Shown: positions 1 through 64,000, counted from the first letter of the stretch. The stretch: DNA of 64,000 nt from an uncultured virus (IMG/VR IMGVR_UViG_3300027985_001690) (IMGVR_UViG_3300027985_001690), one strand, 5' to 3'. Numbers and translations are program-made. The notes: a model not told the origin generated them from the sequence alone.

Positions 1-443
1 ATCTGGACGTCGCTGCGTCGGATTTCAAGAGCTACTGCGAGACGTCCCGCAAGCGATTCATCGACGTGGATAGGGGGTTTATGCAGTGGCTCAACTACAT
101 AGACTCTCGCGGCTTGCAGAAGCCACAAGAGGACGACGTCAAGCCGGACGATACCAGCCAGCCACGATCCAGGAATCGAGGCTGTATCCATCGACGTCGA
201 CGGTTCCCAAGGGGGTCCGTGCAGGTGAGCGTCAAGGTCCCAGACTTCGACGCCGAAGCATGGGAGAGCAAGTCCAAGTACTTCGGCGAGCAGGTCACCA
301 CGCTGACCGCGCTGAACAAGACGGATCTCCTCGATATCATGAAGCGGCTCGAGCAGTCCATCGCCCACACGGAGAACGACCACCTTGGGGGCGGAGTCAT
401 CATCGTTCTGAGGTCGAAGGCCAAGTCCGACAAGGACACGTGA
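1..443 (+). CDS. hypothetical protein, 5' end outside the window
   Basis: Frame is open from nt 3 to the stop at 441-443 and is followed by an RBS-like GAGGAG before the next gene. Confidence 0.55.
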   Translation, partial: LDVAASDFKSYCETSRKRFIDVDRGFMQWLNYIDSRGLQKPQEDDVKPDDTSQPRSRNRGCIHRRRRFPRGSVQVSVKVPDFDAEAWESKSKYFGEQVTTLTALNKTDLLDIMKRLEQSIAHTENDHLGGGVIIVLRSKAKSDKDT

Positions 444-454
444 GGAGCAAGCCC

Positions 455-829
455 ATGACGAATGACATCGATATCGACCTGGAACAGTGGGCAAAAGAAT
501 GCGCCGAGTGGCAGGCCATCGGAGAGGATATGATCCGGAATGGCAAACGACCATCCGCTTTCGACGTATCAGAGGAGCACAGGAGACGGAAGCAGCAGCA
601 ACACGTCCTTTCCGGGGCGGAAATCGAGTTCGAACTGGACGAGAACGAACCGCGCATTCTGGACCGAATCACCAACATCGAGGTCAGCCCGCTCCGGGTC
701 ACCAAGATGGCTGAGATCGGCGAGTACCGCGGGCACGGTGTTCTGATGCTGAACGGTTCGATCGCATCCAAAGGGGATATCGTGTTCCCCGGAGACGTGC
801 TGACGATCGCGATACCGAGGAAATCATGA
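455..829 (+). CDS. hypothetical protein with a possible C-terminal beta-grasp/S4-like segment
   Basis: ATG at 455 after GAGGAG; C-terminus VLMLNGSIASKGDIVFPGDVLTI; stop overlaps the next start (ATGA). Confidence 0.5.
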   Translation: MTNDIDIDLEQWAKECAEWQAIGEDMIRNGKRPSAFDVSEEHRRRKQQQHVLSGAEIEFELDENEPRILDRITNIEVSPLRVTKMAEIGEYRGHGVLMLNGSIASKGDIVFPGDVLTIAIPRKS

Positions 830-1599
830 CCTACGACCACGAGAAGGAACCCGTCGTGATCGTCGACGAGCCGTTCCGACCCAACCCGGACCTGGTTCGC
901 ATGGTCTCCGAACGAAGCGGGAGACTTTCGGCGAACCTGCCCAAACGGCTCGAGCCGTTTCGTCGGATGTCCAAGGACGAGCTCGGGGCCGCGGTGATGG
1001 CGCTGGCGACCCTCCAGCACTGCGTGCACGACGACGGAGGCATCATGCAGGAGTCGTCGGTGCTGCAACTCCTGTGGGGGAAGCTCGACGAGTTGATCGA
1101 TGCCGCGCCGGCGGCGCCACAATCGGAATCGACAAGCATCATCAGGCAGTGGTCGGTTGGTCTCCAGGATGAGCTCGAGGACGAGGACGCCGTCGTCGAC
1201 GTCATGCGGTCGGTGGTCGATGAGCTCGACCACGTCAAGCCCCCGTTCAGGCTACTGCTGGCGAACCACTCGGCCCGGGTGGTCGACCTGACGGAGGACG
1301 AGGCCAAGCGGCTCGCCAAGACAGCTGCCATCATCGACATGACGGAGGAGGAGGCCATCCGTCATGCGGTCCGGTCCATGCTCCCGGACAGGGAGTTCGA
1401 ATCATCGTGTCGATGCTACGTCGCGGACTGCCACCTCGAGGTCGCGTACGAGTGTTCCTGCAGGATGTGCGTCAGAAGGCACTGGCGGTTCGATACCTGC
1501 GCCTACCATCGGCCCAGCGTCAGTTGGGTGCACGAGATAATGCTTGGCGTTCCAGCTCGGTTCAACCCGATGCAGAAGGGAGGACGACGTGAGAGGTAG
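826..1599 (+). CDS. hypothetical protein (Cys-rich C-terminus)
   Basis: 257-aa ORF coupled to the upstream gene by ATGA overlap. Confidence 0.6.
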   Translation: MTYDHEKEPVVIVDEPFRPNPDLVRMVSERSGRLSANLPKRLEPFRRMSKDELGAAVMALATLQHCVHDDGGIMQESSVLQLLWGKLDELIDAAPAAPQSESTSIIRQWSVGLQDELEDEDAVVDVMRSVVDELDHVKPPFRLLLANHSARVVDLTEDEAKRLAKTAAIIDMTEEEAIRHAVRSMLPDREFESSCRCYVADCHLEVAYECSCRMCVRRHWRFDTCAYHRPSVSWVHEIMLGVPARFNPMQKGGRRER

Positions 1600-2164
1600 A
1601 CCGAGGAGAAGGCGCCTGGCCGAAATCAACCCGGATGAGTTGGCCGACAAGGTGACGGACGCCGTGGCAGTCCACGTGCGCAGGGTCGCCGAGGAATCCG
1701 GATGGAAGCTCGATGTACCGGCGGACCCCAGGGGCAGCAAGCTTCACCAGCACGTCAAGCTGCTCGCGGAATGCGCCATCGGCACCGCGAGCGTGGAGGA
1801 GGACGGATCCATATCCAGGGTCGACGCCAGGTTCGCCCTTTCGCTTTGCGTGGCCACGGTGGCGACAGCGGTGTGGGGCCGGCCCGTGCTGTCCCGGGGA
1901 CATCTGCCCAGAAAGAACGTGGAGGATCTATCGAACGATTGGATCGGCGAGCTCCACCTGGTTCTGATGGCGGCGCCGGCGCGCGTCGATCTGGGCATGG
2001 GCAAGGACATCTCTGCAGCCGACTTGTCCCTTCTGTACGGGTGCTCCCCCGCCCACGTTCGGCTTTGCTGCAGAAATGGAACGCTGCCTGCGAAACGAGT
2101 CGAAGGCGGATGGATCATCAAGGCGGAAGACGCCATGCAATGGATGAAACGAGGTGAGACGTGA
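1589..2164 (+). CDS. protein with a C-terminal excisionase-like (HTH_17/MerR-type) DNA-binding domain
   Basis: ISAADLSLLYGCSPAHVRLCCRNGTLPAKRVEGGWII matches the Xis-like HTH pattern; GTG start after GGGAGG. Confidence 0.65.
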   Translation: MRGRPRRRRLAEINPDELADKVTDAVAVHVRRVAEESGWKLDVPADPRGSKLHQHVKLLAECAIGTASVEEDGSISRVDARFALSLCVATVATAVWGRPVLSRGHLPRKNVEDLSNDWIGELHLVLMAAPARVDLGMGKDISAADLSLLYGCSPAHVRLCCRNGTLPAKRVEGGWIIKAEDAMQWMKRGET

Positions 2165-2616
2165 AAGAAACAGACGAAGCGATCATGCTTTCGAGGATCG
2201 AGAACCTCCTGGGGGAGCGCGAGGAGTGGGTCGCCGGCGACGTGGATGGGGAGGACATGCACGACGCCGTAGACCGGATCATCCGGGAGCGCGACCAGGC
2301 CCAGCTGGAATGTCGGAACATGCGAAAGGACGCAGCTTCCCGGGGCATCCACCTGGACAACGGTCGATGCGTTCGATGCGTCGTCTGCGGGGAGCTAGCC
2401 GCCGGGGTATGCACGCACATGGGTCTGTCGGACATCAACGACTTGCAGGCCGAGCTGCAGACCATGCGAAAGCTCGCCAACGATCTGGCCACCATGGTCA
2501 TGGGACAATGCCCCGAGACATGGTCGAGGATCAGACGCGGCGTTTCCGACATCCTGGGGGTTGTCATCCCCGGCGACCTATCCTACCTGGAGCGGGCGGA
2601 TGCAGACAAATCGTAG
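2161..2616 (+). CDS. hypothetical phage protein
   Basis: 151-aa ORF, GTGA overlap with the upstream stop, RBS GAGG. Confidence 0.55.
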   Translation: MKETDEAIMLSRIENLLGEREEWVAGDVDGEDMHDAVDRIIRERDQAQLECRNMRKDAASRGIHLDNGRCVRCVVCGELAAGVCTHMGLSDINDLQAELQTMRKLANDLATMVMGQCPETWSRIRRGVSDILGVVIPGDLSYLERADADKS

Positions 2617-2838
2617 GGCCAAAGCCAAGCTGCAGGAGTTGAAGAAGAAGCGCGCGAAGCCGGACGCCATCGACGGTCTCGTGGCGTGCGGAGCCTTCCT
2701 ATTCGGTGGCGCTGCGGTCGCCGCGGACTTCATCCGGCGCAACGAGCGAGCTCGATGCCGGCGTCTCGTGGCGGACCGATCCGCTCGCGACCCCGAGCTC
2801 ATCCAAGAGATCCTCGACGACATCGACAGGGAAAAGCC

Positions 2839-3009
2839 ATGACAACGGTGTTCATCGTAGTGGGAATCGTGGGGTTCGTGGGAGGATGCTGCGTCGGAAT
2901 CGTTCTGAACTCCATCCGTATTGCCAAGATCGTATTCAGGGTCGATCATCTGGAGAAGGCGAACGATGTGATGTCGAGGCGGATTGACTTCCTTGAGCAC
3001 CGTCCCTAG
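2839..3009 (+). CDS. small membrane protein
   Basis: MTTVFIVVGIVGFVGGCCVGIVL hydrophobic N-terminus; ATGA overlap. Confidence 0.45.
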   Translation: MTTVFIVVGIVGFVGGCCVGIVLNSIRIAKIVFRVDHLEKANDVMSRRIDFLEHRP

Positions 3010-3797
3010 AACCCGTACTTCCACATAGTGTAACCAAACCAGTTCAATCTGTCGTCCGGAACAGACACTCGATTCAGAAGAACGAATCGTCCGACAGCCC
3101 CTGTGTTCGCCTGGGTTCCGTTGAACTGAGCACCAAATTTTACGTCCCCTCCAATCGACCTAGGGGTGTATGCCATAGTGGCAACTAAACCAGTAGATAG
3201 GTATACCGATTGAGTTCCGCTCCCAGCGTCCAACGTCCACATGAAGGATAGGTAGCCGATCGGGGTATCGATAGCGGACGTCCTGTAAGAGCCATCGTAC
3301 ATGCCCCACTTGTTGTTGTAGCGATTGTACATAGCAATCCGGCCAGCTGACGTATCGAACCAGAACTTGAAGTTGGATCCGTCTATCTGTCCAGCGTACG
3401 CGAAAGTATGGCTGGTGTTAGCCGCAACGAGTGCCACAGCGTAATAGTCATTGCCCTCAAATGTCCCGGCAGGCTGACCGTTCATCGAAGGGTGGGCAGC
3501 CGTGTACAAAGCCCATGCCGTTGATGTCGCCTGGGTCGCATTTGGACCTCCCGCGACTTGGTTGTTCCAGGTGGTGATACGGGTTCCGGATAGCACTACA
3601 TCGTCGGCTACGTAATCCAGAAGCCGATCGGCCCCCCACTCGTCGGGCGTCCAAATCCCTCCGGAAGGCTTGTGCAAACCGTGGCCGTGCCCGTGGCCAT
3701 GCCCGAGACAGCAGACGTTTCCTCCCCTTCGATCAGGGACCAGAATGCCTTCCGGGGTTGCCTGGTAGCCGCGGGGGCGTGGGATGGCGTGGATCAT
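3006..3797 (-). CDS. putative virion/adhesin protein, beta-rich (LamG/ConA-like)
   Basis: Gly/Thr/Asn/aromatic-rich; motifs ITTWNNQVAGGPNATQATS and VGRFVLLNR..LNWFGYTMWKYG resemble phage LamG-like lectin proteins. Confidence 0.5.
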   Translation of the reverse strand: MIHAIPRPRGYQATPEGILVPDRRGGNVCCLGHGHGHGHGLHKPSGGIWTPDEWGADRLLDYVADDVVLSGTRITTWNNQVAGGPNATQATSTAWALYTAAHPSMNGQPAGTFEGNDYYAVALVAANTSHTFAYAGQIDGSNFKFWFDTSAGRIAMYNRYNNKWGMYDGSYRTSAIDTPIGYLSFMWTLDAGSGTQSVYLSTGLVATMAYTPRSIGGDVKFGAQFNGTQANTGAVGRFVLLNRVSVPDDRLNWFGYTMWKYGF

Positions 3798-3807
3798 TGC
3801 TGTCCTA

Positions 3808-4602
3808 TCAAGGTGTGGGTTTCACGTACCATCCAAGGTGAAGAACGGTATCCGGCGCCTCTGCCCCAGTATCGTCCACCACGGCCTCGATCCTCGAGCA
3901 CTGGATGTCCGACATGGTCGAGGCCTTGAGCGCGGGCGAGAAGGGGAGCACGTCCATCAGCGACACGGTGCCATCGAAGGGGTCGGTCGGGGTCAACGCG
4001 TAGGTTTGGTTGCCGGCGGTGACAAGGAGCTCCCGCACATCCGCATCCGCCGCGGTAGCCGCTCCATTGGTCGTCCCCGCGCTCTGCGTCAGGGTACCAG
4101 CCGTCATTCCAGCGACCGTGTACTTGGCGAGGACGCGGGCCCCCACCGTGAGCGTGTCCTCCCACTCGAGCGGGGCGACGCCACCCCCACCCGTGTGGGT
4201 GTAGGTGCCGTTGCCATTGTCGACCCATCCAGCTCCGATAGAGCTGGGCGCCACGCCCGTCACGGCCTTGTCCGGATACGTCGCCGGACCGTTCGGGCCA
4301 GCGAATGCGACCGAGTAGTCGTCGGTGGGGACCTGCACGCCGTCGCACGGCGCCCCGATGAGGGCCTCGAGGTCGGTTGGGGACGCGATGTATGGGACGA
4401 CGTAGGAGAGGGAGAGTTGGCCAGGCAGCGGGATGGTCTGCTCCTCCACCGGCACCGGCAGGTTCTGCTCGGCGACGGGCAACGGATCGACGAACTTGTT
4501 GTCGATGCTGGTGACCTTGGTGAGGATGTCCGTGAGGGACGTGGCGGCGCCGCCCAGGGCGCTGACGATGGCCTCGATCAGAGAGGTGACGTATGCGTTC
4601 AT
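3808..4602 (-). CDS. putative virion structural protein
   Basis: 264-aa Thr/Ala/Gly/Val-rich ORF with GC-rich third positions, co-oriented with 3006-3797. Confidence 0.5.
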   Translation of the reverse strand: MNAYVTSLIEAIVSALGGAATSLTDILTKVTSIDNKFVDPLPVAEQNLPVPVEEQTIPLPGQLSLSYVVPYIASPTDLEALIGAPCDGVQVPTDDYSVAFAGPNGPATYPDKAVTGVAPSSIGAGWVDNGNGTYTHTGGGGVAPLEWEDTLTVGARVLAKYTVAGMTAGTLTQSAGTTNGAATAADADVRELLVTAGNQTYALTPTDPFDGTVSLMDVLPFSPALKASTMSDIQCSRIEAVVDDTGAEAPDTVLHLGWYVKPTP

Positions 4603-4810
4603 GCGCGCATTGTATCAGGGTGCGGAGGGGCCATCCACATGGTACCCTCGCCCATGACCGAAATCGACCATCGCAAGCTGTGGGCGACGCGCTGGGAGGC
4701 CCTCTGCCGGCTTGGACGATCGTTGGGTCTGCGGGTCCGAAGCGGGCCCGAGGGTCACAGGCGAGGTCCGCTGGTGGACGCGATCAAGAAGCGGATGGTC
4801 GAGCTCGAGC

Positions 4811-5029
4811 TCAGCGACGCCGCGGCTCGAAAGAAGTACGACCGACGTCGCTATCCGATCGATCCTCCGGGCGCGGGGGGCACGTAGCCGGAACGATCTC
4901 GGAGTCGCTGGCCTTCCAGCACTCCCCGGTATCCGGGTCTTCGACGGTTCCATCCGGATGACGCACGACGTCCTTCCAAGACGGCCCACACGCGCACAGC
5001 AGCAACGACAAGAGGATGACTTTTCGCAT
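4811..5029 (-). CDS. small lipoprotein
   Basis: MRKVILLSLLLCAC-GP: basic N-terminus, hydrophobic core and lipobox. Confidence 0.5.
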   Translation of the reverse strand: MRKVILLSLLLCACGPSWKDVVRHPDGTVEDPDTGECWKASDSEIVPATCPPRPEDRSDSDVGRTSFEPRRR

Positions 5030-5073
5030 GCCCCGACGTTACCACATCATTTCAGGGGTGCACAGCTGCAACT

Positions 5074-5511
5074 CTAGGACATCAGAAACACGATGTCGGC
5101 GACGATGTTTCCGTTTCGCAGAAGCACCAGACCCCGCATTCCGCTGAGCGGTGCCTGGCCCAACGTATCGTAGATCCACACCTCGTCCCCTGTACGCATT
5201 TCGTCGAACATCCTCTTGAAGTCCGACTTTGATCCCCATCCCTCGGCCCCTCGAGCCTCCTCCCACATGTTTAGAAACTCGGTCAACGACAACTTTTGCT
5301 TGAGAGACGAAGCGTAGGCTGGGGGATTGCCAACCCCGTACCTTTCGTACGTCGGTGCTGGCGGCGGAGCGTACGCCGGAACCATGGACGGCGATCCGGT
5401 GGCCCCGGGGTTCCGCGCCCGACCGCAGGTCGGACACACGGGTCGACCGCAGAACGGGCACACCCTTTCTTCTGGGCGATGGTGGCGATTGCATCTTCGA
5501 CAAGGTTCCAT
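5074..5511 (-). CDS. zinc-ribbon-containing hypothetical protein
   Basis: CRRC..CPFC..CPTC motifs at the N-terminus. Confidence 0.45.
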   Translation of the reverse strand: MEPCRRCNRHHRPEERVCPFCGRPVCPTCGRARNPGATGSPSMVPAYAPPPAPTYERYGVGNPPAYASSLKQKLSLTEFLNMWEEARGAEGWGSKSDFKRMFDEMRTGDEVWIYDTLGQAPLSGMRGLVLLRNGNIVADIVFLMS

Positions 5512-5607
5512 ACCGGAATGCTACGTCCATCCGCATGGCATGGGTAGGCCTTTCCGGGTTGCATGGGTGCGACCGTACAGCTACGCTCGCGGGTCAGGAG
5601 GAAAGCC

Positions 5608-6687
5608 ATGGGAGATCTCATCGATTTGAACGACATTATGGCTGGCATCCCGGAGGGTATGCTGGACTCGGTGAACGCGCTCCGTGAGTCGTGCACCGAG
5701 ACGCATGGCTTCGAGCCGATTCTACTTCGGATGGACCTTCCTGACGGTACGTGCTGCATGATCGGTCTGTGCCTGCGCCGCCAGTTCCTGGCCGAAGACG
5801 AACGCATAGCCGGGGAGTACGTTCGACAAGCCGCAAGCGGATCAAGCGGAGGCGTAGCAAAGATGATGGACGGCCTTGCCGCGATCGAGGATGCTTTCGC
5901 GTTTGCGTACATCGGCGATCAGGGAAGCCTCGACCTGTACCACCTGATGCCTCGACGAGAGAATTTGGACGACACGGTTAGACTGAAGTCGGAGTTGAAT
6001 CGACGCATGCCCATCAACCGGAATTCAGGCCTCAAGCTGGTCGAGGCCACGCCTCCGGCGGCGCCCCCGCCGCCGGCGACCTTGGAGGAGAAGCCGATCG
6101 GGTGTCCGCCCTGTACGGTGAAGGGTGTCGGCGAGTGGAGCATCGAGTTGGGAGCCGAGCCCGTCGTATTCATGTGGGGAGCGCCAGAGAGTAACTCCCT
6201 CGACCCGGTTCCAGACGACGCCTACACCAACAGGGCCACAGCGCCATCGCATGACCTATTGGCCACGTACAGGGATCTGGTCGATCGTGGCATAGTCCAG
6301 TCCGAGTTCTCCCAAGAGTTGGTCGAGAGGATCGAACGACCGATCACTATCAAGTACGATGTGCTGAAAACCACGTCCGACTTCCAAGGATTTATCGACT
6401 GTCCTTTCGCGTCCGCGCCCATCCCGATCGTCCTTCTGAGGGAATACGTCCGGTGCAAGCTACACCCGAACTGGGCCGACAACATGCTCAGGCTTGTCGG
6501 AGTTCGGGACCCGGCCATGTCGAGAGACCTTGCCAAGCGTGTCGCCGAGGTAAAGCGGCTACGAGCGTTCATCGAGGGACTCACCGAGGATGGCTGCTCC
6601 TACGGTGACGGGTGCCCGGTGTTCGGTTCGAACCATTATCGGTGCCTCGCGTGCCGAGCCAGGGAAGTATTGGAGTCCACAGATTAG
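5608..6687 (+). CDS. hypothetical protein
   Basis: ATG at 5608 after AGGAGG; ~359-aa ORF. Confidence 0.6.
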   Translation: MGDLIDLNDIMAGIPEGMLDSVNALRESCTETHGFEPILLRMDLPDGTCCMIGLCLRRQFLAEDERIAGEYVRQAASGSSGGVAKMMDGLAAIEDAFAFAYIGDQGSLDLYHLMPRRENLDDTVRLKSELNRRMPINRNSGLKLVEATPPAAPPPPATLEEKPIGCPPCTVKGVGEWSIELGAEPVVFMWGAPESNSLDPVPDDAYTNRATAPSHDLLATYRDLVDRGIVQSEFSQELVERIERPITIKYDVLKTTSDFQGFIDCPFASAPIPIVLLREYVRCKLHPNWADNMLRLVGVRDPAMSRDLAKRVAEVKRLRAFIEGLTEDGCSYGDGCPVFGSNHYRCLACRAREVLESTD

Positions 6688-6725
6688 GGTTGCACGCGTG
6701 CGACTCATGAGCTACCTTCACCCTC

Positions 6726-7418
6726 ATGCCACAACCCATCAAGAAGAGGGTCATCGGATCTTCAACCGTAGGCTTCCAGGTTCGGTATACCACGGGGGAT
6801 GACGACCTGATGGTGCGCCTGATTCGGACGGCGGAAGGGGAGAACCAGATCGAGTTGCGTGTCCCCGGGGAACAGCCTATCGAACTCAACCGAGACGAGG
6901 CTCTCGAGATGTACGCGTGCCTGTCAGATATGCGGGAGTACCTGCTAGACCTAGGGTTCAACGACTCTGGCCGATCTCTCGATTTGATGAAGTCTATGAA
7001 CAAGGCCTACATGAAGGCCGCTGCCTCCGTGCCAAGCGATCATCCGCTTCGTTGGGATATCTGGGAGTCGAGAAAGAACGATGAGATCACCAGTGCAGTC
7101 AATGCATTCATCGACTCCGGAGACCCTCTTTGGCTGCTGTACAGGAACGCCAAGCGAGAGTACGACGAGTTCGTCGACATTCGGAACGTCAACTTTAGGA
7201 TAAACCCGGACGAGCTTCCTATGTCCTGGGTGGGTAGCCTAGTCGAGGTGAAGCTCGACGCGGGAGAGGTTTTCTACGTCGCTGTCCGAAAGACTCAGGG
7301 CGAGTGGCTGACCCTTCGGTCTCAATCCACGATCGTGGTCATCGGGTGTATCAGTAGATGCCTGGAAAAGATGGGCCTGACGCGTAGTGACCTCATTCCC
7401 ATAATGGATCAGGCATGA
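6726..7418 (+). CDS. hypothetical protein
   Basis: 230-aa ORF; its stop overlaps the next ATG. Confidence 0.6.
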   Translation: MPQPIKKRVIGSSTVGFQVRYTTGDDDLMVRLIRTAEGENQIELRVPGEQPIELNRDEALEMYACLSDMREYLLDLGFNDSGRSLDLMKSMNKAYMKAAASVPSDHPLRWDIWESRKNDEITSAVNAFIDSGDPLWLLYRNAKREYDEFVDIRNVNFRINPDELPMSWVGSLVEVKLDAGEVFYVAVRKTQGEWLTLRSQSTIVVIGCISRCLEKMGLTRSDLIPIMDQA

Positions 7419-8139
7419 TCACGTTCAAGGACGACATCGAGCGGATGGGGTGGTTCCAGGTGTTCGCCGCGTCGCTGGGCGACGATCATGCCGGGCGCTC
7501 TGCGGAGGCGGACAACGCCGTGATCGAGTCAAGGAAGCGATGTTCGGCGCCGGTCAGCGTGTACGCCGACGACGTGTCCCCCGACGAGTGGTGCGTTGTT
7601 GAGCCCGACGGAAACGCAAAGGTCACACACTACGACGAGTGAGGTTCGTACGGAAGTGAACAACACCGAGAAGTACAGCGTCGCGGCGATCGGCCTCGTC
7701 CCTGCGTTCCTGGTCGAGTGGGTCGACGAGGGCGGGAACGTCGTCCGCATCCAAACGATGTCCGGGTTCCCCGGGACGCAGCTGGTCGAACACCCCAGGT
7801 GGCGGCAGCGGATGGCGGCGAAGGCCCTCGGAAGGGACTTCGAAGAGGCTCACAAGAACCTGCTCGATATGCTCGACCGGGCCGACAAGAGGCTCGGAGA
7901 CTTCGTCAGGAGGCAATCGTAAAGATGCTGATCGGTCTGGTTCTACCCATCGATAGATTCACCGTTACGAGCTACTCGCATCGAGGGCTGCGCGTCGTGT
8001 CGTACGTGGGCGACATTGGCCGGTGCTGGTTCGACGAGAAGCGCACAAGGGCGGCTATCGATGCCTACCGTCGGGCGACTGGTAAGTCCGGCATGCCAAC
8101 GAGCTACTGTTCCATGTTCAACCCCGCGGCGAGGTACTG

Positions 8140-8607
8140 ATGCGGACCCTCGAGGCATTCATCCCTGGCATCAGGCTCAGGAGCCTGAACGAGGTGCTGT
8201 CCAACGCGACCCGGCGCGAGCGCTTCCGCGAGGCATCCACCGCCCGAAAGCAGCGATCGGACGTCACGCTGGTGCTCGTCAGCAGGTTCGGCAAGTTGCC
8301 GCCGCTCGAGCTGCCGGTGGAGGTGACGATCACCAGGCACTCCCCGGGCGAGCTCGACGGACACGACAACCTGTCGGGCTCCGCAAAGCACGTCACGGAC
8401 GCCATCGCGGCATGGTTCAAGGTTCCGGACAAGGACCCTGGGATACGCTGGAGGTTCGGCCAGAAGCTCGACCGACACTACGGAGTCAGCATCCGAATTG
8501 TGGGCGACTTCTGTGAGGGATTCGTCACTTGTCCGCACTGCGACTCGAAGCTGCCGTGCGTTCTGGACCGCGGGCACGAGGGCCCATGCAAGCCCAAGGA
8601 GAGATGA
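8140..8607 (+). CDS. RusA-like Holliday junction resolvase/endonuclease
   Basis: SLN..R..R, VEVTITRHS..ELDGHDNLSGSAKHVTDAIA: D-x(2)-DN-x(5)-K-x(3)-D catalytic pattern similar to the RusA family. Confidence 0.7.
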   Translation: MRTLEAFIPGIRLRSLNEVLSNATRRERFREASTARKQRSDVTLVLVSRFGKLPPLELPVEVTITRHSPGELDGHDNLSGSAKHVTDAIAAWFKVPDKDPGIRWRFGQKLDRHYGVSIRIVGDFCEGFVTCPHCDSKLPCVLDRGHEGPCKPKER

Positions 8608-9023
8608 CCATGCGGCGGTGCAACCAAGAGTGGCAGCCGGTTCTGATGGTGAGGGATGGCCTCTACGTCGCCAAGGTCTGGTTCGTTGCTGGGTCGAATT
8701 TCGACTGGCTTGCGTGCGCGAGGCATGACGACGAGGGAAAGTGGATACTCACCTATCGGTTCAGGTACTACGTCGACGACAAGGTTCATGACTCCAAGGA
8801 CGTGAAACGATTCTACGTGGTCGAGATCCCCAGCGAGGTCGAGGCTATCGAAGCCGGGAACAAATCGGCTTGTATGATAGCATCCGGACAGGACATAGAC
8901 GTCGAGCAGGTTCTGGTGAAAAGTGATAACGCCGAGGAGATTTACAGGTTGGTCATGAGCCAGCCATGGTGTCACTTAGAAGGAAGGGAGCTCAGCGATG
9001 AGCTACGACAGGATCAACATTGA
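8604..9023 (+). CDS. hypothetical protein
   Basis: ATG at 8604 after AAGGAGAG, overlapping the RusA stop. Confidence 0.55.
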   Translation: MTMRRCNQEWQPVLMVRDGLYVAKVWFVAGSNFDWLACARHDDEGKWILTYRFRYYVDDKVHDSKDVKRFYVVEIPSEVEAIEAGNKSACMIASGQDIDVEQVLVKSDNAEEIYRLVMSQPWCHLEGRELSDELRQDQH

Positions 9024-9453
9024 TGGGCCGGGGAGGCTGTTCGTTGGAGGAGCTCCCCAACCGAAGGACCGAATGCAGAACTGGGCGGACGCCCTCGTGC
9101 TGTGCGCGGCGGAGTACCAGCCGGGGGAGGAGGATCTCGAATTCGACGACGTCGAGATCCTTCGCGTGAACCTCGGCGACGTAAACGCGCCGATGACGCC
9201 CGAGAACATGGCCAAGATCTTCTCGGTGTCGCAGAAAGTCGCGAGGCGTCTGAACGACGGCGGACGCGTAGTCGTCACCTGCTTTTCCGGCCTCAACCGG
9301 TCGTGCCTCATCGCCGGCATGGCCATGAGGATGATCGGGATGTCCGCGGACGACACGGTCAACAATCTTCGCGCAGCTCGTGGGGAGAACGGGCTGTGCA
9401 ACGAGACCTTCGAGCGCATCGTTCGAAACACGATGCCCCTCGTTGGGAGATGA
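8998..9453 (+). CDS. dual-specificity/tyrosine protein phosphatase
   Basis: CX5R P-loop VVVTCFSGLNRSC, followed by LRAARG..LCN..F. Confidence 0.85.
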   Translation: MSYDRINIDGPGRLFVGGAPQPKDRMQNWADALVLCAAEYQPGEEDLEFDDVEILRVNLGDVNAPMTPENMAKIFSVSQKVARRLNDGGRVVVTCFSGLNRSCLIAGMAMRMIGMSADDTVNNLRAARGENGLCNETFERIVRNTMPLVGR

Positions 9454-9479
9454 GTGTGGATTGGCTAGTCGCGTACTAG

Positions 9480-10215
9480 GACGCGCAAGGGCTGGCTGGG
9501 AAGGCACGGCAAGGCAGTCATGGCATCGCTGGTAGACGCGATACGAGGACTGACGAGGCACGGCAGTCGTGGAACGGCAACGCGTCGCGCGGACGGGCAT
9601 CGATCTGTGGGCACGGAAACGCAAGGCAGTCGTGGAATGGCCTCGTGCGAAGGGAAGGTCTGGCAAGGCAGTCGTGGCGGCGAACGGACTGGCCTATGGG
9701 ATGGGCGAGTCGAGGCAAGGAAAGGCAGTCATGGCGTGGCTAGGCCCAACCGAGCGTGGCAGGGCAGTCATGGCGCGCGGGGATCGGTCAGGCATGGATT
9801 TGCAAGGCAGTAGTGGCTTGGAATGTGTGGAACGTCCACGTACGGAGCGGCAGTCCTGGAATGGCAACGCATGGTTAGTACCGGTATGGAGAGGCAGTCG
9901 TGGCAAGGTATCCAGCGGACAGGTGATGCCTGGCGCGGCAGTCGTGGATAGGCAAGGCATCGAGAGGACGGGCATCGATCAGCCGATATAGGCAACGCAA
10001 GGCAGGTAGGCAGGGATCGGACGGCGCAATCCGCAACGCATGGCAGTCGTGGATAGGCAACGCATCAATCGGATTGGCACGGCAGTCGTGGCAAGGCATC
10101 GGGCGGCGGGACGAGGCGCGGCAGGACGGCAGGGCGGAGCGACTTTTGCGAAGGCCCGGCAAGGCAGTCGAGGCAAGGCACGAGGCGGATAGGTAGACCT
10201 CGGCATGGCAGGCAA
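9480..10215 (+). repeat. non-coding array of ~16 units: GGCAGTCRT anchor plus 6-11 GGN-NN-type pentamers; candidate guide-RNA array
   Basis: Anchors at about 9513, 9562, 9625, 9667, 9724, 9763, 9806, 9849, 9893, 9937, 10001, 10042, 10081, 10120, 10163 and 10207. Many spacings are 39/44/49/64 nt (9+5n). Example unit: GGCAG TCGT GGCAA GGTAT CCAGC GGACA GGTGA TGCCT GGCGC. Confidence 0.85.
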
Positions 10216-10236
10216 GAAACAACGGAGGAAGAACTG

Positions 10237-10971
10237 ATGAAAGCAAAACGATCGGGACAAGGTGAGACGGATTCGAAGAAGAAGCAGTACTCAAAGCCAG
10301 AGATCAAGGTCAAGCCCACGCCCGGCGGGGTCACCACGAAGGTGGTGGCGCAGAAGGCTCCCAAGGGAAAGGAGAAGAAGGACGAGCAGATCACCCTGCT
10401 CGCGATGGACATTCGGCGCGTCGTCATTCCGATCGTCGGAATCTCGCAGCTGATCGTCAATAACTGGTCGCAGAAGTCCCTGCAGATGATTCGGGACACG
10501 CAGCAGAAGAAGGCCAAGACCGCGCGCGAGGCCAAGAACCCCGAGGCAGACTTCGAGGCAGCGAAGTACAAGAACGAGAACGGGGAGGACTGCGTGCCCG
10601 CCGGGGCCTTCAAGAATGCGATCGTCGCCGCAGCTCGGTACAACGACGCGAAGATGACGGTGCTCCGGGGAGCGCTGTTCGTGGTGGGCGACCTCATTCC
10701 CATCGAGTTCGAGACGTGCACGATGCGCGAGGACCCCGTCCGCGTGGGCATGGGCAAGACCGACCTTCGATACCGCCCCGGGTACTCGGGCTGGAGCGTG
10801 GACCTGACGATCGAATACAACGCGAACGTCATCTCGATCGAGCAGCTGATCAACCTGGTGAAGCTCGCCGGGTTCTCGGTCGGAATCTGCGAGTGGCGCC
10901 CGGAAAAGAACGGCCAGTTCGGTCGATTCGAGATCGCCACCGAGAACCTCACCGAAACGTCGAGGTCATGA
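10237..10971 (+). CDS. RAMP/Cas7-like RNA-binding protein (stand-alone phage RAMP; Vipr-like)
   Basis: RRM/RAMP hallmarks: VIPIVGISQLIVN strand, VPAGAFKNAIVAAA helix, DLRYRP..WSVDLTIEY, and a C-terminal Gly-rich loop AGFSVGICEWRPEKNGQFGRF; RBS GGAGG. Confidence 0.75.
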   Translation: MKAKRSGQGETDSKKKQYSKPEIKVKPTPGGVTTKVVAQKAPKGKEKKDEQITLLAMDIRRVVIPIVGISQLIVNNWSQKSLQMIRDTQQKKAKTAREAKNPEADFEAAKYKNENGEDCVPAGAFKNAIVAAARYNDAKMTVLRGALFVVGDLIPIEFETCTMREDPVRVGMGKTDLRYRPGYSGWSVDLTIEYNANVISIEQLINLVKLAGFSVGICEWRPEKNGQFGRFEIATENLTETSRS

Positions 10972-11136
10972 TGAAACCCGGCCCTTCCGACGATGGGAAG
11001 GGTGTCCGCACGGCGCCGGCTCGACAAGCAGCTTCATCTCGACCGAATGGATCCCAAGTCCGTACCGGACGCCGAGGAGCTACCACCCGGCTGATTCCGA
11101 GTAGCACCGAGGCACGCCGCGTAGTATCATTGGCGG

Positions 11137-11796
11137 ATGAGCGCCGCCGTCAAATTCGATCAAGACCAGGAGAGCAGACTTCGCGAGGCTATTCGAGGCC
11201 TCGAGGAGTCGGGCGACTTGTCCGCGGGCAGCCTGCTCGAGCTCGCTAGGCCGGACGACAGCGACATCCACGACTGCTTCGAGTGGCAGGACGAGGTCGC
11301 CGCCGAACACTTCCGGATGCACCAGGCGCGGACCTACATCCGGACGATCCGGATCAACGTCCAGCACGTCGAGGCTACCGACCGAAAGCTTCGCATCGTC
11401 GAGGCTCCCAAGCCTGCTCCTGTTGCCACGCCGGAGGCGCCAGCGTCTCCGCCCCCGACCACCGTCGAGCTCATGGTTGGGAAGGCCAGGGAGGACCTCA
11501 AGCTCTTTCACCAGAAGTACCGATTCCTTCGCAACTCGTCGACGGAGTTCGTCGACCTGTTCGACCTGATCGAGCAGCTCGTGGAGCGGTGGGAGGCCCC
11601 GACCCATCCAGCCCTGGTATCGCCCATCGTGACATCAAGCCCGAGGCCTATCCCGGAGCCGGCGCCGGCGCTGGCAACCCGGGCGGACGCGCCCAAACCC
11701 AAGGTGAAACGCGCACCAAGGCGGGGACCATCCAAGGTGGTGGTCCCGGAGGTCCTCCGTCGAGAGAACCTGCCGATGCGCCCGCCTGGTCGCTGA
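11137..11796 (+). CDS. conserved phage protein that often accompanies stand-alone RAMP genes
   Basis: LSAGSLLELARPDDSDIHDCFEWQDEVAAEHFRMHQARTYIRTIR matches the recurrent phage motif LT.E.VV..A....SPLH..FEWDD..AA..YR..QAR.LI. Confidence 0.65.
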   Translation: MSAAVKFDQDQESRLREAIRGLEESGDLSAGSLLELARPDDSDIHDCFEWQDEVAAEHFRMHQARTYIRTIRINVQHVEATDRKLRIVEAPKPAPVATPEAPASPPPTTVELMVGKAREDLKLFHQKYRFLRNSSTEFVDLFDLIEQLVERWEAPTHPALVSPIVTSSPRPIPEPAPALATRADAPKPKVKRAPRRGPSKVVVPEVLRRENLPMRPPGR

Positions 11797-11846
11797 TCGT
11801 TGGCCGCGGCTCTCTCCTGGGGTATCCTCCCGTCAGGAGAAAACAA

Positions 11847-12617
11847 ATGTGGGTACCAGTCCTTCTCGCCGGCGCTGCCATCGCCGGAATCCTGATCGCC
11901 AAGAAGATGTCCGAGGGTGGCAGCGTCCAGCTGCAGGACGCTCCGCCCCCGGGAACACCGGACGTGCCGAGGCCTCCGCCAGGCGTGATCAACATCTCCG
12001 CCTCGCAACCCGAGACGTTCATGGCCGCGGGCGCGGACGTGCCGGCGGAACTCGTTTGGGTTCGGTTCGTCGCCATGAGCCTCGCCCACCCGGACAGAAC
12101 CTATGTCGGTCTGAAGTCGTTCCCCTCGCTCGAGCTCGCGACCAAGTACTACGAAGCCATGGGCATGTTTTTCGAGCAGTACCACAGTTGGTGGACGTGC
12201 CCGGGTGGAACCGTCGAGATTGACCTTTGGGGCTTCGGAAATGGGGACACCATTCCCAGGTCATTCGACCGACACACCTTTTCCTGCGCCGACCTCGAGG
12301 TTGCACAGGGAGCATCGGTCGAACAGCGCCCACCGGACCCGCCGACAGCCGTCGGTTTGGCCCCGACGATCCCCCTGTACATCGTGATGATGACTATCTC
12401 TGGCTCGGTCAACACGGGTGAGCAGTTCACATTCCGCTCGGACGCCGAGGCAGAGACCTACTATCGTCTCCTCAAAGCGTTCTTCGACCAGAGCGTCATC
12501 CGCCAGGCCTACACCTTCCCAGTCGGCTCGATCGTCTTGCTCAAGTACGGGACGAAGCCGTCCGTCAGCCGCGCCGCGGTGTACTCCGAGGGAGGCCTCA
12601 TCGGGGAAGAGCCGTGA
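11847..12617 (+). CDS. membrane-anchored hypothetical protein
   Basis: ATG at 11847 after AGGAG; N-terminal TM segment MWVPVLLAGAAIAGILIAKK. Confidence 0.6.
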   Translation: MWVPVLLAGAAIAGILIAKKMSEGGSVQLQDAPPPGTPDVPRPPPGVINISASQPETFMAAGADVPAELVWVRFVAMSLAHPDRTYVGLKSFPSLELATKYYEAMGMFFEQYHSWWTCPGGTVEIDLWGFGNGDTIPRSFDRHTFSCADLEVAQGASVEQRPPDPPTAVGLAPTIPLYIVMMTISGSVNTGEQFTFRSDAEAETYYRLLKAFFDQSVIRQAYTFPVGSIVLLKYGTKPSVSRAAVYSEGGLIGEEP

Positions 12618-13195
12618 TGTGGCCCGTCGTCGCCGGAGGACTCCTCGGAGGCCTTCTCGTGGCGCTGTGGCCCCGTTCGTCCAGGGCCGGCGCTCTGCCG
12701 TCCACCACCGGGCCCAGGACCTGGCGGGACGACATGATGGATTGCGTCCGCGCCCATGCCGCCGCGGGGACCCTCTACCAATGGGGCGGGGGTCACGGGT
12801 GGCAGGACCCGGAGTACGGGGTCGACTGCTCAGGGCTGGTCTGCCAGTGCGCGCGACGCGCCGGCATCGACCTGTGGATGACCGCCGACATGATGTACAA
12901 GGAGCTCCCAGAGGTGCTGGAGCCCCAGCCCGGGGACGTCGCCCTCTACGGGAGTCCGTCACGAGCCATTCACGTACGTGTCGTGGATGAATGGTTCCCC
13001 GCGGAGGGGCGGGCGGCTACCATCGGCGCCGAGGGCGGCGGAAGCAAGGTGAACGATCCGGAGGAGGCCAAGCGCATCGACGCGAGGGTCAAAAGGTTCA
13101 GCGATCATCGGTTCGCGAACTTCCTCGGCTTCAGAACCCTCGAGGGATACGAGCGCGCCGCTGTCCAATCCAGGATGTGGCACGGAGCCGGTTGA
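12614..13195 (+). CDS. NlpC/P60 family cell-wall peptidase with N-terminal membrane anchor
   Basis: YQWGG...GVDCSGLV (catalytic Cys), PQPGDVALYG, AIHV (His). Confidence 0.85.
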   Translation: MMWPVVAGGLLGGLLVALWPRSSRAGALPSTTGPRTWRDDMMDCVRAHAAAGTLYQWGGGHGWQDPEYGVDCSGLVCQCARRAGIDLWMTADMMYKELPEVLEPQPGDVALYGSPSRAIHVRVVDEWFPAEGRAATIGAEGGGSKVNDPEEAKRIDARVKRFSDHRFANFLGFRTLEGYERAAVQSRMWHGAG

Positions 13196-13220
13196 CATCG
13201 CCGCCGGCGTCTGTCACCAT
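13192..13220 (+). promoter_or_regulatory. sigma70-like promoter candidate
   Basis: TTGACA (13192-13197), a 17-nt spacer, then CACCAT. Confidence 0.4.
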
Positions 13221-13253
13221 CCTCGAGTCATAGGCATCAGGCTTCCTCTGTTC

Positions 13254-13293
13254 GGACCGCAGGAATTGACCTCTCCTGCGGTCCTCCTCTTTT
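13254..13293 (+). terminator. intrinsic terminator-like hairpin
   Basis: Perfect 11-bp stem GGACCGCAGGA / TCCTGCGGTCC with a 9-nt loop, followed by TCCTCTTTT. Confidence 0.55.
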
Positions 13294-13580
13294 GTGGTTT
13301 CGATCTCGACGTTCGGCCTTCTTCGCATTGCGGTTCATACGGCGCGCGGCGAGGTGCTTCTTGACGACGGAGTCCTCTTTGACGCGCTTTGGCTCCGACC
13401 GGACGAAAGACGGCCACGGGTGAACCTCGGGCTCCCGCGGTCTCTCGATCGTTGCCGATGGGCCGTTGTACCCGATTGACGCGAGCGCGCACGCTGTTGC
13501 AGCTAGGATCCGACTCCGGTTGTTCATCCATTCACCATAGCACGCTTGCCGCGGGCCGGGTTCTGCGGGAAGATCTGTGG

Positions 13581-14084
13581 ATGCCGATCTTCGACCCATC
13601 CAAGACCAACAAGCACTACGTCGACACCGGGGCCTTCAAGTCCAAGTCCGGGTTTGGTTCCGGGTCTGGGTCGGCATACGGAGTTGTGCCTCTGGCGCCG
13701 TTCCCAACGTACCCACAGGCATCGCCGTCGTCCTCGGCTCAGCCGGTAAGCCCCTCGAGCCCACCAGCGCAGCCAGCGCAGCCTCTGGCACCGGCGATGC
13801 CCAAGTCGCCGACGTCTCCGCCAGCGTACGTAGCGTCTCCAGGGGCGTCATCTACACCCGTCCAGGCCCAGCCTTCCGCGTCCGCGTCCGGGTCCGAGTC
13901 GCCAGCGCCCATACCGTACCAGCCGACGAGGCCTCCGGCTCCTGACCAGTCGTTTCCTCCATCTGCCTACCCGCCCGCGGCCACCGAGTCGACCTCGAGC
14001 TCGAGCTCCGGATTGCTCGTTCTGGGGGCCGTCCTTCTTCTCGGAATCGGAGTTGTCATCGTTGGATCTTCGTCGGACGCTTGA
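13581..14084 (+). CDS. Pro/Ser-rich protein with C-terminal transmembrane anchor
   Basis: MPIFDPSK..., low-complexity P/S/A body, GLLVLGAVLLLGIGVVIVG. Confidence 0.6.
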   Translation: MPIFDPSKTNKHYVDTGAFKSKSGFGSGSGSAYGVVPLAPFPTYPQASPSSSAQPVSPSSPPAQPAQPLAPAMPKSPTSPPAYVASPGASSTPVQAQPSASASGSESPAPIPYQPTRPPAPDQSFPPSAYPPAATESTSSSSSGLLVLGAVLLLGIGVVIVGSSSDA

Positions 14085-14102
14085 ACTCGATCGGTGGGAG
14101 TA

Positions 14103-15536
14103 GCCTCGAACTCGACGGCGTCGAGATGCCGTTGACAACAGCGTGCACGAAGCATCCGTCTCGAACCGAAAGGCGTCGAGATGCCTTTGGACCACGGTGC
14201 CGTTGGAGGCCAGTCGGATAGCCGTCAGCTAACATGGGGATCTGCTCGTCTCGAGCTCGAAGGCGTCGAGATGCCGTTGGGACTCCACCTTGTTTTCCCT
14301 GCGTCTGAGGGTGCGTCCGGTCTCGAACTCGAAGGCGTCGAGATGCCGTTGTAACACGCGCAGCCGTTGGGGGCCGACGGAAAGACCCTGCCGTCTCGAA
14401 CTGGAAGGCGTCGAGATGCCGTTGAAACACATCGAACTGTCTCGAACTGGAAGGCGTCGAGATGCCGTTGGGAACATCGTCAGATCGGCGGCAGGACTCG
14501 GAGCATTGCTCGTCTCGAACTCGAAGGCGTCGAGATGCCGTTGGGACCCAGACGTCCGAATCGGTGGAACGCCTCAACGCGATGGGTCTCGAACCGAAAG
14601 GCGTCGAGATGCCGTTGTGACTGGCCGCGCGGCGCTTCGATCGCCGGAAGGTTGGCCGTCTCGAACTGGAAGGCGTCGAGATGCCGTTGTTGACGCGCAA
14701 TCGACGACAAGAGCGGTCTCGAACTGGAAGGCGTCGAGATGCCGTTGAAACACATCGAACTGTCTCGAACTGGGAAGGCCTCCTCGTCTCGAACTGGAAG
14801 GCGTCGAGATGCCGTTGGGACATGCTTGGCAGTGGCTATGATGAGAGTCTGCACTGCAGTCTCGAGCTGAAGGCGTCGAGATGCCGTTGGACCACGGTAC
14901 GGCGACCATGAACTGTCTCGAACTAGAAGGCGTCGAGATGCCGTTGTGACGATGACTTGGGGCGCCGCGATGTCGACGACGTCTACAGTCTCGAACTGGA
15001 AGGCGTCGAGATGCCGTTGTGACTGCCTCCTTGTCGGCTGGTCCAAACACTGGGGGCGGGTGTCTCGAACTCGAAGGCGTCATATGCCGTTGTGACACGG
15101 GACGAGAAATCGGCGGGCGAGGAACCAAAGCAGGTCTCGAACTGGAAGGCGTCGAGATGCCGTTGGGACCCAGACGTCCTGACGATGAAGGGGCGCCTCG
15201 ATGACGTCTCGAACTGGAAGGCGTCGAGATGCCGTTGGGACGCGCTGCATAGGCGAGTGCTGCACGGGTGAGATGTGTGGTCTCGAACTGGAAGGCGTCG
15301 AGATGCCGTTGGGACTTAATCATGCCGGTCATGTGGGGCGTCTTTTTGAGGGGTCTCGAACTGGAAGGCGTCGAGATGCCGTTGGGACTGGCCCGAGCCA
15401 GGGGTTGGACGTGGCCACGGGCAGCCAGTCTCGAACTGGAAGGCGTCGAGATGCCGTTGGGACGAGGCGGAGGCTGGGTGAGCAGAGTGTCCGAGTCCCA
15501 GTCTCGAACTGGAAGGCGTCGAGATGCCGTTGGGAC
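14103..15536 (-). CRISPR. CRISPR array, ~22 repeats (one truncated), 36-bp repeat GTCCCAACGGCATCTCGACGCCTTCCAGTTCGAGAC on the minus strand
   Basis: Plus-strand repeat GTCTCGAACTGGAAGGCGTCGAGATGCCGTTG(G/T)GAC starts at 14103, 14158, 14248, 14320, 14393, 14439, 14512, 14586, 14658, 14716, 14762 (partial), 14786, 14859, 14915, 14988, 15062, 15134, 15206, 15280, 15353, 15428 and 15501. Most spacers are 36-39 nt. Repeats are identical at the right end and degenerate at the left, from which the orientation is inferred. Confidence 0.97.
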
Positions 15537-15543
15537 GGATGGG

Positions 15544-16002
15544 TCACGTTGCCAATGATTCCGTGTGGTTGGGGACCGAATTGCGAGCGGTGTCCATGCG
15601 CGCCAGTTTCTCTGCTCTCTTCCTCGCCACACGATCGTACCTGGACTCCTTGGGTTGGCCGTTTTCGTCGAGTTTGTCGACGTTTCGAGCGCTCCCCACG
15701 ATCTTCGAATGACCTGGGCTCTCGCAGTGGATCTTGAGCATGTTCTTGGCTGCGTTCTCGTCCTGGTCCCACCTGGCGCCGCACTGAGAGCACGTGTGAT
15801 AGATGGATGCCTCCGCGTCGAAATCCTCCAAGCTACCGCAAGCGTGACATGTCTTTGTCACGGGAGACCTGTTTGCCACGCTGTATATGAGCTCGTTGAG
15901 CGCGGACTTGCTTGCCATCACCAGGAACAGCAGAACCAGCAGGCACGGTCCGCCCACCATGATCGCTGCGATCTTCACGCACGCTTCAGGCCACATCATC
16001 AC
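15544..16002 (-). pseudogene. truncated TnpB/Cas12 (type V-U/V-M-like) C-terminal fragment fused to a hydrophobic N-terminus
   Basis: TKTCHACG...HTCSQCGARWDQDENAAKNML is a zinc ribbon plus RuvC-III motif (DxDxNAAxN). RuvC-I/II and REC regions are absent. The stop codon is 7 nt from the first CRISPR repeat. Confidence 0.75.
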
Positions 16003-16760
16003 TTCACCAAGTCCAGTTGGTTGTTTGATTTCTTACGAGCAGATTTACGACGAGCTATGTCCCGATCAAGGGACGCAACCATGCGCGAAGCCGCAGCGAA
16101 AGCTGCAGTTCCTTGCGCTCGGGTCGCGCTCTCCCATGCAGCTCCCTTCTCGTTCCGGTATCCGACCTCCTTTCGGACGGCGTCGTCGACTCGACGGTAG
16201 ATCGTAAGCTTCGTTCCGTCGGCGCCGAGTTGAATGTGCTTGTCTCGGATCGCGATGAACATTCCACGAAGCGCCTTCGCGTCTCGCTTCCCAAGCAAAC
16301 CATAGGGGTGTTCGCGTTCTCGTTCCGTTCTCCATTCGGTGAGTGCCTGTACCTGGGAGGCAAGCGCTCCGATCGTCTTCCCCTGTGCCTCCAGCATGCC
16401 GAGCAAGCGGATCGTGAACGCCTCTTCATGTCCCGGTGCTACGTAGCCGCCGGTCTTGCGTATCGACGGAAGCACCTCGTGGTTGACCCAACGGCGGAAT
16501 CGCTTGGCGGATGGCTTGCGACTCCGACCGATGAGAGCGTAGAGACCAGCCTCGGTCACGGTCGCCATTTCCTGCGGACCGCCATGGGTGTCAACAATCC
16601 TTACCCCCTTCTCATCGTCATCCAGAGCCCCCAGTGCCATACGGCTGTTGGTCAACTCCAGAACCTCGCACACGTCCTTCGCGACCCATTCGGTTCCGAC
16701 CTCCGTCTCGATCTGGCGAACGGCGTGGCCTTCGAAGTCCAGCTTGATGATGTTCGACAT
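15999..16760 (-). CDS. BRO-N domain phage antirepressor
   Basis: FEGHAVR...WVAKDVCEVLELTNSR...LDDDEKG...GGPQEMATVTEAGLYALIGRSRKPSAKRFRRWVNHEVLPSIRKTGGY. Confidence 0.92.
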   Translation of the reverse strand: MSNIIKLDFEGHAVRQIETEVGTEWVAKDVCEVLELTNSRMALGALDDDEKGVRIVDTHGGPQEMATVTEAGLYALIGRSRKPSAKRFRRWVNHEVLPSIRKTGGYVAPGHEEAFTIRLLGMLEAQGKTIGALASQVQALTEWRTEREREHPYGLLGKRDAKALRGMFIAIRDKHIQLGADGTKLTIYRRVDDAVRKEVGYRNEKGAAWESATRAQGTAAFAAASRMVASLDRDIARRKSARKKSNNQLDLVK

Positions 16761-16781
16761 CCACAGACCTCCTCGTGCAAC

Positions 16782-17813
16782 CTATTTCCGATCCTTGTAC
16801 GGAACCTTCAGCATTTCCGCGGCGCGCTTTCGAGTCTTCTCGCCTCTCCGATCGTACCTGGCTGTGGTGTTCGGGGAGGAATGGCCCACGAGCTTCTGCA
16901 CCGTCGCGATGTCCACCCCGTTTTCGAGCATGTCGCCGATGTACGTCCGTCGGAAATCGTGGGGCGTCATGTGCTTCACCCCGGTGGCGAGCTCGATCCT
17001 GGCGATGCACTTTCGGATCGCGTCGTCGGAGATGCCCTTCGAACCTCTCTTGGTCAACACGCCGTGCTTGCTGATTCCGACGAACAGTGGACCCGGCGCG
17101 TCCCCTCGGACCTCGAGCCACCTGGCGATCGCCTTCGCCGCTCCCGGGGGCAGGTAGGTGATTCTCTCCTTGTTGCCCTTGCCGATGAGCCGGACCGACG
17201 GGGCTTCGATATCCAACTCGTGGAGCTGCACGGAGGCGACCTCCGACCTACGGAGTCCACACCCGTACAGAAGCGACAGGATGGCGGCGTCCCGGACCCC
17301 CGACAGGCTGTCCCCGCAGACGTCGAAGAGCTTCTGCACCTCGTCGAACCGGATGTGCCTCCCGGCCTGAACGCGGCTCCCCTTCACCCCTTTGACGCTC
17401 CTGGCGCGCTGGTAGTTGTCGGTGGAGATCTTGCGCTGCTTCCATGCGACCTCGAGGACCCCGCGCACCGCCGACAGGGTGTGGTTGGCCGTGTTGGGCG
17501 AGCAGCTGGACGACAGCCTGGCACGAATCACCTGCATGTGGCGGTACCGAATCTTCTCCCATGGGAAGTCCTCGACCCGGACGAGCTCATTCTCGATGCG
17601 GAACCCCAACACACGCACGACCCGCTTCAGAGCACCGTAGATCGACGCCCGGCTCTTCTCTGACCCCAACGACGCCATGTACACGGCCACGCAGGACCCG
17701 CCCTCCTCCTCGGAGGTTTTCCGCCTGGTGATCTCGGGCGCCGGCGGGCGAACGGCGAGGGCGCTTCCTGGGCGCTTGGTCGACCGCCTGGTTCGGGTCC
17801 GCTTCTTCATCAT
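16782..17813 (-). CDS. tyrosine recombinase/integrase (XerC/D-like)
   Basis: RDAAILSLLYGCGLRRSE (R), GKGNKER (K), TPHDFRRT (HxxR), LVGHS..TTARY (H, Y). Confidence 0.93.
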   Translation of the reverse strand: MMKKRTRTRRSTKRPGSALAVRPPAPEITRRKTSEEEGGSCVAVYMASLGSEKSRASIYGALKRVVRVLGFRIENELVRVEDFPWEKIRYRHMQVIRARLSSSCSPNTANHTLSAVRGVLEVAWKQRKISTDNYQRARSVKGVKGSRVQAGRHIRFDEVQKLFDVCGDSLSGVRDAAILSLLYGCGLRRSEVASVQLHELDIEAPSVRLIGKGNKERITYLPPGAAKAIARWLEVRGDAPGPLFVGISKHGVLTKRGSKGISDDAIRKCIARIELATGVKHMTPHDFRRTYIGDMLENGVDIATVQKLVGHSSPNTTARYDRRGEKTRKRAAEMLKVPYKDRK

Positions 17814-18283
17814 CGCTTCGCGTCGGCTCGCTTCCATAGCTTGAGCATTTCCCGCCGATCCTTTCGAGTCAACCGGACCCGCTTGTCGACGACGCTGACG
17901 ACCGTGGCCGAGGCGCACGTCCAGGATGGGAACGGATCCTCGTCCGATCTCTCGATGATGCCGATGGGCTCCACGACGTACAGACTGCCGTGGCTCCGGG
18001 CGGCGTACCACCTCGCGTACTTCATGTGGTTGGTGATGTAGACGGCCTGGCGGGCGGACGGGGGATCGATCGCTTCCGACGCGTCCACCCCCTCCAGCCC
18101 CTCAAGGATGGGTCGAGCCTTCGGTCCCATACGGGAGAGCCATAGACGGTACTCGCCGACCGTGCACACCCGGCCAGCCGCCCGAGCGACGCAGATCGGA
18201 CAACCATCGTGAACGTGCGGTGGCGCCGGGACCAGGATATCACCCGGCGCCTTTCCCGCGATGCCTCCGTGGAAGTAGCTCAC
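17810..18283 (-). CDS. Arr-like ADP-ribosyltransferase with Cys insertion
   Basis: YFHGG...PGDILVP...VYITN...ARWYA...GSLYVVEPIG matches the H-Y-type ART core of the Arr family; contains a CPIC insert. Confidence 0.65.
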   Translation of the reverse strand: MSYFHGGIAGKAPGDILVPAPPHVHDGCPICVARAAGRVCTVGEYRLWLSRMGPKARPILEGLEGVDASEAIDPPSARQAVYITNHMKYARWYAARSHGSLYVVEPIGIIERSDEDPFPSWTCASATVVSVVDKRVRLTRKDRREMLKLWKRADAKR

Positions 18284-18826
18284 TTTCCCTTGTCCTCTTT
18301 CGCCTTAGCGCTCACGTCGTAGACCATCGATGCCCACGTAAAGGCCTCGTCCCACACGTCGGCGCGGACTCGCGCCTCCGCCGCGGCGTTCCTTGCCTTG
18401 TCCCTTTCGTACCGAAACATGTCGACCAGATCCTTTGGTGTTTTCGGAGCTGACATCTTTCCTCGTCAAGAACATGGGTTGGTGTCGTAGCCGGGTGGCT
18501 TCCATCCGCAAACACGGTGGGAGTCCCACTCGTCGTCGAACAGGTGACCTGCTGGATCAGACCGCAGTGGCTTCCCAATGCACCACGGTGGCGATGACAG
18601 TAAGTACGAGAAAGCCAGCGCACACGTGAGAATCCACGCATCCAGAAACGTCATATGGAGTGCAGCAGTCGGAAGTAGATCTCCGACGTACACGAGCGAG
18701 CACCGTTTCCAGCTGCTCGGCTTCGCCCATGGCTTCTCGCACCACGGACACGCGGAGTCCCCGGGGAGCCTCGGGCTCTCGCAATCCGAGCAGTACTCCA
18801 TCTCGCCGCATGCGTGTCGACATCCG

Positions 18827-19183
18827 CTATCCATCGCCGAGGACCCCGAGCTTCTTGGCGATGTCGACCTGCTCGTCAGCGGCGTACCCGATCCAATTCC
18901 TGAAGTCGCAAGCGTCGCCTTTCCCACACCCGCAGTGGTCGATCAACTCACACAGAGGACACCCTGGTATCGTCGATATCTCAATCCCACCGGCTTCGAC
19001 GCAGTTGTTCAACAGCGCGATGTACGACGAGGCGAGGGGATCGAACCCCGACCTTGTGTCCATCCTACCCGACGAACACTTCGCTTTCCGATCAAATTCC
19101 TCAGCGCTCTTTGAAACGAACGAGGACAGCCCTCGGTCGTCGATGGCATTTCGCAACTCCTTCCAGTGAGATTTGCACATCTG
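18827..19183 (-). CDS. Cys-rich hypothetical protein
   Basis: MQMCKSHWKELRNAIDDRGL...CPLC; part of a co-oriented minus-strand block. Confidence 0.5.
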   Translation of the reverse strand, partial: QMCKSHWKELRNAIDDRGLSSFVSKSAEEFDRKAKCSSGRMDTRSGFDPLASSYIALLNNCVEAGGIEISTIPGCPLCELIDHCGCGKGDACDFRNWIGYAADEQVDIAKKLGVLGDG

Positions 19184-19185
19184 CA

Positions 19186-19452
19186 TCACAGTCCTCCACG
19201 TTTTCTGTATCCGTGCCCCCGACCCCCGGCGCACTCGGTGCAATGCATCCTGGTGGGAGGCGTCTCGCCCACGATGGGACCAACGACGTGCCCGCACTCC
19301 AGCTGGAGCATCCACACGAACGACTCAGCTGCTCGGTCCTGCGCCCACTGTGGAGCGCCATGCTCCAGGTCGAACAGGTGATGCTTTCGCACCTCGCGGT
19401 GGTACTTCGTCTCGAACGTGAGTACCTTGGCTCCCTGGGGCGACGGTTTCAT
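19186..19452 (-). CDS. small zinc-ribbon hypothetical protein
   Basis: LECGH...HCTEC; ATGA overlap with the upstream gene. Confidence 0.45.
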   Translation of the reverse strand: MKPSPQGAKVLTFETKYHREVRKHHLFDLEHGAPQWAQDRAAESFVWMLQLECGHVVGPIVGETPPTRMHCTECAGGRGHGYRKRGGL

Positions 19453-20202
19453 TCCACGTCCTTCAGCGCCGCATCAATTCGACGGAGCAACCCAGGTCTG
19501 GTCTCGTTCTGCCACTCCACCTCCTGGTCGTGCTCCACGGAGCAGTCGGTGCAGTGGGGAGGCTTATCGGAGTCGAGGTCGACGACGCCCGTGAGCATGC
19601 ATCCGCAGTCACAGCAGATGGGCCGCGTGACGTCGCGGAGCAACTCCAGGGCGTCATCCCGCTGGTCGTTTGCATCCGGGACCTCGACGAGTTGCGCGTG
19701 GTCCCGCTCTCTCGTAACCACTCGCAGGAAATCCCTCGTCGCGTCGAGTTCGATGAGCATCGCCCTAGCCAGCTTGTCGGTCTGGGCAAAGTCGCACTCG
19801 TCCAACTCCCGTCTCACCCGTTTCAAGTCGAGCTCGCTCACCGTCGCCTCCTCGCCTCTGCCTCTGTCCGCTTGCTGTACGCGTCTCGGTTCTGACATCC
19901 GTAGCAATCGCAGTCCTCTGGAGGCTCTATGCGCTCACACGCGCAATCGGCCAGCTCCAGCAATTCGTTGTATCTACGGTTTCCGGCCAGGACGTCCAGA
20001 AGCCTATCTATGACGTCTTGCGCCCCGTCCCCGAGGGTGTACTCGGCGTCCCGGTTGTTCTTGATCCCGTGGTCATTGCGGGAGAGAAGACCCCGGCGCC
20101 ACAACCGTACTGCTGCTGTCCGCTCGCCCGGGAACGCGATGCACGGACTCTTGGAGTTCGCGACTCGAGACAGCAGCGCCAACTCTACCAGGTGCTTCTT
20201 CA

Positions 20203-20760
20203 TCAATCGGCCTTGTCCTGGATGCTCTGGAGGGCCCTGACGTACCAGACGTTGTTGATGTCCGCGTCGGTGATTTCCTTGAGTTGATCCTCCGACTCGA
20301 TGACGCCCCACCAAGACTCGCACCCGAGCACGACTCGTTTGAGGTCGAACACCCAGATCGCCGGGTTGTGAAAGCCGAAATCGACCTGTATCGCCTCGAT
20401 CTCGCGACTGTACTTGACGGAGACCCCGAGCGCCAACTCGCCGAGCAGCATTCCCAGGTAGGTCTTGTCGTCCGAACAACACCTGACCTTGACGAAGCAC
20501 CCGCTGGCGTTCTTCACCGAGGCGCCGACCAGCGCGGACCCCCTCCCTTGGACAATCCTTCGAACGGGCCTGGCCTCGGGAGAGTTGGAGACGGGAAGAT
20601 CCGTCATCATCTCTGCCATCCAGTCCTCGCAGACCTTCTCGGACTCCGGTCCGTGGAAGCTCCGATCGAAGATGTTGACCCGCTCCTCCTCGAGGGCTTT
20701 GATCTGTTTTTCGATCTGTTCCAGACGCTCGCTCTGCTCTTCTTTCACGTTACGCATCAT
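20203..20760 (-). CDS. conserved hypothetical phage protein
   Basis: KTYLGMLLGEL...NPAIWVFDLKRVVLGCESWWGVIESEDQLKEITDADINNVWYV, recalled as a recurrent phage protein family. Confidence 0.6.
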   Translation of the reverse strand: MMRNVKEEQSERLEQIEKQIKALEEERVNIFDRSFHGPESEKVCEDWMAEMMTDLPVSNSPEARPVRRIVQGRGSALVGASVKNASGCFVKVRCCSDDKTYLGMLLGELALGVSVKYSREIEAIQVDFGFHNPAIWVFDLKRVVLGCESWWGVIESEDQLKEITDADINNVWYVRALQSIQDKAD

Positions 20761-21710
20761 GTTGCCTCCGGGTATTGCCTGACACGCAGGCTGTTCGGCC
20801 ACTCGTCCATGTTCCTCCCCGCGACGTCCTTCAAACGACGCACGGTGCGACCGTATTCCTTGGGGACCTTGGCGAAACGCCCGGCCACCCAATTCTTCTC
20901 GTCGATGTACGCGGACCCCATCTGCTTCATGTAGACGGCGATCCCGTCGTCCTCGCCCTGACGCGCGATGCTCTCCAACCACTCCCGCCGGCACTCCCTC
21001 GCCCGCGGCCCGGACTCCCCTCCCGGGATGAGCCAGTCGACCCACCTGTCCTGAACCCATCCCTGCGGTCCCCCCGTCTCGTGGCCGTATTCGTCCCTCT
21101 TCAGCTCGATCGGACCCAGCAGCGGCTCGAGGGATAGGAACCTGACCGCCGCGGGGACCTGGACCAGGTCCGGTATGCGCTTGTCGGCCCGATCCTGGTC
21201 CTCGCAGGTGGTGCCCACCCAGACGTTCCGGAGGGGCCATACGTCGGGCAGGCCCATCGCGTCGACGTCGACGCCGTGGTTCTGGGCGTTGACCCCGCAT
21301 AGCAAGGGTATCGGACACTGGGCCATCCGCGACTCATCCACCAGCCACTCGTAGAACTTGAGCATCCTGTCGGGGCGCTTCGTCAGCAGGATGAAGACGT
21401 GCTGCGGGCACGCGGCCATGACCCCGTACATCGCCGCGATGTACTCGAAGGGAACGTGCGGGTGGAAGGTGTCGCCCATGTCGTTGACAAAGATGCGCCG
21501 GGGCTTTCGCCAGTGCGTTGGGTCCCCCAGCTTGTTGTCCTGCTGGACGATGTTCCCGTTCCACTTTCCGTTGGTTGTCGCCATCCGGTACGGCGGGAGG
21601 TGACGAAGCCGGGTGCCTGCGAGCTTCTCGGCGTAGCAGTTGGCGCAGCCGGGAGAGGCGTGTGAGCACCCGATGAGAGGATTCCAACTCTGGTCCCACC
21701 ACTTGCTCAT
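20757..21710 (-). CDS. phage Gp37/Gp68 (DUF5131) family protein
   Basis: SWNPLIGCSHASPGCANCYAE, WRKPRRIFVNDMGDTFH, LLTKRP, RFLSLEPLLG, WLIPGGESG. Confidence 0.9.
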   Translation of the reverse strand: MSKWWDQSWNPLIGCSHASPGCANCYAEKLAGTRLRHLPPYRMATTNGKWNGNIVQQDNKLGDPTHWRKPRRIFVNDMGDTFHPHVPFEYIAAMYGVMAACPQHVFILLTKRPDRMLKFYEWLVDESRMAQCPIPLLCGVNAQNHGVDVDAMGLPDVWPLRNVWVGTTCEDQDRADKRIPDLVQVPAAVRFLSLEPLLGPIELKRDEYGHETGGPQGWVQDRWVDWLIPGGESGPRARECRREWLESIARQGEDDGIAVYMKQMGSAYIDEKNWVAGRFAKVPKEYGRTVRRLKDVAGRNMDEWPNSLRVRQYPEAT

Positions 21711-22290
21711 TTCACACCAGCCTTCATCATCATGACGTAGGCAAGTGCTCCGACGGCGGACGCCCCCAGGATCGAATAGACCCATGGGTTCTCGCGCGCC
21801 CACTCTGCCATCCTGACCTGGTCGAGCCACTCCAGGTCCTCCTCGTCCATCAGGTTGCCCTCGGCCAGCTGGGAGCAGCAGAAGCCCATGGACGCCAAGC
21901 AGCCTTCGTAGAAGTCCGACGGCTTGTGGTAGATCTCCCTGGCTCGCCTCTTCGCATCGCACATGAGACGTTGCGTTTTCATGCGCAGCATACGTGTCTT
22001 CATCCGCAGTGTCTTCATCCGCAGCATACGTTGCGTCCTTTCACGAGGGGTACGCCCCCGTTCGAGCTTACGTGATCACCCTTCATGGACGTCCTGCACT
22101 GGCATCTGAGGCCAAGAGTGGTCTCGGTCGCAAAGACCTTTTCCCCTACATGCTTGAAAGGATCGGGCTCGACCCCTCCTGGGAACGCAACTATATGAAT
22201 GGTAGTGCGAACATCCACCACGGCTCCGCAGGACGGGCATGTGAATCGAATTACGTCGGTGGCTTCCCAAAGTCCCATTTCGATATCCTC

Positions 22291-22848
22291 TCAGAACAGC
22301 CCGAGTTGCGCCTTATTGACGGGGGTGCCCAACAGGTGGAATCGGATTCGGTCGAACTCGTCCCGGCACTCCATGCCGCGGGAGCACCCGGGGCTGTCGG
22401 TGGACCTGCACGCCGGCGAGAAGTACAGGTCAGACCAATTCGCCCCCATGCGCCGGCGGAAGACGTTCACGGGTTTGCCGCAAGCGCAGCATGGAAGCAC
22501 GATCTGCTGCAGTCGAAGCGAGGCATCGCGCGGGAGCCCTCGGACCTCGAGCCCGCGAAGCTCGTGGGGCCGCTCGCCGAAGAACGGTCGGACGAAGCTC
22601 CACACCGGATGGTCACAGATGCTCTTGGGATCGCTCTGCGTCAGTGCCACCTCCCAGTCGTTAGCGTTCACGTCCTCCCACTCGAACGTGAACCTCTCCT
22701 CCTGGAGCTCGGCGCGGTGGCCGAAGACGTCGACGTGCACGGGGAACAGAACTCCATCCCGGAGACGAAGCAGACGATCCGGCTTCCAACTCGACCTCCT
22801 GACGTCCCTCCCGTCGACCAGCGCTATCTTCGCCTCAACGATGTCCAT
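22291..22848 (-). CDS. hypothetical protein (DUF2829-like N-terminus)
   Basis: MDIVEAKIALVDGRDVRRSSW...EDVNANDWEV pattern. Confidence 0.5.
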   Translation of the reverse strand: MDIVEAKIALVDGRDVRRSSWKPDRLLRLRDGVLFPVHVDVFGHRAELQEERFTFEWEDVNANDWEVALTQSDPKSICDHPVWSFVRPFFGERPHELRGLEVRGLPRDASLRLQQIVLPCCACGKPVNVFRRRMGANWSDLYFSPACRSTDSPGCSRGMECRDEFDRIRFHLLGTPVNKAQLGLF

Positions 22849-22851
22849 GGG

Positions 22852-23190
22852 TCAGTACTCCTCCGAGCACAGGAATCCGCGTCCATTCCTACGCGTCCAC
22901 TCCGCGCAGGTGAGCCTGTCGAATCCCTTGTAACACATCCGGTGATGGCCATTGGGGAAACGGCTGCGCGCCGGCCACATCTGGCACTCGCACGTCCTGG
23001 AATCCACATCCTCGTTCCAGATGGTGAGCGCCCGGTCTCCCGGCAACTCCTCCCATTCTTCGTCGGCCCCGCCGAAGTCATCCTTGGTCGATCCGGCGCC
23101 GTGGTGCTCGAGCAAGACAGACCAAGCGTCCTCTTGATCCTTGGCTACGACCATGTCCGGCCCCAACACGAATACGTTCAATTCAGCCAT
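22852..23190 (-). CDS. hypothetical protein
   Basis: 112-aa ORF ending GRGFLCSEEY, within the co-oriented block. Confidence 0.5.
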   Translation of the reverse strand: MAELNVFVLGPDMVVAKDQEDAWSVLLEHHGAGSTKDDFGGADEEWEELPGDRALTIWNEDVDSRTCECQMWPARSRFPNGHHRMCYKGFDRLTCAEWTRRNGRGFLCSEEY

Positions 23191-23818
23191 GTTCGCTCCT
23201 TCCCAACAGGTCCATCATCCCCTTGTCTGCCATGCATCGTTCTCGGACCTCTTGAATCGCTTCGCCGTAGACCTGGCGAATCATCTCGCGCCCCCACCTG
23301 ATGCCCATTCGGTCGAAGAGCATCTCGCCGATCTCGCTGAACTGACGACGGGACATCGCTCGCTCCCGGACCACCAGGGCCTTGGCGGGGGGCAGGTCCT
23401 GAAGGTATTCGGCGAGCCGGTATGCAACCTCCCTCCTGGCGATCATCTCCTCGGGAGGAGCCTCCAGCATCGCAATGCTCACCCCGTGGTGTTGGCTTTC
23501 CAGCATGGGGTGCAGCTCCTCCGCGCTCATCTCCCGGACGAGTACCGGGTTGATCACGCGGAGGACCTCGGGGGGCCAGATGTCCTCCGGAAGCACCCCA
23601 AAGAAGCTGGCGATTTTGGTCGCCGTAGGTTTCCACCTCGCCCGTCCCGCATCCTGGCCCACCGGGCACCAGAACAACCCTTCGCACCTGGTGTAGAGGC
23701 CATAGGACATCCCGATTTGCTCGGCCATCTCCTTCATGGTCAGGCCCAGGTCGGTCCTGAATCGCTTCAAAATGTTGTTGCGAAGACGGAGCGTGAGCTC
23801 GAATGGCTTGTCATTCAT
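23183..23818 (-). CDS. XRE-type HTH protein with a sigma region 4-like C-terminus
   Basis: LKRFRTDLGLTMKEMAEQIGMS..Y..CE (XRE HTH); LQDLPPAKALVVRER...FSEIGE...REMIRQ (sigma4-like). Confidence 0.6.
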   Translation of the reverse strand: MNDKPFELTLRLRNNILKRFRTDLGLTMKEMAEQIGMSYGLYTRCEGLFWCPVGQDAGRARWKPTATKIASFFGVLPEDIWPPEVLRVINPVLVREMSAEELHPMLESQHHGVSIAMLEAPPEEMIARREVAYRLAEYLQDLPPAKALVVRERAMSRRQFSEIGEMLFDRMGIRWGREMIRQVYGEAIQEVRERCMADKGMMDLLGRSEHG

Positions 23819-24294
23819 TCGTTCTTCTCCGTGGGCGGGGATCGGTAGTCCTTGGACTCTCCCAGCATCCGAATCTTCGGCTTGGTTCTGAACAGCCTAC
23901 GGGGGATTCTGGCCCCCAGCATCACAGGTACCAAGATGGGCATCAACACCGGCCAGAAGATTCCAATCCACACCTTGTCGTCGGGATTAGCTGGCGCTGG
24001 TATCTTACCTAGATCCACCATCTCTATCGTGAACCCGAGTCCTACAAGGTAGACCACGGCACCTATCGGAACCAACAGGAACAGGGAAATCATCGCTCGC
24101 ACTCCCTGCACTCGACCCATGCTGGCGCGGGCACGTCCTGGACTCGGTTGACGAATGGCTCGCTCACGAAGGTCTTCGTGTGCCCGCACTCGAGCCGAAG
24201 TTCGTACCGATAGGACCATCCCTTGGCGTGACCTCCCACGAACACCTGGCACCACCCAAGACGGCTTGCCGACACGACATTGCTTCGGGCCACG

Positions 24295-24989
24295 TTACGC
24301 CTCCTTCCACCCGTAGCGAATACGCCTGTCAGTCACGCTCCGGACGACGTCTCCCAACGCCGATCCGATGGTGCTCCCCGGTCCGGACAGCGAGAACATG
24401 GCGTCCGGACCGCAGTCCCAAGGGTTCTCGCCCTTCCCCGGAATGGGAATCTGCTCCCCTTCCTTCGCCTCTGCCTCGTAGCAGTCGACGACGTTGGCCG
24501 ACCATGCCGGGGCCCTCGGGCGCCGATAGGTCCTCCGGACGAGCTTCACGGTCCAGCGGTAGGTCCTCTCGGGTAGGGCCACGACGACGTCGGTCTCTTC
24601 CCGGATGACCTTGGAGTGGACGGCCTCCCCGAACACAAAGTCGATCGGGTGAAAGCTACCGCTCCTCCACCTGGGATCGGTAGAGTTCCAGCTGCTGTCG
24701 GAGTGCATGATCGACCACCACAAGGCGTTGTCGTGGAGGGACAAGCGAACCAGGTCGACGCCGTCCCAGCGCTCGGCGCCGGCGAGCCGCCTGATTCTGT
24801 CCACCAGCGGCAGGCTCGATCGGGGGAGCTCGACGGCGACGTGGATCGATGCCCCCATGCAGAGCGACATGACGACCGATCCGTCCACGCTCAGGCCGAG
24901 CAACTTGAGCCCGGAGTTGGCATCCCAGTCGACGCGCACTGGGCCCTTCACCAGCCATCCCCGGGGAAACCATCCGCCTTGCGACCTAA
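24295..24989 (-). CDS. hypothetical protein
   Basis: Long minus-strand ORF with IPIPGKGENPWDCGPD motif; start uncertain. Confidence 0.5.
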
Positions 24990-26152
24990 GCATTTTTCGC
25001 CTCCCGTGCCGCGGCATACACGTCCGCGAGCGTCTTGGCCTTCATATGCGGTGCTGGTTCCAGACCGGTCAGCCTCGTGTAGATCTCGCCCGCCTTGGCC
25101 GGGTCGAGCTCGTCGACGTGGATCTGGTCTAGCAGCCGTCCCTTCCGAAGCAGCGCTGGGTCCATCTCGAGCCGTCGCGCGTTGGTGGTGCAGATCAGCC
25201 GGACGTCCGCGACCATTCCGAACATGCCGTCCGTGAGGTTGAGCATGCTGTTGATCGCCGTGATGTTGTCGGCCATCCGCTGGACGAGCAGCTGGTCGGC
25301 GTCCTCAATGATGAGGCAGGTAGGCTTTCGTCGCTTGATCAAGAAGTTGCCGAGGGAAGGCTTCGTGAACTCCGGGACGTACTGCGAAGGAACCAGAACG
25401 CACTGGGTCTTCTTGATGGCGTTGATCATCGACCGGACCATGTACGTCTTGCCTGTACCTGGGGGACCGTGGATGATGAGCAGCCGTCCCGATGGGTCAG
25501 GCGACGACAACTCACGAACGGCGGCATCGAACTGCGATGCGACCAGTTCGGTGTAGTTGCCTCGCTCGAGCTCGTCCTCGAACTTGGCAATCGCCTTGAG
25601 CCTCGTCCCACCAGCGGTGAAGTGCAACACGTGGAGCTTCTTTTCTGTCTTCCTCGTTGGCTTCTCGACGCGATGGTTGGCGAACATCGCCTTGAGACTC
25701 ATAGCGCTGGAGTCCACCCACTTCTGCAGCCCAGACAAGTCGAAGACGATATCGATGGCTCCGGGTGCCCCTTCCATAGTCGATGCCTTTTGGGCAATCA
25801 TCGCCCCACGTCGGTATCGCCTGACGGTAGTGCGATGACTTCGAGACCTGCCCAAATGCATAATCCCTGTCGGGAAGGACACGATCATCCTATTGTCTCC
25901 CGACCTGCCTCCCTGCCAAACGATGTTGCCTTTGGACTTGGCTATCCATGCGAGTACCAGGCGAAACGAATCTGACTTGACGGATTCGATCGTGAACTCT
26001 GTATCGGTGAAAACTCCCTTGCCGTCGCAGGCCTTGATTGTCTTGGCACGCAACACGTCCTGGAAAATGTCCTCGGACCCGCCCCTCGTACGAAGCATGG
26101 TCTCAACCGACATCCTCGAGAACGTCTTGGTGTTCTTCGTGGCTCGACTCAT
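24986..26152 (-). CDS. AAA+ ATPase
   Basis: Walker A HGPPGTGKT, Walker B LIIEDAD, LNLTDG, ICTTN, DPALLRKGR (second region of homology). Confidence 0.9.
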   Translation of the reverse strand: MSRATKNTKTFSRMSVETMLRTRGGSEDIFQDVLRAKTIKACDGKGVFTDTEFTIESVKSDSFRLVLAWIAKSKGNIVWQGGRSGDNRMIVSFPTGIMHLGRSRSHRTTVRRYRRGAMIAQKASTMEGAPGAIDIVFDLSGLQKWVDSSAMSLKAMFANHRVEKPTRKTEKKLHVLHFTAGGTRLKAIAKFEDELERGNYTELVASQFDAAVRELSSPDPSGRLLIIHGPPGTGKTYMVRSMINAIKKTQCVLVPSQYVPEFTKPSLGNFLIKRRKPTCLIIEDADQLLVQRMADNITAINSMLNLTDGMFGMVADVRLICTTNARRLEMDPALLRKGRLLDQIHVDELDPAKAGEIYTRLTGLEPAPHMKAKTLADVYAAAREAKNA

Positions 26153-26496
26153 ACGGACCTACCTCTCAGCCATTCTCCGAATGTCTCGTTCGAATCAGCT
26201 CGAAGGAACTCGCGATACCGGGCCTGGGACCGGGTGAGCTTGGGGGCCTTCGGGCTGTGCTCGTCCACGTACGCCCGACCGTCGTCCGTGACCACGAAGA
26301 TGGGATCGCCCCCACTGATGGCGCGCCCGGCGTGCTCCGTCATGAGACCCTTCTCCGCGGCGTCTCTGCAGACGTCGTAGGACTCGCTTCCTTCCCCGGT
26401 GACGTAGTGGTTGCGGTAGTCGCGGTCGAGCCCTTCCTTGCGCCTTCCGTAGGCGTCCCGGCCCAGGGCGTGTTGGAGTACCTCCAGCGTCGTCAT
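26149..26496 (-). CDS. conserved hypothetical phage protein
   Basis: LQHALG..YRNHYVT...FVVTDDGR...KLTRSQARYREFL. Confidence 0.6.
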   Translation of the reverse strand: MTTLEVLQHALGRDAYGRRKEGLDRDYRNHYVTGEGSESYDVCRDAAEKGLMTEHAGRAISGGDPIFVVTDDGRAYVDEHSPKAPKLTRSQARYREFLRADSNETFGEWLRGRSV

Positions 26497-27941
26497 TCGA
26501 TTCCGAGCTCCTTCGCGCGGTCCAGGAACGCGTGCTCCGCGGCGGTTGCATTCCAAGGAACGATCTCGTCGGCCATGGGCTCCCCGACCCACTGCCACGC
26601 CCGAGGGGGGTCGCACATCAGGTCGCGGCGCTCGGTACCGAGCATGATCAGGTCGGCCTCGGTGACGGACTTGGGCTGCTGGTACGGCAGCCCGAACCGG
26701 TCGCACACGCACCGCATGATTCCGGCCTCCATGCGTCGGAACCACTCGCCACCCGGGGAGTGCTTGATGGGCCTCACCAGGTCGGAGACGTAGGCCTCCG
26801 CCGCGTCGTGCAGCAGTGCCCACTTGGCGTCCTGCTCGGGCACCAGCATGCTGGCCAGCACGCTGTGCTGAGCGACAGAGTAGAACACCCGGGTGTGCCC
26901 CGAGAAACGGCAGGTCAGCGATAGGGCGTGGGCGACGTCCTCGAGGACGATGTCCTCGGGCTTCGGCTCAAGAGGCCAGAAGACGCCACCGCTGCAGGTT
27001 TGCATCCAGTCGCCGCGAATCTCCACGTTCCGGTCGACAGGTACGATGTCGGTGTCCAGCTCGTCGCGGATCTGCTTTGCCAACGTCTTCATGGCCATCA
27101 GGTATCCCTCGACACCATCCGCATGGTCGATGACCTTCAGCGCTTCCGCGGACAGCTTGCCGGGATTCAGCTGCAGGAAGTCGTCCACCTGGGAAAGCAG
27201 GGCGCGAACCCTTCCCAGCTTCTCCTCCGCGGCGTTCGCGCGGGCGGCGTTGTGGTTGGAGGTCTCGATCCACCAATCGAGCTTGTTCGCTGTTTCCTCC
27301 GACTTGCGCTCCAATTCAGCGTTCTGATCTCGAAGCCGGCGGGCGGGAGCGAGCTCGAGGCTCCACTGCTTGTGCGTTCGGTCTTTGGGGTCGACCGTCG
27401 GGTGCCCGTCGAGCTCGAATCCGATGGCGTCGAGCTTCCCGCAGAGTTCGTGGACTCGATCCCGACTGAACCGGAGTTCCGACTGGGAGGTCTCCAGGGA
27501 CTTTTCCGCGTCCACGCGTAACTCGTGCGGGGTCTTCCCGTTCGGTCGATGAACGGTCGTGACGACGGTCCCGTGCTCTGGATGTATGAACCGGAACTCG
27601 ATGTAGTTTTCGACGTCCCTCGCGGTCAGCGTGTCGATAAAGTGCGACGCAATCATCTGCGCGCACTCGTGCGAGCTGGTGAATTGGACCTGGTGCCCGA
27701 AGATGAAGGTGTCCAACTGCGGCGACTTGCCAAGCATCGACTGGATGACGTCGGCCATCACCTCCGGAACCACGAGACGTATTCCGGCGTTCGTGGAGTC
27801 CCACCCGTCGGCGTCGTTGCCGAAAATCTTCGGATCGGGAGGGAACGACACAATCTCCCTGCCCTCTTCGTCGACGGCGAGGCTTCCCGGAGCCTCGAAA
27901 ACTACGTCGTCCCCCTCTCGGTAGATCTTGAGATCAGCCAT
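26493..27941 (-). CDS. fusion protein: Ead/Ea22-like coiled region plus C-terminal HD-domain (YfdR/YfbR-like) deoxynucleotidase
   Basis: C-terminus WMQTCSG..FWPLEP...DVAHALSLTCRFSGH...YSVAQHS...ALLHDAAEAY.SD...PIK...ADLIMLGTERRDL. Confidence 0.8.
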   Translation of the reverse strand: MADLKIYREGDDVVFEAPGSLAVDEEGREIVSFPPDPKIFGNDADGWDSTNAGIRLVVPEVMADVIQSMLGKSPQLDTFIFGHQVQFTSSHECAQMIASHFIDTLTARDVENYIEFRFIHPEHGTVVTTVHRPNGKTPHELRVDAEKSLETSQSELRFSRDRVHELCGKLDAIGFELDGHPTVDPKDRTHKQWSLELAPARRLRDQNAELERKSEETANKLDWWIETSNHNAARANAAEEKLGRVRALLSQVDDFLQLNPGKLSAEALKVIDHADGVEGYLMAMKTLAKQIRDELDTDIVPVDRNVEIRGDWMQTCSGGVFWPLEPKPEDIVLEDVAHALSLTCRFSGHTRVFYSVAQHSVLASMLVPEQDAKWALLHDAAEAYVSDLVRPIKHSPGGEWFRRMEAGIMRCVCDRFGLPYQQPKSVTEADLIMLGTERRDLMCDPPRAWQWVGEPMADEIVPWNATAAEHAFLDRAKELGIE

Positions 27942-29391
27942 CCTTCTTCTCCTCCCACTTCATCGACTTGGCGACGCCCCAGGCCATCGAGATGACCACG
28001 GGAAGCGTCTCGCTGGGCAGCTGGGTGTCGATGTAGCGCTTCATCACCACCACGAGCAGGGCGACCATGCTGGCCGGCCCGAGCTTGCCCTCGGCGTGCC
28101 ACTTCTTGTAGACCTCGCCGAGGGCCGTGTTTGCATCGTTGACCATGTCGACGTCCGGCGTCCGCATGGCTTCCAGCACTGCTTTTACGTGATTATCCAT
28201 CCGTGTTCTCCACCGGCGCTGGCGCGCAGCGCCGTCGAAATTGGACCACCGCGGCATCCGCCCGCTGCGACATGACGTGTTCGTCCAACCCATAGTGCCG
28301 TCTCTCGTGCCACGTCGTTGACGTCTCCGCCGCGGCGTACGCGAGGGCCCAAACGATCTTCTCTTCGGTCGTCTCGAGGTTCATTGCCCCATCCGTTTCT
28401 CCGCCAACGACGACAGGATCGCTCGTTCCTTGTCGTTGAGCTTGAGCAGGTCGGCAGCGTCCTTGAGGTGCTCCAAGGCCTTGACGACGTCGCCACCTTC
28501 GACCGGCTCGGGCTGCAACCAGTCGGACCAGACGTGTTGCAGCATGTCGTTGGGGACTTCCTTGCCGCAGTGCCCGCAGCTTCCCATCGCCTCGGTGGAG
28601 ATGGTCGCAACCGAGAGAAGACCGGGAACGTTGTACTTCTGTACGCAATCCCAGCACACCCGGATGACCTGCCTGTCATCGATCGACAGGTACCGCATCA
28701 CTTCTTTTCGGATGTGCGGGGTGATGTCGGTGTACCCTCGGGCCTCCTCGTACCCTTCCTCGTCCATGCCAAGAATCGACACCCTGTCCCCTGACCATCC
28801 CTGAGCAATCACCTTCGATGCGGGGACAAGCAAAGAAGCCAACAACGTCATCGAACGTAGACGCTCTGGGGGTTGGCTACCGTCGGGCGCAACCACCAAC
28901 TCGCCCAACTCGATCGGCTCGATCCTCTGCCTCTTGTCGTGGTTGGCAATGATTCTGTACTTGCTATCCACTGGTTCCCCCTCGCTTGCCCGAGCCGCTG
29001 CAATCCGGACACGGGTTGTACTTGGTGCCTTCCTTCTCGGAGATTGACTTGAACAGCTTGCCGCTTCCGGTGCATCGGGCGCACCGGCCAGTACGCATCG
29101 ACCACTCCTCGCACCAAGCCTTGTGGTCCCTTCGCGAGAAGATGGCGACCTTCCCCTCCTTGCGGTTCCACTTCCGCTGCCCTTTGCGTGGACCGCTCTT
29201 TCGGAGGGTCGGGATGCCAAGCGTGATCTTGACGTGCTGGTCGTCCTCCAAGGTCTCGTACATGAAGGCCTCCCACTCAGGCCCCACGCCGAGCTTGTCC
29301 TGAGCGTGAAGCTGGAATAGGTCGATCCACACGGGTTCGGGCTTGTCGACCGCGGGCACCGGCGGCTCATCGAACAGGGTCTTCTGCTCGG

Positions 29392-29634
29392 TCATCCCGT
29401 GGCTCCTTCCGACCAGCGGTTGTCCTCCGGCGATGGCCCGGGGATGAAGCACCAGAACTCGGGCTCGGCGTCCGGTCCGATGTATCCCTCGGCCTCGTTG
29501 CCCCAGCCGGCCCCATCGTAGCTCTCGACGATGTACGTCAGCTCGGTCGACCAGCACAGCACTGGCTGGCCTATGGGCGGCATGCGCTCGGAGCACGCAA
29601 ACCATCTCTCACGGTCTTCGTTCGGTATGTCCAC
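29392..29634 (-). CDS. DUF551-like protein
   Basis: WFACSERMPPIGQPVL...FWCFIPGP. Confidence 0.6.
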   Translation of the reverse strand: MDIPNEDRERWFACSERMPPIGQPVLCWSTELTYIVESYDGAGWGNEAEGYIGPDAEPEFWCFIPGPSPEDNRWSEGATG

Positions 29635-29639
29635 GGTCT

Positions 29640-29890
29640 CACCTCGTGTACACGGTTGGGTAGGGAAGAAAGAAGTAGCACGCCTGCTACCGTTGTGCTA
29701 CCACTTTTTTGCTCGGGGGAAACGAAAGGACGACCGAATGGTTTTCGAGCTTGTTGTAGTAGGTGATCACGACGATGGACGCATCCACCGAATGAAGGTT
29801 GAGGTCTTTGCGTTCCTCGTTCGTAGGTTCGGGTGGACCATCGGCAGCGTCCACATGCACGCCGGCAAGTCGTTGAAGAAAGGATCGAAG
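29640..29890. promoter_or_regulatory. divergent control region between a minus-strand and a plus-strand gene block
   Basis: Strand switch; locally AT-richer; inverted repeat GTAGCA-CGCC-TGCTAC near 29674-29690. Confidence 0.4.
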
Positions 29891-29891
29891 G

Positions 29892-30602
29892 ATGCCTGAC
29901 TCACTCGGGGATCGGATGAAGCGCTACGAGTTGGCGCTTCGGCACTCTGTGACGCCACGTTCTCCCATCATCATCAGGGTGGACGGCAAGGCCTTCCACA
30001 CGTACACCAGGCCGCTCAAGAACCCGTTCGACAAGAACCTGAGCATGGCGATGGTCGCCGTTGCCAAGGCCTTGTGCAGCGGCATCCAGGGCGCGCAGCT
30101 GGCCTACACCCAGAGCGACGAGGTGAGTGTGCTCGTGCACGCCTACAAGCGCTTCGACAGCTCGTGCTGGTTCGATGGGCAGGTGCAGAAGATGGCCTCG
30201 GTCTCCGCCGCCATCGCCGCGGGCGTGATGACCGCGAATTCGGACGTCATCTTTGGTCGTACGCGCATCGCGGCGTTCGACTCCCGCGTCATCGTGATTC
30301 CCGAGAACGACGTCTGCAACTACTTCGTATGGCGCCAGCAGGACTGCATCCGCAACAGCGTCCAGGGACACGCACGGACCATGTTCAGCCACCGCGAGTG
30401 CCACAAAAAGGACCAGGAGGCCCTCAAGACGATGTGCAGGGCGTCGATGCAGCCGTGGGAGGACCTCGACCCGATGTGGAGATACGGCATCGTGGTCGAG
30501 AAGAGGGACGGCGATAGAGCGTGGCAACAGTTCGACGCCTACCCGCCCTTCCAGGACGACAGGCTACAGATCGAGAGACATCTGGACCCCGAGGAGATGT
30601 GA
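29892..30602 (+). CDS. tRNA(His) guanylyltransferase Thg1-like (3'-5' polymerase)
   Basis: IIIRVDGKAFHTYT, AYTQSDEVS, WFDGQVQKMAS, FDSRV, NYFVWRQQDCIRNS. Confidence 0.93.
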   Translation: MPDSLGDRMKRYELALRHSVTPRSPIIIRVDGKAFHTYTRPLKNPFDKNLSMAMVAVAKALCSGIQGAQLAYTQSDEVSVLVHAYKRFDSSCWFDGQVQKMASVSAAIAAGVMTANSDVIFGRTRIAAFDSRVIVIPENDVCNYFVWRQQDCIRNSVQGHARTMFSHRECHKKDQEALKTMCRASMQPWEDLDPMWRYGIVVEKRDGDRAWQQFDAYPPFQDDRLQIERHLDPEEM

Positions 30603-30750
30603 TGACAAAGGCGAAGACCATGAGGGCGCTGTGGAGGCTTGGATGGCTCCGCGGAAAGCGGAGCGCTTGCATCGGTCACCTCGACGCGCGCGGTGAGTGG
30701 GATCGGGTGATTGGACCGGTGTACTGGCTCCGAAAGAGGATGGTGGACCG

Positions 30751-31692
30751 ATGACGGAATCGACCGTGACCGAAATCTCGACGATCGAGTACCCGTTGAC
30801 GCTGCCCGACTGGGCGGTCCAGCGCATCGTCCGCGGTGGCATCCACATGGTCCGGCTGCCGGTGATGGAGTCGAACTCCAGGCCCGGACCAAACCACACG
30901 TTCGAGGACTTCGATTTCGCCGGTGCCCGACGATCTGTTGGTGGCACCCACCTGGTGGGCGAGTGCGGCAGCGTCGAGGGCGAGATCAGACCCCGGTGGG
31001 AGGGAGCCGGTAGGTTCTGGGTCCTCGAGGCCTTCAAGACCGAGCGCCGAACATGCGATGAGGACTTCGACACCAGCGACGAACCGAACCACGTATGCGA
31101 CGCGCACTGCAACCAGACCTACGTGCTGTACCGGGCGACCCCCCGGATCGGATACCGACCGGTTCCGGACCGCGCTTCCATCACCTACCTGGACGATTCC
31201 ACCCCGCTCACGCGCCGGTTCACCGAAGGATTCAGCCCGGCGTTCGAGATACGCCGCGAATGGTCCAGGATCGAGCTCAAGATCCACGAGACGTTCGCGC
31301 GCCCGCTGCAGGACACAAGCGACATCGACGCCGACCAGACCATCTTCTGCAACGGCTCGTATCTGCCGCTGCCCAACGACGTGCCCGACGGCGCCGGCCT
31401 GGAGTGGTTCCGCAAGGCGTGGGACGCAGCCCAGCTGCCCATGCATCGGTGGGACGCGAACCCGTGGACCTGGGTGGCGGTGATCAGCACGAGAGTGTGC
31501 GGGCGTCCAACCCGACCCAGGCTGAGCCACGGGCACGGTCTCGGTCACACCTACGACATCCCCGAGTGTGAAATGACGGCGAGGGCGCGCCGCATCGCAG
31601 AAACGTGGCCGTTTCGGTACGAGCCGAAGTGCCTTGTCATCGAGGACGTCTCCGGGCTTCGATCTCCGATCGAGAAGGGAAGGAACCGATGA
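30751..31692 (+). CDS. ASCH/PUA-like phage protein (divergent)
   Basis: RFWVLEAF...LYRAT...SRIELKI...RPLQD...WFRKAWD...WDANPWTWV is the same family pattern as 32953-33777. Confidence 0.6.
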   Translation: MTESTVTEISTIEYPLTLPDWAVQRIVRGGIHMVRLPVMESNSRPGPNHTFEDFDFAGARRSVGGTHLVGECGSVEGEIRPRWEGAGRFWVLEAFKTERRTCDEDFDTSDEPNHVCDAHCNQTYVLYRATPRIGYRPVPDRASITYLDDSTPLTRRFTEGFSPAFEIRREWSRIELKIHETFARPLQDTSDIDADQTIFCNGSYLPLPNDVPDGAGLEWFRKAWDAAQLPMHRWDANPWTWVAVISTRVCGRPTRPRLSHGHGLGHTYDIPECEMTARARRIAETWPFRYEPKCLVIEDVSGLRSPIEKGRNR

Positions 31693-32297
31693 CTCAAGCG
31701 ATCGAACCGAGGATCCGTCGCCACAACTGGGAGCAGCTGCTCGCCGCGCTTGGCAGCTCCAAGCCGTGGGTGAGCAGGTCACTTCAGCCGTGGAGCGTCC
31801 GATTCAACCTCGAGTTCCAGTTCTGGGGCCCTCCCATCTCGGTCACGTTCGAGTGGGGGAAGGAGTCCACGATCATCAGCATCGCTGAATTCCAGACGCT
31901 GTCGGACGTGATCACGTCCGGCAAACACCTCGTCGGATCCGAGCCCGTGCTCACGGAGTTCGGATGGATTTCAATTCGAATGGGCACGTCGGAGACATCG
32001 TTCCAGAGCTACGGCGTTAGGGTGATCCCGACGAAGCTCATCATCGAGGCGATTCGAATCAGCCGGCTGACGTCGCCCACAGGCTTCGCGACGAATCACT
32101 ACTCCTGCAGCGTGCAAAGGTTCTCCAAAAGGCACCGAAAGTATCACAAGGTCTTCGCCAGGATGGACGACCTGGATCGAAAGCACATGCAGAAGGTTCG
32201 CGGCGATCACAACCGATGGTCGGACATGGCCATCATCACCAGGCAGCTCGAGGAATCGACCTTGCGCGCTCCAAGCCTTGGCGGGCTTTTTCGGTAG
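31689..32297 (+). CDS. hypothetical protein, paralog of 32307-32939
   Basis: WEQLLAALGSSKPWVSRSLQPW. Confidence 0.55.
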   Translation: MTQAIEPRIRRHNWEQLLAALGSSKPWVSRSLQPWSVRFNLEFQFWGPPISVTFEWGKESTIISIAEFQTLSDVITSGKHLVGSEPVLTEFGWISIRMGTSETSFQSYGVRVIPTKLIIEAIRISRLTSPTGFATNHYSCSVQRFSKRHRKYHKVFARMDDLDRKHMQKVRGDHNRWSDMAIITRQLEESTLRAPSLGGLFR

Positions 32298-32306
32298 GAG
32301 GAACGC

Positions 32307-32939
32307 TTGAAACAGGAATTGAAGACCAGGCGAGGCAACACGTGGCAGAAGATGCTTCGGGCAGTCGGTAGCCCCAAGCCGCTGGTGAGCAGGTCCCTTC
32401 GACAGTGGGGGGTAGCTCTCCGGGGGAGATCTGTCGTGTTCAATTGGTGGGTGTCGAACAAGACTGGAGGTGGAAGCCTCGCATCGATCGACGGCGCGCG
32501 CGTCCAACATGCGTCGAGGGTCATGATCTGGGGCGTGTGGACTGGAAGTCTCCGCGGGACCGACGAGATCCACGTGAACTCCAACAACGTCCCATGCGAG
32601 GGCGATGACCCGTCCTGCGTACTGTCGATGTCCACCCAGTGGGTCCGGTTCAGGTACCCGGCGGGCAAAGAAGTCTCCGTTCCGACGGCGCTGGTGCTCG
32701 AAGCAGCCAGGCTGTCTATGAGCCGGACGTCCAACGAAACGCGGTCGTACCACATGACGAAGAAACAGCGCCGGGCCCTTCGCAGGTGGCGACAGGCGGA
32801 GAAGCGCGAGTTACTCCGTCGGAAGGGCAGCCACGAGCGCTGGTCGAACCTCGGGAAGTTCGTTCGCATGGTCATGGAGTCGAACGACGTCAAAGAGGTC
32901 GACGCCGACCTCGAGGTCGGGCCCGGACGAATCATCTGA
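32307..32939 (+). CDS. hypothetical protein, paralog of 31689-32297
   Basis: WQKMLRAVGSPKPLVSRSLRQW. Confidence 0.55.
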   Translation: MKQELKTRRGNTWQKMLRAVGSPKPLVSRSLRQWGVALRGRSVVFNWWVSNKTGGGSLASIDGARVQHASRVMIWGVWTGSLRGTDEIHVNSNNVPCEGDDPSCVLSMSTQWVRFRYPAGKEVSVPTALVLEAARLSMSRTSNETRSYHMTKKQRRALRRWRQAEKRELLRRKGSHERWSNLGKFVRMVMESNDVKEVDADLEVGPGRII

Positions 32940-32952
32940 GGAGGGACGCCTG

Positions 32953-33777
32953 ATGCCAAAGAAGGAATTCCCCATCCTGTTCACCGGAGAGATGGTCCGC
33001 GCCATCCTCGACGGCACCAAGACGCAGACGCGCCGGCTCGTGGACATGAGACGCCTACGCGTCGTCCCCAGGACCGATGTCGGTCCTGACATCGGCGTTC
33101 ACCAACTGGGGGGTCCAGAGGTCAAGCTGCTCGCCCGGAAAGGGAGACGGATCAGGGCCAGCCTCAATCGCCTTGGGGCCGTGTCCGCCTCTCTCCCGGA
33201 GGGACTACTTGGGCTCAGGCCCGGAGAATTCGACTTTGTTTGCCCGTACGCCCAGGGGGAAACCTCGCTGGTGTTCGTCCGAAGGTACGCGTACAGGGAG
33301 CACGAGTGGACGATTCACGCCAGGGAGTCGAGGCTTTGGGTCCGGGAGACGTGGAGGACGATGCGTCCATGCCCGATTCACGACGCCGTGGGCATGGGCG
33401 AGGGCATTCCGGCGTTCGTTGAAGGATGCACGTGCTCCTACGACCCCGCGGAGTACCGGGCCACCGACGGACGCAACGATCGGAAGTGGAAGCCCTCAAT
33501 CCACATGCCCAGGTGGGCGAGCAGGTTGACCCCGGAACCCATCCGGGTGCGCCTGCAACATCTGCAGGACATCACCGAGGATGACGCAAAGGCCGAGGGC
33601 GTTGTCCCGATGAATGGGTTCGCCCCGGACCAACCGATCCTCGGCGATTGCAAGTGCCGGACGAACGGGTCGCACCCGTACACGATGGCGTTCGCCGTCC
33701 TGTGGGACGAGATCAACGGAAACAGGGCACCATTCAGAAGCGACCCATGGGTATGGGCCGTCGAATTTCGGAGGTGA
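32953..33777 (+). CDS. ASCH/PUA-like phage protein
   Basis: PILFTGEMVRAILDGTKTQTRR, LWVRETW, WKPSIHMPRWASR, LQDITEDDAKAEG, PWVWAVEF. Confidence 0.85.
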   Translation: MPKKEFPILFTGEMVRAILDGTKTQTRRLVDMRRLRVVPRTDVGPDIGVHQLGGPEVKLLARKGRRIRASLNRLGAVSASLPEGLLGLRPGEFDFVCPYAQGETSLVFVRRYAYREHEWTIHARESRLWVRETWRTMRPCPIHDAVGMGEGIPAFVEGCTCSYDPAEYRATDGRNDRKWKPSIHMPRWASRLTPEPIRVRLQHLQDITEDDAKAEGVVPMNGFAPDQPILGDCKCRTNGSHPYTMAFAVLWDEINGNRAPFRSDPWVWAVEFRR

Positions 33778-33780
33778 GCG

Positions 33781-35208
33781 ATGTCTGATGATACAAGGTA
33801 CTGGCACGACAGAGCGTTGTTGGCTGAGGGCGAGATCGAGCGCGTATTGCTCGAGTCCGTCAATCTCCGCGGGAAGCTCGATGCGCTTGAGCTCGAGCGA
33901 ATCGCGATCATAGACGAGGTACTCGATAAGCAAGGGACTCCACTGGAAAGGGTGGAGGCTCTCCGGAAGGACCGAGACTCCGCAGAGGCTGAACTAGACG
34001 CGTTGAAGGGCGTGCTTGGCTCGTGTCGGGACGAACGAGACCACCTCAAGACGAAGTTGTTAGAGCTCGATTCAAGCATGGCATCTGCATCCGAGGCATC
34101 GGATGCCCTTCATAAGTCATTCAACAGGGTCTGGTTCGAGATCCCGGAGGAAGTCCGATCGTGTTCGACGAACGCCACGGCGACGACGGTGGACTTCATA
34201 CGGGACAGCATCGAGACGATCAAGAAGCTGAGGGCCGAGATACGAGATGCACAAGGCGCATGCCCACACGTCTTTGTATCCGGTTTGGTGCCCGGTGGCT
34301 CACTCAGCGAAGAGGACTGGCCCCCTATCGCCAAGACCATCCGAGCCTGGTCGACTGCTTGGGCGTCCACGAAGGACGAAAACAAGCGACTACGCAACGA
34401 GAATGCTGCTGCGAAGGAGACGCTGGAGAAGGCCGAAAAGAATTGTCGAGAGCTACGCGAAGAGAACGTAAAGCTTTTGAGTGGGGAAGGCGGAATCATC
34501 GATCTACGATCCGATACCGAAAAAATGTGGCCTGTGTTTGCGGCTGTGGAGGAGGCGATCGGGATCGGTCAAGCAGTTCCAGAATTGGTGATGCGCGCGT
34601 TCGAAGCCGCTAAGCACGACTTCACCTGCCCCAATTGCGGCAGCCACAGGTTCGGAACCGGAACGACTGACGACGGGAAGTCTTACCGGTACTGCGGCGC
34701 CGAGGCATGCACCTGGTCGTCCGAAAAGTGGGACGGTCGAAACCCGTGCCCGGAGGATTCGTGCGGTGGTTGGAACGGCCATGCGGAGGGTTGCCCGAAC
34801 GATCCCAAACCGGACGGGCTGCCGAAGTTGGTGTGGTGTCACTCGGACAATAAGTGGTTTGGCCCTGCGATGCCAGGCCCAGACGATGGCGGATGGGTGC
34901 GCAAATACATCCTCCACGACGTTCACCTCGCCGACCTCGAATCGGCCAGGCGGGAGGCTATAAGGTCCGCGTGTGACCTACGTGTGAACGGAGGCTCAAG
35001 GATAGGCGACATCGTTGTGTCGATGGACCCGATTCGCACGGTTCAAATGGTTCTTGAGACTCCGACCCACGCGGAGGGTTGCCCGAACGATCCCAAACCG
35101 GATGTCGAACGGATCAACAAGCAGAAGGCGGTGGACATCGTCTCCGGATACGTCGGCGACCCCGACATGCTTCGAGACATTAGCAAGGCCATTTTGGAGT
35201 CCAAATGA
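33781..35208 (+). CDS. coiled-coil/zinc-ribbon mosaic phage protein
   Basis: Heptad-rich N-terminus, CPNC..C..C ribbon, internal 32-bp direct repeat. Confidence 0.6.
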   Translation: MSDDTRYWHDRALLAEGEIERVLLESVNLRGKLDALELERIAIIDEVLDKQGTPLERVEALRKDRDSAEAELDALKGVLGSCRDERDHLKTKLLELDSSMASASEASDALHKSFNRVWFEIPEEVRSCSTNATATTVDFIRDSIETIKKLRAEIRDAQGACPHVFVSGLVPGGSLSEEDWPPIAKTIRAWSTAWASTKDENKRLRNENAAAKETLEKAEKNCRELREENVKLLSGEGGIIDLRSDTEKMWPVFAAVEEAIGIGQAVPELVMRAFEAAKHDFTCPNCGSHRFGTGTTDDGKSYRYCGAEACTWSSEKWDGRNPCPEDSCGGWNGHAEGCPNDPKPDGLPKLVWCHSDNKWFGPAMPGPDDGGWVRKYILHDVHLADLESARREAIRSACDLRVNGGSRIGDIVVSMDPIRTVQMVLETPTHAEGCPNDPKPDVERINKQKAVDIVSGYVGDPDMLRDISKAILESK

Positions 35209-36185
35209 GCGACCATACAGTGATCGAGTGCACAGAACTCAGGGCCCGGGTTGCCAAGCTCGAGCGGAAACTTGGCAACGCCAAGAAGGCCATAGCCGGG
35301 TTGACCGAACTCAGGGCCCGGGTTGCCGAGCTCGAGCGGAAACTTGGCAACGCCAAGAAGGCCATAGCCGGGTTGACCGACAAGTACACCGCCGAGACCA
35401 AGCTCAACGGGGAGACCCGAGCCGAACTCAAAGAGCGGTGCTTCGCCCACGCGGTCTCACAATCGATGTACGATGCCATGCTCGGAATCGCCAACGCAAC
35501 GCTCAGAGAGATCGATCCCGATGTCGGGGAGGCGGATGGCCCCGACCTACCCATCATGGCGGCTGACCTTCGAAAGCACCGCGACGAGCTGCACGACACC
35601 CTTTCTAGGTTGTCCTCCTACGTGGGCTCGGGACTGGGAGACGATTCAACGTCGGCGGCGGAGTTCGACTCCCGGATCCGGGACGGAATCGACCACATGA
35701 TGCGGGCGGAACGATCCAGGGGGCTCAGGCCGGTTTTCGACGTCTTCGAGTCCTGGGCTCGGCGAAAGTACTTCAAGATGGTGCTCGAGAAGGACGCGCT
35801 GTTCCAGCAGCGAGTCGAGTTCCAGATCGAGAGGAGCAAGCTGAGGGCGCAGGTGCACCGTCTTCGCGTCGAGCTCCTCGATCGCGCGAAGGCGCACGAT
35901 GCCATCGTGGCCGCGGCCCGGGACGTCGTCCCATTCATCGAGGACATGAACAACTGGGTTCCAGACATGGCCGAAGAAGAAGACCACTGGATGATGGAGA
36001 GCATCAAGCGCCACTCGGTCCGCCTTCGAAGGGCACTGGATCTATCCGCTCCGACGTCCATGGACACGTCGACGTGCGACGTCTGCGGCATCACGTCCTA
36101 CAGCACGGATGGTTGGGTGGTGGGCGATGTCACGCTCTGCCCGAACTGCGAAACCGAGAGAGGGACCAGGGAATCAAAGGTGTAG
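35205..36185 (+). CDS. coiled-coil hypothetical protein with a 72-bp tandem duplication
   Basis: ELRARVA(K/E)LERKLGNAKKAIAGLT occurs twice; C-terminal CxxC...CxxC. Confidence 0.6.
   Translation: MSDHTVIECTELRARVAKLERKLGNAKKAIAGLTELRARVAELERKLGNAKKAIAGLTDKYTAETKLNGETRAELKERCFAHAVSQSMYDAMLGIANATLREIDPDVGEADGPDLPIMAADLRKHRDELHDTLSRLSSYVGSGLGDDSTSAAEFDSRIRDGIDHMMRAERSRGLRPVFDVFESWARRKYFKMVLEKDALFQQRVEFQIERSKLRAQVHRLRVELLDRAKAHDAIVAAARDVVPFIEDMNNWVPDMAEEEDHWMMESIKRHSVRLRRALDLSAPTSMDTSTCDVCGITSYSTDGWVVGDVTLCPNCETERGTRESKV
35235..35378 (+). repeat. 72-bp tandem duplication (2 copies, 1 mismatch)
   Basis: GAACTCAGGGCCCGGGTTGCC... at 35235 and 35307. Confidence 0.9.
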
Positions 36186-36586
36186 AAAACCAAGGGGGGA
36201 ACATGGACAGGTTCATCAAGTTCAAAATCGGAAACCACCCAACGCTCTGCGCCGGATGCAGGGGAGCTCGACCATACGGGCCCCGCGAGAACCCGTATTG
36301 GTGGTGCCGTGTCTACGATGCGCAGCTCGGGCGAGGAAAGCCTCGCCGATGCGCCCAGTGCATCGAGGACGAGATCGGTTCCGGCTCAGATGCAAATCTT
36401 CATGGCGTCCCCTCAGAGGACGGCTCTTCAACCACGCCGAACGGAGAATGTCAAGCCATATGCATTTGGTGCAGCGGAACCGGCTTCGTGCGGCAGACCC
36501 AGATCATGTGCCGGACCTGCCACGGAACCGGAAAGCCCGTTGCCTGCCTCGATTGATCAGATTCGGAGGATGTGAAGGTGGTAGCC

Positions 36587-37486
36587 CTACTGATTGACCG
36601 CTCCTGGGCTGGTGTCCAGAATCACGCCGAACTCCCCCAGCTTCCCGTCACGTTTCAAGGACGCGTAGCACCTGTGGCATAGGCCGCGGGCCTTGTGACG
36701 TCGTTCCGTGCTCTGGCACCCCAGGCAAGCATCGGGCTTTCGTCCACCCCACTCGTACTCGGACGTCAACGATTGAGCCTTTCGGGGAGCCCCGTCACGC
36801 TTCTGCCTCCACCAACGGAGGGACCTCTCGCGTCTTCTGCGAGTTCGTCCAGACACGACCTGGGGCTCGAGCGAGCGCACCGGCGTGGCGTCACCGAACA
36901 GCGCAAACCGAAGCGAACCAACGGCCCGGAACACGTTCAGACGGACCGTTTGCATCGCCCTTCCGGTCGACGTCGCGATCTCGGAGATGTCGTGGCCGGC
37001 CAGCATGGATCGCAGGTCCTCCCTGGCCCTGGCAGGTAGGGATTCAATGGCGACCTCGAGGGCGCGAGCGAGCTCCGCGCTCTCCACGAGGGCGTCCGGA
37101 TTCAATTCGACGTCGCATTCTCGGTTCTTGATCGTCGATGACCTACGATCGTCGTCGGCGTCGCCGCCATCGTGCACAAGTGTGGATTCGGGAACGATGG
37201 CCCGTCGTCCCCATCTCCTGTGTCGAGCTCGCCAGGACTTGATCGCGAACGGAATGGAATTGCAAACCGCGGACGCGAGCGAGCAGTCCAACTCCTTCCA
37301 CTCGTCCTCGCGCTCGAGTACCCATACCCAGCACCAGGACATGATGTCGTCGAACTCGTCCCTCGACAGGTGCCTGTACGCCTGAACGCGCTCTTTCTTG
37401 AGCACGAAGCGGATGAGCCGGTCGACGTCGCCAAAGTGCGATCGAACCTCTCCCGCGCGGATCGAGTTGGAGGTTTCTTCGGCCAT
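36587..37486 (-). CDS. ECF-like RNA polymerase sigma factor
   Basis: Region 2-like DDIMSWCWVWV...AIKSWRAR; region 4-like LEVAIESLPARAREDL...ISEIATSTGRAMQTVR; C-terminal C4 zinc finger. Confidence 0.6.
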   Translation of the reverse strand: MAEETSNSIRAGEVRSHFGDVDRLIRFVLKKERVQAYRHLSRDEFDDIMSWCWVWVLEREDEWKELDCSLASAVCNSIPFAIKSWRARHRRWGRRAIVPESTLVHDGGDADDDRRSSTIKNRECDVELNPDALVESAELARALEVAIESLPARAREDLRSMLAGHDISEIATSTGRAMQTVRLNVFRAVGSLRFALFGDATPVRSLEPQVVSGRTRRRRERSLRWWRQKRDGAPRKAQSLTSEYEWGGRKPDACLGCQSTERRHKARGLCHRCYASLKRDGKLGEFGVILDTSPGAVNQ

Positions 37487-37498
37487 CGTTGGCCAAGA

Positions 37499-37942
37499 TC
37501 AGGGTCTGAGGTAGTTGTACCCGAAGAGGCCGGCGGCGCCGAGACCGCCCAGGACGAGCGCCCACTCGAGGAATCCCCACCCGCCTCCCTGCGAACCGGC
37601 GTCGTAGGAACTCCCGCGAACCGATTGGAATCCCTGGACGAAGCAGTCCCAGGCGAAGTCCTTGACGTCGTCCCCGGGGAAGGTCTCGTAGGCATCGTAC
37701 GCGCGGTCAAACATCACCTTGGCGGAAGTGACCTCGCCCGTAAACGTGTAGTCGTTGCCGAGCTTCCTGCCGGAGTCCTTGAAGAACTGGCACATGGTCG
37801 GCCCGTACTGCGACAGCCACTCTTTGCTGGTGGTGGTGGATGGGCTGAGGGTCGGAGATCGACGCAGGTCCTTCTGACCGACGGTCCCTCCCCATGGGGG
37901 TTCATGTGTGACACGGAAGTTCGACAGGTACGGGTTGGCCAT
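37499..37942 (-). CDS. protein with a C-terminal Gly-rich membrane anchor
   Basis: ...GSQGGGWGFLEWALVLGGLGAAGLFGYNYLRP; upstream TAGAAT -10-like element. Confidence 0.55.
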   Translation of the reverse strand: MANPYLSNFRVTHEPPWGGTVGQKDLRRSPTLSPSTTTSKEWLSQYGPTMCQFFKDSGRKLGNDYTFTGEVTSAKVMFDRAYDAYETFPGDDVKDFAWDCFVQGFQSVRGSSYDAGSQGGGWGFLEWALVLGGLGAAGLFGYNYLRP

Positions 37943-37975
37943 GCGGCCATTCTACCACCGGGCCGGGCGGCGTCA

Positions 37976-38581
37976 TCAGCAATCGTCTTGCCTCAGTTTC
38001 GACAACGATGACCAGACTTTGGCCCCCGCGGCGGCGACCCGGTACGCGAACAGAAGGACCAGCGGGATCGCTCCCCAGAGAGCGACGTTGCTACCAGGAC
38101 CTTCGAGGGCGTGGAGGTACAAGCCAAGGGCAGCGATGACAACGCCCGTGACAAGCTCGACGGCGGCTACCGCGGACCACCAGAACATTTGGGCGCGCAG
38201 GAACCTGATCAGAGATTCCATCTTGGAGTCCCTCGCCAACTTACACTGAACGTTGGCCTCCTCCATATCCGCCAGCAGGAGCTCGAGGAATCCCTCGGCC
38301 TTGTCCTTGCTGACGACAAGAGTGTACCTGGTCATGTCGTTGAATTTGGCAGCCGTCACCATTTCGTTCTGCACGAACGCTGGCTTCGCAAGGCTCGACA
38401 CCACAAGGGCGGCTCCCGTTGATTGGTTGCATCGGAACGCCACGAACATCGTGTCCATCACCGATACCACGTCCTGGGCAATCATGAACTCGAACCTGAA
38501 CGTGTCCTCGTCTTCCGATCTACCCATCGTCATGAACCGAGAGGACAGCAACTCCTCGATACGATCACTTGCGCTCGTCAT
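37976..38581 (-). CDS. membrane protein (two C-terminal TM helices)
   Basis: Hydrophobic segments WWSAVAAVELVTGVVIAALGLY and VALWGAIPLVLLFAY. Confidence 0.55.
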   Translation of the reverse strand: MTSASDRIEELLSSRFMTMGRSEDEDTFRFEFMIAQDVVSVMDTMFVAFRCNQSTGAALVVSSLAKPAFVQNEMVTAAKFNDMTRYTLVVSKDKAEGFLELLLADMEEANVQCKLARDSKMESLIRFLRAQMFWWSAVAAVELVTGVVIAALGLYLHALEGPGSNVALWGAIPLVLLFAYRVAAAGAKVWSSLSKLRQDDC

Positions 38582-39033
38582 CTGGCTTCTCCAGTGAGTC
38601 GACCCAGGATATCCCGTCGACTGGATCGATTGAAACGAGACCCACGCACGAGCAGCTCCGACAGAACACTTTGAGGACCAGGTCCCCGGGGAACTCGTTG
38701 TGCGTTCCGACGACGTGCACGTCGTGGCACCCGTTGGGCGTGTTCTGGCATCTGCTCAAACCGTAGCTTCGTTCGAAATCCACGCTGCGTAGGGTTCCAG
38801 CCCATCCGCAATGCTTGCAGACGGCTGACGGGCACGGGCTCCTTCGCCAGATGAGCCTCCCGTTTCGCTCGACGAAATGCTTTCCGTTGCACGTGCACAC
38901 AAGACCAGGGCAGCACTCCACATCGCCGGCGCGGCAACGCCGCCTGCCTCCGCTACCATGCCGTCGAAACGCTGCTCCGCACTGAGGACACACGAGGCCA
39001 TGCGTCAACGGATCTACGCGAGGCCTCCAACGC

Positions 39034-39210
39034 CTAGCTCTTCGGGTCATACTTCCTCGCTTTCTGGTACCGCTGCTCGAGCACGGCGAGACCAACGGAC
39101 AGAGCCCGACGAATCATCTCGCTCCTGCTGACCCTGGGGTACGAGGCATTCGACAGCTTGTCGATGCGGTCGATGACCTCGTCCCCCAACCTGACAGCGA
39201 GCATCCTCAT
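39034..39210 (-). CDS. ribbon-helix-helix (CopG-like) DNA-binding protein
   Basis: MLAVRLGDEVIDRIDKL...VSRSEMIRRAL. Confidence 0.65.
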   Translation of the reverse strand: MRMLAVRLGDEVIDRIDKLSNASYPRVSRSEMIRRALSVGLAVLEQRYQKARKYDPKS

Positions 39211-40544
39211 CGAGAGGCAATCCCTATCGCCACGCCGATGATCATCGATATGATCGACACGACAGCGACGATGGTCGTCCGATTGCGCATGAACCACGGC
39301 TGGAGTTGGGCGGGGATCGGAACCTCCAGCTGCTCGGCGGCGGGCTCGGTTTCCGCCTCGGGCGCCGACGGGTCTGGCGCCTTGACCAGGCACGGGAGAA
39401 GCGCCTTCTCGCGAGCTCGAGCCGCGGCCTCCACAAAGGCGGGGGGAAGCGGGGCGACAATCTCACGAATGGGTTTGCCCGTCATGCTCCCCGCCGTCGC
39501 GAGGGCCTCGAATTCGTCGACCGGCGTTCCCTCTGGATCGAGCAGGGTGAGCTTGCCCTTGGTCCCCAGGGCAGACTGAGCCTTGAACTCGGACCTTGCC
39601 TTTGCCTCTTCGGGCCCGCAGTACTTCAGCTTCGTAACTCCCGCAACCATTTCGACCACTTTCCAGTCTTGCATGAATCGCCTCCTTGTAGAGTTCTCTT
39701 CGTTTCGGTTCTTCCGGGACGCCGTCGGCGCCGAGCATCGACGCAGCCTGCCCCGGATCCACGCCCGCCGCCACCACCTCGCGGTGCATGGCGTGCAAGG
39801 GCCACAAGTTTCCCCGTCTCGCCTCCAGAACGGCCATCGTGGGGCTGCACCCGGAGACCATGGCAACGTACATCAGGGCGGTCCGAACATCCTCGCACCG
39901 GGCCAGCAACTCGAACAGAGGGCGGGAAACGACCTCCACCCTCGAGCCGCATGACGGGCACTGCATGACGGCGGACCTTCCGTTGCAACATAGGCCTGTC
40001 GCGTGGCGCCACGTCACCATACAACGATGGCATTGCCACCCGTTGGGGGCGACGATGACGACCATCTGGCTGCGGACGTCCGGATCAATCATCGGTCAGT
40101 TGAGCCCGCTCTTTCGAGTCGAATGGCTGTCTCGATACGACTTGATCGCCTTCGCCACGACGACCGACACCTCCTTCGCTTCGCTTTCTGACGACGCGAA
40201 GACCTCCGCCTTCGTCTCGCTTCCCTTCGGACCAACGTCGACGAAGCACTGATAGCCGCCGTCTCCGGTCGTGAGGCACTCGATGTACGTGTCATCGGCC
40301 TCGAGCCAGAATCCGTTGCCGTTCCGTTCTGGTTTCCACGTCGCGTCGTCCATCGTTGGGCCTCCATCCGCACCGCGGGCAATACCTTGCATCCCTGGAC
40401 ATAGGACGGAAGCAGTGGCCACAGAACTTTCGCCGAGGCATCGTCATCCTCGTCGGGACCCCTGGCCTGTTCCATACCGGCCTGGACATCAGGGTGACTG
40501 CCAGCGCCAACGTGGACAACGTCACCTTCGAAGCTCCTTGTGAG

Positions 40545-40805
40545 CTAGCCATTGCTCTTCTCCAGCGTTCGCAACGCGTAGATGATGGTCGAATGCGATC
40601 GGCTGAACAAGGATCCGATGCGCTTCAAACCGTAATGCTTTTCGTCGCGAAGCCACCGGTACACCCTGGCTCTGGCTGCGGGCGCCGGCGGGCTCTGCGA
40701 ACCGAACAGGTCCGACATGGTGATAGCCGACTCCCGGCACACCTCGGTCACGTGCTCGAGCAGACCGAGCTGCTCCAGCTTCGCTTCGAACTTCGTCTGT
40801 CCCAT
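40545..40805 (-). CDS. DnaA C-terminal-like HTH protein
   Basis: ITMSDLFG...AARARVYRWLRD...GLKRIGSLFSRSHSTIIYALR. Confidence 0.7.
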   Translation of the reverse strand: MGQTKFEAKLEQLGLLEHVTEVCRESAITMSDLFGSQSPPAPAARARVYRWLRDEKHYGLKRIGSLFSRSHSTIIYALRTLEKSNG

Positions 40806-40830
40806 GTCAAACCTCACGTTACCACCGACC

Positions 40831-41727
40831 TCACGCGGAGGCCTCCCACAAGTTGATGACGCCGCCACGATCGGTGATACGGCGCATGAACGCTGCACCG
40901 TACCTTTTTGCGAATTCATCGACCTGCTTGCCTCGCGTGAACTTCCGTAGACCGCTGGTGATGATCGTTGGGGCCCCGGATAGGTACCTCGCGTTGATCA
41001 CCTCGTACGGCACCGCGCTGAACGTCTCGAACCCAAGCTCGTCGAGAACCAGCAGCGAAGCGCTCTTTGCCTGGTCGACCAAGCTCGCCTCGTCCCCGAG
41101 CCTGGAGTTGCGTCGAGCTACCACGAGCTCCGCCGCGTCGATGAACTTCATCCCGAACGCCCAGCGCGCGTTGCGCTCCGTCTCCTCGGGCTTCGCCGCG
41201 CGGCTCAAGACCCGCATCATGAGCGCGATCGCCGCGGCGGTCTTGCCGGCGCCGGTGGGACCGAGAATCAGCACGCTTCCCGCCTCTCGGTTCCAACGTC
41301 TGGCGAACTCGGCCACGCGCGGCTCCGCGGCCTCCACCTTGGCCCATTCGGGTGTGCCGAATCGCGCCCATCGCATGCCCGCGGGAATCAACCGCTCCAT
41401 CGCGGCGTCCACCTGCTGCCGACGTACGGATCGGAACTCGGACTTCTCGGCGTCCGACTCGCACGTGCATGTGGGCTCATCGCCCCACTCCCGGATCTCC
41501 CCGCAGTGCTCGCACTTCGCCTTGCCAACAGGGATGTTGTTGGCCCTCGCGTGGTTGATCATCATCTGGCGCCATATCGAACCCAAAAGCTCTTCTCCGC
41601 CCTCGCCGAGCGGATGCGGGTCCCTACGCTCGTGTTTTGCGTTGGACTCCTCGCACTTGCGCTGTACCCTTTCGATGATCTCCTGCTCGATCATCTTTGT
41701 CCCATTGGATTGGATATCATCGCTCAT
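40831..41727 (-). CDS. DnaC/IstB-like helicase-loader ATPase
   Basis: Zinc motif CEHC..CTC, Walker A GPTGAGKT, Walker B LLVLDELG, VINARY..PTIITS. Confidence 0.85.
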   Translation of the reverse strand: MSDDIQSNGTKMIEQEIIERVQRKCEESNAKHERRDPHPLGEGGEELLGSIWRQMMINHARANNIPVGKAKCEHCGEIREWGDEPTCTCESDAEKSEFRSVRRQQVDAAMERLIPAGMRWARFGTPEWAKVEAAEPRVAEFARRWNREAGSVLILGPTGAGKTAAAIALMMRVLSRAAKPEETERNARWAFGMKFIDAAELVVARRNSRLGDEASLVDQAKSASLLVLDELGFETFSAVPYEVINARYLSGAPTIITSGLRKFTRGKQVDEFAKRYGAAFMRRITDRGGVINLWEASA

Positions 41728-41736
41728 GTTGGCTCC

Positions 41737-42672
41737 TCACTCCTTTTCGGGCGGTTCGCACATACCCCACCTGAAGCAACCACCGGACGGTGGAGGCGCA
41801 AGCAACTCCACCTGCTTGCCTCCCCTCGACGTCCTGGACCAAGCCACAACCTGGTCGATGTTGTTCTTCACGCGGCGATCGATCGACATGAAGAAACAAG
41901 CGTCGTCCGGGTTCGCGTATCGCCCAGGTGTTTCTTCGTTCCTCGACCTGCGAAGCTGAACGAACTCCTGTTCGAGACTACGAATCAGATCGATCCTTCC
42001 CGGGTCAATCTCTGCCATCAGCCGGATCTCGTCCTTGCGGGCAAAGATGCACGGCCAGCAACCAACCCGGGACATCCCCTGGTGATACAGCGGATGCAGG
42101 GGAACGCCGTGCCTGTGGTGAATGGATATCACGTCCTCGACGCTCCAGCTGAGGATGGGCCTCCATACGTAGCCGCCCCAACGATCGTCGTCCTCGAACG
42201 GTAGCATCATCGACCTTGAGTGAGACTCGTCGGAACGAATCCCGACCACAGACACGGTGTCCCCCTCGCTGTCGCGGATCTCGTCGTGGTACTCCTGCAG
42301 CGGCTTGATCTTCAGCGTGCTGGTACACCACCGCTGCATTCGGCTGGGGAACCCAGCTCGGACTCGCATCTTGGCGACCATTCCTCCCTCGACGCCAACG
42401 ACGTCGATCGGACCGAGATGCTTGCGAAGCGTATCGAGGTGTTCGTATGTCGAGTCGTGCTCCCAACCGGTGTCGGCGAACACCCTTCGGTGTTCGATGC
42501 CTGCCTCCGTCAACGCGAGGCAAACGGCGGTGGAGTCCTTGCCACCGGAGACAGAGACAACGGGGATCAGATCGTGGACCTTGTCCGGGACTTCGATGGA
42601 CTGGTCATGAGGATGAATCGGGCATCCGCAGTCCACGCACTCGCATACGTCGCAGTAAATTCCGTGTCCCAT
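41737..42672 (-). CDS. phosphoadenosine phosphosulfate (PAPS) reductase family protein
   Basis: PP-loop VSVSGGKDST, FADTGWE, RWCTSTLKIKP, GIRSDES..R, RPILSW, SRVGCWPC. Confidence 0.9.
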   Translation of the reverse strand: MGHGIYCDVCECVDCGCPIHPHDQSIEVPDKVHDLIPVVSVSGGKDSTAVCLALTEAGIEHRRVFADTGWEHDSTYEHLDTLRKHLGPIDVVGVEGGMVAKMRVRAGFPSRMQRWCTSTLKIKPLQEYHDEIRDSEGDTVSVVGIRSDESHSRSMMLPFEDDDRWGGYVWRPILSWSVEDVISIHHRHGVPLHPLYHQGMSRVGCWPCIFARKDEIRLMAEIDPGRIDLIRSLEQEFVQLRRSRNEETPGRYANPDDACFFMSIDRRVKNNIDQVVAWSRTSRGGKQVELLAPPPSGGCFRWGMCEPPEKE

Positions 42673-43718
42673 TAGAACTTGTCCTCGTTTCCTCGTTGCA
42701 TGGCCTTGTTGAACTTCTCGCTGGTCTTTGGCTGCCATCCGGGTTCCTCCTGGACGCGTCGAACGCCCGGCGAGGATGAGTCCCTACCGAAATCGCTTCG
42801 AAGCCAGTTCCGGTAGGCCGCGTCCCAGTCGGCGAACTTCTTTCGCTTGGCCACCGCGTCGTCCTTGAACTTCTGAAGCTCTCGGTCGAAGTCCCTGCCC
42901 TCCTCCTTGGCAAGCCGCCGATGGTCCTCGTTGGGTGTCCAGTCGTCCGGAATCGGTATCTTCTGCAACCTCTGTCGTCCCTTCCTGGCGGGCTCGGGCG
43001 ACTTGAGACCGAACGTTGGCTTTGGCTCCCCGGGTTCCACCGGAGGATCGTCCGGATCGTCCGGTGCCGCCGGCGGGGGCTCGGACGGAACCCTCTCCGG
43101 CGGAGGAGGGGGCTCGGATTGTTTCGTGACAATGGAACCTGTATTGGTCGGTTGCTCCGGCGCCGCTTCGGAGCCGGTCCCAATACATATCCCTGTCCCT
43201 GTCTCTATCCCTATCCCTATCCCTGTCCCCGGAGGGGGTTCGAAGGGGGTTCGAAGGGGGTTCTCCCACCATGGGTCCGGGAGGCGTAGCGTCTCGGCGT
43301 ATTCATCCCAAAATGCCTGCAAAAGATAGGTGTTTTCGCAGTCCCGCATCATGCGGATGATGGCCTGTCGATTGTTGTCCTTGGGCTTCAGGCACTCCCC
43401 CGGCTCGAGACCCAGCTGGCGGCGCGCCATAGTCCTCACGAAGACCGTGTCAGACCCTCTGTCGTATACGAGGAAGCTCTTTGAATCCCCTTGGAAGGGG
43501 GTCCCAAGGGTGTCCAAAGCCCCTTCTACCTCCTCCACCGTCAGCCCGGTCTCGTGAGATATGATTGCGATGGGAATGTAATACAGCCCTATCATATTCG
43601 CCGTGGGGGCCGTCATGAGGTACGTGGACAGGATCCTGGCATCCTTGTTGCCGCGCAGCTTCTTGCCGGTCCCACGCGTCCAATACGTAGGGGCGATCGA
43701 ACCGTACTTCCGACTCAC
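42672..43718 (-). CDS. phage replication initiator (N-terminal HTH, C-terminal DnaT-like domain)
   Basis: YLMTAPTANMIGLY..P...ISHETGL N-terminus; IPDDWTP...ELQKFKD...FADWDAAYRNWLR C-terminus; lies upstream of the DnaC-like gene. Confidence 0.75.
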   Translation of the reverse strand: MSRKYGSIAPTYWTRGTGKKLRGNKDARILSTYLMTAPTANMIGLYYIPIAIISHETGLTVEEVEGALDTLGTPFQGDSKSFLVYDRGSDTVFVRTMARRQLGLEPGECLKPKDNNRQAIIRMMRDCENTYLLQAFWDEYAETLRLPDPWWENPLRTPFEPPPGTGIGIGIETGTGICIGTGSEAAPEQPTNTGSIVTKQSEPPPPPERVPSEPPPAAPDDPDDPPVEPGEPKPTFGLKSPEPARKGRQRLQKIPIPDDWTPNEDHRRLAKEEGRDFDRELQKFKDDAVAKRKKFADWDAAYRNWLRSDFGRDSSSPGVRRVQEEPGWQPKTSEKFNKAMQRGNEDKF

Positions 43719-44872
43719 CTCGAACCCCCTTCCAAGAACAGCGACTGCTGTCGAATCAGGCAGTGCGGAGAGAACCAAATCCTCTCCAGGTGCCTGTTCG
43801 AATTCTCCCCGCTTGAATACCCTCTAGCCGCCTTCCACTCGTACTTCGTCCAGCTACCAGGCATCTTGTGTTCTCCCTCGTACCCGCACAGCGCGATCCG
43901 CAAATCCGGGTCGTCTCCGTGCTCAATCGCCCAGCGGGCTACTTCCTTGGATACGCCCAAGTCGTCCTCGGAGTACAGGCCAGAATCCCTCATGTCGTGA
44001 TCGTACGGCGGATCAAGCAGCACCGCGCACGGTCGTCGACCTCCGACGTTCTTGCCCTTGCCGAGCACGCTCGGTCCCATCACGCGCTTCCAGTCTCCGC
44101 AGGCTACCCGGACCCTTCGCAACCTCGCCTGCAGCGCCGTGAACCACTCCTCGCACGGAGCTCCACCGACGCCGTGCACGCCCCTGTCGTTGCCGAGGGA
44201 CGGAAGGTGGACGCCCTGGCCCGCGGTGGATATCGCTGGCCTGCGCGCCAGCCATACTCGCTGGTTCCAAGTCGACTGGGGGCGGTGAACCCCCTTGTCG
44301 ACGCCGGCGAGGTGTGGTCGCTTCCGCTCGATGGAGGAAGCATGCACCCCTCGTCCAGCGCATCCTTCCGTCACCGAAAGCTGCGGTATCTGGTGAGCGG
44401 TGTTCGAATGCACGCCCTTGCCGATGCCGTCTAGCTTCGGGTGCTTGCAGTTGTTGGGCTCGACGCACCACCCGCCTCCGATCCACTGGCAGATACCCCA
44501 CACCCACCAGCCAGCGATCATGGGATCGAAGTAGAACGGGTCCTCGTGCATCTTCGTTCGCATCGTCGGTATCTGCTCGACGAGCCACCGGTGCCGTGCG
44601 TGCAGGTCCGCCTCGTTCACCGGCCAGTCGGCGTGCTTCGCCACGAGCGCTGGCTCGAGTGTCACAGCTCGCCAGAAGTTGGCGATGAAGCGGTCCTTGT
44701 CGTTGACCGTCTCGATCTTTCCTGGGCCGTTCGGGCGACCCAGCAGCACCGCGAGCGAACCCGCGAAGGGCTCGACGTAGTTGTTGATGTCCGAGCCGAA
44801 GGCGTCCCACACAACGTGCGCGACTCGCCTCTTGCCACCGAACCACGGGAAGGGTGCCTTGAGCAGGTTCAT
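43715..44872 (-). CDS. D12-class (Dam-like) N6-adenine DNA methyltransferase
   Basis: PFPWFGGK, YVEPFAGS, ETVNDKD, LLDPPY. Confidence 0.9.
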   Translation of the reverse strand: MNLLKAPFPWFGGKRRVAHVVWDAFGSDINNYVEPFAGSLAVLLGRPNGPGKIETVNDKDRFIANFWRAVTLEPALVAKHADWPVNEADLHARHRWLVEQIPTMRTKMHEDPFYFDPMIAGWWVWGICQWIGGGWCVEPNNCKHPKLDGIGKGVHSNTAHQIPQLSVTEGCAGRGVHASSIERKRPHLAGVDKGVHRPQSTWNQRVWLARRPAISTAGQGVHLPSLGNDRGVHGVGGAPCEEWFTALQARLRRVRVACGDWKRVMGPSVLGKGKNVGGRRPCAVLLDPPYDHDMRDSGLYSEDDLGVSKEVARWAIEHGDDPDLRIALCGYEGEHKMPGSWTKYEWKAARGYSSGENSNRHLERIWFSPHCLIRQQSLFLEGGSR

Positions 44873-45378
44873 GCTTTCGGTGCCTCCCACGGGACGAGCG
44901 TGGTGTCGCCCGAGACGTACAGAGGATGCCGAGGCTGACCTGCCTTCGTGACGCCCAAGCACCAAGGCGTGACCCCGGATGCGGCCAAGAGGCTTGCGAC
45001 CTCTCTTGCCCGAGCAGCTGCCATGGGAAAGGCTCCCCACCCGAACACCACGAGCTTCGCTTGGATGCCCACATCGAGGATGTGTTCGTCGTTACCCGGT
45101 CCAACGGGATCCGGGTGGGTGCGAAGGATGGATGGATCGGGAGACACGATCGCGAAGAGGTTGACCACGTCGATTCCACCGCATCCCCACTTGCGGGCGA
45201 ACCCGATGCATCGCTGCAGGGTCGGATCGAGAACAGTCTCGTTCCCCGTCGAAGGGTTCAGCATGCAGAAGCAAGCGCGGGGCTTCGAGCTCCATTTCCT
45301 CCAAAGCCTGAACCGGTAAATGCCGTCGTCCGAAAACTGCGCGCCCGCGCTGTCGTCGTTGAACAGTGGTCGCATCAT
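44869..45378 (-). CDS. DUF1643 family protein
   Basis: YRFRLWRKW...FCMLNPST...DPTLQRC..FA..WG...VVNLFA...GWG...LGVTKAGQPRHPLY. Confidence 0.88.
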   Translation of the reverse strand: MMRPLFNDDSAGAQFSDDGIYRFRLWRKWSSKPRACFCMLNPSTGNETVLDPTLQRCIGFARKWGCGGIDVVNLFAIVSPDPSILRTHPDPVGPGNDEHILDVGIQAKLVVFGWGAFPMAAARAREVASLLAASGVTPWCLGVTKAGQPRHPLYVSGDTTLVPWEAPKA

Positions 45379-46025
45379 GGAAACAACCCCCACGATAGAG
45401 GCGTTCCAAGCTCGTCGCCGAACGCGTCGTATCCATCTCGACGTTCTGTGGCAAACAACTCCGCACGTGGTCCAAGGTCCCCGACCAGGGCGTTGATCAG
45501 GTCGAACACCACGTCTGGCTTCCTCGAGTGATGCTCGCTACCCGGTGGCCTGGGCGCGTACATGGTGCTCCGGACCTTGTGGCATTCGATGAGCGATGCA
45601 GCCTTGCCCTTGCCGGCAATGATGAGTGATTCGTGTTCCTCCACAAGCTCCGCGTACCTTCCCTTTCCGGCGATGACGAGCGATTCGTGCTCGTTCCGAA
45701 CGTAATGGCCCATGCCGAACATCCTGGGAGGATCTGGCTCAGGGGGAGGCTCGAGCCCGACGTAGCTCTGGGTCTTGATCCAGACGGCCTCGCTCTTCGC
45801 TGTGAATCTCCATGCCTTGACCGTGTCGTAGGCCTCCGGGACCATCGACGCGATCCTCCACAGGAACAGCAGCGCATCATCGAACGTGGGCGGCACCCGA
45901 ATGGCCATGATGTCTCGAATGGGCATCGTCGTGTACTTGCACGACGCCCCTCTGTTTCCAGGAAGCTTGTCCCTGCACCTCCACGAGGGGTCCCCGTAGA
46001 GGATCCTGTACCTCTTGACGCTCAC
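45375..46025 (-). CDS. MT-A70 family adenine methyltransferase
   Basis: YRILYGDPSW, ALLFLW, WIK, GMGHYVRNEHE, HSRKPD, RAELFA..R.GYDAFGDE. Confidence 0.85.
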   Translation of the reverse strand: MSVKRYRILYGDPSWRCRDKLPGNRGASCKYTTMPIRDIMAIRVPPTFDDALLFLWRIASMVPEAYDTVKAWRFTAKSEAVWIKTQSYVGLEPPPEPDPPRMFGMGHYVRNEHESLVIAGKGRYAELVEEHESLIIAGKGKAASLIECHKVRSTMYAPRPPGSEHHSRKPDVVFDLINALVGDLGPRAELFATERRDGYDAFGDELGTPLSWGLFP

Positions 46026-46885
46026 GGCTCCCTCCCATCGATCATCCCGCACCGTTGCAGGCTCAACCGAAGCGCCGGCGTCATCTCCACCGCGCCGGCT
46101 TCGAGCATAGCTGGGATCCTCGATGCCGTGGTGAATAGCTCCCTGACCTCAGATGGTTGGGCGTCGAATGTCTCCTCGAACAACCAGATGCATCCGTGCG
46201 GCTTCACCGGGGCGTACCTGCCTCGAATGTTGATCCAGGATGTGGTGTTCGACAGGTTCACGAAGGTTCGGCTGGGCATACGCCCCCACGAGGCGTCGAT
46301 GGGATCCGACTCCGGGTACGGGTCTTCGATCTGAGGCGCAAGCTTCGCGAGTTCGAACGGAGGTGGAAGAGGCCGAATGACCTCGTTGGGCTCGGAGGCA
46401 TCCCCCGAAAGAATCATCCTCCGCTCGCGAAGGACGACGTCCCTGGGAGTGCCGCAAAGCAACCGAACGGCATCACGGCCAGAGAGAATCTTTGCGTCCT
46501 CCGCTGGCATCGGCGGAAGCACCAGCCACTCCGTTGGCTTTCCGGCTCTCGTCTCGGATCCGGGAGCGACCAGGGTGAACGGCACTGGCGGCGGCGCGGG
46601 CGCGGGGGGCGGCGGCGCGGGCGCGGGGGGCGGCGGCGCGGGGGACGGTGGCGCGGGCGCGGGGGGCGGTGGCGCGGGCGCGGGCTTGGCGTGGTTGGGC
46701 TCGCGATGGAGAACGAACCAATCCGTCGGAAGGTGGATCCTGGGAATGTCGTCTTCGTACAGACCGTCCTTCACGATCGGTTGCGAATCACCGCAGAGGG
46801 TGCACCGAAGCTCGCCCTCGAGCGCCACGATCCAGTCCAGGATGATGGGGCTCTGTCGTTCGATGGGTCGACGCTCCTTCACCAT
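46022..46885 (-). CDS. proline-rich hypothetical protein
   Basis: (APAPPPP)n tract encoded by a 21-bp GC-rich repeat at ~46586-46684. Confidence 0.55.
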   Translation of the reverse strand: MVKERRPIERQSPIILDWIVALEGELRCTLCGDSQPIVKDGLYEDDIPRIHLPTDWFVLHREPNHAKPAPAPPPPAPAPPSPAPPPPAPAPPPPAPAPPPVPFTLVAPGSETRAGKPTEWLVLPPMPAEDAKILSGRDAVRLLCGTPRDVVLRERRMILSGDASEPNEVIRPLPPPFELAKLAPQIEDPYPESDPIDASWGRMPSRTFVNLSNTTSWINIRGRYAPVKPHGCIWLFEETFDAQPSEVRELFTTASRIPAMLEAGAVEMTPALRLSLQRCGMIDGREP

Positions 46886-47544
46886 CGTCGCCACCCGTGC
46901 CTCGCCTTGACCCGTCGAGCCTCGGTCCTCGAAGTGTCGACGAAGTCTGCCATCTCCCGCATCCCGTCCGGGAGGCGGTCCATCATCCCTACCAGGACCT
47001 GACCCGTGGCGATGGCGAGCTCCAGGGTGGTCCGGCCATGCTCGACGTTGTAGCGCTTGCACATCCCCTTGAGGTCGCGGGAGAGCAGGGGGTGCACGAC
47101 GGAGGCCAGGGCACCGACGCTTACGTGCAGACGGGGAGTGGGGACCAGATGGGCCAAGCTCCGACCAAGTCTCGACTCGGCGATGGCCCGCTCCCGCGCG
47201 AGCGCCCTGAACTCCGCATCCAGGAACTGTCCCACCCAAACCGGGGTGGTAACGCCCGACAGGTTCTGTTCGAGAACCGTCTCGAACTCCGGAGCTGCGT
47301 CAAGCTGCTCGGGGGTGATGCCCATTCGAACCAACTGGTACTGCACCCAGGACGCCTCAAAGTCGACGCCGGATGGTCGCCGAAGCAACGTCGAACTCGA
47401 CCATGTGACCCTGCCACGACGGAAGAGCGCGAACGCGACCTCGAGGACGCGGGCCGTCGGACCGGCGTCCGCCGCGGTGGTCCTCACGACGAAGAACTCG
47501 TCCTTCCATTTGACGTTCGGAGATCCAGAAGCTATCGTATGCAT
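46879..47544 (-). CDS. DEDDh (DNA pol III epsilon-like) exonuclease fold, apparently inactive
   Basis: RVLEVA...STLL...GITPEQLDAAPEF...LKGMCKRYNV scaffold is present, but the catalytic acidic and His residues are substituted. Confidence 0.55.
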   Translation of the reverse strand: MHTIASGSPNVKWKDEFFVVRTTAADAGPTARVLEVAFALFRRGRVTWSSSTLLRRPSGVDFEASWVQYQLVRMGITPEQLDAAPEFETVLEQNLSGVTTPVWVGQFLDAEFRALARERAIAESRLGRSLAHLVPTPRLHVSVGALASVVHPLLSRDLKGMCKRYNVEHGRTTLELAIATGQVLVGMMDRLPDGMREMADFVDTSRTEARRVKARHGWRRW

Positions 47545-47604
47545 TCCTCACCTCGTGCGCGCCCTGGTAGGCCTGTCCCGTGTCGACCAGGGCGCGTTTT
47601 TTTG

Positions 47605-48945
47605 TCAACGTCCCAGCGAAGCCTGAAAGTCCTCCCAGTCGGACTCAAGTCCAAGGATTCGTACCAGGTGACGCGGTACCATCTGCTTCGCGTGCTCCTG
47701 CAGAGTCTTCGCTGTGCCGCGGCGCACAGCAAACAGGGCGCTCGGCCAACGGTGTCGCTTCGCCAGACTGGCGAACTCCTTATCGTCGTCGACAGCAATG
47801 ATGACCCGATAGACGGCACGTGTCTCCGAGATCAAAGCCTCGTACCTGGTGGAGACAAACAGGAGTTGGTCTCGGACGAGTGGGCTGCAGACGTCGGTCA
47901 TCTTCGCCATCTCCTCCTTGTCGTCCTGGACGACCATCTGCACCAGGCTGGTCCACGGAGCCTTCAATCTCCATTGCCACGCGTACTGCTTGTGCACGGT
48001 GTCGAGCTCGTGGCTCTTCTGCCTGTACGCGTCGGACGTGATCTTCACGCGCTTGACGCCGTCGAAGATCGACGAGTAGTCCGCGACGACGTAGCCCTCG
48101 TGGTCGTCGGCATCCCTTGAGTTGGCTTCGGTCGTCAAGGACTCGCAAAGGTTCCTGTCGCAGGAGGCGTTCATGTGATCGATCGGCGTGTATTCGTTGG
48201 ATACCCGAACCTCGCAGAAGTCCTTGCCCGACCTTGCACCGAGCAGCCACAAGCGTCGCTGCTTGTACCTGCATACGACGTGGTTCTCGGGGCCCGTCAG
48301 CTCCAGCATGAACGTCATGTGCTTGTCGGACGGATCGATAGGGGCCAACACCTGCTCTGCGAAATCGGTCAGCGACCCGAACCCCATGCTCTGCGCGGTG
48401 AGCTCCGACAACTCCCTGTACGTCAGACCGCACTGAGAGACCGTGGCAGCCTCCGGATCCTTTCGGGTACCGACGTGCCATTTGCCTCGGTCTCGGTATA
48501 TGATCAGCAGGGTGCCGTCCATCTTCTCCTGAACCGAGACGCAGTTCCAGTCGACTACCGCGGCGCACTCCTCCTCGGCGCCAAAGAATCGATCGAACGG
48601 GTACGCGATGACGTCCCAAGTTCCCTCTCGAAGGATCAGGCCCCTGCACTGGCAGGCCAGAGGGTCGTCGCGGCGCGCATCGAGTTGGTGGTAGGAGAGG
48701 GAAACCTTCCCGTTCCGTGTCCGGGACACCACGCCGTGATCACGGAGCAGACGTTCGAGCGTTCCGCCCTCCCGCAGATACCGAACGACGAGCGGAAGCT
48801 TGGGCCTTTCGTCCACCGGAATCACGACGGGTACCCCATCCTCGTAGACCACGCAGTCGCGACCGCAGTGCGCGCAGCATCCGTCCTCATCCGCCTTGAC
48901 GACTCCGCAGTCGGCACATTCGAATCGGTTCGGATCCATCGTCAT
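47605..48945 (-). CDS. T4 Rnl1-like RNA ligase
   Basis: CRGLIL...AYPFDRFF, motif I EKMDGT, TFMLEL..PENHVV, EGYVV, RVKI. Confidence 0.88.
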   Translation of the reverse strand: MTMDPNRFECADCGVVKADEDGCCAHCGRDCVVYEDGVPVVIPVDERPKLPLVVRYLREGGTLERLLRDHGVVSRTRNGKVSLSYHQLDARRDDPLACQCRGLILREGTWDVIAYPFDRFFGAEEECAAVVDWNCVSVQEKMDGTLLIIYRDRGKWHVGTRKDPEAATVSQCGLTYRELSELTAQSMGFGSLTDFAEQVLAPIDPSDKHMTFMLELTGPENHVVCRYKQRRLWLLGARSGKDFCEVRVSNEYTPIDHMNASCDRNLCESLTTEANSRDADDHEGYVVADYSSIFDGVKRVKITSDAYRQKSHELDTVHKQYAWQWRLKAPWTSLVQMVVQDDKEEMAKMTDVCSPLVRDQLLFVSTRYEALISETRAVYRVIIAVDDDKEFASLAKRHRWPSALFAVRRGTAKTLQEHAKQMVPRHLVRILGLESDWEDFQASLGR

Positions 48946-49101
48946 AACTCCTCTTCCGGGTAGTAGGTGTCGTTGAAGTACTCGATCTCCCTTCGCCTTC
49001 CCTCCTCGCGGTCTGTAGCGCCGTACCATTGAAGGTAGTGCATGTCGGTTTGAAGCTCCTTGTCCTCGTCGAGGACGTCATCCACGTATTCCCTTGGTAC
49101 C

Positions 49102-49590
49102 CTAGGCATCATGCCTCCCTTCAAAGAGCGAGGTCTGCCCGGACTTGACCTCGCCGTGATTCACCGCGCCGAGTTGCTCCAAAATGTTTGCCAGGATCGA
49201 CCTGTGGCAACGGTGCGGATTGACGCAGTAGCAAACCAACGTGACGCGGGGACGCTCGAGGAGCTCGACCCATTCCCTGTGGTGAAGACGCGCATAGCTC
49301 CACCGCATCTCGGTGATGTACTCGTCCCTGTACCTTCTCCAAACGGCGGCGTCGAGGGCGTCCGACTTCTGTTGATGGCCTCGTTGCCTGAGATGCTTCG
49401 CCCTTTTGAATCCGCGCTTGGCGTCGTTCACGATCCTCCACGAGGGAGCGAACGGTCCACCGATCGCGCCACCTCCCATCCCCCGGTCGCGTACTCGGCG
49501 GGCGAACTCCATCGTTTCGTTCGCGCGTGTGATGTCGAGACGATCCTCTCCGCCGTAGTCCAGACGCGCTGTCCACACCTCAAGCGTCAT
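49102..49590 (-). CDS. DUF488-like protein
   Basis: LDITR...FAPSW...WRRYRDEYITEMR...VTLVCYC...CHRSILA. Confidence 0.7.
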   Translation of the reverse strand: MTLEVWTARLDYGGEDRLDITRANETMEFARRVRDRGMGGGAIGGPFAPSWRIVNDAKRGFKRAKHLRQRGHQQKSDALDAAVWRRYRDEYITEMRWSYARLHHREWVELLERPRVTLVCYCVNPHRCHRSILANILEQLGAVNHGEVKSGQTSLFEGRHDA

Positions 49591-50251
49591 CGGTTCCCCC
49601 TTTTCACGACGGCTCGATTCGCACCCACCCTCTTGATCTTCGACTTGCAGGCGTCCGAGCACCATACAACGTCTATGCAAGCCATACCGCACTTCGTGCA
49701 CTCCAAATTGCCGAAGAACCCCCAACTCTCTGTCCACCTTCCGACGCGACCGCACACCGAGCACGTCCAGGCAGGCTTTCCGTCGTGGTACCGATAGGTG
49801 TCGTCGGTTCCGTACACCTTCGCGGTGTGGTCCACCATCGTTTTGTGTTTGCAAGCCATCTACTGCTGCTCCCCCCTGTGAAGGGAGCACGGCTCGGACA
49901 TCCCGGACCTTTCCCACCATGTCCGGTTGATGTCGCACCATCCTAAAGCGCGCGCGCTTTCCGACGGTGCATCGCAATCACCGATCATTCCGCACGCAAT
50001 CCACTGACAGCCGTTAGAGCAAAAGCACTTTGCGTCGTAGTTGAATCCCCCGATCGGAGTCATCCTGTATGAGAACCCCGACTCGTTCTGCTGGCCACAC
50101 CTGTCGCACCTGCACGCCGACTGGCACGACCTGGACAATGGATTTACGAAGGTGACACGACCCACGCACACCCGGTCCGTCGCCTTCCTATCGGTGACTG
50201 GAGGAATCTCGTAGCCTCCCGATGAGTCGTATCTCGTCCCGTCGAAGTCGC

Positions 50252-51586
50252 TCACCTTCCACCTCGCTTGTGAGTGGGTCGCATCCCCGAGCAGCTGACG
50301 CCGAATTGCGCTCTGAACCTCTGCTCGATCCATTCCTTCGGCTTTCCCGTCACTCGTGCGTGGTCCCACAGCTGGTTGAATCGTTCCTGTCGAGCTCGCG
50401 CAAGCTTGGCTGGGTTCACCTTGACCAACCTCTCGCTCGCGTGCCCCATCGCCTTCCTCCCGCTCGACTTGCGCGACCCGCAGTGCGGGCAATGCGTCGA
50501 GTTCGATCGCCACGTCCTCGAGCACCTGGAACACCGGCGCATGGGTCGCTTTTCGGCGTCAAGTCGAACCGCGCGACCGCGCAGCGAAAACTTCCGGTTC
50601 TCGTCCGGCAACCCGTGGACGTGGTAGTTGCCACAAAGGTCGAGGCACGTGGCGAACTTCTTTCCAGGACCGCGGCGACCCGCGCGCCCGACCATCTGCA
50701 TGTACAGTCCGTCGTGCCCGACGTTGCAGGCGAGTACCACCGTTTCGATCGCCGGCAGGTTGAATCCCTCCGTCAGGATCTTGCAGTTCACAAGAATCAT
50801 GATCCGACCGGCGATGAATCGGTCAATGACGTCCTTTCGGACCGCGGCGGGCATGTCCCCGTCGACGTATCCCGTGGGCCACCCGCGGGAAAGGAACTCC
50901 GCGGTGATGTCGCGGGCGTGCTGGGTGTCTCGCGCGAACACGATCGTTCTGGTGTTCGGTGTGTGCTTCTCCCATAGCTTGACGGGGATGTCGGCGACGG
51001 TCTGTTGGAGGACGCGGCGCGGGGCGAGAACGTGGGTCGGCACAAGGAACCCAGCTCGGATGAGCTGCTGGCGCTGCGCGGCGACAACGATGTGCCTGTA
51101 CGTTGGGTACAGCCCGATGCCGTCGCTTCGCTCCGGGGAGGCGGTGCCCCCGATGTGGAACGCACCCATCCGCGAGTACCCCTGGTGAATCTCGTGGTAG
51201 CTCGGGGCCACGGCGTGGTGGCACTCGTCCCAGATGCACACGGTCGCCGGCGGCAGGTACCCTCTCGCGATCAGGGTCTGCACAGACGCAACCTGGACCA
51301 GGTGATTCGTCTGCGGGTATCCAGGGGCGATGATGCCGGACTCCACACCGCACTCCCGGATGGAGTCCTGCAGCTGGTTGATGAGCTCCTGTCGGTGGGC
51401 AATCGCGACCACTGCGCCCGCCCGGTCGCCCACGCCTCGCTTCGCCGCGATAGCCAGTGCGGGCCAGACCATCATGTACGTCTTGCCCGAGCCAGTGGGC
51501 CCGACGATGCACACGGACGGGTGGCCCATCCTCTCGTGCTTCAGGACCTCCGCTATGGTCCTCTTCTGGTACGCCCTGTTGTCCAC
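50252..51586 (-). CDS. superfamily 2 (DEAD/DEAH) helicase, RadD/YejH-like
   Basis: RAYQ, PTGSGKT, AHRQEL, DECHH, TASP, LTEGFN, QMVGRAGR, C-terminal CxxC..CxxC. Confidence 0.92.
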   Translation of the reverse strand: MDNRAYQKRTIAEVLKHERMGHPSVCIVGPTGSGKTYMMVWPALAIAAKRGVGDRAGAVVAIAHRQELINQLQDSIRECGVESGIIAPGYPQTNHLVQVASVQTLIARGYLPPATVCIWDECHHAVAPSYHEIHQGYSRMGAFHIGGTASPERSDGIGLYPTYRHIVVAAQRQQLIRAGFLVPTHVLAPRRVLQQTVADIPVKLWEKHTPNTRTIVFARDTQHARDITAEFLSRGWPTGYVDGDMPAAVRKDVIDRFIAGRIMILVNCKILTEGFNLPAIETVVLACNVGHDGLYMQMVGRAGRRGPGKKFATCLDLCGNYHVHGLPDENRKFSLRGRAVRLDAEKRPMRRCSRCSRTWRSNSTHCPHCGSRKSSGRKAMGHASERLVKVNPAKLARARQERFNQLWDHARVTGKPKEWIEQRFRAQFGVSCSGMRPTHKRGGR

Positions 51587-51595
51587 GACGAGATC

Positions 51596-51623
51596 ATCCT
51601 AGCCGATGTCTGAAACCGGTCAA
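51596..51623 (-). promoter_or_regulatory. sigma70-like promoter for the helicase block
   Basis: Minus strand TTGACC, 16-nt spacer, TAGGAT, ending ~10 nt before the helicase GTG. Confidence 0.5.
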
Positions 51624-51661
51624 GCAACTGTCGAAACTATGTCGTAACCGTACGTTTTTCG

Positions 51662-51919
51662 TCAGGTTCCTGGTTCGTCCTTGGGCTCCAAGGGCTGCGG
51701 GGAGGGAGGGGGAGTCAGCATGGCCTTGGTCGCCTCGATGCCGTTCTTGATGACGGCTCGAATGACGTCGGAGCGGGTGTAGGTGTGTCCGAAGTTCGAT
51801 AGTCCGAGGTCCAGGTTGAACCGGGCCTTGAGCTCGTCGATCTCCCTGATCATGGTGTCGGAAAGCCGCACGTTGTGCGTTCTCCAGCTGGTTTCTTCGC
51901 TTTTCTCTTCGATGCTCAT
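51662..51919 (-). CDS. ribbon-helix-helix DNA-binding protein
   Basis: HNVRLSDTMIREIDEL...TRSDVIRAVI. Confidence 0.65.
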   Translation of the reverse strand: MSIEEKSEETSWRTHNVRLSDTMIREIDELKARFNLDLGLSNFGHTYTRSDVIRAVIKNGIEATKAMLTPPPSPQPLEPKDEPGT

Positions 51920-51994
51920 GCGCGGTACGGTATCACGCGTCGTAGGGCGTGGCAACGCTTGCGCGGTCGTCGGTGGCAGCGTAGACTGCGCGGC

Positions 51995-52615
<621 letters not shown>

Positions 52616-52826
52616 CCAACGAGGAGCGATCTCTCCACGCGGCAAAGGTCCGGTGTGAGTCGGCCAGGCAGCAACTCGACAAGGTCATCACGGAACTGCA
52701 CGACTTGAGCTTGCTCGACTGCTCGGACATTTCGTTGCTGAATCGTGCAAGGCGTCGACTTCGGTCCGTGGAGGACTCGATTGAAGGACGGCTGACAACG
52801 TGACCCGTGTCACGTAGACTGTTCGC

Positions 52827-53333
52827 ATGACGGACGGCTATTACACGGGCCCCCCAATCACCTACGGAAACTATGACCGCGAGCCATTCGTGTGGTGTCA
52901 GGTCGTCTACCTGTACGCCAGAGAGCTCGTCAACGCCGGCGTCGACTACGAGGCCGCGTTGCGCGAGGCGATGCTGGTCAAGGACGCGATGGAACCATGG
53001 GGCAGTCCGACTCCACTGCTCGGCTCGCCCTCGTACGAGCGAGAGGAGTTGCTCGTGCACTGGCCGACGCTCGTGTGCGCCGCCAACGCGTACGCTGGCA
53101 TGCCGTCAGCCACTCGTGCGCAGGTCCTATCGATGATCAACATGGGCACCCCGGCATCCGAGTTACCCATCGCGTACGGCGCCGGCGGATGCAACCGAAA
53201 GGTGCTTGACGACCCCGAATACCACCCAGCTCCACCGTGTGTACCGCAACAGGTTGCAAGTACTACCTTCGCGGCAGTTGGCGCGTTCACTTTGACCGCA
53301 ATACTCGCGTGGTTCTTCATGCGTAGACGCTGA
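52827..53333 (+). CDS. protein with C-terminal TM anchor
   Basis: ...FAAVGAFTLTAILAWFFMRRR. Confidence 0.55.
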   Translation: MTDGYYTGPPITYGNYDREPFVWCQVVYLYARELVNAGVDYEAALREAMLVKDAMEPWGSPTPLLGSPSYEREELLVHWPTLVCAANAYAGMPSATRAQVLSMINMGTPASELPIAYGAGGCNRKVLDDPEYHPAPPCVPQQVASTTFAAVGAFTLTAILAWFFMRRR

Positions 53334-53358
53334 ATATCTGGGGGGGTACACTCCCCGA

Positions 53359-56300
53359 ATGGCAAGGCGAACTAGGGCCTCGAATCCTGCATGGTCTGAC
53401 AGGCTGATCGCATCGAACTGGTCAGAGCTCGACACGTACGCAAAAAAGAACAATTTGCCGATGCCGTCGAGCGATGCCAAGTCGACCAGGTTTCGGGAGT
53501 TGGGGTGCGGACACTACGGGTGCGTGCTTCCAACGGGGAACGACGATGTGGTCCTCAAGATCACGAGCGACGAATCCGAGGCCGGCATATACCTAGCCAC
53601 CAAAAAGATCGGGGAATCTCCCAACGGAATGTTGAAGGACTTCGGGATGGTACCTCTCGATGGTACCTTCAGACGTCGCAAGACGTTTGCGATATGGAAG
53701 GAAAGGGCCATCAGGGTAGGTGCGATGCGAGACACGGACGTCGAGGTCAAAAGGGCCGTTCGTCGTCTCGACGTCTTCAAATCGCTGGCGTCGATCGTCA
53801 GAAACTACGACGTCAAGCGACCCGGATCCGTTGGCGAGATCGTCGCAGACGACGATCTGGAGTTTGAAGAGTCAGACCTTGTTCGAGGGTACGAAAGGGA
53901 TCCCAGAATCGTTGTCAGAGCCTCGGTACGAAGGGGTGCGAGTAGGATCGGGTACGCACTTAGCGCGTGCAGGTTTGTGGCAGAGGTCATGTCGCAAGAG
54001 CCTGAGTTCAACCTGGTGGGTGAGACGCTACTCTGGTTCATGCACTACGGAATCCTTCTCGCGGATGTTCACGGAAACAACGTCGGGGAAGTCATTCGTC
54101 CGGAGAATTTCGGTGAACCTGTATGGGTGATTACGGACCCCGGGCACGCAGTTCCAATACGACCCATGCACTCATACGTCGTCGACGACGTATTACCCAA
54201 GACATCAATCATGGTCGAGGCAAGGATGGAAAACCCTACAGCAAAGCAAACGAAGGTCCTCAAGGACGGATGGACCAAGACGTCCTACGGTCCGGGCATG
54301 ATCGCATCCTACGATCACCCGGATGGCAGAACCGCAACCAAAGACGGTGGCCACTGGGAACTCAGTGACTCGCAGGGGAACCTGTATGGCTGGGTGAAGT
54401 CGTCGAAGCGTCCCACAGAGAAGTGGCTGTGGGAGAACAAGGGTTGGCCACGCAAGTCCGGAGATCCGTTGCATCCGCAGTTGGAGAAGTCCCTACGATC
54501 GAAGAACCCAAGCCGACGAACCAGAGCGAAGGCAGCTGCTCGGAAGACTGGCAAGCAAATCGCTCGAGGCGCGCGGACAACCGCCCGCGCCGTCGCTGGA
54601 GCCGCGAAGGGAGCAGTCAGTGGGGCGAAGCGAGCGGTTCGAGGATCCAACCCGACCAAGTGGGAGCTCCACACAGTGACAATGCCGGATGGTCGTAAGT
54701 CGTACTTCAGGGACAAGGACGACGCCGATCGATGGGCAAAGCCACGTGGTGGCAAGGTGACATCGAAGATGGCGACGAAGGAGCAGTGGCACTCTGTCGG
54801 AATGGTGCCACCGATCCGATCCCGTAGGTCGAACTCATCTGGCTACAGCTTGGCCAAGTACGACGCCTACATGAGCGAGCAGAACGAGCTCAACAAGTTG
54901 GACCGGCTCACTGATGCTCAGATCAAGCGACTGAGGGTTCTGAACAAGTACCTGGATGCGCACTGGGACGAGTACTCGAAGACGTCCGGATGGCCGAATA
55001 GGTCGTCCAACCCGGTGGCAGGATGCAACCTTCGACCGGTGTCGCGTCCCAAGGGCGTGAGCGACGCGACCGTCGAGCAGGGCATCCAGGTCGAGCTCGA
55101 GCACACGACCGATCGCCGTGTCGCGAGGAAGATCGCGTACCATCACCTCCACGAGGACAAGGCCTACTACAAGAAGCTCAAGAAGATGGAGGCTGGGTTC
55201 AGGCACCCCAACCCGACGAACCTGCGAAAGGGAATGGTCCTGATGCAGCGCGGGGTGACGTTCACTCCCGGCAGAGCGGACATTGTCCACGAGTCCAAGG
55301 GAGGACATGTGACGTTCGGACCGCTTCACCCCAATTGGTACCGACGAGCTCTGGGGAAGGGCCGACCCATGACCACGAGCCGAGCCGGGTTCCTCGACCA
55401 GTTCCGGATCGTTCCGGAGGATGAGATCGAGCGTTTCCGTGGCGCCGACGCCAAGAAGCTCGCGGACGAATTCATGCAGCACGCCAAGGACGAAGACGCC
55501 CGCGGCTACAAGGAGTCGGCGGACGAATACCGAATGAAGGCAAGGGAGACCATCAAGATGTACGGAACGAAGTCGGCCAAGACGACGGCCAAGAAGCGGA
55601 CCAGGTCGACCACGAAGAGGTCGCCCAAGAAGAACCCTGTGACTGAGGCGGCGCGCAAGCGCATGAAGCCCTCGGAGTTCGCCCTTCCGAAACAGAAGAA
55701 GTACGCGATCGACTCCGGGCCGCGGGCGAACTACGCGTTGACGTTGCTCAACCAGCACTACCGGAACGGCTCGAGGACGAAGGCAGAGTACACCGAGGCC
55801 TTCGTCAACATCATGAAGGCGTTCCGAAAGTACGGGAAGCCGGCGACTCGTCCTCCGCTGGTCCGAACGGAGAGAACCCTGGCCGAGTACAAGAAGTCCA
55901 AGGGAAAGCCCAACCCGACCAAGAAGGCGCCCGCGAAGAAGCGCATCGCCAAGAAGGCGCCCGCGAAGAAGCGCATCGCCAAGAAGGCGCCCGCGAAGAA
56001 GCGCATCGCCAAGAAGGCGCCCGCGAAGAAGCGCGTCACCAAGAAGGCACGCGCCGCGGCGAAGAAGCACATGGCCAGCAAGGGGCTCGGGAGCCCGTCC
56101 CCGAAGATGAAGCTGGCCATGGCCAACGTCGACAAGTCGGCCAAGAAGCTTGGAGAGATCTACGAAAAGATCGGCAAGGGCGACAGGTCTCAGGCCACGA
56201 TGAAGCGGCTCGAGACGGTCAAGAAGGTGCACGACAAGCACGTCAAGGCGATGGCCAAGCTCATGTACGGCGGAAAGGCGTTCCCGAAGAGAGCGAGCAA

Positions 56301-58449
56301 TCCTTCGTCGACCGGCGTACCTCCGCTGAGCAAGTGGCACGTGGAGCACAGGACGAGGCTCGTCACGCTGTACCGATGGAACAACTTCATGGTTGAGGAA
56401 ATTCCACAGCCAGGTGGCAGCGGTTTGTACGTCAAGACCTTGTACGTGAACGACGCCAAGCGAGTTGGAATTCAGCATCGGGTTGTCAGTTCGCTCAACT
56501 GGAAGGATATCGTCGAGGAGATCTCCAAGCGAAAGACCAAGCGCGTCGCAAAGAAGTCGACCGCCAAGAAGGCGCCCGCGAAGAAGCGCGTCGCCAAGAA
56601 GGCGCCAGCGAAGAAGCAGATCACCAGAGGTTCTGAAATGCTTCTGACGCTTGGGTCGGTTGGCACCGGAGTCCCAGAGCACGCCAAGGGCATCTCCGTC
56701 GTCAAGCACCAGGTCAAGGTGAAGTCCCTGCAGGACGCATCCAAGAAGGCGACTGACTTCATTCGAGCCAACGGCCTGTATGGAAGCAACTGGTTCCACG
56801 CAGGAATCGGCGACGTGTCGAAGGGGGGCAAGGTCGTAGCTCGTGTATCCTACAACGGATCGGTTTGGCCCCCTGGCGGCTGGGTGCAAGGTAGGAAGCC
56901 GCTGTACGACCCGTGGCCGGAGGAACGGCTTTCCAACCCAGCCAAGGGACCGAAGATCAAGGCGGTGTCGTTCGAGCGGTACAACGGCGGAATCGCGATC
57001 AAGCGTCGATTCGGCTCGAGCACCATCACGAAGTTCTACGTGTCGATCGACGGCGTGCCGGACAGCCAGCGCATCGTCGAGGGATACGGCAAGACCCCAG
57101 GAGAACGGAAGACCTACGCGATCAGCTCCTACAAGGCGACCAACCCTGACCTCGTTGCCAAGGCACCCAAGGCATCCACTCGAAAGGCTCCGACGAAGCG
57201 CTCGACGAAGACACCTACGAGCGTGCCGAAGGTCCAGATCGAAATGATCGTCGGCAATCTGCATGTGGGAACCCCTGACTCTGACGTTCGCGCCGGCGTA
57301 GAAACTCGTGCGCGCAAGGCTGGTGCCAACGAAAAGCTCATCAAGGCGTGTGGCGACTACGCGGTGAAGGTGCATCACAAGAACCGAGAGCTGTACAAGC
57401 AGGTGATGAGCGGTCGTTTCCGCAACCCGACGAAGGAGAAGCAGTTCACCCGGCGTGTGACGACGGGCCTGATCAAGAGCGAGATCAAGGACGGTCGCGT
57501 TGTGTTCGGGGAGAGCGCGACTGGTCAATTTCTGTCCGTCGGTCCGTATCACAAGGCGACGTCCAAGCGAGAGATGTTCGCGGTGTTCATCGGGAATCGA
57601 CCTCACGAGTTCTTCCAGGCCAGCGACGCAGCGGCGCACTTCATGGCGCTCACGAGGCCGGACAAGATCAAGTACAGGAATCCGGTCGAAAAGCGGTCGG
57701 CCAAGAAGTCGGCCAAGAAAAAGAACCCCATCCGTCACTGGGGGTCCTGGGCCAAGGTTCGCGAGGCGCTGCTCAGCGTGCCCAACGCGCCGACCAACTA
57801 CGGTCTCACGGTCCAGAACGTCAAACAGATCGGTGAAACGTTCGATTGGGAGGGTCGGTGGTCCGATTCGGGTTGGTCTCCCGGAACGAAGGAGTACGAC
57901 AGCCTGCCTGCCATGATCAAGGCGGAGCCGAGGCACTTCCTTGCCGACATCTCCGAGTACTACGGCGACGATTACTACCCCAGGCCGAAGTGCTCGAAGT
58001 GCAAGAAGCGCAACCCGACGAAGTCTCGGACGACGAAGGCCAAGTTGAGTCGGATTCCGAAGGAGAAGATCCAGGCAGTCAAGATCGAGCTCGAACGAAA
58101 GGAAGGGGTCCTGGACAAGGCCGTCGTTGAGGCTCCCAACGTCTGGGTGAAGGCAAACCAGATTCTGGCTCGATGGGCGCGCACAGCTCCGCCCGGAAGA
58201 GCGTACGACAGGACCGACTTCATCATCACGTTCGCTGACGGTGAGAAGTACAAGGGCAAATACGAGATCAATCGGATGGATATGACTCGAGCTAGCCTGG
58301 ATGCGCACGTGCAGAAGTTCGTCAAGACGATGGCTGGCAAGTACAACCCAGGCAACTCGACCGACGCCGAGTACAAGAACTGGCTCAAGGAGATGAAGGT
58401 CGACTCGAAGGCCTGGAACAGGTTCCTCAACAACTACCAGTTCGGATGA
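53359..58449 (+). CDS. large multi-module (polyvalent/polyprotein-like) protein: kinase-like, DUF5661-like, histone H1-like and LPD-like modules
   Basis: 1696 aa; LGCGHYGCV/VVLKIT/LLADVHGNNV/VITDPG kinase motifs; GIQVELEHTTD..IAYHHLHED..YY; KKAPAKKR repeats; AYDRTDFIITFADGEKYKGKYEI. Confidence 0.8.
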   Translation: MARRTRASNPAWSDRLIASNWSELDTYAKKNNLPMPSSDAKSTRFRELGCGHYGCVLPTGNDDVVLKITSDESEAGIYLATKKIGESPNGMLKDFGMVPLDGTFRRRKTFAIWKERAIRVGAMRDTDVEVKRAVRRLDVFKSLASIVRNYDVKRPGSVGEIVADDDLEFEESDLVRGYERDPRIVVRASVRRGASRIGYALSACRFVAEVMSQEPEFNLVGETLLWFMHYGILLADVHGNNVGEVIRPENFGEPVWVITDPGHAVPIRPMHSYVVDDVLPKTSIMVEARMENPTAKQTKVLKDGWTKTSYGPGMIASYDHPDGRTATKDGGHWELSDSQGNLYGWVKSSKRPTEKWLWENKGWPRKSGDPLHPQLEKSLRSKNPSRRTRAKAAARKTGKQIARGARTTARAVAGAAKGAVSGAKRAVRGSNPTKWELHTVTMPDGRKSYFRDKDDADRWAKPRGGKVTSKMATKEQWHSVGMVPPIRSRRSNSSGYSLAKYDAYMSEQNELNKLDRLTDAQIKRLRVLNKYLDAHWDEYSKTSGWPNRSSNPVAGCNLRPVSRPKGVSDATVEQGIQVELEHTTDRRVARKIAYHHLHEDKAYYKKLKKMEAGFRHPNPTNLRKGMVLMQRGVTFTPGRADIVHESKGGHVTFGPLHPNWYRRALGKGRPMTTSRAGFLDQFRIVPEDEIERFRGADAKKLADEFMQHAKDEDARGYKESADEYRMKARETIKMYGTKSAKTTAKKRTRSTTKRSPKKNPVTEAARKRMKPSEFALPKQKKYAIDSGPRANYALTLLNQHYRNGSRTKAEYTEAFVNIMKAFRKYGKPATRPPLVRTERTLAEYKKSKGKPNPTKKAPAKKRIAKKAPAKKRIAKKAPAKKRIAKKAPAKKRVTKKARAAAKKHMASKGLGSPSPKMKLAMANVDKSAKKLGEIYEKIGKGDRSQATMKRLETVKKVHDKHVKAMAKLMYGGKAFPKRASNPSSTGVPPLSKWHVEHRTRLVTLYRWNNFMVEEIPQPGGSGLYVKTLYVNDAKRVGIQHRVVSSLNWKDIVEEISKRKTKRVAKKSTAKKAPAKKRVAKKAPAKKQITRGSEMLLTLGSVGTGVPEHAKGISVVKHQVKVKSLQDASKKATDFIRANGLYGSNWFHAGIGDVSKGGKVVARVSYNGSVWPPGGWVQGRKPLYDPWPEERLSNPAKGPKIKAVSFERYNGGIAIKRRFGSSTITKFYVSIDGVPDSQRIVEGYGKTPGERKTYAISSYKATNPDLVAKAPKASTRKAPTKRSTKTPTSVPKVQIEMIVGNLHVGTPDSDVRAGVETRARKAGANEKLIKACGDYAVKVHHKNRELYKQVMSGRFRNPTKEKQFTRRVTTGLIKSEIKDGRVVFGESATGQFLSVGPYHKATSKREMFAVFIGNRPHEFFQASDAAAHFMALTRPDKIKYRNPVEKRSAKKSAKKKNPIRHWGSWAKVREALLSVPNAPTNYGLTVQNVKQIGETFDWEGRWSDSGWSPGTKEYDSLPAMIKAEPRHFLADISEYYGDDYYPRPKCSKCKKRNPTKSRTTKAKLSRIPKEKIQAVKIELERKEGVLDKAVVEAPNVWVKANQILARWARTAPPGRAYDRTDFIITFADGEKYKGKYEINRMDMTRASLDAHVQKFVKTMAGKYNPGNSTDAEYKNWLKEMKVDSKAWNRFLNNYQFG
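55921..56040 (+). repeat. 30-bp tandem repeat x4 encoding KKAPAKKRIA (histone H1-like)
   Basis: AAGAAGGCGCCCGCGAAGAAGCGCATCGCC in tandem; further copies near 56566-56620. Confidence 0.9.
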
Positions 58450-59210
58450 CCGACGTACTTGTCATCACCGGGCCGGTCAATGCGGCCCAACTTCATCAGC
58501 CCGAGTTGTCCCCCGGGACCAAGACGATCTACGTCGGGAGCGGGGGCGGCACGGGTTCCAACGACATGATGGCGGCGATGGACACGTGGCTCGCGGGTAA
58601 GGACCTGCGGACGCGCGTCCTCGAGGAAGTCCCGGACCTCAACCGGCTCGGCGTCATCTGGTTCTCTGCGGGCCACGGGAGCATCCAGGCGATTCTGAAG
58701 CGGGGGACCAACCCCAAGGACGTCCAGGCGTGGCTGTGCCTGGATGGTCTATACGCCGCCTGGAAGTACCGAGCTGCTTGGGCGACCACACTCGCCCAGG
58801 CGGCTATGGCCTCCACAACCACCCTTCTCGTCAGCGCGTCGACGTCGACCCCGGGCCAGTACGCGGACTCCAAGAGCGCATGGCTCGAGGTCATGAAGTA
58901 CGTTGACGTGCCGTCGACCGATGAAGCCAAGAAGACGGCCACATCCATCGGTCTGCCGGATCCGGACGAGGCCTTTCAGCACGGGGCCATGCTGGTCTGC
59001 GCCTACGATAGCATCGATCATCACCACCAAGTGCCAGCCATGCGCGAGGGTTTCGCCACCTGGTGGAACAATGTCCGAGATGCCACCCCTTACGAGCCCC
59101 CCTCCCCGACTCCCGATGGCCGGGAAGACAAGAGCCTGTGGCCCGCGGCGATCGCCGCAGCCGCTGGCGCCGTCTACCTGGCCTTCTGGCTCATCGGCAA
59201 AAAGAGCTGA
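58446..59210 (+). CDS. alpha/beta-hydrolase-like protein with C-terminal TM anchor
   Basis: Nucleophile elbow-like GVIWFSAGHG, LCLDGLY, late His (DHHHQV), LWPAAIAAAAGAVYLAFWLIGKKS. Confidence 0.55.
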   Translation: MTDVLVITGPVNAAQLHQPELSPGTKTIYVGSGGGTGSNDMMAAMDTWLAGKDLRTRVLEEVPDLNRLGVIWFSAGHGSIQAILKRGTNPKDVQAWLCLDGLYAAWKYRAAWATTLAQAAMASTTTLLVSASTSTPGQYADSKSAWLEVMKYVDVPSTDEAKKTATSIGLPDPDEAFQHGAMLVCAYDSIDHHHQVPAMREGFATWWNNVRDATPYEPPSPTPDGREDKSLWPAAIAAAAGAVYLAFWLIGKKS

Positions 59211-59516
59211 CCACCGAAAAATCGTAGCCCGAAATGTCAGGTCGCCATCCTGGCCAGTGTATCGTCCGGCCATGAGTTGGAACGACGAGCATGGTTTCGC
59301 CATCACAGGCAGGGGACTTCGTTGCGATGCTGGACGTCCGGGGACTATTCCCGACGAACTCCGGCTGGGAACCATCGGGGACTGCGACGTCGACGAGCTC
59401 GAGCTCGACTTCGGCCAGCCTTGGCCTCGGGGAAGGCAACCCAAACACCGTAGACGGAAAGATCACAAAGAGCATCGTTGACTGATGCCAGGTCGCCTTC
59501 GTGATAGAATGCGCCC

Positions 59517-62500
59517 ATGAATTTGGTTGACTTGGGACAGTTCACGCGGGTTGGAGTTCAGCAGGCTCTCAACTCGTTGGTCAAGCTGATCACCGGCGTG
59601 GAGTTTCGATCGAAGGTCTCCGGAAACGACACGTCCCCGAACTACCTCGAGTCGAAGGTGGTGTCCGGCAACGGAGTGAATGCCGTCGTCGAGAATGAGG
59701 GTGCGAACGAGGACCTTCGCCTCGATGTGAATCCGGACGCCGACGGAAGCATTGCGGTGGGCGCCGGCGGCGTAGCGGTGGGCGTGCTCGCCACCGACGC
59801 TCAGCACGGGGTCCGCGGTGGAGACACACAGCACGCCGTGGCGACACCCTTTCTGGCCGGGTTCATGTCTGCCTCGGACAAGGCGAAGCTCGACTGGCTT
59901 GGATCGATCGAGCGTGTCCTTGTGGTTGGGCTGTCCGGCCAGGTCGACTACACCGACGTCAAGTCTGCGGTCGATGCCGCAACGTTGGGCGGCGCGACAG
60001 CGGCCACACCCTGGTTGATCTGGGTGTCCCCCGGAACGTACAACGAGGATCCGATCACGATCCAGGACGGAATCGTGCTGGTCGCCCAGGACTCGTCTGC
60101 GTTCGTGGTCGCGAACAACCCCGCCGCCGACTTGTTCACGTGCAACGGCGGATACGTCGAAGGCCTTCACTTGTCCGGAGTCACAGACGCGGCCCGGTGC
60201 CTGGTCCGGTGCGGCACCGCGGACACGCTGACGATTTGGGAACGTCTCGCCGTAGGCCGCTGCAGCAACGGATGCATCGTGGAGAACGGCGCCAACCTCA
60301 TCCTTCGCCGACCACAGATCGTCATAAACGGTCCGAATGCATCGGTCACCACCGGCTTTACGTGCCTCGCCTCGAGCCAGCTGGCTATTTCCGGTGGAAT
60401 CATGGTGGCCACCGCCGCGAGCCTACCGTTCTACGCCCCCAACAACCCCATCCAGACATGCGTGTACGTGTCCGGAGGACGGGCCGACATCGACGGAGCA
60501 GCCTTCCGAATCGCGTACAACGATCTCACGTCGACGGCGGTTCTGGCTGACGAGGGCGCCCTAGTTTCGATGCTCTCATGCGGAATGGATGGATGCGCAA
60601 TCGGCGTACAGGTGGGCGCGAGCGGAGCAAACACTGCATTCCTCATTCATGGCGGACTGTGGAGCAACAACAACGTCAACGGGCATTGCGCCAGCTCCAC
60701 CGGCACCATCCAGGTCATGGCCGCGAGTGACGTCATAGGTTTCACGACTGTCGCAGGAGGTCGACTGGCAGGGGTTGTCCAGAACACGACCACCAAGCAG
60801 ACGCTCCTAGTCGGAGTCACCGACTATTTGTACCTAGGGACGGACAAGGAGCTCGCCCTAGGAGAGTACTTCCACGAGTTCGGGTCCACGGGCCTGTCAT
60901 ACGGTGGAGACGTCACCGATGCCGGGGGGCTATTCGTAAATGTGGATGCGGGCGCGGGCTACTGCTCGAGGATGGCGCCCGACCACGACATCGAGCACCA
61001 GGAATGGGACGCCTTCCTCGGCGTGGCGCTCACCGCCAACTCAACCAACTACGTGCACTACGACCCGGTGACGCACACCGTGATATCAACGGTGGCCCCC
61101 CCTGGCCCGGCGGAGATACTTCTGTCGACAGCGATCACGGATGGGGTTGGGATACGATTCCTACACAAGACTCGAAACGTCATCTATCAGCCGTCGACGA
61201 CGCTGCACAACTACCTGCTTACGACACGCAGGATCGCTTGGACCAGTGGTCTGGCGACGGCGGTGGGAAGCGGACCGCTGAAGCTGGATGTGAACGCTGG
61301 GACCTGGTACGTCGCCACCGAGCTCATCAGCGCCGCCGGCGGCGCAGACGTGACGTTCTCCTACTTCTACGGAGCCGGCGGAGCGACTGAGGTGCCTGGT
61401 CAGACCGATCTGTCCAACACCCAATACGACAACGCGGGTGTACTCGCCGCGATGACTCCCGGATGGTACCGGGCGGACACCGTTGTGATCACCAGCGACA
61501 ACCGAATCAGCATCTTCTACGGAACAGCTGAGTACGCCCTGCAGACGGACGCGGAGTCGACGACGAACAGGGCGCCCATCCCAGACTTCCTTTCTCCGAC
61601 CGGATGCTACACCGCTCTCGTGGTCGTTCAGCAGGGAGGAGCCATCGCGTCGATAGTCGACATCCGACCGAACCCGAACGCGGCTACAGCTGGAGGTGGT
61701 GGTGCGGCCACCAACGACCACTCCGCGCTGCTCAACCTCGGTGCCGATGACCACATCCAGTACCTGCTTGTGAACGGAACCCGGGCCATGTCCGGAAACC
61801 TGGACATGGGAGGGAACGACGTGGACAACGTCGGCCTGGTCGACGGGGTCGACGTGTCTGCGCACGCGTCCCGGCACAACCCGGGAGGCGCGGACGCGCT
61901 GGCGACCGCAATTCCTGTGGCCATCCAGGTAGGTGCTGCTCCCAGCGAGGGAGCGGGAGCTGCCTACGCGAAGGATACGCACCAGCACGGCATCGGGGTC
62001 GGCGCACCGTCCAGCGTTGGTACGTCGAACCAGACCGGAACGGCGTCTACGGTGTCCGCCTCGGACCACGTCCACGACCACGGCGCCCAAATAGAGCCAA
62101 CGCATCATGCGGTGGCGACGGGTGCCAACAACGGATTCATGTCGGCCACGGACAAGACCAAGTTGGATTTGCTCGCGGCGGCATCCGCATCGGACGCGGC
62201 TGGATCTGTGAACACAGCTTCTCTGGTCGACGTGCTCATGTCGGGAATGACCCAAACGCCCGTCGCCGGCACCTATGAGGTTTGGTTCGGCGCCGACGTA
62301 TCAAACAACACCGCGAACCAGTCCGTTTACGCAAACATCTACGTGGGAGGGGTGAAGGTAGCCGCGTCCGAGCGCCCGTTCTTCCGAGGGCCCGTGGCCG
62401 CTCGAGGATGTTTGACGTGCCTCGCCAGGGTCACGGTCACCGGCGTCGAAGCCATCGAAGGCAGGTGGAGGGTCAGCGGAGGGACAGGAGACGCGCTTGG

Positions 62501-62531
62501 CCGGCAGCTCCACGTGGTTCGCGTTCAGTAG
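59517..62531 (+). CDS. large virion structural/fibre-like protein with beta-helix-like region
   Basis: 1004 aa, Gly/Ala/Thr/Val-rich; GFMSA(S/T)DK.KLD repeated twice; DYTDVKSAVDAA..IWVSPGTYNE; DDHIQYL; HASRH..GGADAL. Confidence 0.75.
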   Translation: MNLVDLGQFTRVGVQQALNSLVKLITGVEFRSKVSGNDTSPNYLESKVVSGNGVNAVVENEGANEDLRLDVNPDADGSIAVGAGGVAVGVLATDAQHGVRGGDTQHAVATPFLAGFMSASDKAKLDWLGSIERVLVVGLSGQVDYTDVKSAVDAATLGGATAATPWLIWVSPGTYNEDPITIQDGIVLVAQDSSAFVVANNPAADLFTCNGGYVEGLHLSGVTDAARCLVRCGTADTLTIWERLAVGRCSNGCIVENGANLILRRPQIVINGPNASVTTGFTCLASSQLAISGGIMVATAASLPFYAPNNPIQTCVYVSGGRADIDGAAFRIAYNDLTSTAVLADEGALVSMLSCGMDGCAIGVQVGASGANTAFLIHGGLWSNNNVNGHCASSTGTIQVMAASDVIGFTTVAGGRLAGVVQNTTTKQTLLVGVTDYLYLGTDKELALGEYFHEFGSTGLSYGGDVTDAGGLFVNVDAGAGYCSRMAPDHDIEHQEWDAFLGVALTANSTNYVHYDPVTHTVISTVAPPGPAEILLSTAITDGVGIRFLHKTRNVIYQPSTTLHNYLLTTRRIAWTSGLATAVGSGPLKLDVNAGTWYVATELISAAGGADVTFSYFYGAGGATEVPGQTDLSNTQYDNAGVLAAMTPGWYRADTVVITSDNRISIFYGTAEYALQTDAESTTNRAPIPDFLSPTGCYTALVVVQQGGAIASIVDIRPNPNAATAGGGGAATNDHSALLNLGADDHIQYLLVNGTRAMSGNLDMGGNDVDNVGLVDGVDVSAHASRHNPGGADALATAIPVAIQVGAAPSEGAGAAYAKDTHQHGIGVGAPSSVGTSNQTGTASTVSASDHVHDHGAQIEPTHHAVATGANNGFMSATDKTKLDLLAAASASDAAGSVNTASLVDVLMSGMTQTPVAGTYEVWFGADVSNNTANQSVYANIYVGGVKVAASERPFFRGPVAARGCLTCLARVTVTGVEAIEGRWRVSGGTGDALGRQLHVVRVQ

Positions 62532-62695
62532 GTGTCAGAAACGGGTCTCGATCCACGTCTGGTGGGCATGACCACGTCGGACGAGTTCTTCCACTTCGGT
62601 ACGCCGGACGTGCCGGACTGCGGTCCGTTGGTGTGCCTGCTGCACGCGTGGCTGGACACGATGGGTGGATGCGATCGTATTCGCGGGTACGGGTA

Positions 62696-63436
62696 CTAGA
62701 GCCCGGGGTACCCAGGGCCCTTGGGAAGGTACCACTCGGCCTCCGGGTCGAACTCCAGGAGCCCCACCCGCACGACCCCCCACACTCTTCGCATGGGCGC
62801 GCCCGCGCTTTCGACCCACAGGCGCCCTTGGGCGTCCCGATGGAAGCTCCTGTTGGTCCTCTTGACCGGGCCTCGGCCACCATCGATTGTGACCATCGTT
62901 CCGTCCTTGGGGCCGATCTTCTCAACGAGTGTGGCGTGCCCGGGGGTTCCCCACTGCTGGATGATCTTGGACCGCTGCGGAGAGTCGTAGGGAACGTCGG
63001 TGCCGATGATGACGATGTCGCCCTCGTCGAAGTCCGAGTCGTGTCCGCCCCAGCACGGCTTGGGCCTGTTCTCGACAGGAATGTCCTCGGACGGCTTGTA
63101 GCTCCTTGCGATGACCTCGATCCGGGTGAACGCGTCGTTTCGTCCCCAGTACGGTGGCGCGAGAAGGTGGTGCCTGCAGCCCGCGCAGCGCATCCACCCG
63201 GCGACGGTGAGGGCGCACATCTCCTGGGATGCCGCCATCGTCCTCTGGTGCTTCACGGTGTCGCCCGGATAGCACAGGCCGAGGTAAATGCCCGATGCCG
63301 GCGAAAGCCCTACGCCAGACCGGGCGATCTGGACGAACGTCTTTCGGATGTCCTCTGGGCTCGAGCCCGCGAGGTACTGGCCTTGCGGCTCGAACCCAGG
63401 GGGCGGCCACCATTCAACGATTTGCTTGGATTCCAT
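62696..63436 (-). CDS. putative CHAP/NlpC-like amidase-fold protein
   Basis: MCALTVAGW (Cys), EGDIVIIG, GHATLVE (His), VTIDGG. Confidence 0.45.
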   Translation of the reverse strand: MESKQIVEWWPPPGFEPQGQYLAGSSPEDIRKTFVQIARSGVGLSPASGIYLGLCYPGDTVKHQRTMAASQEMCALTVAGWMRCAGCRHHLLAPPYWGRNDAFTRIEVIARSYKPSEDIPVENRPKPCWGGHDSDFDEGDIVIIGTDVPYDSPQRSKIIQQWGTPGHATLVEKIGPKDGTMVTIDGGRGPVKRTNRSFHRDAQGRLWVESAGAPMRRVWGVVRVGLLEFDPEAEWYLPKGPGYPGL

Positions 63437-63490
63437 GTGGTGTCTCCTGATGGAGATCTACCACGTCGAGGATGAATTCGCGATCAGGAA

Positions 63491-64000
63491 TCAGCCCGCT
63501 TCGAGAGACATCGAAAGGTCGGCGGCGAGCGCGCCGCTGGACACCACCTCGAACGATACTTCGTCGCCGGGGTTCACCAGAACGGCGTGAGTCACGTCGG
63601 ACTTCGTCACATCGGCGGGTCCGAACGTAACCGTCAGCGCAGTTGGAACGCCGTTCACATGCACCGTTACGATGACGGTGTCCGCTCCACCGGGGGCCGT
63701 ACCCAGCCTGCATTGTAGGTTGCGCGCGAAGCTTCGGTTTGTCACTACGATCGGAAGGTCGTCCGTCGCGCTCGAGGTGAAATCCGGCAACGCAAAAACC
63801 GTCACTGCGCCGATTGCGCCCTTGATGCCGGTGACGCGGGATCCGATGGCAGCCGTCTGGTAGTCGCCGTCGCCGATGCGAATGTCCCAGTGCGGATCGT
63901 AGACGGGCGTGTCGGTGTCGAGCTCGATGTCCAGGTTGCCAAGAGGCTGCAGACGAACGGTCTTCTCTGTGACCGTGTTATCCCTGTCGAAGACGGCTAG
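63491..64000 (-). CDS. structural-type protein, 5' end outside the window
   Basis: Minus-strand frame ending ..NLQCRLGTAPGGADTVIVTVHVNG..VNPGDEVSFEV. Confidence 0.5.
   Translation of the reverse strand, partial: LAVFDRDNTVTEKTVRLQPLGNLDIELDTDTPVYDPHWDIRIGDGDYQTAAIGSRVTGIKGAIGAVTVFALPDFTSSATDDLPIVVTNRSFARNLQCRLGTAPGGADTVIVTVHVNGVPTALTVTFGPADVTKSDVTHAVLVNPGDEVSFEVVSSGALAADLSMSLEAG

Follow-up and report, generated by a model that had tools for sequence, protein, structure and literature searches.

The window analysed here, a stretch of 64,000 nucleotides, makes up 52% of a 122-kb (122,384-nt) contig of an uncultured virus (IMGVR_UViG_3300027985_001690). The sequence is present in two runs, labelled hydrothermal vent metagenome and metagenome. 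The gene content is that of a temperate phage and includes an integrase, a Bro-N antirepressor, a DnaC-like loader, a helicase, methyltransferases and an NlpC/P60 protein. A CRISPR array lies next to an ORF of 152 aa, which in turn is preceded by the antirepressor and integrase genes (Table 1). Rfam and tRNA searches of the window gave no matches. Adaptation genes were looked for with HMMs built from 22 Cas1 and 21 Cas2 sequences in the six frames of the window and, as stated in a preliminary description of the locus, neither cas1 nor cas2 was detected. The window shares this lack of adjacent adaptation genes with subtype V-M; five of five viral records likewise contained none, nor did any of the 70 proteins encoded around 13 related loci belong to them.

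Table 1. Features of the CRISPR locus and its surroundings (positions in the window)
Feature	Position	Strand	Remarks
Type V-M CRISPR array	14103-15536	minus	20 intervals between 21 full repeats of 34-37 nt; leader end 15536
Six identical leader-proximal repeats, 36-39 nt spacers	15134-15536	minus	newest part of array
17-nt half repeat inside interval S11	14762-14778	minus	internal duplication/deletion scar
Further repeat remnants	14198-14210 and 14363-14372	minus	internal duplication/deletion scars
Proximal leader motif ACCGCTCGCAATTC, type I-G form	15578-15591	minus	core ~52 nt before repeat 1, inside coding sequence
Distal leader motif AGCGCTCGAAACGT	15680-15693	minus	102 nt upstream of proximal motif, as in host I-G leaders
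Chimeric 152-aa ORF (hydrophobic peptide + Cas12m C-terminus)	15544-16002	minus	start overlaps upstream stop (TGATG)
cas12m remnant: zinc ribbon, RuvC-III (WDQDENAA), basic tail	15544-15873	minus	HMM positions 524-630/631
Unrelated N-terminal peptide	15874-16002	minus	one predicted membrane helix; coding-like GC3 0.80
Bro-N antirepressor gene	15999-16760	minus	directly upstream of chimeric ORF
Tyrosine integrase gene	16782-17813	minus	upstream of antirepressor, same strand

The 152-aa ORF matched Pfam Cas12f1-like_TNB with 35.5 bits, and its residues from about 43 to 149 correspond to the C-terminal sixth of a type V-M Cas12m. Against a family HMM of 104 full-length relatives, this part aligned to positions 524-630 of 631 (135.8 bits). 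A six-frame HMM search of the window revealed no other cas12m piece better than E 0.4, and displacement of the rest of the gene by the integrase and antirepressor genes was rejected, the six frames being empty. About 83% of cas12m is gone, including WED, REC, RuvC-I and RuvC-II; the full effector of a V-M locus, about 600 aa with WED, REC1/REC2 and a complete RuvC, is not encoded within the window. The C-terminal ~100 residues had been described as zinc ribbon plus RuvC-III. Both are present, although limited to residues ~47-90, and residues ~91-149 form a basic tail common to this Cas12m clade. No decay was seen, the remnant having retained WDQD and each of the four zinc cysteines. The tail of the remnant scored above 47 of 51 and 49 of 50 held-out intact tails, a set that was picked by similarity to the remnant and is biased upward.

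The N-terminus proved to be unrelated and hydrophobic, as first noted, with a best 19-residue mean hydropathy of 2.68 and no homologue. These ~43 residues probably derive from the start of a different small gene of the phage, for which no candidate parent was found among short proteins, related loci or the window. A search of 1.84 billion protein representatives listed 150 matches, from which the query and P0002 (5412 aa, spurious and repetitive) were removed. Among the best 148 matches listed, 109 are at least 530 aa long and none aligns to query residues 1-24. This search supersedes a weak word search for longer homologues, in which none scored. Upstream of 95 related loci, at least 430 open codons were found in 71, the contig end cut the frame in 20 and four were short. 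Truncation is therefore not the norm in the family. The fusion protein is a singleton. A single-sequence structure model, with a pLDDT of 57 and a pTM of 0.25, was uninformative. Two other incomplete relatives were encountered. P0117 (311 aa) has an in-frame internal deletion that joins HMM position 293 to 535 and retains the same C-terminal module. A C-terminal-only Cas12m-like remnant lies in a metal-efflux region of a deltaproteobacterial genome (L016, 4794-5150), where no array was found.

Among solved structures, the fragment was best matched by Cas12m 23VW (E 2e-13), with TnpB-type chains at 2e-7 to 5e-3. PADLOC scored the fragment as Cas12u1 with 41 bits, tied with a similar-length model labelled Cas12f, and scored the nearest full-length relatives as Cas12u1 with 244-354 bits. 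P0005, from these nearest full-length relatives, matched 23VW with E 3e-73 and Cas12m2 with E 2e-36. The effector is thus of the Cas12m/V-U1 kind rather than TnpB or Cas12f, and the original view, a locus of the Cas12m (V-U1/V-M) kind in which the greater part of the effector has disappeared, was borne out. The nearest intact relatives are mostly D-E-D (71 of 104) and not H-D-D, so that DNA cleavage by this lineage is conceivable. The locus is a broken member of the known subtype V-M; because the effector is incomplete, it is V-M by descent and not a working member.

The array was delimited by a repeat scan and alignment. The minus-strand repeat consensus is GTCCCAACGGCATCTCGACGCCTTCCAGTTCGAGAC, found exactly in seven of the 21 copies, six of which are consecutive and gene-proximal. 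The number of repeats agrees with the ~22 given before when the 17-nt half repeat is counted, and the array begins, also as reported, 7 nt past the ORF (stop codon 15544-15546, first repeat from 15536). In related loci with intact genes, the array often lies 2-30 nt behind the stop. The leader was assigned to the gene end because the six copies nearest to the gene are identical and the variants gather toward 14103. Intervals of 36-39 nt make up 14 of the 20, and the six odd ones measure 10, 18, 21, 22, 34 and 55 nt. Several distal intervals have common ends or repeat remnants (S5/S14, S9/S19, S11/S16 and S17), the marks of internal duplication and deletion. Decay after loss of the effector was rejected as the cause of this raggedness because related arrays are ragged too: across 40 of them, 49% of the 330 repeat copies deviate and 20% of the spacers are odd-sized.

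The hairpin described for the minus-strand repeat (TCTCGA-11nt-TCGAGA) is present, but by itself its folding does not exceed that of shuffled sequences (z -1.45); the hairpin forms one half of a pseudoknot. Two crossing helices covary across 31 repeats, with 90% of 341 cells paired compared to 64% after shuffling and 26-43% when slid, and with 87 double changes compared to 27. The crossing helices match the stem and pseudoknot of the Cas12m2 crRNA, and a stem plus pseudoknot with a disordered 5' end has been described for Cas12m repeats (PMC10442227). The repeat in the window has the 36-nt length, stem and pseudoknot that characterize subtype V-M. A two-helix descriptor was passed by 19 of the 21 window repeats, and three of the 18 distinct repeat changes fall on the 18 paired positions (p 0.004). 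Variation that preserves the structure is also seen beside intact genes and may therefore predate the loss of the effector. The two oldest repeats (14103-14139 and 14158-14192) carry the changes T23G; C8A, which lengthen the second helix, and pairing in the ancestral repeat may have been stronger than in the present consensus.

Relatives with intact genes have repeats identical to that of the window at 27/36 (L049), 26/36 (L014) and 25/36 (L066) positions. The repeat belongs to a family that stands beside full-length Cas12m genes, a tie on which the earlier account depended. No other array with the window repeat was found in IMG/VR or among 401 genomes of one phylum. Solitary repeat folds in the window were not in excess (six matches, and 1-5 in shuffles), and the best match outside had E 0.25. 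A stem-only tandem pattern search gave 10 loci with one or two matches each, none of them coding for the fragment.

Alignment of the DNA upstream of first repeats revealed a leader motif. [CG]CTCG[AC] is located at -51 to -53 in 28 of 50 V-M leaders (49 relatives and the window), with a background of 3%. The cases are distributed over frame 0 (14), frame 1 (7), frame 2 (2) and non-coding DNA (5). Because it occurs in all three frames and in non-coding DNA, the motif is a DNA element, and a protein motif was rejected on the same grounds. An RNA pairing with the repeat was rejected by eye, the motif being fixed while the repeats vary. A sigma-70 scan did not reveal a promoter from which the array could be read, although the motif itself might conceivably act as one. 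Two motifs of the ACCGCTCG(C/A)AA type are retained in the remnant, about 52 and 154 nt before the first repeat.

Host leaders were taken from 40 of 107 Cas1 places in 251 genomes, all from the phylum to which a deltaproteobacterial genome with a related locus belongs. At nine places no array was found, and L143 was dropped as its first copy is not at the leader end, leaving 30 usable leaders. By repeat, 21 of these are of I-G type (18 confirmed by Cas4g/Cas1g over the cut-off), and nine belong to other Cas1 loci, including four I-C. A matrix with the consensus ACCGCTCGAAAACC was trained on the host I-G leaders alone, and the 99th percentile of the window was used as threshold. The matrix was passed by 18 of 21 host I-G leaders (leave-one-out), by none of the nine other Cas1 loci, a small control from one phylum, and by 29 of 49 V-M leaders, the other 20 failing. 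At six shifted offsets, 0-3 of the 49 V-M leaders passed.

The two window motifs scored 14.5 and 9.7 bits, and 1.2e-4 of the 5-position stretches in the window reach the proximal score. A site at ~52-53 nt with a second copy ~100-104 nt further upstream defines an I-G leader according to the 21 host leaders, the definition being ours and not taken from print, and the window has both copies, 102 nt apart. The second copy stands 100-104 nt upstream in 11 of the 13 host leaders with a distal site. Among the V-M leaders with both sites (n=14), the spacing is 101-102 nt in five and 78-88 nt in nine. In the last 60 nt of the window leader, 35 positions are identical to one I-G leader. Spacers of 35-39 nt account for 248 of 294 in V-M arrays and 449 of 489 in I-G arrays. 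The V-M and I-G repeats are unlike in sequence. A Cas4g/Cas1g-like Cas1 was found in one of five incomplete genomes with related V-M loci, and in none of a further five did one exceed the cut-off.

Variants of the motif were noticed elsewhere. The Meiothermus Cas12m locus on plasmid pMESIL02 (L107, NC_014214, 4236-4390) has two GGTTCGCGCA copies before its array at similar distances, and a GGTTCGCGCA-like variant is visible by eye in three of the four I-C leaders (L135, L137 and L138). The GGTTCGCG variant, as in type I-C leaders, is present in other V-M loci, such as the Meiothermus plasmid locus. Four Cas12m-like loci with ~29-nt repeats or ~30-nt spacers (L071, L064, L097 and L092) are without the I-G motif and may use other adaptation donors.

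The I-G Cas4/1 is known to pick TTN and 36-bp spacers and to have a 205-bp leader (PMC6547450), and Cas12m2 requires TTN (PMC10442227). In type I-F it is the leader that steers integration when the repeats are foreign (10.1101/2023.05.26.542337). Because leader motif, position, spacing, spacer sizes and the published TTN PAMs agree, V-M arrays of this kind, including the one in the window, were probably filled in trans by the I-G Cas4/1-Cas2 of the host. From the sequence comparison it also seems likely that the Cas12m systems of phages and prophages mimic the host I-G leader, often in the last cas12m codons, and so use the host Cas4/1-Cas2 to obtain TTN-compatible spacers. The window holds an intact leader of I-G form inside the cas12m remnant, which the preliminary description had overlooked; on this reading it is a cis element that has outlived its effector.

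One spacer led to a possible target. S15 (14476-14511, minus strand) is matched by a separate 573-nt contig from run X1 (depth 4), which aligns to 14475-14511 with one mismatch. The match covers the exact span of the spacer and therefore suggests a real target in the same community, a probable protospacer in a co-occurring element. The 18 intervals of at least 20 nt had no match better than shuffles in the window (52% of the contig); a partial match of S13 (18/19), without TTN, was not above shuffles. Two weak records in INPHARED and one in PLSDB gave no usable target. Matches at E<=0.01 in 54 of the 401 genomes were single, short and partial and were judged to be chance. Five viral records gave no matches, and exact 21-22-mers of S15 and S1 were absent from IMG/VR. 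The match to S15 came without flanking sequence, the 294 spacers of relatives gave no usable target, and no PAM was derived. That spacers against the phage itself are lacking speaks against a spacer sink and is compatible with a recent loss as well as with continued interference; spacers free of window sequence are expected if few were acquired after interference was lost.

Cas12m processes its own pre-crRNA, requires no tracrRNA and, by binding DNA, silences transcription or mobile elements. We consider a recently deleted V-M locus, with an array that is most likely idle and a leader that is intact, to be the likely explanation of these findings. A temperate phage would have carried a full V-M module, consisting of cas12m, a leader in the last ~200 nt of cas12m, and the array. 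The host I-G Cas4/1-Cas2, to judge from the leaders, probably read the two motifs and inserted TTN-flanked spacers of 36-39 nt. By analogy with what is established for the subtype, Cas12m would have processed the pseudoknotted repeats and bound the DNA of competing elements. A recent deletion may then have removed the 5' ~83% of cas12m (WED, REC, RuvC-I and RuvC-II) and fused the remainder, with the reading frame kept, to the beginning of a gene for a small membrane peptide that follows the antirepressor. WED and RuvC anchor the crRNA (PMC11013384), and in Cas12m structures the parts missing here hold the crRNA, the PAM and the heteroduplex (PMC10442227, PMC11013384). Because these WED, REC and RuvC parts are lost, the remnant should be unable to hold crRNA or DNA and thus to guide, which would leave the array idle with its leader intact. 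We infer the deletion rather than see it, because a closely related phage in which the locus is intact did not turn up; searches with the integrase gave no loci, and those with the antirepressor two distant ones. Selection to retain the remnant would also be compatible with the in-frame fusion, the translational coupling and the lack of decay in the motifs.

The preliminary description had proposed that the array may be loaded by a Cas12 of the host or one encoded in trans. An array that still works could draw on an intact Cas12m, encoded either on the other 58 kb of the contig or by a second phage or a prophage in the same cell whose pseudoknot repeat is compatible. In favour of such use in trans are the 19 of 21 repeats that keep both helices, the few changes at paired positions (3/18, p 0.004), the intact leader, the lack of self-targeting spacers, the near-perfect match of S15 in the same run and the related repeats (25-27/36 identity) beside intact genes. 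However, the window contains neither an intact gene nor a second fragment, no other array has its repeat in IMG/VR or the 401 genomes, and solitary folds were not in excess (6 against 1-5 in shuffles; best outside E 0.25). The variation that preserves structure, occurring beside intact genes as well, may be older than the loss. Loading in trans was therefore left unsupported and is unlikely, though less so than the other alternatives.

The second proposal, a decoy, would have the remnant kept by selection, either because the leader soaks up Cas4/1-Cas2 integrations or because a host factor is tied up by the repeat RNAs or by the membrane-anchored zinc-ribbon fusion. In its favour, the breakpoint (~15870) leaves the leader complete, the fused gene keeps its reading frame and is coupled to the one before it, and deletions that retain the C-terminus are known from P0117 and L016. 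Against this, a random join would preserve the frame in one case out of three, the fusion protein has no second example, and no host array with the window repeat was found among the 401 genomes. A sink should moreover fill with the phage's own DNA, but the 18 intervals of at least 20 nt matched 52% of the genome no better than shuffles. With neither self-derived spacers nor dispersed repeats, the decoy found no support, and we regard it as improbable.

An assembly chimera of two phage genomes would also produce the truncation. No independent sample has the sequence, runs X1 and X2 are equal-sized and may be one data set, and the array interior (14690-15500) is uncovered among the contig pieces listed. 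Yet a 19,315-nt contig from another assembler spans 15501-21000 without a single difference and at even depth (16.8-17.5) in both runs, taking in the first repeat, the remnant, the junction and the antirepressor and integrase genes; no joint is listed, and of the loose ends listed (18 of 89) none lies at the junction. The same source reads were probably used, and the second assembly therefore excludes assembler error better than it provides independent support. As the junction is crossed unchanged, an artefact of this kind is very improbable.

A common TnpB of an insertion sequence, placed by chance next to an array with which it has nothing to do, is effectively refuted. In its favour, NCBIfam gave TnpB matches, none of them above cut-off (33 bits for a cut-off of 350), and the INPHARED matches were weak mycobacteriophage transposases. 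Against it, the IS200/IS605/IS607 TnpB models reached 18-33 bits for cut-offs of 100-425 that a fragment cannot reach, Cas12m was the best solved match by six orders of magnitude, the Cas12m-clade tail aligned through to its end, and repeat family, pseudoknot, stop-to-repeat distance and leader all agree with cas12m loci.

The locus can be compared with several known systems. With the V-M (V-U1) effectors MmCas12m2, GoCas12m, MsCas12m and PmCas12m (PDB 23VW, 8HHL/8HIO and 8PM4), it shares the gene-then-array layout without cas1/cas2, the 36-nt pseudoknot repeat with 6-7 variable nucleotides at the 5' end, and the zinc ribbon and RuvC-III; it differs in lacking WED, REC, RuvC-I and RuvC-II and in having the leader inside the coding sequence. 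V-M loci on plasmids and some prophages have been reviewed (PMC11656645). Phage-borne Cas12m is found in myxophage MV-1 (bioRxiv 10.64898/2026.09.14.751636) and in Virus Rctr197k (KX853510), likewise temperate or large phages with cas12m by an array, no adaptation genes and targets that are hard to find, but with intact effectors. In Rctr197k the gene is intact and encodes 622 aa, the array is 1.5 kb long, and motif-like sites stand, by eye, at matching distances. Its D-E-D Cas12m (L106, 2554-5970) is annotated merely as 'similar to transposase', and the record placed a phage-borne Cas12m in GenBank earlier than the 2026 'first report'.

After comparing its repeats with those of type I-E, the authors of the MV-1 study regarded acquisition through the host as unlikely; a leader comparison is not reported in the available part of that text (bioRxiv 10.64898/2026.09.14.751636). 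Type IV-A3 arrays have been shown by experiment to acquire spacers in trans from the host type I-E Cas1-Cas2 (bioRxiv 10.1101/2023.06.23.546257). IV-A3 is, like V-M here, a mobile system without adaptation genes in which the leader resembles that of a host subtype and the PAM is the host adaptation motif. In IV-A3 both repeat and leader resemble I-E, whereas here leader, repeat size, spacer size and PAM match and the I-G donor is deduced from sequence. The type I-G (I-U) Cas4/1-Cas2 module (PMC6547450, PMC10504553) is alike in motif, position, ~101-nt spacing (in the 21 host leaders used here), 36-nt repeat, 35-39 nt spacers and TTN, but the window repeat differs in sequence and no I-G cas gene is in the window. 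Viral mini-arrays and single-repeat RNA anti-CRISPRs (PMC11656645) are also phage-borne repeats without a working effector alongside. Mini-arrays have one or two spacers and repeats identical to those of the host, whereas the window has 21 repeats of V-M type and no matching host array was found in 401 genomes of one phylum; the array is accordingly not of this kind. In the accessible portions of the literature, including PMC10691335, PMC12669027, PMC13639370 and 10.64898/2026.03.26.714355, no statement linking V-M leaders to I-G was found; Wu et al. 2022 (Mol Cell) and Santiago-Frangos et al. 2021 may bear on it.

The broken gene itself is ordinary, since cas12m is familiar from mobile elements and is subject to deletion. 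What is new here is the leader: with I-G Cas4/1-Cas2 as donor, motifs at ~-52 and ~-154, a spacer size and a PAM, the growth of V-M arrays becomes testable. The embedded leader suggests how stripped-down phage systems acquire new spacers. If correct, this would be a counterpart, across CRISPR classes, of the IV-A3/I-E partnership; the conserved basic tail of these Cas12m would in part be leader DNA read through as protein, and the leader would offer a clue to the hosts of uncultured phages.

Some further features of the window were noted. About 800 nt of intergenic DNA without a confident ORF (9450-10240), in which overlapping spurious frames look repetitive, is possibly a multi-repeat non-coding region. 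A membrane-anchored run on the plus strand (11847-14084), encoding a 256-aa protein, the NlpC/P60 protein and a 168-aa Pro/Ser-rich protein with a C-terminal helix, converges on the array end. A 1662-aa protein (53461-58449, plus strand) has a short DUF5661 match alone and weak C-terminal matches in two Firmicutes phages. A Thg1-like tRNA-His guanylyltransferase (29892-30602), a T4-type RNA ligase (47605-48945) and an HD-type phosphohydrolase (26493-27941) are a possible tRNA repair or counter-defence set, in a window with no tRNA gene of its own.
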